Positions 1 to 64,000 of a stretch of DNA of 64,000 nt are shown here, piece after piece (positions within the stretch are counted from its first letter, which is position 1; each line of letters starts with the position of its first letter). The notes under the pieces were generated by a model. The model saw nothing but the letters and a program-made list of their open reading frames with translations, searched no databases and was not told the DNA's origin. Made by a program: the position numbers and the translations under genes. The stretch is from positions 594,286 through 658,285 of the forward strand of contig NIVC01000598.1 of NCBI GenBank assembly GCA_002269645.1. The letters are read 5' to 3'. The DNA is from Macrostomum lignano (Eukaryota).

Positions 1-706
1 CTGAAGATGTTAAAAGTGACTATAATGAAAGAGATTTTCCGCTATAATTTTGTGCAGAATTATGTTATTTAGATTAGGAAGCAATAATTAAGATTATAAG
101 GTTATAAAACGCCTATTATCTACATTGAAATAAAAGCCATGGATGAAATATTCTGCCAGCCCAGCCATTTATAAGCTGGTTTGTGCTGCCAGCACTAACC
201 GGCGTTTGTGTACACCGCCTACCCCCCGGCTTGCGCCCACCCCCCTCCCTCGGGAGGGTTTTTTTGCCTGCGGGCTAGCTGAGTTTGTGTCTTGCTGCGC
301 GCGCAAATGCTTTTATGCTTTTTCGACTTAGTGAGCAATCCAGTTATATTCTTTCATCCAGGGCATGCTGTGACAAAGAGACATGTATGGAAAAACTTGG
401 AGAACCATAAAACTTTTAACAGTAGAAAGACCATGGGGTGTATTTCAAATACACACATTTTTCGTTTGTCTGTATCTCCAGAAATATTCAACCAATTGCC
501 ATGAAAATCCAGAACATGGGCTAAAATTTTTCGCTCTATTTGATGAAGCAACTTCGAAAATCACGAAAAATTGGCATCGTCGAGATATTTAACGATTCTC
601 CTCGGGGTATCTGGTGGCAAAAACCACCAACATTGGCAAAAATTTTCTGCTCACAAAATCTCATCATGAAACCACGTCGGCTCAACGAACTACGTATATC
701 GGTCGT

Positions 707-1197
707 GAGGCCTTTGTTCTCAGCGTCCCAGGCCCCAGGGTCCCCTTCAGCTCCGTCTGGAGCATCGGCGGCGACCGTCGGGACCTACAACAAAAGCACC
801 CGATCGGCATCTCAGAAACGGCTGCGTTCCCAAAAACTGAAATGGAAGAATCCTCTTCTGCATGCAGCATTCAGTCAGTAGACATAATCGGTGAATGAAA
901 TGGACGATGGCGACCCTCTAGGCTGACCTGTAGACAGACAAGCGACCTTCTGGACCTTCAACGGAGTGCCACCACGCGGCCCCGACAAGCTGGCCCCCCA
1001 ACATCGTGATTTTTCTATCAAGGCACCAAACCAGGATACAATGATCCTGCACCATGTTCAGCATTCAGCTCTGTCTGGACGACCTTCAGGACCTTCAACG
1101 GAGTGCCACCACGCGGCCCTGACGAGCTGACACCGCCAACATCGTGATTTTTCTATCAATGCTCCAAACAAGGCATTTCTGCATATTATACAATGCA
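707..1197. repeat. Left arm of ~490-bp inverted repeat (partner 2133-2617); each arm has an internal ~137-bp tandem duplication
   Basis: The ORF track shows mirrored peptides (682-870 minus vs 2454-2681 plus; 614-898 vs 2426-2662). Direct reading confirms the reverse-complement match. The internal duplication is at ~943-1043 vs ~1080-1195. Confidence 0.9.
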
Positions 1198-1339
1198 TTT
1201 AACTAGCGACTGAAAAAAAAATATTTAATTTCTTAAAAATGATATTACAGTATGTCAAAAATGATGATATTACAGTATGTCAAAATGATACTACCGTATG
1301 TCAAAAATGAGCATGCAGCAAATTCAGAGCAGAAGGATC

Positions 1340-2153
1340 TGAACAGGCAGTTGGACACACACGTGAGCTCCTCAGAAAACCGGAATTCGCTCGTGTGTGG
1401 AGCCATGTTTTGAGTTGAATTCTTGAGATCGGCTTGCAGGCCACCACGAGTGCGCATCACTGTTCCAAGAAACGTGAATCCCATTTCCCGGTACAAGTGA
1501 TTGGCCAGCGCAAGACTCGAGAAGAATCTGTCACATGTGGTGCTGTGCCAGTGTCCTCTGAATGGATCAGCCATAGTGGCAAACAACTTGCCCACCACTC
1601 CACACCTCTGAGCCCTTGGCCAGCCGAGCATCGGATTCCTGATTCCTGTGATGCAAAAGTAGTGGACAGCAGTGTTCCTTTGCCAGCCAGTGCAGATTTC
1701 CGCATTAAACTCATAGCGGATTTCCATGTCATCCTGAATCTCTGGATTTCCAGCTCACGTCAGCAGGAACAGCTTGGCACCATTGCGACCGTTGGGGCCA
1801 AGCCCGGATCCTGCGGCAGTTTTCGAGAACTGCACTTCGGTGTTGAACTTCTTCGGGAAGGCGGGCGCGATCTGACGCCCGGTTCCAAGGGCCCTGGCCC
1901 GAGCGCGCCCGAATGGAAGAAGAAGAAGACCGGGCTTCTCCTTCAGAAAGACTGTGAAGTCACAGTTCACACCCCATGCCAGTAGACAATCAGAGATGTA
2001 CGGCCTGGAAAGGACAAGATGGCGCAGCTGACTGACAAAGGTGTCCCAGAGGCGTCGGATGCCGTAGAGCTTGTCCGTTGTGGCAGTCCGCTGACGATGT
2101 TCGGCAGTTTCGAATTTAACATGGTGCAGGACCATTGTATAGTACGCAGACAT
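1340..2153 (-). pseudogene. Degenerate piggyBac (PGBD-like) transposase
   Basis: ORFs 1755-2153 (TDKLYGIRRLWDTFV...DCLLAWGVNCDFTVFLKEKPG) and 1245-1727 (TTCDRFFSSLALANHLYREMGFTFLGTVMR) match the piggyBac motifs DKLAPIRxLWD, FRGRCxFxQYIPSKP and TCDNFFTS...LxLVGTVR. The frame is broken. Confidence 0.85.
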
Positions 2154-2919
2154 GCCTGGTTTGGTGTCTTGATAGAAAAATCACGATGTTGGCGGTGTCA
2201 GCTCGTCGGGGCCGCAAGGTGCACTCGGAAGGTCCCGAAGGTCGTCCAGACAGAGCTGAATGCTGAACATGGTGCAGGATCATTGTATCCTGGTTTGGTG
2301 CCTTGATAGAAAAATCACGATGTTGGGGGGCCAGCTTGTCGGGGCCGCGTGGTGGCACTCCGTTGAAGGTCCAGAAGGTCGCCTGTATGTCTACAGGTCA
2401 GCCTAGAGGGTCGCCATCGTCCATTTCATTCACCGATTATGTCTACTGACTGAATGCTGCATGCAGAAGAGGATTCTTCCATTTCAGTTTTTGGGAACGC
2501 AGCTGTCTCTGAGATGCCGATCGGGTGCTTTTGTTGTAGGTCCCGACGGTCGCCGCCGATGCTCCAGACGGAGATGAAGGGGACCCTGGGGCCTGGGACG
2601 CTGAGAACAAAGGCCTCTACGACAGATGGACCCAGATTATTGAGCCAATATGGATTTTCCATAAAGGTTTATACAGTGTAGTGTTGGTTGTCCTTGCCAC
2701 CAGTGTCTTCGACAAGAATCGTTGAATATTTCGACGATGCTGACGTCGGATGACTTTAAAAGTTCGTCGGAAAGGGGGAAAAAGTTTGATCCATATGGTG
2801 GACTTTTACGAAACTCGGTAATTCGGTTTGCGAGCTATCGTGAAATGGGTCGTGTGTATTTGTAATACACCCTATGGTCTTTCCCCATGGGGAAAAATAG
2901 CGTGGTCTTTCTACTGTTA

Positions 2920-3501
2920 AAGCAGCAGAAAATTTCCCACAGGGCTTCAGCTGTATTGCTTTTTGTTCCCTCATTCTGCAGTGCCAAAAATCATGGATTT
3001 TTCCTGCATTCAAAAATTGCATGTGCATTTAAGTGTTGCTCAAAGGAGTGTGATGGCCAGCATCAATGCCCATCCATACTTCATGCTGGTGAGGCTTTGG
3101 TGAATTGTCCATCGCGGAGTATCGAGCCTGTCGGCAATCTCTCGGATCGTCATTCGACAGTCCTCATCCAGAAGATCGAGGATAGCTTCAGTCAAGACGT
3201 CAGAGTCACGAACATGTGGGCTGATCCATGTGTCCTAGACTGATCCGCAAGATCCGTCTTTCCATCTTGAAACTGATCTATCCAGCGATAGATGGTCATT
3301 TTGCTGACTGCGCTCGACCCATGAGCTGATGAAATTTGCAATGAATTTCGGCTGCACTGTGCTCCGTCCGTCCAAAGGATGCAAACCACACTCCTCTGAG
3401 CAACACTTGAATGCACATCCATGATTTTTGTAGTAGCTACTGGTAAAAGAGGGAACAAAGAGCAATGAAGCTGAAGCCCAGTGGGAAATATTCTGCTTCT
3501 T
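2920..3501 (-). mobile_element. Non-autonomous Tc1/mariner element with ~120-135-bp TIRs and TA target duplication
   Basis: TIRs at 2920-3054 and 3386-3501, with TA at 2918-2919 and 3502-3503. The uninterrupted homologous site is at 410-430. The internal minus-strand peptide AHGSSAVSKMTIYRWIDQFQDGKTDLADQSR and a downstream EDCRMTIREIA segment match the mariner N-terminal HTH region. Confidence 0.8.
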
Positions 3502-3623
3502 TAGAAGTTTTATGGTTCTCTAAGTTTTTCCATAGATGTCTCTTTGTCACAGCATGCCGTGGATGAAAGAATGTAACTGGATTGCTCACTGGGTCGAAAA
3601 AGCATAAAAACATTTGCCGTCGA

Positions 3624-3721
3624 CGGACGGCAAAGCGAACGGTAGGGCGGACATGCACCTCGAGATGTCCGGTCCGGTTCCGATCGAGTACGTCGACGAC
3701 GATGGCGACGAGCGGTAAAGT
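3624..3721 (+). pseudogene. Orphan ~95-bp fragment of ABCG exon 5
   Basis: cggacggcaaagcgaacggt...gatggcgacgagcg matches ~14291-14381 with about 3 mismatches. It is followed by gtaaagt, which matches the exon ~22 nt further on. Confidence 0.9.
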
Positions 3722-4189
3722 AGAGTCACTGAGTTAATTCAATTATCATTAATAAGTAACAGTTAGTTGTATTCCAATAGCTAAGGCTTGTATTGTAGCT
3801 CGTATGCTGACGTGAATCAAGACAAAAGTTGAAGCAGCCAGATCACAACGCTTGCCGAAAAAGCTTGTGTCCTGACGTCCGTTCTTTCTTTCGTTCCTTG
3901 TTTTCTGACATAAAAATGATGATGGAACCGATAATTGTCAAATGCAGAAGCCAGAATCTACATCCTTTAGTTTGATGACTGTCCATTCGGCTCTCTTCTG
4001 AGGAGCTGCATGTAGTATTCGGAGGTGTATATTCCAGTATTAACTATAGTTTATTGCTGAAGATCTTCGAAAACTGTCAAAGACAGGCTGTAGCTAAAGG
4101 AACTAAACAATTGTTTCTTATTTTATAACCTTTAAGTATCGAAATGGCCCATATGGTCATTAGGAAGGATTACGGAGAATAGTTTAGAT

Positions 4190-4310
4190 GCTACAGATTA
4201 TACAGGATTATACAGGATTATATATATTATATAGATTATATAGATTATATAGATTATATATAGATTTAGAAATCTATAGATATAGATTATATAGATTATA
4301 CAGGATTATG
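4190..4310. repeat. Degenerate 9-10-bp tandem repeat (TATAGATTA / TACAGGATTA)
   Basis: Read directly from the sequence. Confidence 0.8.
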
Positions 4311-4399
4311 GTAGCTATAGCAATAAATTGCAAATTTTCGAGTAGAAACAAGCATTATTGCTATAAAATTTTCATTCGTACCTTTGAGTACGGATGCCT

Positions 4400-4715
4400 C
4401 CTGTGCACGTCCCTGCTTAGACTCAATGGCAGGGACAGCAGGGTGGTGACCATGGTCCTCTTGCGTCATGGCTGCTTCGCTACCTCAAGGAAAAATCCGT
4501 AATGAGAAATACTCATTCTGGCTCTCCAGTGTCGAGAATGCGGAGCACTTAATCTGTGAATGATCCGCATTACTCATGACAGGCTCTGCACCTACCTCGG
4601 CACAAAACCCGGACCTCGCCGACATTTTCAGGCCTGAGAATCTCTGCCAGCTCGTCCGCTACGTAAGGGCAAGCGGGCAGGACTTCCTGGACTCTCCGGA
4701 GGGCACACCACAGCA
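4400..4715 (+). mobile_element. Degenerate 3' fragment of the same non-LTR family as 20124-21868
   Basis: Aligns by eye with the reverse complement of ~20290-20585 (LLRLNGRDSRVVTMVLLRHGCF; gtcgagaatgcggagcac; gagaatctctgccagctcgtccgcta). Confidence 0.8.
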
Positions 4716-5909
4716 CTAACTGTCTCTGGTCGCCAAGGTTTAGCGGAATGGATAGATAGTGCACGGCTTGAGAGTGCAATAATGTCTAGACGACGAGTGC
4801 GCGTTAGTCATAGAGTGTCTATGGCATTATTGCAAGATCAAGCCGTGCATCTATCACATTGCCGACTGGTAGAGCCAACTGTGGAGAAGACTTCAAATTT
4901 ACCATAGACAAAAAGATCAATTAGCGTGCATTAATGCGTCAATAAGTGTTGACGTCTCCAAAACAAGAGAACGCATAGCGTCGATTAAGGTTTTGCCATA
5001 GACAAATCCGCGCCAGAGAAATCCGATTTCTGGAGAGCCTAATGAATGCACTTTCGATTCGACAAATATACGAGTACATTCCTTTCCGGCTTCCAGGTCG
5101 TTTCTAAGAAATTCGAGTGTAGCTTGCTTCTATTGTAGTTTTCCAGGATTCTAGAATAAGCAATTCAATGAATTGTGCATGGCGATGCATTAACCATTCA
5201 ACCGTAAACTCTGTAAACTCTGTATCTGTTTATTTATTAAGTAAGACATTTACAAGAAAAAAAGTAGTGGCAAACTTTTGACATTTCTAAAATAAAACAT
5301 ACATGTATTTAATTTCTGTAAATTTGAGCGGATAATCTCATCGGTTTCACTTAAAATATCAAACGATCTTTGAATAATGGAGTGTATGCATATGATGCAA
5401 AATTTATGGCGTAAAAAAGAAAAGGCCAGACTACTCTAAGTAGGCCTAAAGTACGAGTACACATGTGATGTTTTTAAAAATTACAGAATAGATTAAATTA
5501 TTAAAACAAAGAAAATACCCGTCTTTAATTCAACCTGCTGACTTCATGGAAGCTCAAAAAATACAAATACAGGGACTACTCAATAACTAGATACTTTACT
5601 AGAGTTTTTACCACAGACGCAAACTCACTGACAACAAGGTAAAACCGAGCTGAGTAATGCTTTTCGAGGACTAAGTTGTTAATAGATCGGCCTCCAAATT
5701 TTGTAGTTTCCCGCCACTTGTTATTAAGTAGTCATTGCTTCAGTATCAAAAAGTTAATATCTTACTACAATATATAGTCCGGACATTTAGTTTTATGTAG
5801 CACTGAAGCGTTTCCCAATTTATATGTTAAGGGTCAATATTAGTTAATAGAACGCTGATACAAGCTTGCAGTACTATGACCTCAACTGTGAGAAAAGTAA
5901 TGAAAACAA

Positions 5910-8900
5910 TTAAACCTTCTTCATGTAGCGAAGCCACAGGTAGCCGGCCACACGGAAGAGGACGAGGAACAGCAGAAGGACGAGACAGTTGGCCCAGATT
6001 GGCAGCGGCTGGTCGGGCAAGTACTGGATGATCTCAGAGGACGGGAATGTGGTCTGGTTGTTCGCGTTCAGGTAGGTGCCGTTCAGGCAGCTGGGATAGG
6101 CGCTCCTCAGGGTGGTGGCGCACCTGCGGATGAGTAATAAAAAGCAGGACTATGTGTCTATTTTGAATTTGCGTTTTGCCTCAGTTCCTTGCTATTAGCA
6201 TCAGACCATCGAGAGTGAGACGAGGAACTGACTAGATTGTACTGCCGGTGGCTAAATTTAATGTTGTCTTGTCTAAATCGAAATCCGAAATTGTTTTCTA
6301 AAAATGGAATGACGAATCTGCATACTGAGATGTCTAAATTGAATATCGGTTTTGTTTAAATTGTCAGAAAAGGGGCTGCATTGCTGTTGCTATCAAATAA
6401 TTCTATTTTTATTAATTCAATTATAAATATTTTTAACATTAGAAATGGATTACCTCACATCCAGTAATCCTCGATAAAAATGTCAAAACGTTATAACATA
6501 GATTCTAGACTTGAACTTTATTGTTCCTTCCGGGCTTCCTGGCCACACATCTCTTCCAATCACTGAAGCAATTCAGAACACTTTCGGGACACTGTTATGC
6601 TCGAAGCATCCAAAACTACTGAACAAATACTAAAAAACAGAGGTAGGTTTTAGGACTGTACTTACAAGAAGTTGGACGAGCTTCGCATAGACAGCAGCAT
6701 GGTAAAGTGGTAGCAGTACCGGATGAACGACAGGTACTTGGCCCACACCAACCACACAGGTATAGCAGTTGTAAAGAAGCCACCTGTTGGACATTCAAAA
6801 TAAGATTCCAGTACAGTTACATACCAAAAATATACTGCAAAAGGAATAAAAACTATTCGTACTACTCACCAAGTAGAAGTGAGAACATCATAAACACGAA
6901 AGCAATAGTCAAATTGGCTTTCGGTATATCCGTCAGCAAACCAACAAATATTCCGATGCCCTGCAAAATGGTGAGGGATAGCTCGTTAGAGCTTGCTTTG
7001 TTCGCTTAATTTAAAACAGTGAGCCCAAAAGCCCAGACGCGACACAGAATATCCTAAAACGTTTCCCATTTCACATCAATGCAAGAATATTCAAATTCAA
7101 ACTTGTCTGCTTCATTTAGCACGCACCTGGCATGCCATGGCATTCACGAGAATTCCCAGCACGAATGGAACGTACTCGACCCCGGTTCCCAGACCGGCGA
7201 TCCAGTACACCAGAGTCAGCGTGATGAACGGCATCACAATGACCAGCGGCATCTCCGTGGCCATCTTGGCAACGTAGTAAGCGCCAATCTGGTACATGCC
7301 GGCGCGACGCTCGTGCTTCACGATCATGATGTCCTCGTGAACTGCAAACAGTTTCTCATCCATTTATTTAAAGAACTTTCACTAATTAAATGTACTTGTA
7401 GTAGTTGGGCTAAAAACCTCACTAGGACCCTGTGTAATTAAACTCACAAGACATGATGGCATCAAACAGGGGCGCAAAGCTAAGGTTCGTTGTCAGGAAA
7501 AAAATCTAAAATATTTTTTAGCGTAAGCACGGAATGATATTGCAGTAGCCTTAGATATTTATTTATAAGCATATCGTTTGTGATGAATCCAATCGAATTT
7601 AACTCACGCATCCCATAATGTCGCTGATGTGCTCCTCTGTGCGGGTAATCTGCCACCACAGAAGGCTGCAGATCAGACCCACAAACAGCGTTTGAATTAT
7701 TGGAAACACGGATAGGAAACGGCTGCGAGCCAGGTAGAATCCCCGAATGGTGAGCGCGTTGAGCTGACGACACCACTTTACCCGAGTCACCTCCGACAGC
7801 TCGCGCTCGTCGCCATCGTCGTCAACGTACTCGATCGGAACCGGACCGGACATCTCGAGGTGCGTGTCCGCCTTACCGTTCGCTTTGCCGTCCGCCTCCT
7901 CGTAGGCCGGGTTCACGTGACCGAGACTCACCGATGAGCCGTTGCCCTGCTTTTCGAGGTAACCATTGACTTCGTCCGCATCTTCTCCATCGCCTCCGGC
8001 GCCTTGGTCTAGCAGAGCTCGAGAGCTGTCGGCAGTGATGAGCGACTTGAGCTGTCCGAGGTCCGAGAATCTGGTGCCCTGCTCGATGATGTGGTGCTTG
8101 TTTTCGGACGAGCCCTTCACGATCTCCACTGTAGATGTGATGTAAACGTTGTGATTATTGTAACGGATTGCGCAAGCAAGATGCGCTAACTAAACAGTCT
8201 TCCATAACTACATTAATGTGCCTGCCTATCGTTATATGGTCACTCACGCATGAAGTCGGCGGGATTCCAGTGCTTGTGAAAGGGTACGTCGATGCTCTCG
8301 AAGTAATCGACCATCCCGCTGCGCTTTCCGCTGTACGAGATGTGACCGTCCGTCAGCAGCAGCAGGTCGTCGAACACGTGGAAAATCTGCGACGACGGCT
8401 GGTGGATGCTGGCGATGACGATCTTGTTCTCCTTGATCGACCAGCGGCGCAGCAGGTCGATCAGCGTCATGGCCAGGCTGGAGTCGAGACCGGACGTCGG
8501 CTCGTCTAGCAGCAGCACGTCCGGATTTCGGAGCAGCTCGCAGGCGATGTTGGCTCGCTTCTTCTCGCCTCCGGACAGGCCGGGCATCATGAAGTTCCCG
8601 ATGACTGCATGATTTCACAGTATTGAGACATGATGTCGCAGGAGTTTGTCAAATGTGTTCAATGTGCAATCAGTGTCTAGGCGGTGTTTTACGAGTCCCA
8701 TAAATCCAGCATCGTCGTTGCTAATAAACTTTCTTAATCCTGATAACATTTACTTCCAATCTAAATTTCAAGCCAAATTTGAATTGCATCTTGCGAAAGT
8801 GCAGGATACTCACTTGTTTCCATGCACTTTTCTAGCTCCAGTGATCTGATCACACCGTCGATGCGAGCTCTTCGTTCCTTTTCCGTCATTGAGTCGGGAA

Positions 8901-9754
8901 GTTTCACTCGTGCGGCGAACTGAAAGTGCGTTCGAGATCGTTAATAACGAATTTTGCACATGTTAGCTGCAGTTATTGTAGAGGACATTCTGTCCGAGAG
9001 TCTCACCTCAACGGTCTGTCTCAGTGTGAGAATTGGGAAGAACACGTCCATCTGAGTGACGTAGCCGAATGACTTTCGCATTCTGGGCGACACCGGCTTG
9101 CCGCCCACCGTGATGCTGCCCGACGTCAGGGGCATCCGTCCGGAGACCGTGTTCATGAAGGTCGTCTTTCCGCTGCCTGCCAGCATGATTTGAAATCGGG
9201 ATTGAACAATGCCTCATTCTCTAGGAATACGAGCTTCGAGTGTTGCAACTGCTTATCTACCTGAATGATATACATGTTATCTAGCTTTGTCCGTCAATGC
9301 AGTACTGGTACATATTGTACTTTTGTTTCTAAAATGGTTTGCAACCTTTTCGATTCTTTAGTCGCCTTTTGTGTCCACGCATTACACGAAGACAAATATG
9401 AGCAGACAAATTTGCACCACCAAGGGTACAAGTTAAAGCTAGAAATGCGTTATACTTCCTGTAGCCAAAATGAGATTGCGAGTAATTGCACCAGTGCCTC
9501 AACTAGCAGAGCACTGGTCAAGTAATGAGACTCAGAATTCGAGAGATATTATGCTCACCGCTGGGACCCATGACCGCCAGCAGACTTCCACTTTTGGCGA
9601 TGACGCTCACATCGTGCAGAATCTGCTTCTCTCCGGCGAACACGCAGAACCGATCTGCAATCAGAGTCAGTCGCTTTCTGCTCCCCTCGCCATTGGCATT
9701 GAGTCCTGGATGAGCTGTCACAGCCTGCTCAGCTTCCACTTCTTGAGATGCCAT
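5910..9754 (-). CDS. ABCG: ABCG-subfamily half ABC transporter, copy A (10 exons, 681 aa)
   Basis: Exons 9754-9559, 9176-9007, 8919-8814, 8604-8248, 8128-7608, 7506-7449, 7341-7127, 6960-6870, 6783-6666, 6123-5910. All introns are GT-AG with consistent phases; the total is 2046 nt. Walker A GPSGSGKT, signature LSGGEKKR, Walker B LLLDEPTSGLD, H-loop SIHQPS, and a C-terminal TMD (NBD-TMD order). The symbol is family-level only. Confidence 0.93.

Positions 9755-9773
<19 letters not shown>
7608..9773. repeat. Near-identical palindrome arm (partner 12412-14577)
   Basis: Paired coordinates sum to 22185 throughout, so there is no net indel over ~2166 bp. The ORF track shows identical mirrored peptides even in introns 1 and 3. 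Confidence 0.95.
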
Positions 9774-12430
<2,657 letters not shown>

Positions 12431-15400
12431 ATGGCATCTCAAGAAGTGGAAGCTGAGCAGGCTGTGACAGCTCATCCAGGACTCAATGCCAATGGCGAGG
12501 GGAGCAGAAAGCGACTGACTCTGATTGCAGATCGGTTCTGCGTGTTCGCCGGAGAGAAGCAGATTCTGCACGATGTGAGCGTCATCGCCAAAAGTGGAAG
12601 TCTGCTGGCGGTCATGGGTCCCAGCGGTGAGCATAATATCTCTCGAATTCTGAGTCTCATTACTTGACCAGTGCTCTGCTAGTTGAGGCACTGGTGCAAT
12701 TACTCGCAATCTCATTTTGGCTACAGGAAGTATAACGCATTTCTAGCTTTAACTTGTACCCTTGGTGGTGCAAATTTGTCTGCTCATATTTGTCTTCGTG
12801 TAATGCGTGGACACAAAAGGCGACTAAAGAATCGAAAAGGTTGCAAACCATTTTAGAAACAAAAGTACAATATGTACCAGTACTGCATTGACGGACAAAG
12901 CTAGATAACATGTATATCATTCAGGTAGATAAGCAGTTGCAACACTCGAAGCTCGTATTCCTAGAGAATGAGGCATTGTTCAATCCCGATTTCAAATCAT
13001 GCTGGCAGGCAGCGGAAAGACGACCTTCATGAACACGGTCTCCGGACGGATGCCCCTGACGTCGGGCAGCATCACGGTGGGCGGCAAGCCGGTGTCGCCC
13101 AGAATGCGAAAGTCATTCGGCTACGTCACTCAGATGGACGTGTTCTTCCCAATTCTCACACTGAGACAGACCGTTGAGGTGAGACTCTCGGACAGAATGT
13201 CCTCTACAATAACTGCAGCTAACATGTGCAAAATTCGTTATTAACGATCTCGAACGCACTTTCAGTTCGCCGCACGAGTGAAACTTCCCGACTCAATGAC
13301 GGAAAAGGAACGAAGAGCTCGCATCGACGGTGTGATCAGATCACTGGAGCTAGAAAAGTGCATGGAAACAAGTGAGTATCCTGCACTTTCGCAAGATGCA
13401 ATTCAAATTTGGCTTGAAATTTAGATTGGAAGTAAATGTTATCAGGATTAAGAAAGTTTATTAGCAACGACGATGCTGGATTTATGGGACTCGTAAAACA
13501 CCGCCTAGACACTGATTGCACATTGAACACATTTGACAAACTCCTGCGACATCATGTCTCAATACTGTGAAATCATGCAGTCATCGGGAACTTCATGATG
13601 CCCGGCCTGTCCGGAGGCGAGAAGAAGCGAGCCAACATCGCCTGCGAGCTGCTCCGAAATCCGGACGTGCTGCTGCTAGACGAGCCGACGTCCGGTCTCG
13701 ACTCCAGCCTGGCCATGACGCTGATCGACCTGCTGCGCCGCTGGTCGATCAAGGAGAACAAGATCGTCATCGCCAGCATCCACCAGCCGTCGTCACAGAT
13801 TTTCCACGTGTTCGACGACCTGCTGCTGCTGACGGACGGTCACATCTCGTACAGCGGAAAGCGCAGCGGGATGGTCGATTACTTCGAGAGCATCGACGTA
13901 CCCTTTCACAAGCACTGGAATCCCGCCGACTTCATGCGTGAGTGACCATATAACGATAGGCAGGCACATTAATGTAGTTATGGAAGACTGTTTAGTTAGC
14001 GCATTTTGTTTACGCCATCCATTACAATAATCATAACGTTTACATCATATCTACAGTGGAGATCGTGAAGGGCTCGTCCGAAAACAAGCACCACATCATC
14101 GAGCAGGGCGCCAGATTCTCGGACCTCGGACAGCTCAAGTCGCTCATCACTGCCGACAGCTCTCGAGCTCTGCTAGACCAAGGCGCCGGAGGCGATGGAG
14201 AAGATGCGGACGAAGTCAATGGTTACCTCGAAAAGCAGGGCAACGGCTCATCGGTGAGTCTCGGTCACGTGAACCCGGCCTACGAGGAGGCGGACGGCAA
14301 AGCGAACGGTAAGGCGGACACGCACCTCGAGATGTCCGGTCCGGTTCCGATCGAGTACGTTGACGACGATGGCGACGAGCGCGAGCTGTCGGAGGTGACT
14401 CGGGTAAAGTGGTGTCGTCAGCTCAACGCGCTCACCATTCGGGGATTCTACCTGGCTCGCAGCCGTTTCCTATCCGTGTTTCCAATAATTCAAACGCTGT
14501 TTGTGGGTCTGATCTGCAGCTTGCTGTGGTGGCAGATTACCCGCACAGAGGAGCACATCAGCGACATTATGGGATGCGTGAGTCCAAATCGAAATAATTG
14601 GTCCTTTGTATGCATGAGATACTTATAGGTTTTTTTTCAAAGATTCACTAAAGCTGCTGAAAGTTCATGACGGAATAGCTTGATTCTATTGTAGATTTTC
14701 TTCCTAACAGCGAATCTCAGTTTTTCGCCTCTGTTCGAAGCGATTATGTCTTGTGAGTTCCATAGCGCTGGTTACTTATGTAGTAATCTGCACTTCTCAT
14801 GATTAATAAACTTTCGATGTGAGTTTTATCTTACTAAACGCATGAGAAACCGCTTGCAGTTCACGAGGACATCATGATCGTGAAGCACGAGCGTCGCGCC
14901 GGCATGTACCAGATTGGCGCTTACTACGTTGCCAAGATGGCCACGGAGATGCCGCTGGTCATTGTGATGCCGTTCATCACGCTGACTCTGGTGTACTGGA
15001 TCGCCGGTCTGGGAACCGGGGTCGAGTACGTTCCATTCGTGCTGGGAATTCTCGTGAACAGCATTGCGTGCCAGGTAAACATGCATGCGTGTCGCAAAGT
15101 GCATCTTATGTGATTTTTTTGAAATTAATATATTCTTAATAATTTTTGGGACTTTACTGTAGCTCTCTTGAATTGAAAACTTACAATTGAGTGAGTCTAA
15201 GAGGCACATATGCTTTGAATAATTGTTTCAGGGCATCGGAATCTTTATCGGTCTGCTGACGGACATACCGAAGGCTAATATGACCATCGCTTTCGTTTTC
15301 ATGATGTTCTCATTTTTGCTAGGTGAGTAGAATGATGCCGTGACGGTTTTTCATCATAAAGAACTTCTTCTTTGCTCCTTATTGCGTTGCACTTTTTGCA

Positions 15401-16418
15401 TCAATATTTCGCGGATACTTTGCTGCCACGCATCCGATCTATTTTTCGAATTTGTAGTCTCGAAAATTTTTGAAGGGGGTTCAAAATTGCGAAAATCTGA
15501 TGTTTTGAGCGATATTTTAACCTGCCCGAAAAATTTTTTTGAATAGAATTGTGTAGCAAATAATTTTTTAATCTGTCTTCTTTAGGTGGCTTCTTCACAA
15601 CCGCCATCCCATCGTGGCTGGTTTGGGCCAAGTATCTGTCGTTCATCCGGTACTGCTACCACCTCGGCTTGCTGCTGTCTATGCTGAGTTCGCCCAACTT
15701 CTTGTAAGTTAAGCATTTGGCTACCTCTTGTTGCAGTTATTTTCAGTTTAGCATTTGGCTACCTCTTGTTGCAGTTATTTTCAGTTTAGCATTTGGCTAC
15801 CTCTTGTTGCAGTTATTTTCAGTTTAGCATTTGGCTACCTCTTGTTGCAGTTATTTTCAGTTTAGCATTTGGCTACCTCTTGTTGCAGTTATTTTCAGTT
15901 TAGCCTTTGGCTACCTCTTGTTGCAGTTATTTTCAGTTTAGCCTTTGGCTACCTCTTGTTGCAGTTATTTTCAGATTAGCATTTGGCTACCTCTTGTTGC
16001 AGTTATTTTCAGTTTAGCATTTGGCTACCTCTTGTTGCAGTTATTTTCAGTTTAGCATTTGGCTACCTCTTGTTGCAGTTATTTTTAGTTTTTAGAAAAT
16101 CAGATGATGAGGAGTAGCTTTTTCGGCACTTTCAGGACTTTTAGGGTATTTTACTTGAAAACTAGATTGCGGAGCTCAGAGAATTTCTGTCTACGAATTT
16201 ACAGGTGCGCCACAACCCTGAGGAGCGCCTACCCCAGCTGCCTGAACGGCACCTACCTGAACGCGAACAACCAGACCACATTCCCGTCCTCTGAGATCAT
16301 CCAGTACTTGCCCGACCAGCCGCTGCCAATCTGGGCCAACTGTCTCGTCCTTCTGCTGTTCCTCGTCCTCTTCCGTGTGGCCGGCTACCTGTGGCTTCGC
16401 TATATGAAGAAGGTTTAA
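12431..16418 (+). CDS. ABCG: ABCG-subfamily half ABC transporter, copy B (10 exons, 681 aa)
   Basis: Exons 12431-12626, 13009-13178, 13266-13371, 13581-13937, 14057-14577, 14695-14752, 14860-15074, 15232-15322, 15586-15703, 16205-16418. GT-AG introns, 2046 nt open frame, same motifs and exon lengths as copy A. The symbol is family-level only. Confidence 0.93.
15712..16090. repeat. 38-bp minisatellite (~10 copies) in ABCG copy B intron 9
   Basis: Unit AGCATTTGGCTACCTCTTGTTGCAGTTATTTTCAGTTT. Confidence 0.95.
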
Positions 16419-18230
16419 GTTTGCTTTTCTTCTGCAACATTTCTTTTTTGGGACAGTACCTTTACCAAAGTCTGTCGTAACATTTTATTGACTAAATTTG
16501 CAAAAAATGCGTTAATACTTTCTGTAAGATATTTTATGATTGTCCCACCTCCATTAAGTACATTGAACCTTTTTAGTTCGTAATTTAATAATGTACCCTT
16601 ATTTTTATTAGATTTTGAGTTGATATGAGATGTGAGAACTGTCATGTAGGCTGTCATTGAGTTTAGCTGTATATTCCATAGTTTCTCACGTGTTTTGAGT
16701 TTTTAGAAAACTTTGGCTTCATTCTTTATTCTGAAGGAGCTGTAAGTGTAATATTGTACAAAGATTACAACGAGTGCTCTCCGTATTTCGTGTTTTGACC
16801 TCATGAATTGTACCTGGGCCTTTGAGATTCTTGCTGAAATTTCAGCCCTGAAATAAAAATTTCCATCATGGATGTTTTAACGTCAATTTAGCTACTATTA
16901 GTAAGCAAACGCAAATTTGCCATGGCTTTAAAATCAGGGAATAATTTTTTTCTGACTGCCCTTGACGTCGCTACTTATCTTTAAAATGAATGATGGTTTA
17001 AAATTGTTTAAACCGTCCCAGCTCTACTGTAGGAAGCTGAGAGACAAAATATGAGCACTGGTTCTGCCCCAGCTTGATGGTCAAAAGAAAGAGTTTAACG
17101 AGCAAAAAGCAAGCCAGGTGAACATCAGCTAAGCCCAAACTTTTTCTATATGCTGTGCATGTAAATTGCACCTGCCGGACCCTCGGCAGAGTCCAGGTGA
17201 CAGGTAAGCACCCGCTATGTCGCTTCAAAGGCTGAAAAAATAAAAAAGCATCATTATGGGGAGCAAAAAATGGACAAAGCATGTTCCCCAGCTGACCTCA
17301 TTCCAGTTTGCGGCAAAGCAAAGATTTTCTAAGCAAAAAAAGCATAGCTATGCATGCATGTACTTTTTACCGAAGCATTTCACTTGTAGGATTCGAAGCA
17401 CGAATGTGTGACTTACGCGGCGACAAAGCATTCAATTCCATGTTCAATATTATTTTATATAACTTAAATATGAAGGCTCACCTAATAACGACTGATGGCT
17501 GCTAAAATGGCTGCTAATCTATACTGTAAATGTCATTTTGGGTCAAGGAACACATGTAGGAGGTAAAACGAGGTTTTAAGCAGTTGGTAAAATGATGTGA
17601 AGCTTTCTTCATGATATAAAAATGTACTAAGAGGTCCAGTTCGGCTGCAAAATTCATTGCGATTTGTGATTTTCCCGTTGTTGAGCACTAAATTTACAAT
17701 ATCCTCACCTTTTTGAGAGACGTCCGTGAAGTAGAGAAATAAAAAATACTGTTTGAACTCGTTGGCACTAATTAGTACTTTTTCTGACACATCGAAGCCG
17801 AAAGACTTGAAAAATCACCTCAGACAAGAGCATCTCAGAGGTAAGCGCGGCATGTCTATCAGTCATGTACGAAGTATCTTTCATTCATTTTTGCACCTGT
17901 TGTGTCAGCCAAACAGGTTCGCTGGTCCGAAATCAGCTTAAGCTCCTCAGCTGTGTACCTGCCTCCGTGGAAAACAGAGGAGAGAGAGGGGGCTAAGTTT
18001 AGTTTCTTCTAGAAGCTTCCCGCCTGCCTACTTTCCAGCATTTCCCTTTTAACCCATAAATAAATAATTCAACTGAAATCTTGCAGCAGGCGATATTCTC
18101 CTAAGAAATTTAGCAGCGGTAGAAATCGGATCTGCAAGTTTCCACTTTCTTAGTCTACTTTTACTGAAGCATGCGGAATGGAGTACTCGTAGCTGGGGCT
18201 CAGCCCAAGCTAAGCCGGTCCGCGTGTCAA

Positions 18231-18636
18231 TCTTTTATGGCCGGAGACCGTCTTCTGTGCTGGACACTAATCTGCTTCGAGCCTGACAGATGGACACCAG
18301 GCTGACTGCGCAGCTGCACCCCTCGATTTTGAATTATTCAATCGCATCAGAACAGCTGCTTCGTACAGCGCGACCTTGTCTTCTTTCCATTCGAGCTCTT
18401 GATGGAATTTTCTGCTTTCTCTCTGTTTTCTGCTTCATTTTTCGTTCTCTCCCCTCGTTTTTAATGGATATAAATATTCTTAGGAGGGCTGCGGCCACCT
18501 TGGCGCAACACCTTCGGTGACATCGTTTCACAATTCAGCCCATTCCGCTGACTCCTGAGCACGTGCAAGCAAGCCAGTACACACGCTCGCACAGGGTGCA
18601 CAGTTGCCCTGACTTTCCAATCGTCAGACATGTGCA
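18231..18636 (+). repeat. ~400-bp dispersed repeat (inverted copy at 33901-34297) ending in a CTGAC-loop-GTCAG hairpin
   Basis: Aligns by eye with the reverse complement of 33901-34297. Terminal fragments also occur at ~10495, ~30690, ~31481, ~36864 and ~52563. Confidence 0.85.
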
Positions 18637-18689
18637 TCTCTGTGCCTTGGGGGTTGGCCCTCATGGCTGTGAACCGGACGACAACCCCC

Positions 18690-19627
18690 CTCCCTCTCTG
18701 TCCCTTCGTCTCTGTCCCGTTCGTCTCTGTCCCTTCGTCTCTGTCCCTTCGTCTCTGTCCCTTCGTCTCTGTCCCTTCGTCTCTGTCCCTTCGTCTCTGT
18801 CCCTTCGTCTCTGTCCCTTCGTCTCTGTCCCTTCGTCTCTGTCCCTTCGTCTCTGTCCCTTCGTCTCTGTCCCTTCGTCTCTGTCCCTTCGTCTCTGTCC
18901 CTTCGTCTCTGTCCCTTCGTCTCTGTCCCTTCGTCTCTGTCCCTTCGTCTCTGTCCCTTCGTCTCTGTCCCTTCGTCTCTGTCCCTTCGTCTCTGTCCCT
19001 TCGTCTCTGTCCCTTCGTCTCTGTCCCTTCGTCTCTGTCCCTTCGTCTCTGTCCCTTCGTCTCTGTCCCTTCGTCTCTGTCCCTTCGTCTCTGTCCCTTC
19101 GTCTCTGTCCCTTCGTCTCTGTCCCTTCGTCTCTGTCCCTTCGTCTCTGTCCCTTCGTCTCTGTCCCTTCGTCTCTGTCCCTTCGTCTCTGTCCCTTCGT
19201 CTCTGTCCCTTCGTCTCTGTCCCTTCGTCTCTGTCCCTTCGTCTCTGTCCCTTCGTCTCTGTCCCTTCGTCTCTGTCCCTTCGTCTCTGTCCCTTCGTCT
19301 CTGTCCCTTCGTCTCTGTCCCTTCGTCTCTGTCCCTTCGTCTCTGTCCCTTCGTCTCTGTCCCTTCGTCTCTGTCCCTTCGTCTCTGTCCCTTCGTCTCT
19401 GTCCCTTCGTCTCTGTCCCTTCGTCTCTGTCCCTTCGTCTCTGTCCCTTCGTCTCTGTCCCTTCGTCTCTGTCCCTTCGTCTCTGTCCCTTCGTCTCTGT
19501 CCCTTCGTCTCTGTCCCTTCGTCTCTGTCCCTTCGTCTCTGTCCCTTCGTCTCTGTCCCTTCGTCTCTGTCCCTTCGTCTCTGTCCCTTCGTCTCTGTCC
19601 CTTCGTCTCTGTCCCTTCGTCTCTGTC
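18690..19627. repeat. 14-bp minisatellite (GTCCCTTCGTCTCT)n, ~66 copies
   Basis: Read directly; it produces spurious 14-residue periodic ORFs. Confidence 0.97.
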
Positions 19628-19994
19628 TATTCCTTTCCCTCACTCCCTCCCACTCAAGTCACATCTTACCAATTGCATTTACTCTCTGGCTACTTCTATG
19701 TAGCGGACAGTTCATATGGAAACTGCAGCCAAACTCAAAGCTTTCCTTCAACCCGCAACACTTGCAAAAATTTTAATCCCGAGCCGTTGACAGAATCCCC
19801 AGACTTGATCTTAAATATCCAGCGGCGAAGATTAGCCGCCGCACGTTGCTCATCAAAATAAGAAGCAATCCGCTGCGTCACAATTTTTAGTGACGGCCGG
19901 CTGAGGCGGTGATGATGAATGAGAAAAGCGATCTCCTTGCCCAGGTGTCTCTGTGGATCTACTTTCTTTCACTTTTCCAATCAAGTCGGGTCAG

Positions 19995-20123
19995 TTCACC
20001 GTGGGTGGGAGGGGTCAGCTCTCCGTGGGTGGGAGGGGTCAGCTCACCGTGGGTAGGAGAGGGTCAGCTGATTCTTTGGTAGAGGGATTAGCAGCTCACT
20101 CTGGGTTGGGAGGGGGTCAGCTC
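19995..20123. repeat. Degenerate GGGTGGGAGGGGTCAGCTC satellite units (same family as 28575-29198, opposite orientation)
   Basis: Read directly; another unit continues at 21869-21898. Confidence 0.75.
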
Positions 20124-21868
<1,745 letters not shown>

Positions 21869-22029
21869 GGGGGTCAGCTCACTTTGAGTTGGGAGGGGAA
21901 CTGTAAGCCTCAAACTGTAAACTTCAATCTGTAAGCCTCAGTCTTAAACAGTGCAGCCTCTCTCCTGTACCTTTCCTCCCCTAGCTCAGCATTCCTGTCT
22001 GCATATTTCTTTTCCACAGCAGGGTCACG

Positions 22030-23475
22030 TTCTCACGTTCACGGTCACCCAGCCATGTAGTTGTAGGTAGCCATGTACTGTACCCAGAGTGGGTTGGAAT
22101 CGGCCCTTAGTGGATTGGAGTGGATTGGAATACAGACGCAACGTTGGTTGTAAAGAAGACCATTTTCGATGGTGAACTTGTAAGAGATCTTTGCGAAGGC
22201 TGCTCGGCCTGAAGAGCACGACTCCCAGTTACCAGACTGAACCATTTCCATGATGCGCTGAACGAATTGGTCTCAGCAGGGATGAGATGTTTCGGGATTA
22301 CTGGCCATTTAAATTTTACACTGTGATAGCACTCGCTACGCTTCCTGAATCCGTGGACGGACCCGTGAATCGAAGGCGCGATAGAGAATCAGCATGAGAA
22401 ATGTAACTCCAGCATACTGAATGTCGTAGTCGAAATGCATCAGGCTTAGCGCCCATCGAGAGATTTGAGATGATGTATTTGTCGGGAGGCCGCAAGATTG
22501 GTCAACTAGGCGTATCAATGGCTGGTCATCAGTGGAACTCTCTACTAATGAGATAGTGCTTGAGACGATGGGCTGCCTGAATATGGCGAACGCCTTTCGC
22601 TCAATGTTGGAGTAATTTTTTTCTGCACTGGATAAGCAGCGGGAGATAAAGATAACGGGATGGCCTTCTTGAGTCACAACAGCAGCAAGCCCCCCTTGAG
22701 AAGCATCGGCGGTGTGTGTCAGTTGCCTTCTCCAACGAGTACGGCTGCACGACTGGAAATGATGAGATTTCCCTCATTGAGAAGTAAGAACGTATCGTTA
22801 TAGACTGCAAGCCACGTGAATGGTGCATCCTACCGACGAAGCTCATGTAGCAGCCTGGGCACCGATCGGCAAAAAGTTTACAAAACCAAGGAAATGTTCG
22901 AGTTCCTTCATGTTCTTCAACGCAGCAATGCGTGTGATCTTTTCCACAAGCCTGGCATCGGATCAGATACCCGCAGCTGAGATTTGGAATCCAAGTAAAG
23001 ATACCTCATTACACTCCTCGGCGCTTTTGTTCTCGTTGATTGTATTGATAACATACTTTTGGACAAGCGCTATTGGACAGCTGGGTCGCGATCTCATAGA
23101 CGCCGACCGAGTTTTCAGTGTTACGGCCAACACCAACCTAACTGCCGGACCCTCTATCTACTTACAGGGCTGTGACTCTACTCCCAAGTTTTTTCGTGCG
23201 TGCCCTGTGCCCATAGCACTGAAAGCCGCCGTGAACGCTGAGCTGGGTCGGTTGCAAGCCTTGGGAGTAATCGAACTCGTTGTCAGTCCGGTGAGTAAAG
23301 CCTCACTTGTTGTTTGGATTAAAAAGAAAGACGGGTCACTACGGATTTGCTCCGACTACAGTGCTCACCTTAATGCGCAGATTAAATCAGACGCATATCC
23401 GATTCCAAATGTAGAGTTCCCTTTCGCCGAACGAAAAAATGCTAAGAAGTTCGACACCGTTGATCTCTGCTCGGT
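22030..23475. mobile_element. Degenerate Ty3/Gypsy pol relic with an internal inversion
   Basis: Plus strand ~23140-23470 gives the RT N-terminus (PKFFRACPVP...WIKKKDGSLRICSDY...YPIP). Minus strand ~23060-22030 gives the RT C-terminus (LGFQISAAG...ELEHFLGFVNF), RNase H (HPVIFISRCLSSAEKNYSNIERKA...ISRWALSL) and linker (FTIENGLL). Confidence 0.85.
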
Positions 23476-24233
23476 TTGTTTAGCAAAAAAAACAGAGGAA
23501 GTCATATATGACAATGGTAAGTTGTCACTATACATTGAGTACGAGCTATAAGATTATTGAGGACCAAATCTTACTAAGCACATGTCTTAGTGCAAAATGT
23601 TCTTAGACACCAGCATGAGGATAAGTCACGGCATTTTAGTGTCAGATAATACTTTCGTGTGTCTAAAAATTTCTTATGATGAAAAATTTTGATAGAAAGT
23701 TACAATAAGTTATAAATTGCTTTTGTTCTGTCAACCGTAGCACTAAATTCATTACGTATAGGCCCATGTTTGTGTAATTTTTCATCAAAATTAATTGAAC
23801 AGATGTAGAGATATAAGGTGTTTCTAAGTACTTCCAATCGTAGAAGTCTTCCACAATTCCCCCCCCATCCTGCAGCTGCGGCCCTCATTGGCCCAGCGGG
23901 CACCCCGGGGACCGGCCAATACAGCCCAAAGCCGGGCGCCCTGGCAACCTGGAGGGACAAAAACGGCTCGAATCCCCCGACTGCAGGGATTCGGGATTCG
24001 ATGGGGACGGTGAAGCAAGTACACCGCTACAGAGGACTTCAGCGACTGTCTCAGGTGGGTGACCGCAACCAATTTTTTGCTGTTCTGTTTTCAAATTCAT
24101 TTAATTAACCGACTCCTAACATGGAGAGCAGGTTTCCTGGCAATAGGATTTTCATATTCGATTTTTTCTGAATTTGATTTTCTTGCCTCTGTAACTAGAC
24201 TCGTCAGTAATGAAAACAGCAGCCACTCCCGAG

Positions 24234-25780
24234 TAGGGGTGTTCGGGATGGCATTTTTTCGGGGTTCGGGGTTAACCCCGATCCCGAACATCTTTCAGGA
24301 ATCCCGAACCCCGTCCCGAACCCTAATCCCGACTCCGAACCCCGATAACCCCGAAGTAAGCAATAGCATGAAATAAAAAGTGGTATTGACGGCTACTTAC
24401 GACTATTAGCCTGTTCAGACTTTCAGTTCAACTTAAAATTAATGTGAAATTAATTTAAGGCAGATTGCATTTCTTTTGTTTTCTTTTTCCATCGATTACG
24501 AATACGAAATACCAACTAACGGTTGTGTTCATTGTGCAACAATTTTGATGTGTTTGATGTGTGAAACATCATGTGCCTCTTTCTCTGCAGAGGTGGAAGC
24601 TATCTTATCAATCAATAATCAATCTCTCTTTTTCTTATTCTCGTTTACTTAGTCTTTGGTGGCATTGCCATTGATGCACGTTGACGCTAGTAAACACTAA
24701 AATCATCTGAATTCTCATGTCATCTAATCTAAATGATCAGACTACCAAGTGATAATAGAATAGAACGCGAGTCACTTTACAGTCTCTGGCTCAACGAATA
24801 TGGCATACAGCTAATCGAACTTGTCTCGCAAGAACATTAACTTGCTGAGCGATGAGCTGGAAAGGATGCAGCGTTCCTTGCGCTTTAGAAAACCGGCAGC
24901 ACTGAAGGCGCACTCTGATGGGACAGATGATGCTGGGGCAGTGAGGTGAAGCTTAGCGAGCTCTGCCAGCTCTGGAAGATTAGCGGAGTTCTGCTTCCAG
25001 AATTCGCTGACTGCTACCTGAAAATTCTGCTGCGCCAGACTCCTGTACAGAGAAAGCTGATCAGCTGCTCTGCGCCTCGCTTCCTTCTTCCTCGCGTCTC
25101 CTCTGGCGCCAGAGTTCGATGCACTCGCAGTCGCATTGCACTCGTGAGTGGTAATTCCAGATAATCTGCAGAACTGCAAAAACTTGCATCCAGAGCTCTC
25201 TTCAGTACCCGAAATGACATTATCGTGCATCTCCTGGGTAGCGGCCATTGTATTTGCGCTGCTGGCATCTTGCCCAGAAAGCTCCTGCTCAAGGCTCCAG
25301 ATGACCTCACTCTTGAGATGGTTTTGGATGTCCACCATGTCACCCAGGTTTAGATGAGGCGATGCGACGATGGTATTGTCTAGAAAAGCAGCGGTCTTGT
25401 AGAACAAGATGTTGAAGTCTTTGCACTCAAACGTGTACTTGTTCAGCTGCTCCATAAGACGCCTCCGAATGGATCGATCGACGCCGTCAACATCAGCAGA
25501 AAGAAATTGCCGCAGACCATAGAGGACGACATTCTAATTCATACGGATTTTTTCGTAGTTCTATGGGAATTCAGAAAATTTGCGAAACCCCGAAAACCCC
25601 GAAATCCCGGTCCAAAATCCCGTCTCGAACCCCGATCCCGAACATTCATCGGGACCCCGAACCCCATCCCGAACATTCATCGGGAACCCCGAACCCCATC
25701 CCGAACATTCATCGGGACCCCGAACCCCGACCCCTAATCCCGACCGCGAACCCCGACCTAACCCCGAACCCCGACCCCTA
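24234..25780 (-). mobile_element. Internally deleted hAT DNA transposon with perfect 8-bp TSD
   Basis: Termini TAGGGGT...ACCCCTA. TSD CTCCCGAG at 24226-24233 and 25781-25788. Subterminal CCCGAA repeat arrays at both ends. Confidence 0.92.
24811..25455 (-). pseudogene. hAT transposase C-terminal (dimerisation) portion, 214-aa ORF
   Basis: FWKQNSANLPELAELAKLHLTAPASSVPSECAFSAAG...LSKLMFL matches the hAT C-terminal dimerisation motif. The N-terminal and catalytic regions are not seen. Confidence 0.85.
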
Positions 25781-25959
25781 CTCCCGAGTTGTTTAAAGAT
25801 TGTGAAGCATAAACTTCCGTTTTGGTTGACAGACTGCTTTAACTGCCATGTCAATCATGTTTCAATTGCACTAATTGACTTTTGCAAATAAAACAGAAAT
25901 ACTTTGCATTTAACCTTCGAGAGTTATCGTGGGATATCCCTTAGTAACCTCCTCCAGGT

Positions 25960-26300
25960 CTCATTCCCCTCCTTCTCATTCCCCTCCCTCTCATTCCCCT
26001 TCCTCTCATTCCCCTTCCTCTCATTCCCCTCCCTCCCATTCCCCTCCCTCTCATTCCCCTCCCTCTCATTCCCCTCCCTCTCATTCCCCTTCCTCTCATT
26101 CCCCTCCCTCCCATTCCCCTCCCTCTCATTCCCCTCCCTCTCATTCCCCTTCCTCTCATTCCCCTCAATCTCATTCCCCTCCCTCTCATTCCCCTTCCTC
26201 TCATTCCCCTCAATCTCATTCCCCTTCCTCTCATTCCCCTTCCTCTCATTCCCCTCCCTCTCATTCCCCTTCCTCTCATTCCCCTCAATCTCATTCCCCA
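25960..26300. repeat. 15-bp pyrimidine-rich minisatellite (TTCCCCTCCCTCTCA)n
   Basis: Read directly from the sequence. Confidence 0.95.
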
Positions 26301-26690
26301 CCCTTATCGCCCGCCCTCTGATTCCCCTCTCTTCCTGGCAGCGATACCTTACTGTGATTTTTATCGAAATCTTATTAGTCCCCAGTATATATACTACTCA
26401 AAAACTTCAAACACAGATGACACCAATGCTTTTCAGCTCATTTCTCGGAGTTGACACTCAAGCTACATCGGATTGGAGCCTTCTAGTTCACCATCACCTG
26501 CGGCCTTACAGACAGCATGAAAGCAGCCTGAAATTGTGTAAAACAGACAGAAAAGGATTTCGAAAATCTCTAATTAATTTTGCGCGAATGTATTGAATGG
26601 ATGAGAGCCCGTATTACCGTGACATCGACCACCGCACAGCCCGAGGGCCCAGAAGGTCTTTTTCCAGGTTCGGCATTCTTTATATGTTGA

Positions 26691-27254
<564 letters not shown>

Positions 27255-28574
27255 CACACTACACAGCGCAGGGCACTCCGAGACGCAGAAATTAGCACAG
27301 CAAAGAAACGCACCGGGAATGAGCAGATAGGCTCAGCCAGAGCCAGCCGCAGGGCAGACGAAGTCCCAGGAGCTCCCGCGGACTCCCAGAGACAAACAGG
27401 CAAGGGCGGCCCTGCTGCTCAAGCCGCCGGCCGCTAGGTGGCCGGACTGGCCGAGCAGTAATAGAATTTGCAGCCAAGCTGAGCACTCGGCAGAGTTGAT
27501 ACCGAAGTTGACTAGCAGGCCGAGAGCCCCACCTTCTCCTCCCCATTTCTCCGCTCAGGACTCTAACCAGCAGGCGGCTGAAATCAAAGCCAGAAATATG
27601 CGGCAGGGTGAGTGCGGGAGAAAGTCAAAGCTTTGCCGAATAATTAGTAGAAGTTCTTTCCGAATTCGGCATATTTCTGTGCCCCCCCCTCATTTCTGTT
27701 CGGTTTGCATCTATTTATGAGATTCCCAGCCGCTGGCCTGATGCTGAAAGTTCGATCATATCGAATCGATTGCCAGTGCAAGCCGGCCGAAACCTGATCG
27801 CAATGGCTGCAGCATCCATTAGAATTTTGTTACCAGGCTGGGTTGGAGAAACATATTTGTTGAGGAATTTGATCGGTAAGGACAGGTGGGGGTTGGACTC
27901 ACCTTGACGGTTCACTCTGGGATGTGAGGGTCCCATTCAACGGGAGCACTCCATCATTGACTTCCGAGTCGCTCGGGGAAGGAGAAACCAGAGCAGTGTA
28001 CTCGGCTTCCATCTAAGAGAATTTCAAGTGAACTCGAGCTTGGCCGAATAATAATAGCGGAACTGGCTGGGGGGCAGTGCAGGACTTAAGTTCCCGGTTC
28101 CCGGCCATTCTCGGACAGAACCGCTTATAGACTTGTGCTTAAAAGACTGAGAAATGCTGCGGCTGACTGCTCCAGTTCACCTGATTAAGTTCAGTTACCT
28201 ATAAGCCTATTAGCTGATATCTTTCGGGCTTTCGGGGGGGGGAAGTTGTAAAGTCTGATTAAATCTTGTCGGCAAATATCTCTGCAAAAAACGGTTCGAC
28301 AAAATGTTCTTTAGCTGGCCCCTCAACAGTAAGCAGGGTGCGGGTTCGAGCGAGTTGCCCTCAATTAAAATCAGAGTGCATGCCTATTTTCAAGCAGCGA
28401 TTTACCGAAGTTGCACACTGATAACTAAATACGCTCGTAATTATTCTACATCAAGTAGATGGGTAATAAGAGAGAGGGTTGAGATTGGGGACACTGCGGT
28501 GGAACAGAGAAATGACGAGGTAGGAATTACAGAGCGGAGAAGCTTAAATAATAACACTAAGACCCTCAAGTCCG

Positions 28575-29198
28575 GAGCTGACCCCTCCCACCCCAGAGTG
28601 AGCTGACCCCTTCCCACCCCAGACTGAGCTGAACCCTTCTACCCGAGAGTGAGCTGACCCCCTCACACCCCAGACTGAGCTGAACCCCTTCTACCCCAGA
28701 GTGAGCTGACCCCCTCCCACCCCAGAGTGAGCTGACCCCCTACCACCCCAGACTGAGCTGAACCCCTCCCACCCCAGACTGAGCTGACCCCCTCCCACCC
28801 CAGAGTGAGCTGAACCCCTCCCACCCCAGAGTGAGCTGACCCCTTTCTACCCCAGAGTGAGCTGAACCCTTCTACCCGAGAGTGAGCTGAACCCCTCCCA
28901 CCCCAGAGTGAGCTGACCCCTTCCCACCCCAGACTGAGCTGAACCCCTTCTACCCCAGAGTGAGCTGACCCCCTCCCACCCCAGACTGAGCTGAACCCCT
29001 TCTACCCCAGAGTGAGCTGACCCCCTCCCACCCCAGACTGAGCTGAACCCCTCCCACCCCAGAGTGAGCTGACCCCCTCCCACCCCAGAGTGAGCTGACC
29101 CCCTCCCACCCCAGAGTGAGCTGACCCCCTCCCACCCCAGAGTGAGCTGACCCCCTCCCACCCCTGAGTGAGCTGACCCCCTTCCACCCCAGAGTGAG
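28575..29198. repeat. 26-bp minisatellite (GAGCTGACCCCCTCCCACCCCAGAGT)n
   Basis: Read directly; 26-residue periodic ORFs. Confidence 0.95.
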
Positions 29199-30315
29199 TC
29201 TCCTCCGTGGTTACAAATATTTTTTATTCCTGCCATAGCCCGGGTAAGGCACCTCTGCCCCTTCCCTCACTCAGTTGAGGGTAAGTGGTATGCCGGATTG
29301 CTGAGGGGTGGGGCAGATAGCTTTCAGTACCACGCCTGAGTAGTGCGGATGATGCGGCGGGTGAGAGGCTGGGATTTGGACGGCGGGGCAAGGTGGATGA
29401 GGGAGAGAAAGAGAGAGGGAAGAGTAAGGAAGACGCAACGCACGATGCTAAGAAGCGATGGTAAGGTGAAGAGGATTTAGACTTGTGGAAATATATAATC
29501 GCGTATATGCTTCTGGCTTGCGTGTATCTGCACTACATTCATAGGCATGAGGTACGTGCGAAGAGCATTGAGATGGCACCTTCCTCGGAGATCTGGGTCT
29601 GAGAGAAGAAACTTGCTCTTGGAGTGTTTAAAAAATCTTGCAACCCAGGGGCAGAGGGCGAAATGGTGGGGGTTGCTGCGCAGTGAAGTGCATTCTCTTC
29701 CCGTGGAAAGGTGCCTCAAGTCCCGAAGGAATTTACAATCCCAAAGCTCTTCAACTTCCATTAATCTGCTCTCCTCCACCTGCCACAAGGTCTGCTGAGA
29801 TCGACTTGCTTCTTTAAAAATCAGCCCCGCTTCGGCTCAAATATCCGTCTCAAAACAGTCATGATGGGCTCTGGGATCGGGGATCAGATTCTGTTGGCAA
29901 GGGGATCCAAGGTCTCCATCGACCGGCTCTTCCCCACTTTGATGATGAAAGAGGTCCCTGCTGTTTTTTTTGTCTCCCGGCCGGAGCTTTTCAAGTGCTT
30001 CGCCGGTCCTGGGAAACTCTAAATTTCACTCGAAAGAGACATCGCTTTGAGTGCGGAGGAAAGATAGAAAGATAGCAAAATAAAGACTGTTTTCTACCTA
30101 GAATTTTGTATTAAAAACATCTGATTACCAAATTAAAAGTACAGTCGGAATGTTTTCCTCTCAAATTCCTCTCGCAAATTTCAGGGATCTCATTTAGTTG
30201 CAGTAGGCCTTGAGCGCTTCTAGAAATCAAAACGACAGTCGCCCCGCCGCTAGCGAGGAGGGGCGAGCACTCCGAGCAGTCACATGAATGCTCATTGCTC
30301 TGACCTCTGACCAAA

Positions 30316-30630
30316 GGGGTTGTAGCCTAGTGCTTAGAGCATCGGTCTTTCGACTGAAAGGTCGGGGGTTCGATTCTCGACCCACTCGCAACAATTTGTG
30401 TCCTTGAGTAAGACACTTCACTCTGCATCGCTTCAGTTCACCCAGCTGTAAAATGGGTGCCAGCATTAGCTGGGGTAATTGAGGCTGTGTGGCGACCTCA
30501 CCCCCAGTCCTTGGACTGAACAGCCGTACGCAGCCTTCAGATGCGCCGCGCAATAGCTGCGGCTGAGCAGTCGGTTGCACATTTGGCACAATTGGGGCAG
30601 GTGTAATCAAACGTTGTATTGTAATTATTA
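30316..30630 (+). mobile_element. tRNA-derived SINE with CORE-like central domain
   Basis: Pol III A box (TAGCCTAGTG) and B box (GGTTCGATTC, ~30367). The segment gtgtccttgagtaagacacttcactct...cagctgtaaaatggg resembles the CORE domain. AT-rich tail. Second copy at 62033. Confidence 0.8.
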
Positions 30631-32109
30631 GCATCTGACCCTGAGCACAGACGTGCTCACGGGTACGTACACCCACGCACTCACTCACTCAGAGTGCACA
30701 GCGGCTTTCTCATCATTAGGCATGTACTCTCTCTGTGCCTCGGCGATTGGTGCTCATGGAAGAAAATTGCGCAATCCTCAAATCGAAGCCCTGGTCCTGA
30801 CCTGAAGCGTGTCTAATCGAGCCGTGTCAATCGAGCTAACAGAAAAAGCTAAAATAAAGGGGAAAAAAGCAACTGAGCCACAGTTTCCAGATTCTATGCG
30901 TACGACAAGGTCGCTGAGGCGGTGATGGAAGCTCGCGTGACCGACAGCTGCGCCGTGACAACTTCCGCGTGCAGAGCTTTTGTCTCAATTCTCTCCCCAT
31001 CTACCATGGCAGGGGAGGGGCGGCTGTTGTTTGTCTTCTCGCCCTGACATTTTTCGCCCCGGCCATTCATCCGTCTTTTCTTCTTCCACCTCTTTTCCCC
31101 TGGGATTTTTTTCTCGTCGTCTGAAAGAGAGCATCCCACAGCCACCCCCTCAATCGGCTCACAGGTGTGCTTCCTGCGACCGGGTTCTCAGAGCATTCTT
31201 CTGCATTTTATTCTTTTTAATTGGTCAGATGCTGAAGTAATTCGTATGGAATTCAGCCGGATTCAGCCCTGCCCTCTCGTGCCAGTCAGTATTGCTTGTC
31301 AAGCATTTTTGTCCTGAAACGTCTTCAGGGTTCTTTATTCCCCCTATCTGTTCTACATGAATCCTCAGAGCAACCCAGCAAAGCAATAATTAGCGAGGTG
31401 GCTGAGTGGTGAGTGGTGAACTATCGCTCCAAAGTACTTGAGCTCGATTCCGTGTGCGGTCACATTGCACAGAGCGTGCTCATGCCTGACTAGGAGAAAG
31501 TCAGGGCACTGTACACCCTGTGATAGCGTGTGCCTGCGCACTTGCTGTGACACCTGTGTGTGTTCTTGCACCATGTCTTGAAGCATGTATGTGAATTGAG
31601 CATAATTACAATACTTACCTTTTGTCCACTTGCAACTAGCTATGCGGCTACACTATGTGACTAACCAATGTGGCAGAGATGTCTAAGGCCTTCAGAATGT
31701 CTTCCGTCTCAAGCCAACCAACTCAAGCGAATAATTGACAGGGCAAAGTAAGTAGAAGCTTGCCCTCAAAAAGCCGAAACTGAAACCATTCTGCGTCTGT
31801 TGCGGTGTTCTAGCGCCCCGACATTTTTCCCGTGTAACTGGCGGCGGCCGCGGCCTTTGTCTCGCGTTCACTCTGGTTAGTTAGCCTCGCTCCACTGACA
31901 CGCGAACTGGATCGCATGTCTCAAACGGAATGTCAGTGCTCAAGGGGAGTGAGCTCAGATGGATTTCATGCCGCATAATTCTGTACCAACTCTCATGTGG
32001 AAGTCTGCGCTCGTGCGTGAACTTCCGACGCCTGCCTGGCTTTTTGATACGCAACTGGCTTTTCTGACTCTCCCGCCCTCTCTGCTGCCGTAGACACTTC
32101 ACGCTGCTC

Positions 32110-33205
32110 CACTTTTAATTCCTTTTCAGCTCTCCCCTTCCCCTTTCTCTCTATCCCTCTTCCCTCTCCCTTCCCTTACTCTCTGCCCCTCTCCCCTCTC
32201 CCTTCCCTTACTCTCTGCCCCTCTCCCCTCTCCCTTCCCTTTCTCTCTACCCCTCTCCCCTCTCCCTTCCCCTTACTCTCTGCCCCTCTCCCCTCTCCCT
32301 TCCCTTTCTCTCTGCCCCTCTCCCCTTATCCCTTCCCCTTTTCTCTCTGCCCCTCTCCCCTTATCCCTTCCCCTTTTCTCTCTACCCCTCTCCCCTTCTC
32401 CCTTCCCCTTTTCTCTCTGCCCCTCTCCCCTTCTCCCTTCCCCTTTTCTCTCTGCCCCTCTCCCCTTCTCCCTTCCCCTTTTCTCTCTGCCCCTCTCCCC
32501 TTATCCCTTCCCCTTTTCTCTCTACCCTCTCCCCTTCTCCCTTCCCCTTTTCTCTCTGCCCCTCTCCCCTTATCCCTTCCCCTTTTCTCTCTACCCCTCT
32601 CCCCTTCTCCCTTCCCCTTTTCTCTCTACCCCTCTCCCCTCTCCCTTCCCCTTTCTCGCTACCCCTCTTCCCTCTTCCTTCCTCTTTCTCTCTGCCCCTC
32701 TCCCCTTCTCCCTTCCCCTTTCTCGCTACCCCTCTCCCCTTCTCCCTTCCCCTTTTCTCTCTGCCCCTCTCCCCTTCTCCCTTCCCCTTTTCTCTCTGCC
32801 CCTCTCCCCTTATCCCTTCCCCTTTTCTCTCTACCCCTCTCCCCTTATCCCTTCCCCTTTTCTCTCTACCCCTCTCCCCTTCTCCCTTCCCCTTTTCTCT
32901 CTGCCCCTCTCCCCTTATCCCTTCCCCTTTTCTCTCTACCCCTCTCCCCTTCTCCCTTCCCCTTTTCTCTCTGCTCCTCTCCCCTTCTCCCTTCCCCTTT
33001 TCTCTCTGCCCTCTCCCCTTCTCCCTTCCCCTTTTCTCTCTGCCCTCTCCCCTTATCCCTTCCCCTTTTCTCTCTACCCCTCTCCCCTCTCCCTTCCCCT
33101 TTCTCGCTACCCCTCTTCCCTCTCCCTTCCCCTTTCTCTCTGCCCCTCTCCCTCTTCCTTCCTCTTTCTCGCTACCCCTCTCCTCTTTTCCTCCCCTTTC
33201 TCTCT
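32110..33205. repeat. ~35-bp polypyrimidine minisatellite
   Basis: Unit approximately CCCCTCTCCCCTTCTCCCTTCCCCTTTTCTCTCTG. Confidence 0.93.
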
Positions 33206-33900
33206 ACCCGCCAAACCCTCTCCCTACTCTTTCCTCATTCTCTTTCTTTCCATATACTAACTTTTGGCGATAGTATTTCTCTCTATTTAGCGCCAGAACT
33301 TGGGTGTCACTGAACTGATATTGCTTTATGAAAAATCGAGCCATAAAAAGCCAATTATTATAATGAGTAACGATACAGTTGACTCCATTTTGACCCCGCT
33401 GTCTTGCCAACTTCAATCAATTCGAAAGCTTTCATCCCATATTTTTCTATCAGTTGTCAGTCGCACCGATTGATATATATATAAGCGATATTTGGGCTTA
33501 TATCTGCAATTAACTATCTGGCGAGCACAGCCCGGCACCCTGATGGGGGGTCTCTCCACCGCCTTCCCGAGCCATTTCCTCTTGGCAGTCGCTCTGCCCA
33601 GGCTGCGTTGAGATTGACTGAGTGAAATAACTCTGCCCCCATACTGCTCGTCAGCCACCCCCAGCCCGGGCCCGGAAGTTTGTCAGGCCAGCAATGCCAC
33701 GGCCGTGAGGCGCGTGGAAAACTGTGGAAAACTTTATCCCCACCTCTTCGGCACTGCGAACTCCCCATCCGAAAAAATCCCCTCGAAAAACTCTGGTTCT
33801 CTCATTCGTTGGCTTTTTAGCATTGTAGAAATAGTTTTTGTTGGGGATCAACTTTTTCAATAAGTTTTCCTAATCTCAAACCACCAAGACACAAAGAGTT

Positions 33901-34297
33901 TACAATGCCTGACGATTGGAAAGTCAGGGGCTCTGTACACCCTGCGTGAGCGGTGTATGAGTGCGTGACTGCGTACAGTATTAGCGCTCTTGTGTGTACT
34001 CAGGAGGAATGGGCAGAATTTCGGTCAGCGCCGGTTGCGCCAATGTGACCGCAGCCCTCCTACGAATATTTATGTTTATGAGAAACGAGGACAGAGAACG
34101 GAAAAAGAAGCAGAAAACAGAGAGAAAGCAGAAAGTGCCATCACGAGCTCGAGTGGAAAGAAGAAAAGTTCGCACTGTGTACGGAGCAGCTGTTCTGATT
34201 CGATTGAATAATTCAAAATCGAGGGGCGCAGCTGCGCAGTCCTGGTGTCCATCTGTCAGGCCCGAAGCAGATTAGTGTCGGTCTCCGGCCATAAAGA
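33901..34297 (-). repeat. Second copy of the ~400-bp dispersed repeat
   Basis: Reverse complement of 18231-18636. Confidence 0.85.
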
Positions 34298-34644
34298 TAT
34301 GACAATAAGCTACTCAAGAAGCCCGTGTTGGGAAAAGATTTCGCCGAACGTGTTGTGGCCGGGTGCGAACAGCCCTCCTGCGAATACTGATACGTCTCCC
34401 TTCTCTTCCAGTCCCCGCTAGCCTTTACCCAAACACCTCGTGACCAAAGGTGCAAGTCTTAACAGATGAGCCCCGAAATATAAGGGTGAAAGGGTGAGAC
34501 GTTGGTTCATCTCGAAAACATGTGTAACTGTTGTCAAATTTCACAATTGTAGCCTATACTCGTAAATTAATATCAATACATATTGCAGCTGGACTCAGCA
34601 CTGCCTGCAGTTTATGAAACCCTTCACAATATTGATGACAAGTT

Positions 34645-36228
34645 GGTCCCTCTCCCTCCCTCTCCCTCCCTCCGCTCCCTCTCCCTCCCTCGGCTCCCTC
34701 TCCCTCCTTCGGCTCCCTCTCCCTCCTTCAGCTCCCTCTCCCTCCCTCGGCTCCCTCTCCCTCCCTCGGCTCCCTCTCCCTCCTTCGGCTCCCTCTCCCT
34801 CCTTCAGCTCCCTCTCCCTCCCTCGGCTCCCTCTCCCTCCCTCGGCTCCCTCTCCCTCCCTCTCCCTCCCTCTCCCTCCCTCCGCTCCCTCTCCCTCCCT
34901 CGGCTCCCTCTCCCTCCTTCGGCTCCCTCTCCCTCCTTCAGCTCCCTCTCCCTCCTTCGGCTCCCTCTCCCTCCCTCGGCTCCCTCTCCCTCCCTCTCCC
35001 TCCCTCTCCCTCCCTCAGCTCCCTCTCCCTCCCTCTCCCTCCCTCTCCCTCCCTCTCCCTCCCTCCGCTCCCTCTCCCTCCTTCGGCTCCCTCTCCCTCC
35101 TTCGGCTCCCTCTCCCTCCCTCTCCCTCCCTCCGCTCCCTCCCCCTCCTTCGGCTCCCTCTCCCTCCCTCCGCTCCTCTCCCTCCTTCGGCTCCCTCTCC
35201 CTCCCTCTCCCTCCCTCAGCTCCCTCTCCCTCCTTCGGCTCCCTCTCCCTCCCTCAGCTCCCTCTCCCTCCTCAGCTCCCTTTCCCTCCCTCGGCTCCCT
35301 CTCCCTCCCTCAGCTCCCTCTCCCTCCCTCGGCTCCCTCTCCCTCCCTCGGCTCCCTCTCCCTCCCTCGGCTCCCTCTCCCTCCCTCGGCTCCCTCTCCC
35401 TCCTTCGGCTCCCTCTCCCTCCCTCAGCTCCCTCTCCCTCCCTCAGCTCCCTCTCCCTCCTTCGGCTCCCTCTCCCTCCCTCTCCCTCCCTCCGCTCCCT
35501 CTCCCTCCTTCGGCTCCCTCTCCCTCCCTCGGCTCCCTCTCCCTCCCTCCGCTCCCTCTCCCTCCTTCGGCTCCCTCTCCCTCCCTCGGCTCCCTCTCCC
35601 TCCTTCGGCTCCCTCTCCCTCCCTCTCCCTCCTTCGGCTCCCTCTCCCTCCCTCTCCCTCCCTCTCCCTCCCTCCGCTCCCTCTCCCTCCTTCGGCTCCC
35701 TCTCCCTCCCTCAGCTCCCTCTCCCTCCTTCGGCTCCCTCTCCCTCCCTCGGCTCCCTCTCTCTCCCTCAGCTCCCTCTCCCTCCCTCTCCCTCCCTCTC
35801 CCTCCCTCCGCTCCCTCTCCCTCCCTCGGCTCCCTCTCCCTCCTTCGGCTCCCTCTCCCTCCCTCGGCTCCCTCTCTCTCCCTCAGCTCCCTCTCCCTCC
35901 CTCTCCCCCCCTCTCCCTCCCTCCGCTCCCTCTCCCTCTCCCCCCCTCTCCCTCCTTCGGCTCCCTCTCCCTCCCTCTCCCTCCCTCCGCTCCCTCTCCC
36001 TCCTTCGGCTCCCTCTCCCTCCCTCCGCTCCCTCTCCCTCCTTCGGCTCCCTCTCCCTCCTTCGGCTCCCTCTCCCTCCTTCGGCTCCCTCTCCCTCCCT
36101 CTCCCTCCCTCCGCTCCCTCTCCCTCCTTCGGCTCCCTCTCCCTCCTTCGGCTCCCTCTCCCTCCCTCAGCTCCCTCTCCCTCCCTCGGCTCCCTCTCCC
36201 TCCCTCGGCTCCCTCTCCCTCCCTCCTT
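34645..36228. repeat. Complex 19-bp-based polypyrimidine minisatellite (CTCCCTCTCCCTCCTTCGG variants)
   Basis: Read directly; it explains the spurious Pro/Ser/Leu ORFs. Confidence 0.93.
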
Positions 36229-38649
36229 TAATCTCACTCTCTACCTCTCTCCCTCACTCCCATCTATTGCCCGCTCTCAAGCCAGTCCTGTTTTCTTATT
36301 CCTTCCTCCTCTCCACTAGTCTCCATTTTCACCTTCTCTCCGCGATCACTTCATCGCAGTTTCTCTCGCTTGTCTCGTTTTTTTAAAATGCTCAGCAGAC
36401 GCTGCTTTACACTATTTCATTTGAGAATTCTTCTCAGCAGACAATGCGGAGGCACTGAAGTGTCCCCGATCCCCTAGCCAGCCATTTTTCAGGTGCGGCC
36501 AAGAATTGAGGAAAAGTTTCCTTAGAGGAGAGGGGGAGGGCAGCTCAATGCAAGCGCCGCGACAGCCTCTCGGATATGGATGGAGATGGACTGTGGGCAC
36601 AATGGATTTGCCAGCAGACGTTTAAGCTGGTGATGCACTTGAAGCTGAGAATTGACAGTTTTTGGGGCTATAGGTAAGCCGCTTACAGCAGACGGGCTTT
36701 AAGCCTATGGGGATCAGTCAGGCTGTCCCACCTGGAGGGATAAATGTCGCATCTGTGACAGGCGACGCTCTGTGTTTTAAACTTTTATTTCAGAGCTGTT
36801 TAAGATGACGTATGTTAAAAGAAGCAGATTTGTCTCCTTGGAACACCCAGACAGACACAGAGTTGTACATGCCTAATCATGAGAAGGCCAGGGCAAATTG
36901 TACATCCTGTGTGAGCGCGTGCCTTCATGCCAGTTGAGATTGCAGAAATCCTCAGCAGGCGTTTACAGAGATGCCTGTCAGGATTCAACATCGGCTATTT
37001 TTAACTGGCACATCGCGTCAATGTAAGGCAAGGGGAGCATCCGTCCAGAGTTTTTTGCTGGTTTTTTTGTCTTCCTATTCCCGAAAAAAGACTTCCTATT
37101 TTTGCATAAAAGTGTCTAAAAATACGGGGGGGGGGATGGTGAGGCACCGAAGCCAGTCCCTGTTGCTCCGTCAGGCCACTCCCAAAAGAGGCGAAATCCG
37201 AGCCGCTTTGCTTGAAATCAAAGCACAATAGAAACGATTTTTGCATGGATTTTTTCACCGACTGCTCCATTTAGCTGGTTTGTTATTCTAGGCTGTCTGG
37301 GTAGATAGGGGACGGTGAATGCTGGGCAATATCTGGCATATTTCAGTAATGATTTTGCATGCACTTTTTATTATTATTGCATTTCAATATAAGCGTGGCT
37401 TATAAATGCAAATTCCTGGGTCTGGGGCTGGCTATGCAAGATCAGTTGAACCCGGAGAAGGTTTCTAATCCGGAAAAGTTGTCGCACTTGAAATCGGATT
37501 GTTCACTTGTTCTGAGCGCCAGGCATCGCACCTGAGCCCATGCATCAAATTCAGCATCAGACAGTGATTGAATGTGCGCTCATTTGGGTCCGCGAAGTGA
37601 TGGAGACCGGAGGCTGAAAGTAATGCGGCGATAAAACGGCTGGGAGACGGAGCGTGAGCAAGAGGAGGTCAGCTGGGGAGAGGTGCCGACTGCCTGTCGT
37701 TGGGGCAAGGCTGACTGCTGGGACTCGACTAGGGAGTTTTTATTAGACACAGGCCGCCACCTTCACGCCGAAAACTGGATAGAGAGTGAATGAAATGGCA
37801 TTAGAGACGGGGAGACAGCGGCAGAGTGGATGGGTGGCAATGGGTCATGAAAATTTTATGGCCAACGCGGGTGAGCTCTGGGAACTCAGGGAGACTCGGC
37901 TAGAGGTGACGGTGAGATGGGCAAGGAGAGCAGAGAGAGGGAAAGGAGGGGTGGCTGAAACTCTGCAGAAAATCTGCGCCAAGAATCTCTCTTCCGTTGG
38001 CTGGCGAAGGCGCAGCTCTGGATTGCCGCTGATAAGCGCGTCAAGACTCCTGCAGGCAGCCAGCATGCCTCTTGGATGGATGCCCGATGCAGTTTTTGGC
38101 CAACTGCTGGGGACAGTTTTCCTCTCGCGCTTTATTCCCAGCCGAGCTGATCCCCTCTCCCTCCCCCACACTTTCGAACCGGGCTTGAGGCTGTGGCAGC
38201 GCACTTCAATCGCAAACAATCTGCAGCCACCCGCATCAATCTAGGAAATCCCGCGGCTCTTAAGACCCGCTGCTCCTAAGTCGTCTCAAGTTCTCCGTCA
38301 GTGCGGTCCACTGTCGCTTGCTGGCAAGTGCGGTGGAGCTCCTAATGCGGTGCGGTGAGGAACACCCGGTTGCTATGAGGCTGCGCGAGAAAAAATTTCT
38401 CTAGCATTATGTGCTTTATATTGTCGACTTTGGGAATAACAAGCAATGAGATTACAGTGGGCAGACAGTACCCTTGCTGGCGAGCGATCTTATCTAAAGG
38501 CATAATTTTAAACAATATTTCTAAAGCAAAATAAAAGTTTTGTTTTACACAATGACTTTTTAAAACTTAATGAAGACAATTCAGTTTTTTGTTTTAATAG
38601 AAACAAAACAGGTAAGTAAGACACGCATGGCAAGAATTTTAAGCAAAGT

Positions 38650-38830
38650 CTGAAGCGGATGTGGAGGCATGGACAGAAGCGGATGTGGAGGCATGAACAG
38701 AAGCGGATGTGGAGGCATGGACAGAAGCGGATGTGGAGGCATGGACAGAAGCGGATGTGGAGGCATGAACAGAAGCGGATGTGGAGGCATGGACAGAAGC
38801 GGATGTGGAGGCATGGATAGAGGCGGATGT
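38650..38830. repeat. 24-bp minisatellite (GCATGGACAGAAGCGGATGTGGAG)n, ~7 copies
   Basis: Read directly from the sequence. Confidence 0.93.
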
Positions 38831-38990
38831 TCAAGTGGCAAAATAAGCATGCAAAAGCTCAAATACAACCAGACACCGTAGCAGAAGTGCCACTGAGTCC
38901 GGCTGACGGATTCTATTTTGAGTCCTTTCATCTCAAGCAGACAGTGAACGGCCTAGCGCAGACTTAGATGCGAGCAAGTGGACTGGTCCT

Positions 38991-40202
38991 CTATACCTGA
39001 TCGTCTGCCTCCCAGTGAACTGTCGTAGCGACTGCCACGGACGGAGAAGCGGAGGCGGTGTCGGACGAGGCGGAAGCGAAAACCGACCCAATCTCTGCTG
39101 TCGCAGACCGGCTCCGCCGCCAGAGCTCCTCGCAGATCTCCGCAGCCGCCGACGGCCCGGCGTTGCTGTCAACGAGAGCCAGTAGGAGCACGCCGTCCGG
39201 CCCGATCCGATCGGTAAAGGTGACAATTCCCACTCCGCTGCCGCCAGCGGTGCAGCCACGCATCCGCAGCAGTCTGGTGACATATCTGCGCCGAGCAGAC
39301 TTGGGCAGAAGCCGCCAGCACCAGATGATGAGGCTGCGGCCGGTCAGACAGCCGAGACCGAAAAGCCAGAACCAGAGAAGAGCGTAGACCTTCTCGTTGA
39401 GTCGGTTGATTTGCAGAACGCACTGCACGGTGTGCCGCTGCTCGTTGCCAAGCACCCGGATGAGCAGGTCGCAGTAAGTCACGCGGGGAAAATAGCCGGA
39501 CTCTTCCCAGTCGCGGCCGAGCGTCAAATTCACGGCCAACGAGAAGCCGTAGGCAACCGTCCGAGTGCCGGCTGTCAAGTAGGAGTTAATGATGAAGAAC
39601 TGGGAGACTGTGGTACCGATGTAGAGCAATTTGGTAGCCAGGTAGGCCCTGCACAGCTGGCTGTTGGCGGGGTTCAGCTGCGCCCAGCAGCGCGATCCTC
39701 CAACTGACCTGGCTTCGGCGGCGTCCAGCGCTTCGCCGAGATGCCCGGCCACTGACGCCACAGTCTGGCGTCGGGCGCGCCTGCTGCGCAGGTCTTGACA
39801 GTCGGTGGCCAGCTGCAGCGCCCGTGGAAGTCGCAGACCGCGCCTATCCAGACAGTTGGACCAGAACAGGTTGGGCAGCTGGAACATGACGGCCTGGAGC
39901 AGCAGCAGGAAGGCCACCCACTGGTAGTAGGGCAGCTCCTCCGCCTTGCGCTCGGGGAGGCCCTTTGGGATCGGCCGGTCGCGCGGCAGATGGTAGGTGT
40001 TCAGCGCCCAGCAAGCGCTCTCCGTGTACTCCAGGTGAGCCTCAGTGAACTCCTTGGGTACCCAGCAGCTGATCGGGCTGCCAAGGTACTGCCGTTTGCA
40101 GGTGATCACCACGCAGCACAGCAGGAGTAGAAAGGTAAAAAAGTGATTGAGCCTGTCGTTGGACTCATCGTTGACTTCCTTCGAGAAGATTCCAAAGCCC
40201 AT
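38991..40202 (-). CDS. inx: Innexin (gap-junction/hemichannel protein), single coding exon, 403 aa
   Basis: DRLNH, PISCWVPKEF, ACW, YYQWV, FPRVTYCD, HTVQCVL.IN..NEK, WFW and GPDGVLLL motifs. Four TM segments and four extracellular Cys. The symbol is family-level only. Confidence 0.95.
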   Translation of the reverse strand: MGFGIFSKEVNDESNDRLNHFFTFLLLLCCVVITCKRQYLGSPISCWVPKEFTEAHLEYTESACWALNTYHLPRDRPIPKGLPERKAEELPYYQWVAFLLLLQAVMFQLPNLFWSNCLDRRGLRLPRALQLATDCQDLRSRRARRQTVASVAGHLGEALDAAEARSVGGSRCWAQLNPANSQLCRAYLATKLLYIGTTVSQFFIINSYLTAGTRTVAYGFSLAVNLTLGRDWEESGYFPRVTYCDLLIRVLGNEQRHTVQCVLQINRLNEKVYALLWFWLFGLGCLTGRSLIIWCWRLLPKSARRRYVTRLLRMRGCTAGGSGVGIVTFTDRIGPDGVLLLALVDSNAGPSAAAEICEELWRRSRSATAEIGSVFASASSDTASASPSVAVATTVHWEADDQV

Positions 40203-41003
40203 GGTTAATTGCTTCTTGCCTTCCTTACGATCTAGCTCAATGCAGAGGTTCAGAAGTCGCCCGCAAAGCCGTTGCCCTCCAGCCCGCAGACAAAGTTATT
40301 GATATTAAGCAAGGGGGTCGTGTGTGCACGCAAGTTTTTTCATTTTTTCTGTCCCTTGTGCCAAAATTCAAGAATGGAGTCAAGCGTACATTCAAACTGA
40401 AAGGCCCGCTGCTTGGAATGGTGTCTACTATTAGAGGGACTAACTGCATAATGGGGGTTTCGGATATGAGTGCTTGAAGAGGAAAGGAATGAGCAGGTGC
40501 TTTTTTGCCTCTCGGGCGAACTTATTTTCAATTGCGTATTACAGCCCAAAGGCACTACTTTAGTATCCTACTTTCAGTAGAGTAAAGCGTAAATAAAGAA
40601 AAAAATTACAGTTTGTTTCCACTAATGCTAAAGAACTGATTTTTCGGTTCCAACAGAATTTCTGTTCACACTTCGGACTTGATTACGTTCGCGCTAATTC
40701 TTCCAGTCCAATCGATTTTCTTAGCGAATTCAGAGCAACCCTGATTGAAGGGCGCCGGCCGTGATGGAGGGCGGACTTTTGCATCCCCTCCCGCATCCCC
40801 TCCTTGATGTCCTCTCTGCTGGGCAGCTTCTTACGCGCTTAACACTTGGCCGTTCCTTGATTCAATTCCCGGCCAGCAAAGTCTAATTAGAGTACTCTAT
40901 GCGGAGCGCCAGTAGAGACAATGAAGGGACAATGAATTAACTTTTTACGAGTTAGCAAGTAGCATAAAGTCTGTCTGAAGGAACATCGTGGCTGACAACA
41001 ACT

Positions 41004-41418
41004 ATGGGTGTGAACCACACTTATGGGTGTGAACCACACTTATGGGTGTGAACCACACTTATGGGTGGGAACCACACTTATGGGTTGGAACCACACTTAT
41101 GGGTTGGAACCACACTTATGGGTGTGAACCACACTTATGGGTGTGAACCACACTTATGGGTGTGAACCACACTTATGGGTGTGAACCACACTTATGGGTA
41201 TGAACCACACATATGGGTGTGAACCACACTTATGGGTGTGAACCGCACTTTTGGGTTGAACCAAACTTATGGGTGTGAACCACACTTATGAGTGTGAACC
41301 ACACTTATGGGTGTGAACCACACTTATGGGTGTGAACCACACTTATGGGTGTGAACCACACTTATGGGTGTGAACCACACTTATGGGTGTGAACCACACT
41401 TATGGATGTGAACCACAG
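41004..41418. repeat. 19-bp minisatellite (ATGGGTGTGAACCACACTT)n, ~22 copies, internally palindromic
   Basis: Read directly; GTGTG-AAC-CACAC in each unit. Confidence 0.95.
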
Positions 41419-41857
41419 ATGTCTATCCAACGCGGTGACTGCGGGGAAAAGCTGTTTTGAGCGGGGGGACTTGAGGAACTGAGCAATCTGCCGCTAGCCA
41501 ATCCCTGGGTAGCAACTGGCCCGTCCTGAGCAGTGGCCGTAGCGTCATAAAACTGAGCCTCATCTCATCCGCCAGCTACTCATGCACAAACTTGAACCGG
41601 GGGGTATTGTTTAAACAGAATTCGCCAGTTTAGACAGCCATCAACGGGAGTCACTTCAACGGAATGTCAGGTTTCGAGTGATGTATAGGACGCATCGCAC
41701 CCGGTAAGTGATAGCGCGCGGCATTATTCATACTGACTACATTCTTAATATTTCTAGCCATTTGTGCGTGTAATTTCTGCATGCTTTTTGCCTAGTGGGT
41801 TAGAAAAACGTGAATAGCCGGAGCGCTGTAGATATTTGATGCGATGCTCATCAATTC

Positions 41858-42965
41858 TGACCATACTCTCTGGGGGTTACATTGTCTCTGACCATACTCT
41901 CTGGGGGTTACATTGTCTCTGACCATACTCTCTGGGCTTACATTGTCTCTGACCATACTCTCTGGGCTTACATTGTCTCTGACCACACTCTCTGGGGGTT
42001 ACATTGTCTCTGACCATACTCTCTGGGGGTTACATTGTCTCTGACCATACTCTCTGGGCTTACATTGTCTCTGACCATACTCTCTGGGCTTACATTGTCT
42101 CTGACCATACTCTCTGGGCTTACATTGTCTCTGACCATACTCTCTGGGGGTTACATTGTCTCTGACCATACTCTCTGGGGGTTAAATTGTCTCTGACCAT
42201 ACTCTCTGGGGGTTACATTGTCTCTGACCATACTCTCTGGGGGTTACATTGTCTCTGACCATACTCTCTGGGGGTTAAATTGTCTCTGACCATACTCTCT
42301 GGGGGTTACATTGTCTCTGACCATACTCTCTGGGGGTTACATTGTCTCTGACCATACTCTCTGGGGGTTACATTGTCTCTGACCATACTCTCTGGGGTTA
42401 CATTGTCTCTGAACATACTTCCTGGGGTTAGACTGTCTCTGAACATACTTCCTAGGGTTATACTGTCTCTGAACATACTTCCTGGGGTTAGACTGTCTCT
42501 GAACATACTTCCTGGGGTTAGACTGTCTCTGAACATACTTCCTGGGGTTAGACTGTCTCCGAACATACTTCCTGGGGTTAGACTGTCTCTGAACATACTT
42601 CCTGGGGTTAGACTGTCTCTGACCATACTCTCTGGGGGTTACATTGTCTCTGACCATACTCTCTGGGGGTTACATTGTCTCTGACCATACTCTCTGGGGT
42701 TACATTGTCTCTGAACATACTTCCTGGGGTTAGACTGTCTCTGAACATACTTCCTAGGGTTATACTGTCTCTGAACATACTTCCTGGGGTTAGACTGTCT
42801 CTGAACATACTTCCTGGGGTTAGACTGTCTCCGAACATACTTCCTGGGGTTAGACTGTCTCTGAACATACTTCCTGGGGTTAGACTGTCTCTGAACATAC
42901 TTCCTGGGGTTAGACTGTCTCTGACCATACTTCCTGGGGTTAGACTGTCTCTGACCACACTCTCT
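41858..42965. repeat. 30/31-bp minisatellite with two variant classes and a 302-bp higher-order duplication
   Basis: Variant A CTGACCATACTCTCTGGGGGTTACATTGTCT and variant B CTGAACATACTTCCTGGGGTTAGACTGTCT. The diagnostic CCTAGGG variant occurs at 42451 and 42753. Confidence 0.93.
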
Positions 42966-43455
42966 GAGGCTTTGGGCTCCTCAAGGCGACAGCTAAGAGG
43001 CAAGCAGCCAGATAAAATTGCCGCTTGTTTTGAATCAAACTTCAAATCAATTTAATAGTACAGCTCAACTTCACGGACTTTTCCAGATAGATAGGAGTTT
43101 TTCTGCCGCTAATTTCAATACAGAATCCTCAAGAGCCGCTTCTGTTGACTGCAACAATTCAATTCTCTGGGTGATCGCATTGACAGCCCTTCGCATCCTG
43201 TCAGTATGGGGACTTTTAAAGTAATATGCAAAACCTTTGTGCTTTGACATGTTTCTATTTCTGAGCCCACGGCATCTTTGCGATGATATTTTATTTGACT
43301 CAATCCCTTCGAGAGCTACCAATTTCCTGTGTAAAACAGCGATTGCATCCGCCAGAAAGCTAGGTTAGATTGTATCTCTCGGCTAGGATTGCCTCTCAAC
43401 TACACGTCACTGTTCTCATCTCATCCTATCTCGCCTCTTGACGAACGTGAATGTT

Positions 43456-43662
43456 GGTGTGAGTGAGTGCTGATGTGAGTGAGTGCTGATGTGAGTGAAT
43501 GCTGATGTGAGTGAGTGCTGATGTGAGTGAATGCTGGTGTGAGTGAGTGCTGGTGTGAGTGAGTGCTGGTGTGAGTGAGTGCTGGTGTGAGTGAGTGCTG
43601 ATGTGAGTGAATGCTGGTGTGAGTGAGTGCTGGTGTGAGTGAGTGCTGGTGTGAGTGAGTGC
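43456..43662. repeat. 16-bp minisatellite (GTGTGAGTGAGTGCTG)n, left of the Bel/Pao element
   Basis: Read directly; the same repeat resumes at 48227-48400. Confidence 0.93.
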
Positions 43663-43946
43663 TGTTTGGGAGGTAGATTAGTAGCATTGATTTTCTTTCC
43701 AATTCCACTGCGTGATTTAATGTACGTGTTTATTATTCAATTTTCTATGTACGCTGATTTAGCCCAGGCCCATCTCACCCACCCCCCTCCACGCTGGCTG
43801 ATTCTGACTGACTGCAATAAATATATCATCGAGAGGGCTTATTAGCCCTGTGTACGGTTTACGCTTTTCGTTTTGTTAGCGTCTCGCTTGAGCCTCAGCT
43901 CCAAAACAGTTTGGCGGACCATCGGTCTTTTCATTTCTACAGTACA
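43663..43946 (+). mobile_element. Probable 5' LTR of the Bel/Pao element
   Basis: Begins TGT right at the satellite edge, ends ACA 3 nt before the PBS, and contains AATAAA (~43817). No second copy was found to confirm it. Confidence 0.6.
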
Positions 43947-43949
43947 TTT

Positions 43950-43967
43950 TGGTAGCAGAGCGTGGTT
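43950..43967 (+). promoter_or_regulatory. Primer-binding site TGGTAGCAGAGCGTGGTT
   Basis: Starts TGG and resembles the complement of the 3' end of animal initiator tRNA-Met (...CTCTGCTACCA). It lies just upstream of the gag-pol ORF. Confidence 0.7.
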
Positions 43968-44032
43968 GGACAAGCCTAAATTACCACTGACGTGGCAAGC
44001 AATAGAATCCTACTGTGAAACGAAGGACCAAG

Positions 44033-47000
44033 ATGGACAGTGACGACGCCAATGAACAACAGCAGGAAGCCCAAGACGATGCCGGCGCGCTGCGTTTAGA
44101 GAAGCTGCGCTTCGAGAAATCCCGAAAAAAAGCAGCGTTCACTCGTTGCAAAAACAAGCTTTCTTGGCTGCTAAAGACGCGCGCCTCTGATGACGAAGTG
44201 CAAGCTGCCTGCGACGCTCTATCCGACCTGCAGGACCTGGTCAGCGCCATCCAAAAAGAACTGCATCAAGGCTACGCCGACGCCAAGGACAACGAGAGGC
44301 GACAGCGCCTACTAGAAGAGATGGAGGAGACTGAGCGCGACTACCAAGCTGCCATTCAGCGCGTCGAAAGTTCCAGAAACCGGGGATTGCAGCGCGCCCA
44401 AGAAGCCCCTCCTGCCGCGAGTTCAAGCGGTGAGAACGCTGCGGGTGACCAAGAAGAAGCAGCTGGTGAGTTAGACAAACTTTCTGGCAGTGCTGCGTCC
44501 AGCAAAGGATCCAACCCGAAGGAGCTTTCAAAGGATTTGTGGAAGATGCTGAAGCGTGTTGAAATCCCAACGTTTAGTGGAGAAAAGCAGAAGTATGAAA
44601 ACTGGAAGGCAGCCTTTGTTGCGTGCATCGACAGCGCCCCTGCAACACCAGAATTCAAGTTGCTGCAGCTTAGGCAGTACCTCAGCGGTGAAGCTTTGAA
44701 GGTTATAGAACATCTAGGACACTCTGCTGCGGCATATGAAGCTGCAAAAGAGAGATTAGAGAGAGAATTTGGTGGACAGCGTAGGCAACTTGCTCTGCAC
44801 TTGGAAGAGCTGGACAGCTTCCCGATCGTGCGAAATGGAAACGCCAAGGATCTGAAAAGCTTTGCTAATCTACTGGATGTGGCTGTCGTTAACCTTGAGG
44901 ATGCGGGTAAAGAGGCAGAGCTTCAAGATGGGATGTTGTATGTGAGGCTGCAGAAAAAGTTGCCTGAGCAGATGGTTGCCAGCTACCGGAGGTGGATCTT
45001 TGAGCAGCGGAAGCCGGAGAGTGTTAGAAATCTGAGAATTTGGGTGCTGCAAGAAGCAGAGTTTCAGACTGAAGCGTCAGAGATTGTGCAGGGCGTTGCC
45101 ACCATGCAGCAGGAGCGTCAAAAGCGAGAGCAGCGACCAAAGACTTTCGTTACTACGGACAGTGACAAGAAGGTACAGCGAAAGATTTGCATTGTTTGTC
45201 AAGGTGATCACGAGCTGTGGTCCTGCAGTGAGTTCAAGGAGCTTCCGGTGGAAAAACGCTGGGACGCGGCGCAGAGCTCGAAGTGTTGTTTCCGGTGCTT
45301 GGGCCAAGGACATCTTGGCAGCCAATGTCGGCGTGGTCGTCGGTGCGGCATCAGCAGCTGCACAAAGTTCCATCATCGCCTGCTTCATGCAGAAAAAGTG
45401 TTGGCCAAGTCTGGTGAAGCGAAGCAGACTGCATCCAAGGACGCTAAATCCGCTTCCAGTTCAGGAAAGACTGGACCGGTGACGCTTCTGTCGGCTGGTG
45501 AAACGGCAATCTCGCTACGAACGGTACCTGTAGTCCTACGGAACGGGTCCCGGAAGCTGAAGGTGAATGCCTTGCTCGACGATGCCAGTACCAGGAGCTA
45601 CGTCAACATCGGGATAGCAGAAGCGCTTGGAGTGCATGGAGCGCTCGAAAAGGTGAAAGTCGGAGTCATCAATGGCCAAACAGAGACCTTCATGACAGCC
45701 CCAGTCTGCTTTAGCTTGGAAAGTCTGGATGGTCAGACCAGCTCAATGATCGTCGCCTTCACCGCTGATCACGTGACTGGGTCCCTCAAAGGCGTCGACT
45801 GGCACGAAGAAGCGCAGCAGTGGCCTCATCTGAGAAATGTGCCGTTTCCGAAGCTGTGTGAGCCTGCAGTAGTGGACTTGCTGATTGGTGCTGATCACCC
45901 GGATCTTCACGTGTCTCTCAAAGAAATCGTCGGACAGCCGCTGGAGCCAAAGGCGCGCCTGACTCCCCTGGGTTGGACGTGCATCGGTCGCACAGAGCAG
46001 GACAATTCTGAGATGCAGAACGCCCATTTTGCTGCCACTTTCTTCAGCTGCGATTCCGAATCTGGTCAGGTGGCTAAGATCCTGCGGCAGTTTTGGGAGA
46101 TCGAGAACGTCTCAGAAGGTGCCAATCGAAGTCCGCTGACCGCCGATGAGGAGAGAGCCGTCCAGCAAGCCAAGTCGTCGCTAAAGTACACGAAGGGCCG
46201 TTACCAGATCGGGATTCCATGGAAAAAGGATCGGCTGGCTCCAGCAGGCACTTTCTCAATGGCCTTGAAGCGACTAAAGAACACCGAACAGCGGCTGATT
46301 AAGGATATGAACGTCTGCAAGCAGTATCAGGAGATCCTTGAAAAGTATGAACAGCAAGGTTATATCCGAAAAGTGTCGCAAGCTGAGACTGAAGGCCGCT
46401 GTTTCCTGCCGCACTTCCCAGTGCTGCGGCCAGACAAGGCTACGACAAAAGTGCGAATAGTCTTTGATGCATCGGCTGCCAGATTGAACGACCAGATCCG
46501 CCAGGGCCCCAAACTGCAGAGGGATTTGGTTGACGTGCTGCTTCGGTTCCGCCGACACCCGATTGCGATCGCATGCGACGTAGCGGAAATGTATCTCCAG
46601 ATCGAGATGGACCCGAAGGACAGGCCGCTGCACAGTTTCCTTTGGCGGGACGCCGATCCTTCAAAGCAGCCGGATGTCTACGAGTTCAACAGAGTGGTGT
46701 TCGGCGTCACCAGCTCTCCGTTCTTGGCACAGTTCGTTACCCGCTGCCATGCTGAAAAGTCAAAAGGTGAGCTTCCAGAGGCGGCCGAGACAGTACTGCA
46801 CTCTACCTATATGGATGACAGCCTGGACTCTGCGCCCACCGAGGCAGCCGCCTGCAGGCTGTACGATCAACTCAGTGAGCTCTGGAGGCGCGCCGGCATG
46901 CACGCGCGCAAGTGGGTCTCGAACTCGAGAGCTGTGCTCGATAGAATCCCACCTGAAGACCGTGCAGCAGAAGTTACCTTGGACAGCAAAGAACTACCAA

Positions 47001-47698
47001 GCACCAAGACACTGGGTGTCACGTGGCAGAGTGAGCAGGACGAATTTACCTTTAAAGATGAAAACGAGTCGTGTCAGGTGACCACAAAAAGAGGTCTGCT
47101 GAAGAAGCTAGCGAGCGTCTTCGATCCACTTGGACTGATCTCCCCGTTTGTCGTGCAGGCGAAAATTCTGATGCAGGAGCTTTGGCAGTCAATCTGGTCA
47201 ATTCTGAGGGAGACGGACGTCACCGATGAGGAGCTGCTAAGCGCGTTTGCTGGAGCAGAGGCACTTCTGAATTCAAGGCCGCTGACGTACCAGACGGCGC
47301 ATCCGAGTGATGATGTGCCGCTGACGCCGAATCACTTCCTTATCGGGCAAGTCGGCGGGAAGTTTGCACCGGAGGTCGACGCTGCCATCGCCCGCAGTCC
47401 TTCAAGAAGATGGCGTCACGTCCAGCAGCTGGTGTCGCAGATCTGGCGCCGGTGGTTGCGCGAGTGGCTGCCGGGACTCGCACCGCGGAGCAAGTGGCGC
47501 CTCGAGCTGCCTGACCTACAACCTGGAGACGTGGCGCTGCTGGTGAGCCCGGACTCGCCTCGGGGTCACTGGCCGCTGGCTCGCGTGCTGGAGGTCATGC
47601 GCGGTTCGGACGGTCACGTGAGAGTCGCCTCAATCAGAGTCGGTGATCGCACAATGACGAGACCAATAACAAAGTTGTGTCCAATATCTGCAGGTTAG
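44033..47698 (+). mobile_element. Bel/Pao LTR retrotransposon gag-pol ORF (1221 aa from first ATG) with in-frame loss of most of RNase H and the integrase core
   Basis: Gag (EIPTFSG...KLLQLRQYLSGEA), Zn knuckles CIVCQGDHELWSC and CFRCLGQGHLGSQC, protease LLDDAS, RT (FDASA, RVVFG, YMDD) and the RNase H start FDPLG...MQELW. These are followed directly by the integrase C-terminal region (LNSRPL, LTPNHFL, W..EWL, WPLARV). Confidence 0.93.
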
Positions 47699-48226
47699 TT
47701 TGCGAACCTTTGCTAAAGAATTAGACTTTGTCAGGTTTCGCAATTTTTCTGATGAGTTGTTCAATTTTCCTGTTTGTTGCATTGTTCGTAAAGTCTTCTT
47801 TCCCTTTCATGCTAATAGGAATCACCCTGTTTTTGCCGTCTTAACCCAATTTTCGCTTTCAGTGTTCAACGCGATTAACATTCATTATTTAGCTATTTAT
47901 TTTCTTGCGTGAATTTTTGCTGAATAGCAGTCGTTACGGTTTAGTGAATTTGTCGGCAAGTTTGTCTTTTGCGTTTTTTGAGTTTTTTACGAGCGATGTT
48001 TGCATTATTTGAGCTCTACTTAATATTGCTTGATTTTCTGCGCTTAGAAGTACCATAGTTTATGCGCCAGTTCCGACCTTTTGATAGCCCAATGCTTACA
48101 ATTTTTGTTTCAGTTTTTGTTTCAGTTGCGTTTGGTGGCGGAAGTCTGCGTTCGTGTTCAATTTTGAAATTTTATATGATAGCTGACGTACTTCTGCAAA
48201 ATTTTCGATTGTCATCTGTCATCTAA

Positions 48227-48400
48227 GTGTGAGTGAGTGCTGGTGTGAGTGAGTGCTGGTGTGAGTGAGTGCTGGTGTGAGTGAGTGCTGGTGTGAGTGA
48301 GTGCTGGTGTGAGTGAATGCTGGTGTGAATGTTAGTATGAGTGAGTGCTGGTGTTAGTGAGTGAGTGCTGGTTTTAGTGAGTGAGTTGCTGGTGTGAGTG
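48227..48400. repeat. 16-bp minisatellite, right of the Bel/Pao element
   Basis: Same unit and orientation as 43456-43662. Confidence 0.9.
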
Positions 48401-48631
48401 TGGGCATTCAATTAAATCAAGACATTCGGGTGACCAACTCCAGTCATCGCATTTTCTTACCAAGGGGTCAGCGAGTCGGGCCCAGGGCTCAGAGGTTTGA
48501 CAGAGCGAGATGAGCGGTTGGCGAGGGAGCGAGTGATTCGTGCGCTCGTAGTAAGCCACAAAGAGGCAAAATTAGCTAGACTCTGGCTAGACTATTCTAA
48601 GAATTATAGTTTTGCCACTTGCATTTTCCCT

Positions 48632-48632
48632 C

Positions 48633-48692
<60 letters not shown>
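48632..48692. repeat. (CT)n microsatellite
   Basis: Read directly from the sequence. Confidence 0.97.
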
Positions 48693-48696
<4 letters not shown>

Positions 48697-48940
48697 TTTC
48701 TCCCACCCCTGTCTACCCTGTCTGCCTTCCCATAATTCGGGCTGAATAAGAGGTGGTCGCAAGTGAGGCTCCGAGGTTGTGGGAGCATTTATCCATATCT
48801 CTTCGCCGTTCATTTGGAAGTCTGTCTAGGCTGCGCAAGTTATTAATATTTTTGTTTTATCGGCGTCGCAAATAAGAGTAGTTGGAATTTGAAGGTGAGT
48901 CACACAAACTTGCTTTTTTAAATTTTGTCAGGAAATAAAA

Positions 48941-49807
<867 letters not shown>

Positions 49808-52800
49808 AAATGTGGCAGTAGTACACAGAGTGGAAGTGAAAAGCACTTCAGCTTCCTCAGTTGAGCAATCGCTCGAGCCGGCCGTCGCTGCTCAAGAGTG
49901 CCGCAGTGGCGATGAGGAAGGGCAGCAGGGCGATTACAGCGCCAGGCGCCGGTGCTCACTGAAGCGAGTCAAAATTTCTCCCTTTCGATCTTGTCATTTT
50001 CTTGCGCTTATTTCCCCACTGTCCCGGGAGCAATTGAAACGTACGGTTGCGGACGCTACACGATGAGGATACGAGGAAGCCGTGAGCTGCACAGGGAGTC
50101 CGAATGACACACAGCCGAGCGCGCAGGGAAGTGGATCCGTCGGCCTGGGTAGGGATTCTAAAAGACGCAAGAGGGCGGGGCTCCAGCGTCCCTTCGCCCT
50201 CGGCATTTGGAGGTGACTAAAAGAGTCCAAGAGAGATGCAGCTCAGAAGCCATTGAGGCTTCCCGCGGCGTCTCAGAGGAGAGAGAGACAGCAGCTTTCG
50301 GATTTTTTTCTGCAGCTTGGCTCGGTTTCTTAATTCCTCTTTGTGCCAGAAGAGTTGGAACGGATTAGACAGAGTCAGATGGAATTAATGTCCTAATTTT
50401 GGCGAGTACGGCCGGCGTTACACCTTTCAGACCTGCACGGGTACCTGGGCCGTACGTTGGCAGCGATGAAAGGCGATACGTGGGTCAATTAATTCCCTTC
50501 TATAGCTTTCCTTCAGTCCCTCGCTGGCTCCTTCTCTGCCCCTATCTTGGCAGCCTTCGGTTCCAGCTTCCCATTCTTGTTTGATGAAGCCAATTGGTGG
50601 CCCAGCTGGAAACGAACTTAGAAGTCAAGTCGTGTGACGGACGCGCGAGCTTCAAATGATTGGGAAGCAAAACTGGCAGCTGGATATGACGGAGAGTGGA
50701 AGCTTGCCAGAATGAATTCTTCATAAAAGTAATTCGTAAAAGTATCAGAATAAAGTGCTGCTCATTGTTTGATAAGTACATTGACAAAATTGTCGGTTTT
50801 TGCGCGCCCAGTGCACTCCTGTCACGCGCTTTTTCAACCCCATCCCCTCACACTACATAATGCTCGTAAAATCAGCACAGTTGATACTTCGTAGTACACA
50901 ATTGAACCTGTTTAAAGCTTGAAGCCGGCTAGCGGAGAAGAGGAACTTGGGCCCAATAAAGAATTTCCAATCAGATTGATCCTTTCAGGCTTCTGGTTGG
51001 AAGATGGGCGGGCGGACCCGACAGACTCCCCCCTAGAGGGCAGTTATTCAGCTCCCAGCACTTGCATATGCCAGTTACTGGGGGCAGCTGTCCAATCTCT
51101 GACCCGGATATCCAGTGATTAGATATCAGGTCGAAGGTTGGAGTGTCAGCAAAGAGAAGGACCAGCCCAGAGTGTTCAGAGCAGCATTGGAGAGTCCAGT
51201 AAGGCCTGCTGCTAGAAATGCTAGTTAAATACTCTATTGACCCGGCCCCAAGACTTCGCCCAGTCTAATCTCCATCTCTTCTCGCGCGCTACTCCTCCCC
51301 ATCGTTGAAGATGGATCCCAGAGGGGATTCCATCGATCCGGCTCAATCGACGGTAGCAAAGAGAACTCGCGGGAAGCGATGAGGCTTGTTTTGGGAGATA
51401 AACGTCGGTCGAGAACCCGCTCGGGACCAAGCGATTCTTATCAATTGCTTAATTAACGGTTTTGATGTCTATTTGATCTTCAATACAGTCAACTCATTAT
51501 TTAACTATGAAATAAAACTATTTTTGTGGATGAAGCTGCAGCTTAGGTAATATACAATCCAGTGCAAGCCTGCAGAACCATCCGATTGTAAAACCGCTAG
51601 GTAGCCCTTTAAATTGAAATAACTCCTGAAGTGTGGCACTGGGGGGGGGGGCAGTGGACGGAAACTAAAACTCCTGCCCCAAAGTCAACGCAGCCGTTTT
51701 AGGCTAAATGCATCGCCTGCCCCTGGGGATCAACGCCTAGAAAAAAAACTTTGATAACGATTCTAGCAAAAAACTTCCAGCCTCTCAGTCGCCGTCCTGC
51801 AACCCCCAAAGTAGGAATGATGAGCCCTCGTTAATTATTCAATATCAGCTCTCTGCTGCTGTCACGCTCTCTTGCAGGACCCTGAAACTGATGGCTGAAT
51901 GGCGACAAAGTGGTTTAGTTGTGGCTGATAAAAATAATTCCAACCGTTACCCGTTTTAGTGAGCAACTGCATTTTATTTAACCGATCAGGCGTTTATTGT
52001 CGAATAAGGACTTTGTGGACAAACAAGTATGGCTGATCTAGTCAAAAACAGTTTATTATTTCAACATTGCAAAAGGTCTTTTGCTTCTGCAATCATTTCT
52101 GTTAATTTCAGGAAAGATCCTGTGCTGATCAATTCCGTTTAAGCTTCTCTCAAAGTGAATTAACCAACGAAGTGGAAAGCTTTCTTTCAACCGATAGCGC
52201 ATGGGAAAACACGGTTTTGTAAGATTTTAAACTCCCCTTTTTAAGCCTACGAGCGTACTTACAATTTCTTCCCGTTGCTGAGCTTCTCAAAAGCACAAGC
52301 AGCCTATCAGTGTCCGATATGAAAGTTGGCAAGCAGTCAAGTTTGGAACACTCGTAAGGCATCAACTATCAACCTCGATGACTTGCACACATCGTAATAT
52401 CCGATGGCCTAAAGTACAAGCTACGTAGCCCTACGTTCTTTAAGTTTAGTCGTTATAAAAGTCGACCAAAATTTGTGTTAGCGACTGACTCTGAATGCGG
52501 TCAAATTAATTGTTGAAGCTTAATAATGCCAGTCTGTAAACGACAACACTAAGGCACAGATTGTGTACACTGTCTGACGTTGAGAAAGTCAGTGCCGCTG
52601 TACACCCTTGTGAGCGCGTGCCCTTGTTCGCTCTGGGGTCAGTGGAATGGGCGTATTAAATCGACTGTCATTTTGACTTGCTCCAACACCCAAAGCCCTG
52701 CGGCTGAATATTAGCAAATAATTATTTTACTACAATCTATTAGCCGTGTATTGGAAGCTACTAAAATGACTATTTTAATATCTTTATCTTAAGAATCCTC

Positions 52801-52844
52801 ACCAAAACTGCAGAAACTTCGAGCATGTGACTGGCGCCTTCCCA

Positions 52845-55800
52845 ATGGACACCGCCTTCGTTACCGGCCTGTCCAAGTTCAAGCTCGACTCGGCACGGCT
52901 GCGCAAAGATGACGACTTTGCTGACCGAATTTCGCACACCTTCACTACGGCAATAATTGTGGTGTTCTCACTCGTCATTTCATGCAGGCAGTACATCGGC
53001 AAGCCCATCGCCTGCTGGGTGCCGACCGAGTTCACCAGGGCACAGGAGGAGTACACGGAGAACGTCTGCTGGATCACCAGCACCTACTTTATAAACCCCG
53101 GGAATGTTAATTACCCCAAAGACAGCATTGAGCGCTACCAACAGACCATTGGCTACTACCAGTGGGTGCCGCTGGTGCTGCTGATTCAAGCTTTCCTGTT
53201 CAACCTGCCATGCCTGATCTGGCGACTGTTTAATTGGCAGTCTGGAATCCAGGTAGGCTTAGCGGCTGTAGTAATCCTTCATATTCAAATCCTTCGTGTC
53301 GAGTTTTGAACCATCTCCGTGCCTGGGATGGTATGCACTGTTTTCCTACCATAGATATTCTTTTAGCAAGGAGCGATCTTCCTATTCCTAACTGAATGTG
53401 CAACAGATACACAGAACAGGCAGAAGGCTGGGGGGGGGCAGATTTTGTGAGTTCAACTGCACCTTTTTACGGTTTTAATGTCCGTTTGGAACTTCAGTTG
53501 AACTGCTAGTTTCACTCTAAAAAAACTACTGCAAACACCAGTTAGATTGACAATTTAGAATTCAGAAGGTCACGAAAATGGATAGCAGACTCTTTAGACC
53601 GCTGTTCTTCCAGGCAACGACTTCGGAATCGCTTCTTGTTAAAGTTCTCTCAGCTCATTGAGAGCATCTTTGGCGTAGGTTGGGGATTTCTACCGCCTAG
53701 ACCTACCACCTAAAGGTAGCTACCGATTGCTGATTCAGAATTTAAACATTTAAGCTTCTCGCTTGACATTCAGCAATCAGCATTCTCAAGAAGAGAACAT
53801 CCCAGTGTGGTAATTGAACTCGTTGGTTTACGACTCAACTATCTACCCATCAACTCATCAGAAACAGACTTCTACCATAGATATTATGCTCAACTCCAAC
53901 ACCCAGTATGTCTCTAACATAGAGCATTTCGCTATTGTTGCCAGGAATTTTCTTGCAATTTTGTTGCATTTCTTGCACGAATATAAGGTTGTACACTTTT
54001 TCCGTTCAATTTCAACAAAACTCGCATTCTATTTCGGCAAGCTGAAATTCAATTTCATCATTCTATATTTAGCTACTTCAACCGTCATTCCAATTCGTCA
54101 TTGACCCATTCAATTTCAGCAATCGGATATTCTATTTCATATCAAATTAAGAGCGTTCATTCTGTCTATGGATAAAACTTGCTCCTGCAAGTTACTGCAT
54201 TCAATTTCAACACAATATTTTTAGCGCGCTGTTTTTTAGTTTACTTTAACAATCTTCAGTAGCCCCCTCCCAAGCTAACAACAAATACTGTAACTGTCTG
54301 AGGCTCTCTATAGCATCCCTCTTTAAACCGAGTGCTCTCCTTCAAGTTCGCTTCCAGAAGACATAATTTTGTTTCATGTACGGGAGCATACACTGAATTC
54401 ATTTTGAAAAGATATTACTGTACAAATCAAGAAGAATGAGCGACGAGGAGATGTTCGAAGAATCAGGAGATGAAGAAGAAATCGGTGACGAAGATGATGA
54501 GGTTGAACCCTAAGGTCCATTACGGACGAGAGACAGAAACCGCCTTCTTGACGCACATGAGAACGGACAGGATTGTGTCCATCTGACGCAACCCATAAAG
54601 CCGCTTCTGCCTCTGCTCTCGTACCTTCATGTTGAAATTGAATGGGAAATCTGCATGCAGAAGACAGTTTTGTCCATAGACAAATTAGCACCCTTACTAT
54701 GGTAGGAAATAGAATATCCAATCGCCAAAATTGAATGCCGCTTGACGAATTGGAATGACGGTTGAAGTAGCTAAATATAGAATGATGAAATTGAATGTCA
54801 GCTTGCCGAAATAGAATGCGAGTTTTGTTGAAATTGAACGGAAAAAGTGTATTGCTGATAATTATAGTCCATATGCAAGCTATATAAGATAACAACACAT
54901 CAATTTATCCGTCAGTCTAATAACTGAATAGCAAGACGTGGAGGCTACATGGGTTAAAGAGAAGGCAGTTCTCCGAGGCCCGGGATAGAGTCATAATCGC
55001 GCTTTCTATCCGCTTTTAGAAGAAAAGAAGAATAATAAGAATGAGCGCAAGAGAAGCCGACTGTCACGCAAGGCAAAGTGAAAATGTAGAAATAGATGCA
55101 ACCGACTATGAACAAAAGGGCTGCTTGTCTTTTAAAACAACTCAGCCCGCTGCATTGCATGCAAAAAGGTGAGCTGAGCCGGCGATTGATGGTAAGCCGG
55201 CACCTTAATCCTCCCCGCATCCGCGTGCCCGTTGAAAAGCCGAATGAGCACAAAGAGCTCAACCGGGTAGAAACTGATGCGTGTCAACCAGGAATTACCG
55301 CAAACACTATAGAAGGCGTTGCATCCTCACCCTGTGAACTTACTGAGTATGGGCAAGCGAGAAATGAACTAAATTGGACAGTCCAGGTCAATGAATGTAA
55401 AACCTATGTGAAAGTATGTTAGCTTGATTAGTAATTTGAATACTGTTACAGGTAGAAGGCGAGATAAGTGACGTCAGGGACAAATGCGTTCAAGGATGGC
55501 CGAGATATGAGCGAGCTCTGGACAACAACAGACTCATTCTTATCCTTAGAACATGCTAGTGTTGCTACCTAGTAGCGACTTCCTAATGAGCGGGGAGTTT
55601 CATTCTTGTAAATTTATAATTTGGGAAAATTGAAGCTTTCCTTTGTTGAAGACCTCTTCTGCTCACCCATCAATTTGACAGAATTTCGGGAACCTCAGCT
55701 GTTCTTGATCAGAAATTTCAGTTGATCTTTTGTTGTTTCTTCAGATAATGACTGTATTTTGCAAGCTTCAAGCCTACAAGACTGATGGGTGAAAACAAAA

Positions 55801-56930
55801 ATGGCTATCTTATGGCTGGTTTAGGATTCATCCACGTATGAGTGCCTGAAAACTCTCTGATTAATGACGGGTCACACCTACTTCTCATCCCATGGTAACA
55901 CGGTGCTGCAGAAAATTTTGCTACATAAAATTTTATTAAAATCACCTTTCTTCGCTTTAAAAACCAATTGCAGTTGTCAAACATAATGGAGGTGGCCTGT
56001 GACGTGGAGATGATCAAGGATCCTCTGAGCCGGCAGACCAGTGTGCGCTATGTTGCCAAGCACATCGAGGATTCGCTCGGCTCGCATCGCGAGTACCGCT
56101 CAGGCTGTGCAACCAAACTCAGGCAGTGCGTAGCCAAAAATTGCTGCTTTTTCTGGTTCGGCAAGCGCTACGGAAACTTTCTAGTTTGCCTCTATCTAAT
56201 CTGCAAGGCCTGCTACATCTGCAATGTCATCGGACAGTTTTTCCTTATGAACAAGTACCTGGGCACCAACTACACTTTCTACGGACTGGAGCTGCTGCGA
56301 GATCTCGCGGAGGGCCGACAGTGGGAGGAGAGCGGCAATTTTCCCCGCATCACCCTCTGCGATTTCTACGTGCGCCGGGTGGGTGCCAACAATCACAGGC
56401 ACACTGTGCAGTGCGTCCTGCCCATCAACATGTTCAACGAGAAGATCTACATCTTCTTGTGGTTCTGGATGATCCTAGTGTCAGTGGTCAGCATTAGCAG
56501 CTTCATGTTCTGGATTTACAAGTCAGTATTTCGCACTAATCGGTCTCACTTTGTGCGAAAGTTTCTCAAGCTGCGCAACATTCTGGAACCGGGTGACAAG
56601 AAGAAAAGCTTCCAGTTCGTCGACGAGTACCTGCGCCCGGATGGCGTGTTCATACTGCGGCTGATTGCACAGAACTCCGGCGAACTGGTCGCCAGCGAGG
56701 TCACTGAGGCCCTCTGGCTCATGTACAAGGGCCGCTGCATGCTGTCCATCGGCCTACCCAACGATCTCAAGGAGCCGCTGCCGCCGTCCGCTCCGCAAGT
56801 CGGGGATCGGGGACCGGGCTCCGGCCGCGGCGCTGCGGCGGCCTCAGCGGCCAAGCGCCGCCTGCCTAACACGCACCCGCACGCTCAGCCGCTGAACTCG
56901 ATCGATGACGACCCGGGCGAGTTTGTCTGA
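52845..56930 (+). CDS. inx: Innexin, two coding exons (52845-53252, 55974-56930), ~454 aa
   Basis: DDDFADRISH, PIACWVPTEF, YYQWVP, FPRITLCDF, HTVQCVLPINMFNEKIYIFLWFW and YLRPDGVFILRLI. Phase-0 GT-AG intron (CAG|GTAGGC ... TTGCAG|TTG). The symbol is family-level only. Confidence 0.95.
53994..54849. mobile_element. Tc1/mariner-type MITE-like element in the innexin intron (~200-bp TIRs, TA TSD)
   Basis: 53994-54190 is the reverse complement of ~54655-54849. TA at 53992-53993 and 54850-54851. The internal plus-strand peptide RDRNRLLDAHENGQD weakly resembles an IS630/Tc1 N-terminal HTH start. Confidence 0.85.
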
Positions 56931-58269
56931 TTTGGCCCGTTGTTACCAACCGCCTATCGAATTCGGTACACCGTCTGCAAAGCTACTCAAGTGGCAGCTT
57001 TCCACTCTTATGAGGCGTGAGAACGTGTTGTTAAAGTTCCCTCGGAGACTAAGTCACTTTTTTCAGTCTTGCTTCGTTAAATTTTCCTCATTTCAATGCC
57101 GTATTCGGAGTCAAAGTTATAGTATTTATGTTATGAAAAAATTCATACACAACTTAAGTCAAACTTGCAGGGTCCGTTCAGGCGGGGTCAGGTTGCTGTT
57201 ACGTCCTGTTATACTACAGTGGTCCCTGGCTATTCAATCCTTCCTGGAATTGAACGCTGCGTCCCTGTTAATGGAACACTATCGTATTCTCCTGCAATAC
57301 TAACGCTGTGCTGCCTATACTGTACCTTCGTATCTAGATGTCTGCTGCATAATTATATTCAATATATCCCCGACTCAAGAAAATGCTGTAGTTAATAGCA
57401 TATATAACACTCACAATTGATTGTATGCTTACCGTATACCTTATCGTACTGGCAGTAACGCTAAAACAGATTATGAATGCACTAAATCAGTTATTATTTC
57501 AGTGGCTTGCGCCTCCTTGCCCGAAATTCAAGGTCCTATAACTTTGTCAAACAGTTTTTCTATGCAAGTTCATTTGTTTCTACTAATAGTAGAATACGTT
57601 GTTTACCGAAAAATGAAATTGCTGCTTTGGAATAAAAAATCTCTCCACGTGCGCACCGTCAATTTGCTTTGTTGTTGTTTTGCATAAGAATTTTTTTAAT
57701 AGCGCCTGTTAACTCAATTTTTCTAGTAGTTTTAAGCCCGATATTCATATTATTATTACTAATTAGCTGTTTGCACTTTGCCAAAAACCAATACTGCGTC
57801 GAAAATAATATGGTTCAATAGAATCTAGCAGAAAATTTTTTTGTTCTGCACATGGACTGAATTCTCACCAAGAGCAAATGGTCGCGACATTGTAAATCGT
57901 CAATGTAACTGAAATTTCACTTGTATTTCTTTCTCAAAAATGTATACCTGTTTCGTCTGAGATGAAATGATGGTCCAATATTTACACTCATGAACAATTT
58001 AACTACGAGTATATTTTTTCGTGTCAAGCGCAGCGGACTGAACAACTTGCAGAAGCCCTTTCTCTGTATTGCTTGGAAATAGTGACAGAAAACAATTGAG
58101 TTTGTTTTAAATAGATTTGTAAAACTTGAACTCTCACCGGCTCACCGACTGAACCAAATGGGTCAAATGACATCCGCCAGTCCTACCTAAAATATGTCTA
58201 TATGAAAAAGTTGAAGACCATTTTTTGCTCTGTGCGGCTTTTCGAGCTGACGAGAGCGTCGGGCTTGAG

Positions 58270-58357
58270 ACCCTGTACCAGAGGGCCCAGCTGCTACGCC
58301 CGTCCATCATCCTGAGTCGGCAGCGGCTTCAACTGGCGGGCCACGTGATCCGGACCA
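58270..58357 (+). mobile_element. Short RTE-like non-LTR fragment
   Basis: TLYQRAQLLRPSIILSRQRLQLAGHVIR resembles the RTE C-terminal RRLRFAGHxxR motif. Confidence 0.55.
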
Positions 58358-59285
58358 CTCGTGCGTTGCCATAGACATTTAAGCAAGAAAAACCGACTAT
58401 TAAGCAGTATATTGAAGCCCCCTTTAAAATTTGAATTTCTACAGGACAAAGACAGGTTGGACCAGTGACAATACGCAAGTTTCTGACTAAGCAAACTTGA
58501 CTGAGAGACCAGCAAAGGAATTCAAACTTGTTATACTCGTAATGGCAACAGAGTTTTATTGAGCCAAATTTCACTTCACATGCAGTAATGACCTCTGCTT
58601 AATGGCTGGTCATTGTTCAAAATGTCTATGGTAATTTACGTTAAGGCAATGACATTCAAGCAATGATCGATCATTGTTTGAAATTGACAATAAAGCAATT
58701 TATCGGGATTACATTTTAGAAAACGAACGAGTCTATGAGCGTAAAATAAAATAGTCTATGGTTGAAAGTGGGGGCTTCGCTCCCACACCCCCATTCCCCC
58801 TTCCCACTCGGATCCTGATGGACAAATTGACCAATGAAGTTAGCTGGAAGTGAGAAAACATAATATACCATGAATTCTCACTTCCAGACACCCACCATTA
58901 ACTGAAAGTCCTGTTTCGACCTTAGACAATTCAATCAATGCAGCTAATATGAATCGGGAATTTATATTGCGTCCAGAAATATAACTTCGATTCGTGCTTC
59001 ATATTAACCTTCCAGACTCTGTAATCAAGAAAACGATTATGCTGGATTCTGACAATTCACTAGTATATATACAGTGAACAGCAGTCCTTGCAATAAGCAA
59101 TTGCATCCGGCCCTAAATCAAAATTACTCATTGGAAATCCAAACTTCACATAGTTATTTTAAACGAGTTAACAATAATCTGTGCTAAAAGTCTGACAAGT
59201 GATAACTGGACCAATTAAACAGCCTAGTAGAGCCAATTGATAGAGGGAGTTGCTGAAAGTGAGCAGCTACATCTGACAGTCACGG

Positions 59286-60247
59286 CTACTGTTCCTGAGC
59301 ACCAATCGCAGAGTTCTCAACTTCTGAAAAGTACTGTTGAACTACACCGTCATTGATGGCATCCTCGTGTACGATGCACAATTTGTGCAGCACTGAACAG
59401 GCTTTCACAATTTCACTGGCGCACGTGGGTCCCTTGACTCTCAACGTGCGCAGACATGGAAATCGGATTTTTAGCAGGCCCAGGGACAACTAGAAATGAA
59501 TAGGCCTTCAAGCTTTTTCTGTATTAATTGAAGCGTTTCTCCTGGGGGGATCAACCACTGAAAGCATGGGTAGATTGATCGTCACCAGCAGGGTATACCT
59601 AGGAAAAAACGAAGCTAGTTGTAAACATTAGAGATCCGTAGCACGCGGGCATCGTTCACGCTACCTGGCCATACAGAATTAACGTAGAAAAGTTGGCACT
59701 TCAGTCTGCAGACAACCATGACGCTCAGCGAATGTGTCCACCCTTTCTTCCACGAGCTTAGCTTCATTCTCAGATGGGGAGGGGGCTAGTTTGGATCAAT
59801 GTTCCATCCACTGCGTCACAGATGCAAGGCAGTCCACCAAGCTGGAAAACTTCTACTGCCAGATTCTCCACATCTTGCTGGGGCCAGCGCACAACGTCTT
59901 GAAACAATGTATCAGTAATGGCTTAAGAGACACGCTTTACGAGCAACACCCTGACCAACTGTTGCCTCGGACAGTCCATGCGCGCCTCTAGAGGTAGAGT
60001 GAGTTTTCTGCATGGAAAGCTAGCGCTGTCAGTATTTGCTGCTTCGTTGTCAAGGCAAAGCTATGTGTGTTTGGTGCTGAAGCACGGGTCCGATCAGGCG
60101 TTTCAGCTCTTCAAAAGTGTTTCTGCTCAAACGAAAGCGCTGCACAAAATCCATGTCGTCGTCCTCAAAGAACGTTCTTTGAATGAAGACTCTCTCTGCA
60201 CGGTTGACAGGTTCTTCGTTGAATTTCCAAAATTGAAGAAGATTCAT
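59286..60247 (-). pseudogene. PIF/Harbinger (HARBI1-like DDE) transposase relic
   Basis: Minus-strand fragments appear in the expected order: FVQRFRLSRNTFEEL, GLPCICDAVDGTLI, RKGGHSLSVMVVC, WPGSVNDARVL, QEKRFN, GLLKIRFPCL...ACSVLHKLC. Multiple frameshifts and stops. Confidence 0.85.
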
Positions 60248-60514
60248 GGCTTTTGCTCTTTGTTTTATCCAACCTCGAGGTGACGTACCTAAAAATTAGC
60301 TGTGGTAGACGGAGAGAAGCTTCGAAAAATTGAAATTCGCATCACTATCACACGAAAACTCCGGATTACTGATAGTCAACCAGTGGTTTGAAATAAATGA
60401 CTAAAAGAAATAATCAGTGCTTCAAAAAATTGCCAGTGTTCGTTTATCACTTGTCAGACTTGTAGCGCTGATGTTATAAAATCGCCCTCTAAGCGACCTC
60501 AATACGTACTAACG

Positions 60515-60908
60515 TTCTCACATACTCGTATGGGTTGGAGTGCTGGACAATATCACCAGCAATGGAAAGAATAATCGAGAAATGGAAGTTGTGGTTTTTA
60601 AGGCGCACCTGAGAGTGAGCTGGACCAGTCACCGCGAATGAAGATGTTCTGCTAAGAGCTGGTTGCAGAAGGAAGTTGATGACGAACATTCAGAAACAGC
60701 AGCTGGAGTTCTTTCGCCATATTATGAGGAAGGGAGGAAGAAGAGATCGTGGAAGACAGCGAGTAACCTTTCTAAAGAATCTGTCTCAATGGATGAACCT
60801 GAACAGCCAGGAAATACTTCACACGTAAATGGACCGTGCTTTCTGGAAGGCTGTGGTCGCCGATGTCCTTCGTCGATATGACACCCAGAGAGAGAGAGAG
60901 AGAGAGAG
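60515..60908 (+). mobile_element. RTE-clade non-LTR 3' fragment ending in (GA)n
   Basis: Frameshifted YGLECWTIS...WFLRR.LRVSW...NEDVLLRAG...KQQLEFFRHIMRK matches the RTE RT C-terminal region. Confidence 0.75.
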
Positions 60909-62032
60909 ACCAACGTACATTAAAGCAAAAACAATTCCCCGAGCAGAATTAAGTCTAAAAACGAATGAAACACCGTATATTTCGATTAAAAACAGAGTTT
61001 AAGCAGAAGGTTTTTAAATGACAATCAGCATAAATAATAGTAATCCACAGCGTCGGAAAGGACTTCGGTTTTTACCAACGGTTATAAACAGTTTAGCACC
61101 CTGTATGCTTGATCGCAGTTGGACATTGCTTGACTGAATAGCACGTGCTGATATGTTTAGAGAGTAAAACCTACTCCAGAACTTGGTAGATGGCATGGTA
61201 GATGGTATTGCCAGTTTTGAGTGTTGGCCCATCAAACAGTAGCAAACCATAGCTAGCCGAGCGAGACACCTAGGGTCTAAAAGGATCTGTGTTTCATAGC
61301 CTGAATCGCTAATGCAATAGCATTTTATCCAATTCACGCACTGCCATCCATCCGGGGTGTGCCTGTGAAAGCTGCGATCCAGCAATTTCCGCGCCGTTGT
61401 TGGGTTTGGCTGCTTTTTCATACTCTAGCCGCTCGATCCATACCCTGCCGTTTAGTCGCCCCCCCTGCCCGAGCTTAAGAAAATTGATGCTGCGAGCTTT
61501 TGAATGCCAATTTTAGCATAAAGGAAAATGTAGAAGCATTCAGTGATGATTACAAATGCATTTTCTGTTCATTCTAAATGAAAATTCGAAAGCATACGAA
61601 ATTCTAGTGAAATTTTAACTGAGGAAGATTTGATTGGCGTATGAGTACGAGCTAGAAGACGGATAAACGTCTGCACAGACATAAAAAATCAACCACACCA
61701 GTTATACATGCACAAGGAATAAGGAATGAACATTCCAAGGGGCGGGTCAATCCTGTACAATTCAATGGGAAATCAATAATTAATAGACACTATGCGAAAG
61801 CAATGAGAAAAGAGAGACACTCGTTGACTACTCACAGAACTCTGAGTTGGTGCTCAACCCCACCGCCAGCAAGATGCACATCAAAGCAAGGCTTATGCAA
61901 TATGATGTACGAAGCTTTAAATAATTGTCTTGAATTATAAATTCTCGCCTTGAGCTAAGGATTTTTATCTGGTAGCGAAAGCAGACTCAATTTTGCCGCT
62001 TTTCATTCCATTAGGACAACCAGGTTGTGACT

Positions 62033-62340
62033 GGTTGTGGCCTAGTTGTTGGAGCGTCGGACTCACGACTGAAAAGTCGGGGGTTCGAATCTCGACCTAC
62101 TGGAACAATTTGTGTCCTTGAGCAAGACACTTAACTCTGCATTGCTTCAGTTCTCCCAGCTGTAAAATGGGTGCCAGAATTAGCTGGAGTAATTGAGGCT
62201 GTGTGTGGCGACCCCCCAGTCCTTGGACTGAACAGCCGTACGCAGCCTTCAGATGCGCCACGCAATAGCTGCGGCTGAGCTGTCGGTTGCACATCTGGCC
62301 ATTGGGGCAGGTGTAATCAATAATAATTATTATTATATTA
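62033..62340 (+). mobile_element. tRNA-derived CORE-like SINE, second copy
   Basis: Colinear with 30316-30630. B box GGTTCGAATC at ~62082 and an (ATT/AAT)n tail. Confidence 0.8.
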
Positions 62341-62509
62341 TCAGTTGGACAAATCAACGAACACGGAACTAAATTGCCAACTCGTACTCGTATAGCACAG
62401 GCTAAATTTAGCAGCAGGTGGACAAAGTAAAAGTAAACAGTTGGAAGATGTCTGCCCGTCAGCGCGCGTGCGAGGCTATACATGCATTTAGAGAAAGACC
62501 TGGAATTCT

Positions 62510-64000
62510 ACTCTCTCTCCCCTCCTCTCTCCTCTCTCCTCTCTTCCTCCTATCTCCTCTCTCCCTCCCATCTCCTGTCTCCCATTCTCTCTCCTCTCTC
62601 CCCTCCTTATCTCCTCTCTCCCTCCTATCTCCTCTCTCCCTCCTATCTCCTCTCTCCCTCCTATCTCCTCTCTCCCTCCTATCTCCTCTCTCCCTCCTAT
62701 CTCCTCTCTCCCTCCTATCTCCTCTCTCCCTCCTATCTCCTCTCTCCCTCTTATCTCCTCTCTCCCTCCTATCTCCTCTCTCCCTCCTATCTCCTCTCTC
62801 CCTCCTATCTCCTCTCTCCCTCCTATCTCCTCTCTCCCTCCTATCTCCTCTCTCCCTCCTATCTCCTCTCTCCCTCCTATCTCCTCTCTCCCTCCTATCT
62901 CCTCTCTCCCTCCTATCTCCTCTCTCCCTCCTATCTCCTCTCTCCCTCCTATCTCCTCTCTCCCTCCTATCTCCTCTCTCCCTCCTATCTCCTCTCTCCC
63001 TCCTATCTCCTCTCTCCCTCCTATCTCCTCTCTCCCTCCTATCTCCTCTCTCCCTCCTATCTCCTCTCTCCCTCCTATCTCCTCTCTCCCTCCTATCTCC
63101 TCTCTCCCTCCTATCTCCTCTCTCCCTCCTATCTCCTCTCTCCCTCCTATCTCCTCTCTCCCTCCTATCTCCTCTCTCCCTCCTATCTCCTCTCTCCCTC
63201 CTATCTCCTCTCTCCCTCCCATCTCCTGTCTCCCCTCCTCTCTCCTCTCTCCCCTCCTCTCTCCTCTCTCCCTCCTATCTCCTCTCTCCCTCCTATCTCC
63301 TCTCTCCCTCCTATCTCCTCTCTCCCTCCTATCTCCTCTCTCCCTCCTATCTCCTCTCTCCCTCCTATCTCCTCTCTCCCTCCTATCTCCTCTCTCCCTC
63401 CTATCTCCTCTCTCCCTCCTATCTCCTCTCTCCCTCCTATCTCCTCTCTCCCTCCTATCTCCTCTCTCCCTCCTATCTCCTCTCTCCCTCCTATCTCCTC
63501 TCTCCCTCCTATCTCCTCTCTCCCTCCTATCTCCTCTCTCCCTCCTATCTCCTCTCTCCCTCCTATCTCCTCTCTCCCTCCTATCTCCTCTCTCCCTCCT
63601 ATCTCCTCTCTCCCTCCTATCTCCTCTCTCCCTCCTATCTCCTCTCTCCCTCCTATCTCCTCTCTCCCTCCTATCTCCTCTCTCCCTCCTATCTCCTCTC
63701 TCCCTCCTATCTCCTCTCTCCCTCCTATCTCCTCTCTCCCTCCTATCTCCTCTCTCCCTCCTATCTCCTCTCTCCCTCCTATCTCCTCTCTCCCTCCTAT
63801 CTCCTCTCTCCCTCCTATCTCCTCTCTCCCTCCTATCTCCTCTCTCCCTCCTATCTCCTCTCTCCCTCCCATCTCCTGTCTCCCATTCTCTCTCCTCTCT
63901 CCCCTCCTTATCTCCTCTCTCCCTCCTATCTCCTCTCTCCCTCCTATCTCCTCTCTCCCTCCCATCTCCTGTCTCCCCTCCTCTCTCCTCTCTCCCCTCC
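62510..64000. repeat. 18-bp polypyrimidine minisatellite (CTCCTCTCTCCCTCCTAT)n, runs off the window end
   Basis: Read directly; spurious GGREEI ORFs on minus. Confidence 0.97.

Follow-up and report, generated by a model that had tools for sequence, protein, structure and literature searches.

A head-to-head pair of ABCG half-transporter genes in Macrostomum lignano with a homogenised ATPase half and old, diverged transmembrane exons

Here we analysed a stretch of 64,000 nucleotides of the Macrostomum lignano genome (assembly Mlig_3_7; hereafter the window), in which two intact ABCG genes lie head to head. Gene A (PAA80093.1, BOX15_Mlig029567g2) occupies positions 5910-9754 of the minus strand and gene B (PAA80092.1, BOX15_Mlig008305g2) positions 12431-16418 of the plus strand, with 2676 bp between the two ATGs, and each gene encodes a protein of 681 amino acids. 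The spliced models comprise ten exons in A (9754-9559, 9176-9007, 8919-8814, 8604-8248, 8128-7608, 7505-7448, 7341-7127, 6960-6870, 6783-6666 and 6123-5910) and ten in B (12431-12626, 13009-13178, 13266-13371, 13581-13937, 14057-14577, 14695-14752, 14860-15074, 15232-15322, 15586-15703 and 16205-16418), the lengths of which are the same in both genes (196, 170, 106, 357, 521, 58, 215, 91, 118 and 214 nt), and all introns are of the GT-AG type. The original prediction of two intact 681-residue genes with equal exon lengths was therefore right, and the models equal the deposited proteins letter for letter, both genes having thus been annotated before.

The two proteins show the reverse domain order of ABCG half-transporters, with one nucleotide-binding domain (NBD) located N-terminal to one ABC-2 type transmembrane domain (TMD). 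Pfam analysis of B identified ABC_tran (PF00005) at residues 46-195, PF19055 at 225-287 and ABC2_membrane (PF01061) at 398-597. The ATPase motifs are intact (GPSGSGKT at 63-70, Q107, LSGGEKKR at 167-174, LLLDEPTSGLD at 188-198 and H225), and the columns of the Walker A, Q-loop, signature, Walker B and H-loop motifs are invariant across 43 homologs. The AF2 monomer model (pLDDT 83.5) presents the ABCG fold, with the connecting helix, six TM helices and a TM5 split into a, b and c (predicted helices at 395-414, 417-433, 441-482, 488-518, 523-550, 554-571, 581-589, 591-605 and 653-678). Foldseek matched this model to AtABCG25 (8i3d, TMt 0.90) and ABCG2 (8bht, TMt 0.89), the sequence search against AtABCG25 gave E = 1.9e-85, and by sequence the proteins fall into the invertebrate group 'ABCG14/21/22-like / E23-like'.

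Alignment of the two genes revealed a mosaic of near-identical and diverged blocks arranged as a palindrome. The inner arms of this palindrome are an inverted repeat of 2189 nt (99%) between 7593-9781 on the A side (minus strand) and 12404-14592 on the B side (plus strand), running from the 5' UTR to exon 5 with introns 1-4 included. Within these arms a near-identical core of 2172 bp (7602-9773 in A, 12412-14583 in B) extends from 19 bp before the ATG to 6 bp beyond exon 5 with 13 substitutions and no indels, in agreement with the block of about 2.17 kb, free of indels and starting 19 bp upstream of the ATG, that had been predicted. Introns 1-3 are identical between A and B, intron 4 presents seven substitutions and introns 5-9 are unalignable; in sliding windows the inner arm yields 93-100 matches per 100 nt without gaps, whereas introns 5-9 and the sequence beyond the genes yield 15-76 and contain indels. 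The coding sequences differ at 59 nucleotides, distributed over exons 1 to 10 as 0, 0, 0, 1, 3, 12, 5, 16, 19 and 3, and these windows and exon counts agree with the divergence predicted for exons 6, 8 and 9, the end of exon 7, introns 5-9 and the gene flanks. At the protein level the NBDs are identical over residues 1-294, and there are 15 amino acid differences (295, 456, 461, 465, 537, 538, 547, 558, 569, 581, 598-600, 605 and 608), 14 of them in the TMD; the original prediction gave the same count, and all of its example strings are present.

Outside the inner arms, identity reappears in two islands, as was also predicted for most of exon 7 and for exon 10. The exon 7 island on the B side (14819-15076, plus strand) forms with its partner at 7125-7382 an inverted repeat of 258 nt (94%), in which A equals B over 14854-15058 and the last ~15 nt of the exon are diverged; at residues 471-535 of this exon dS is 0 between A and B and 0.40 between A and C, a third paralog described below. 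The exon 10 island (16202-16418, plus strand; partner 5910-6126; 217 nt, 99%) has the splice acceptor and the stop codon as its exact limits, and its dS is 0.06 between A and B and 0.06-0.08 against C. The diverged exons are exon 6 of B (14695-14752, plus strand, 58 nt; partner 7448-7505), encoding the cavity-lining part of TM2, in which 12 nucleotides and three amino acids (456, 461 and 465) differ; exon 8 (15232-15322, plus strand, 91 nt; partner 6870-6960), encoding the end of TM4 and TM5a, with 16 nucleotide and three amino acid differences (547, 558 and 569); and exon 9 (15586-15703, plus strand, 118 nt; partner 6666-6783), encoding the re-entry helices TM5b and TM5c, with 19 nucleotide and six amino acid differences (581, 598-600, 605 and 608). 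Intron 9 of B also holds ten copies of a 38-bp tandem repeat (15707-16091, plus strand), which is missing from A and shorter in the copy of B found on contig C1607.

Synonymous divergence separates the two types of block sharply. In exon 6, residues 536-541, exon 8 and exon 9, dS between A and B is 0.96 (ω = 0.087), against 0.012 elsewhere, so the duplication is old and the identity is secondary. A dN/dS comparison and GENECONV had been proposed as checks. The numbers of synonymous differences in diverged and homogenised blocks differ with a Fisher P of 6e-30, and a Sawyer-type run test between A and B gave P ≤ 1e-4. A and B are therefore old duplicates that acquired the identity of their ATPase halves later. 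In the diverged blocks dS is also about 0.9 between A and C and between B and C. For C against A or B the Sawyer-type run test gave P of about 0.18, this test being conditioned on polymorphic sites, which are nearly absent where the copies are alike, and per-exon dS was used in its place for the comparisons with C. Constraint at the protein level was rejected as the source of the identity, as near-identity extends to introns 1-4 and the two types of block differ 80-fold at synonymous sites. The possibility that a paralog located elsewhere had donated the diverged exons was likewise rejected, the TMD matches outside C598 (the contig of the window) and C1607 being at most 38% identical.

The homolog search returned no ortholog between 100% and 48% identity from which a per-exon phylogeny with other Macrostomum species could be built, and contig C1607, on which the locus occurs again (arms Ah and Bh), served as a stand-in for a second species in the comparison with C598. 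C1607 probably represents another subgenome, though it may be an allele. Between positions 12412 and 13990 of B we counted six concerted sites, at which both arms of one contig differ from both arms of the other (AB|AhBh), one singleton and no paralog-specific site, the arms being identical over 1.6 kb within each contig, whereas positions 14584-14818 of B contain 102 paralog-specific sites. In the distance matrices exons 1-3 group by contig and the diverged exons by paralog. The expected grouping of converted exons by lineage and of diverged exons by paralog was hence recovered, with C1607 taking the place of the second species. The inner 2.17 kb was homogenised after the two assembled locus copies separated, and exons 6, 8 and 9 have been at a dS of about 1 since before that split. 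In exon 7, A and B are identical in C598 and show four private differences in C1607.

The spacer between the arms (2622 bp, 9782-12403) holds the two diverged upstream regions and contains an (AGAT)146 microsatellite at 11138-11720 and a dispersed repeat of ~85 bp at about 10472-10557. In the comparison of C1607 with the window the spacer matches on the plus strand and the flanking genes on the minus strand, and the 17 sites adjoining the arm show a crossed pattern (A = Bh, B = Ah) that holds up to position 12411. Spacer inversion is a classic by-product of exchange between palindrome arms, and in one of the two assembled locus copies the spacer has been turned around by a crossover inside the arms.

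A and B belong to a wider cluster whose further members are an intact paralog, C, and a truncated one, D; C and A are in tandem and B is inverted relative to A. The fused gene model A0A1I8GE42 of ML2 gives the order antisense-B, then A, then C. The six ORFs are intact with canonical splice sites, and every copy but D is intact and evolves under purifying selection. Homogenisation of exons 4-5 and 10 extends to all copies: C matches a 1-kb tract of B (13578-14560) that takes in intron 4 at 98% identity, the intron-4 variants of B are those of C, and exon 10 hardly differs between A, B, C and D, with identity ending exactly at the exon borders. Across exons, length correlates negatively with dS to C (Spearman -0.85, P = 0.0016), and GC3 is 0.72-0.90 in homogenised exons versus 0.43-0.69 in exons 1, 3, 6 and 8. 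We take these figures as signs of length-dependent and biased conversion. The rule of length is nevertheless a loose one, because exons 1 (196 nt) and 7 (215 nt) match exon 10 in length but have not been homogenised with C, and because GC3 is high in exon 9 despite its lack of conversion. The initial view of an old inverted duplication with arm-to-arm conversion consequently stands for the age of the duplication, the conversion of the 5' half and the escape of some TM segments, but it has to be widened to exchange with C and D. The proposed contrast between NBD and TMD is too simple, since homogenisation also covers TM1 (exon 5), TM3-TM4 (exon 7) and TM6 (exon 10), and only the short exons 6, 8 and 9 escape.

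The explanation that accounts for these results with high probability is that of an old cluster of ABCG half-transporter paralogs still exchanging sequence by ectopic gene conversion. In the A-B palindrome the region from the 5' UTR to exon 5 has been homogenised together with its introns, and beyond the inner arm homogenisation is confined to long exons, namely exon 7 for the pair A-B and exons 4-5 and 10 for the trio of A, B and C. Exons 6, 8 and 9 would be homology islands between unalignable introns, too short to seed or resolve recombination, and/or selection may act against conversions that erase the differences in the cavity. The alternative of one recent event, in which the 5' 2.2 kb of one copy was replaced by that of the other with no recurrent exchange, agrees with the main tract being contiguous and ending sharply near exons 1 and 5. 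We consider it very unlikely, however, as two diverged locus copies each have identical arms and yet differ from one another at six sites, and therefore at least one event after the split has to be placed in each lineage carrying derived states. Tract ends and patchy sites moreover vary by contig (none in exon 7 of C598 against the four private ones in C1607), intron 4 of B is that of C, the inversion of the spacer is an additional exchange event, and the islands differ in age (dS of 0.06 in exon 10 and 0 in the inner arm). The assembly itself could also raise suspicion, in that arms which truly differ might have been equalised by read correction or consensus, and the flip of the spacer might be a mis-join. 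Mlig_3_7 is a Canu assembly of noisy PacBio CLR reads from three near-identical subgenomes, with 36% of its length in chimeric scaffolds (PMC10733133, PMC5730564), and both contigs show 1.6 kb of identity between the arms. Yet the six differences between contigs are kept inside the identical tract, with 13 arm-specific substitutions farther out, and a blind homogenisation should have erased those between the contigs as well. Typical reads are longer than the arm (2.2 kb) and even than the whole core (7 kb) and are anchored in the unique flanks, and the sharp, exon-bounded islands are beyond any consensus step. Indirect support for the structure comes from the two contigs and from the ML2 model, which gives the same gene order, ML2 sharing the PacBio data of Mlig_3_7 and hence not being independent (PMC5730564). 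Such an artefact appears to us very unlikely.

With ectopic conversion as the preferred explanation, the sparing of exons 6, 8 and 9 is accounted for equally well by mechanics and by selection, and their escape could be due to nothing more than exon length. It is possible, if somewhat unlikely, that selection and not mechanics was responsible, conversion tracts reaching these exons but the converted haplotypes being purged as distinct cavities are needed (subfunctionalisation). The escaping exons encode TM2, TM5a and TM5b-c, that is, the cavity and outer gate helices, both copies are intact, the differences are kept in both locus copies, and positions 456, 461 and 569 align with ligand contacts of ABCG2 and AtABCG25 whose mutation alters transport (PMC11957596, PMC10581904). 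Synonymous sites and flanking introns are nonetheless diverged as well, which selection on a few residues does not require, and ω (0.087) reveals no excess of replacements. The escaping exons are also short (58, 91 and 118 bp), divergence follows exon length against C too, and the homogenisation of exon 10 even in the truncated D points to a mechanical process.

The original prediction had set a change of specificity against the case in which the differences map only to lipid-facing positions. Three of them align instead with cavity residues: 456 with ABCG2 T435 and AtABCG25 I445, 461 with ABCG2 S440, and 569 with AtABCG25 V559 (roles of these residues and ligand contacts in PMC11957596 for ABCG2 and PMC10581904 for AtABCG25). 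We compared the ABCG2 cavity set of the F439 clamp, the T435/N436 selectors and T542, I543, V546 and M549 of TM5a (PMC11957596). Eight of the ten ABCG2 contacts common to all substrates are identical in each copy, in a HMMER alignment whose overall identity is only about 26%, and these correspond to F453, N457, F460, T559, I560, V563 and M566 plus T456 in A or S461 in B; the Leu-Leu plug is L570/L571. No signal of positive selection was found in the diverged exons (ω = 0.087), and the 14 variable TMD positions all vary across the family as well; the amino acid differences between A and B could be neutral. We infer that the animal makes two transporters (three with C) that have a common ATPase domain and different channel-lining residues in TM2 and TM5a. 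ABCG half-transporters work as homo- or heterodimers and mixed dimers are for this reason possible, those of A and B being plausibly of different specificity. A broader proposal would take the palindrome as a modular specificity system, in which a common ATPase maintained by conversion would pair with old variants of the cavity, two in number or three with C, in homo- and heterodimers of differing substrate range, and flips of the spacer would swap the combinations of promoter and variant between subgenome copies, a scenario that we hold to be unlikely.

The locus gathers within 10 kb the main signatures of ectopic recombination, namely identity of arms and introns, concerted substitutions, spacer inversion, exon-bounded islands, GC3 excess and dependence on exon length, in a model animal that is capable of transgenesis and whose genome has several isolated copies of the locus. 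It offers a test case for whether conversion halts at short exons mechanically or through selection, and for whether an ABCG exporter would be retuned by the exchange of one or two residues of its cavity (those equivalent to ABCG2 T435/S440 and AtABCG25 I445/V559). It also carries a warning for expression studies and annotation in M. lignano, as reads from exons 1-5, 7 and 10 are unassignable to a copy and only exons 6, 8 and 9 separate A, B and C.

Palindromes with arm-to-arm conversion and spacer inversion are known from the ampliconic regions of the primate Y and X chromosomes and from the FLNA-EMD inverted repeats at human Xq28. The locus described here resembles them in its arms, which are at least 99% identical and enclose a unique spacer, its lineage-specific states present in both arms and its spacer in both orientations. 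It differs from them in size (arms of 2.2 kb in a duplicated unit of roughly 4 kb, against 9 kb to 1.45 Mb), in being autosomal in a hermaphrodite host, in the tandem third paralog that joins the exchange, and in that the arm is only part of a gene, so that each gene is chimeric, its 5' part homogenised and its 3' part old and diverged. Mosaic conversion by exons that spares those defining function is known from the primate red and green opsins, RHD/RHCE and the inverted hsp70 pairs of Drosophila, in which, as here, most of the gene is homogenised, the specificity segments are diverged and identity can stop at exon borders; unlike in those systems, the segments that escape here are also short exons. 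The arrangement of two ABCG half-transporter genes head to head over a short common upstream region recalls human ABCG5/ABCG8, a pair strongly diverged throughout that forms an obligate heterodimer with one degenerate ATP site. In contrast to the asymmetric NBDs of that pair, those of A and B are identical with canonical motifs, and homodimers of A or of B are accordingly expected to work. Among PDB structures A and B are more similar to AtABCG25 and ABCG2 than to ABCG5/G8, and they have in common with Arabidopsis ABCG25 and ABCG2 (BCRP), the closest solved structures, the reverse NBD-TMD topology and the fold (TM-score 0.89-0.90), although overall identity is 25-28%. Literature searches returned nothing on this locus by locus name, nor on ABC transporters with inverted duplicates and conversion, and as far as these searches show the ABCG family and a neopolyploid flatworm host are new for the mosaic pattern by exons. 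The locus is thus a very clean example of a known process and not a new kind of system.

Hand-built models of the two head-to-head ABCG genes, A (5910-9754, minus strand) and B (12431-16418, plus strand), gave 10 exons in each gene (196, 170, 106, 357, 521, 58, 215, 91, 118 and 214 nt), introns that are all GT-AG and proteins of 681 aa. These models are the same as the deposited proteins PAA80093.1 (A) and PAA80092.1 (B), both genes having been annotated before, and both proteins show 100% identity to Macrostomum lignano database entries. The coding sequences differ at 59 nucleotides (0, 0, 0, 1, 3, 12, 5, 16, 19 and 3 in exons 1 to 10) and the proteins at 15 residues, so that the gene structure and the number of amino acid differences given in the original prediction are reproduced exactly. 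A repeat search of the window found three pairs of inverted repeats in this palindrome, namely the inner arms (7593-9781 and 12404-14592; 2189 nt, 99%), a second pair at 7125-7382 and 14819-15076 (258 nt, 94%) and a third at 5910-6126 and 16202-16418 (217 nt, 99%). In a global alignment of both gene regions the inner arm was gap-free with 93-100 matches per 100 nt, introns 5-9 showed 15-76 matches per 100 nt with many indels, and similarity fell to chance level once past either stop codon or further upstream than position -19.

Searching the 764-Mb, 5269-contig assembly, in which the window is C598:594286-658285, with protein B and retrieving the flanking sequence identified additional cluster members and a second assembled copy of the locus. 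To the left of the window, on the same contig (C598), lie C, an intact paralog of 684 aa in tandem with A on the minus strand (C598:588287-592478; window -5999 to -1808), and D, a truncated minus-strand copy (C598:583954-585518; window -10332 to -8768) that consists only of exons 1 and 7-10, with CGG instead of CAG as the exon 10 acceptor, and whose exon 10 still shows about 97% identity with the other copies. An isolated exon-5 fragment of 90 nt (aa 356-385, 93% identity) is located between C and A at 3626-3715 on the plus strand, and contig C1607 has one too. Read in reverse, C1607 is collinear with at least 50 kb of C598 (95-99% identity), and its counterparts of A, B and C (Ah, Bh and Ch) are all intact. 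The differences between the contigs are indels, the lack of D in C1607 and a GC-rich (0.58) insertion of 5176 bp in intron 8 of Ch (C1607:149-158 kb, 681 aa), where C598 has 657 bp. Since the inbred DV1 worms possess three isolated subgenomes with a SNP divergence of 1.4-2.4% (PMC10733133), C1607 is most likely the copy of the locus in another subgenome.

The region between C and A also holds a small inverted repeat (707-1096 and 2228-2617; 390 nt, 98%, with a spacer of 1131 nt) that could represent transposon ends or another small palindrome. The window has three long arrays of the microsatellite (AGAT)n, each with 140-217 units (11138-11720, 26697-27254 and 48941-49806), one of them in the middle of the palindrome spacer, where its length differs between C598 and C1607. 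The extreme GC and AT skew in the composition profile is due to long C/T-rich minisatellites with periods of 14, 35, 19 and 18 (18695-19627, 32135-33209, 34656-36225 and 62516-63996, respectively). The window further contains two innexin genes (PF00876), at 38991-40295 on the minus strand (E = 5e-78) and at 55929-56930 on the plus strand (E = 3e-61), and remains of mobile elements, comprising a BEL/Pao-type gag-pol with an open frame of 1230 aa (44006-47698, plus strand), an RNase H fragment (20837-21745, minus strand) and a hAT dimerisation-domain fragment (24811-25533, minus strand).

Synonymous distances show that the duplication giving A and B is old and that their sequence identity is young. 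In exon 6, the end of exon 7 (aa 536-541), exon 8 and exon 9 the two genes differ by a dS of 0.96 (dN 0.084, ω 0.087), whereas over exons 1-5, 7 and 10 dS is 0.012 (Fisher p = 6e-30 for the contrast between diverged and homogenised blocks), and comparison of A with Ah and of B with Bh over exons 1-5, 7 and 10 gives a dS of 0.012-0.017. In the diverged blocks dS is about 0.9 for both A-C and B-C, such that A, B and C form a near-trichotomy far predating the split between C598 and C1607. Elsewhere, the dS of C to A or B is 0.61 in exons 1-3, 0.06 in exons 4-5, 0.40-0.48 in exon 7 and 0.06-0.08 in exon 10, and the homogenised stretch shared with C runs unbroken for 1 kb (B 13578-14560), intron 4 included. 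When the length of the longest concordant run was assessed by a permutation test of the Sawyer type, P was ≤ 1e-4 for A-B and likewise for Ah-Bh. Protein constraint was ruled out as the cause of the identity because the introns within the tract are near-identical and synonymous sites behave in the same way.

Without conversion after the separation of the locus copies, each new mutation would be confined to a single arm. When A, B, Ah and Bh were aligned together, the stretch B 12412-13990 showed six sites, five of them SNPs and the sixth a 1-bp indel, at which the two arms of C598 are alike and those of C1607 share the other state, along with one singleton and no paralog-specific site. These concerted sites are direct evidence for the arm-to-arm conversion that had been predicted originally. 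From 14034 outward the sites turn paralog-specific, with 102 of them in 14584-14818. Just inside the spacer (9782-12403), 17 variable sites show a crossed pattern in which A equals Bh and B equals Ah. In a separate, independent search the whole spacer matched C1607 on the plus strand and the flanking genes on both sides matched it on the minus strand; the two locus copies therefore carry the spacer in opposite orientations, as expected of a crossover inside the arms, and the upstream region that lies beside A in C598 adjoins Bh in C1607. In the deposited locus names A (g2) is paired with Bh (g1) as Mlig029567 and B (g2) with Ah (g1) as Mlig008305, following the swapped upstream regions and not the type of transmembrane domain (TMD), a pairing that is consistent with the inversion without proving it. 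Several conversion events with differing ends are shown by the variants of B intron 4 at 14005-14048, which are the same as in C, by the mosaic state of Ch over the matching stretch, by exon 7, where A equals B on C598 and Ah and Bh carry four private synonymous differences, and by exon 10, where three old paralog-specific sites are common to both contigs.

Blind homogenisation of the arms during read correction or polishing could be proposed as the source of their identity, but we regard this as very improbable: the six differences between C598 and C1607 survive within the tract of identical arms, differences specific to one arm persist a few hundred bases outward, and typical reads exceed the 2.2 kb of the arms in length. 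The assemblies Mlig_3_7 and ML2 were built on the same PacBio data (PMC5730564), and ML2 thus counts as the work of another assembler but not as another data set; in ML2, a fused gene model has the order antisense-B, A, C.

The proteins have the Pfam order ABC_tran (46-195) followed by ABC2_membrane (398-597), and their best relatives of solved structure are Arabidopsis ABCG25 (AtABCG25; E = 1.9e-85) and human ABCG2. An AlphaFold2 model (43 homologs as input; pLDDT 83.5) gave TM-scores of 0.89-0.90 against the chains of both. All ATPase motifs are canonical and fall at columns invariant across the family (43 homologs). The closest proteins outside Macrostomum are ABCGs of invertebrates that bear the label 'ABCG 14/21/22-like' or E23 (36-41% identity).

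Whether exons 6, 8 and 9 escape conversion simply because they are short or are kept distinct by selection can be argued from both sides, and both accounts fit the data. In favor of the mechanical account, they are the three shortest exons (58, 91 and 118 nt), each flanked by unalignable introns, and the longer an exon, the lower its dS to C tends to be (Spearman -0.85, p = 0.0016, n = 10). Furthermore, the splice acceptor and the stop codon are the precise limits of the exon 10 island in 7/7 copies, including D, which can hardly be under selection. The homogenised exons 2, 4, 5, 7 and 10 have a GC3 of 0.72-0.90 against 0.43-0.69 in exons 1, 3, 6 and 8, as GC-biased conversion predicts, although exon 9 (0.74-0.87) is an exception. 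The selective account draws on the AlphaFold2 model, in which exons 6, 8 and 9 encode the cavity part of TM2, TM5a and the re-entry helices TM5b-c, and on HMMER alignments. Residue 456 (T in A, A in B) corresponds to ABCG2 T435, a selector residue whose change T435A abolishes mitoxantrone efflux (PMC11957596), and aligns with AtABCG25 I445, whose mutant I445A is severely defective in ABA efflux (PMC10581904); residue 461 (A/S) lines up with the ABCG2 cavity residue S440; and residue 569 (L/F), which adjoins the Leu-Leu plug (L570/L571), lines up with V559 of AtABCG25, a residue in contact with ABA. Since these three positions align with cavity or ligand-contact residues, the differences are not restricted to lipid-facing positions, a restriction that would have spoken against the idea of distinct specificities in the original prediction. 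Against selection, however, ω is low (0.087) and all 14 positions of TMD differences are variable across the family too.

In the alignment, each of A and B has identical residues at 8/10 of the ligand contacts common to all ABCG2 substrates. These residues are contributed by the cavity motif FFLT(T/A)NLSF(A/S)PL (452-463) together with T559, I560, V563, M566 and L570/L571 (within 559-571). The residues identical to ABCG2 include the T-N pair, found only in human ABCG2 among the transporters compared (PMC11957596), and elsewhere in this invertebrate clade the N position is mostly occupied by Y or H. This resemblance in sequence hints that A and B may possess an ABCG2-like xenobiotic pocket.

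The layout of the pair resembles that of the head-to-head ABCG5/ABCG8, but the defining asymmetry of that system has no match here because the ATPase domains of A and B are identical and canonical. Sex-chromosome palindromes and the FLNA-EMD repeats at Xq28 are well-known cases of arm-to-arm conversion with spacer inversion, and opsins, RH genes and others are well-known cases of exon-wise mosaics in which the specificity exons are spared. Literature searches returned nothing on the A/B locus itself, which is an unusually clean example of this known process and involves no new mechanism. The points added here are a second copy of the locus with concerted sites, a flipped spacer, an exchange network among three paralogs and a dependence on exon length, which together make the locus a good teaching and test case.
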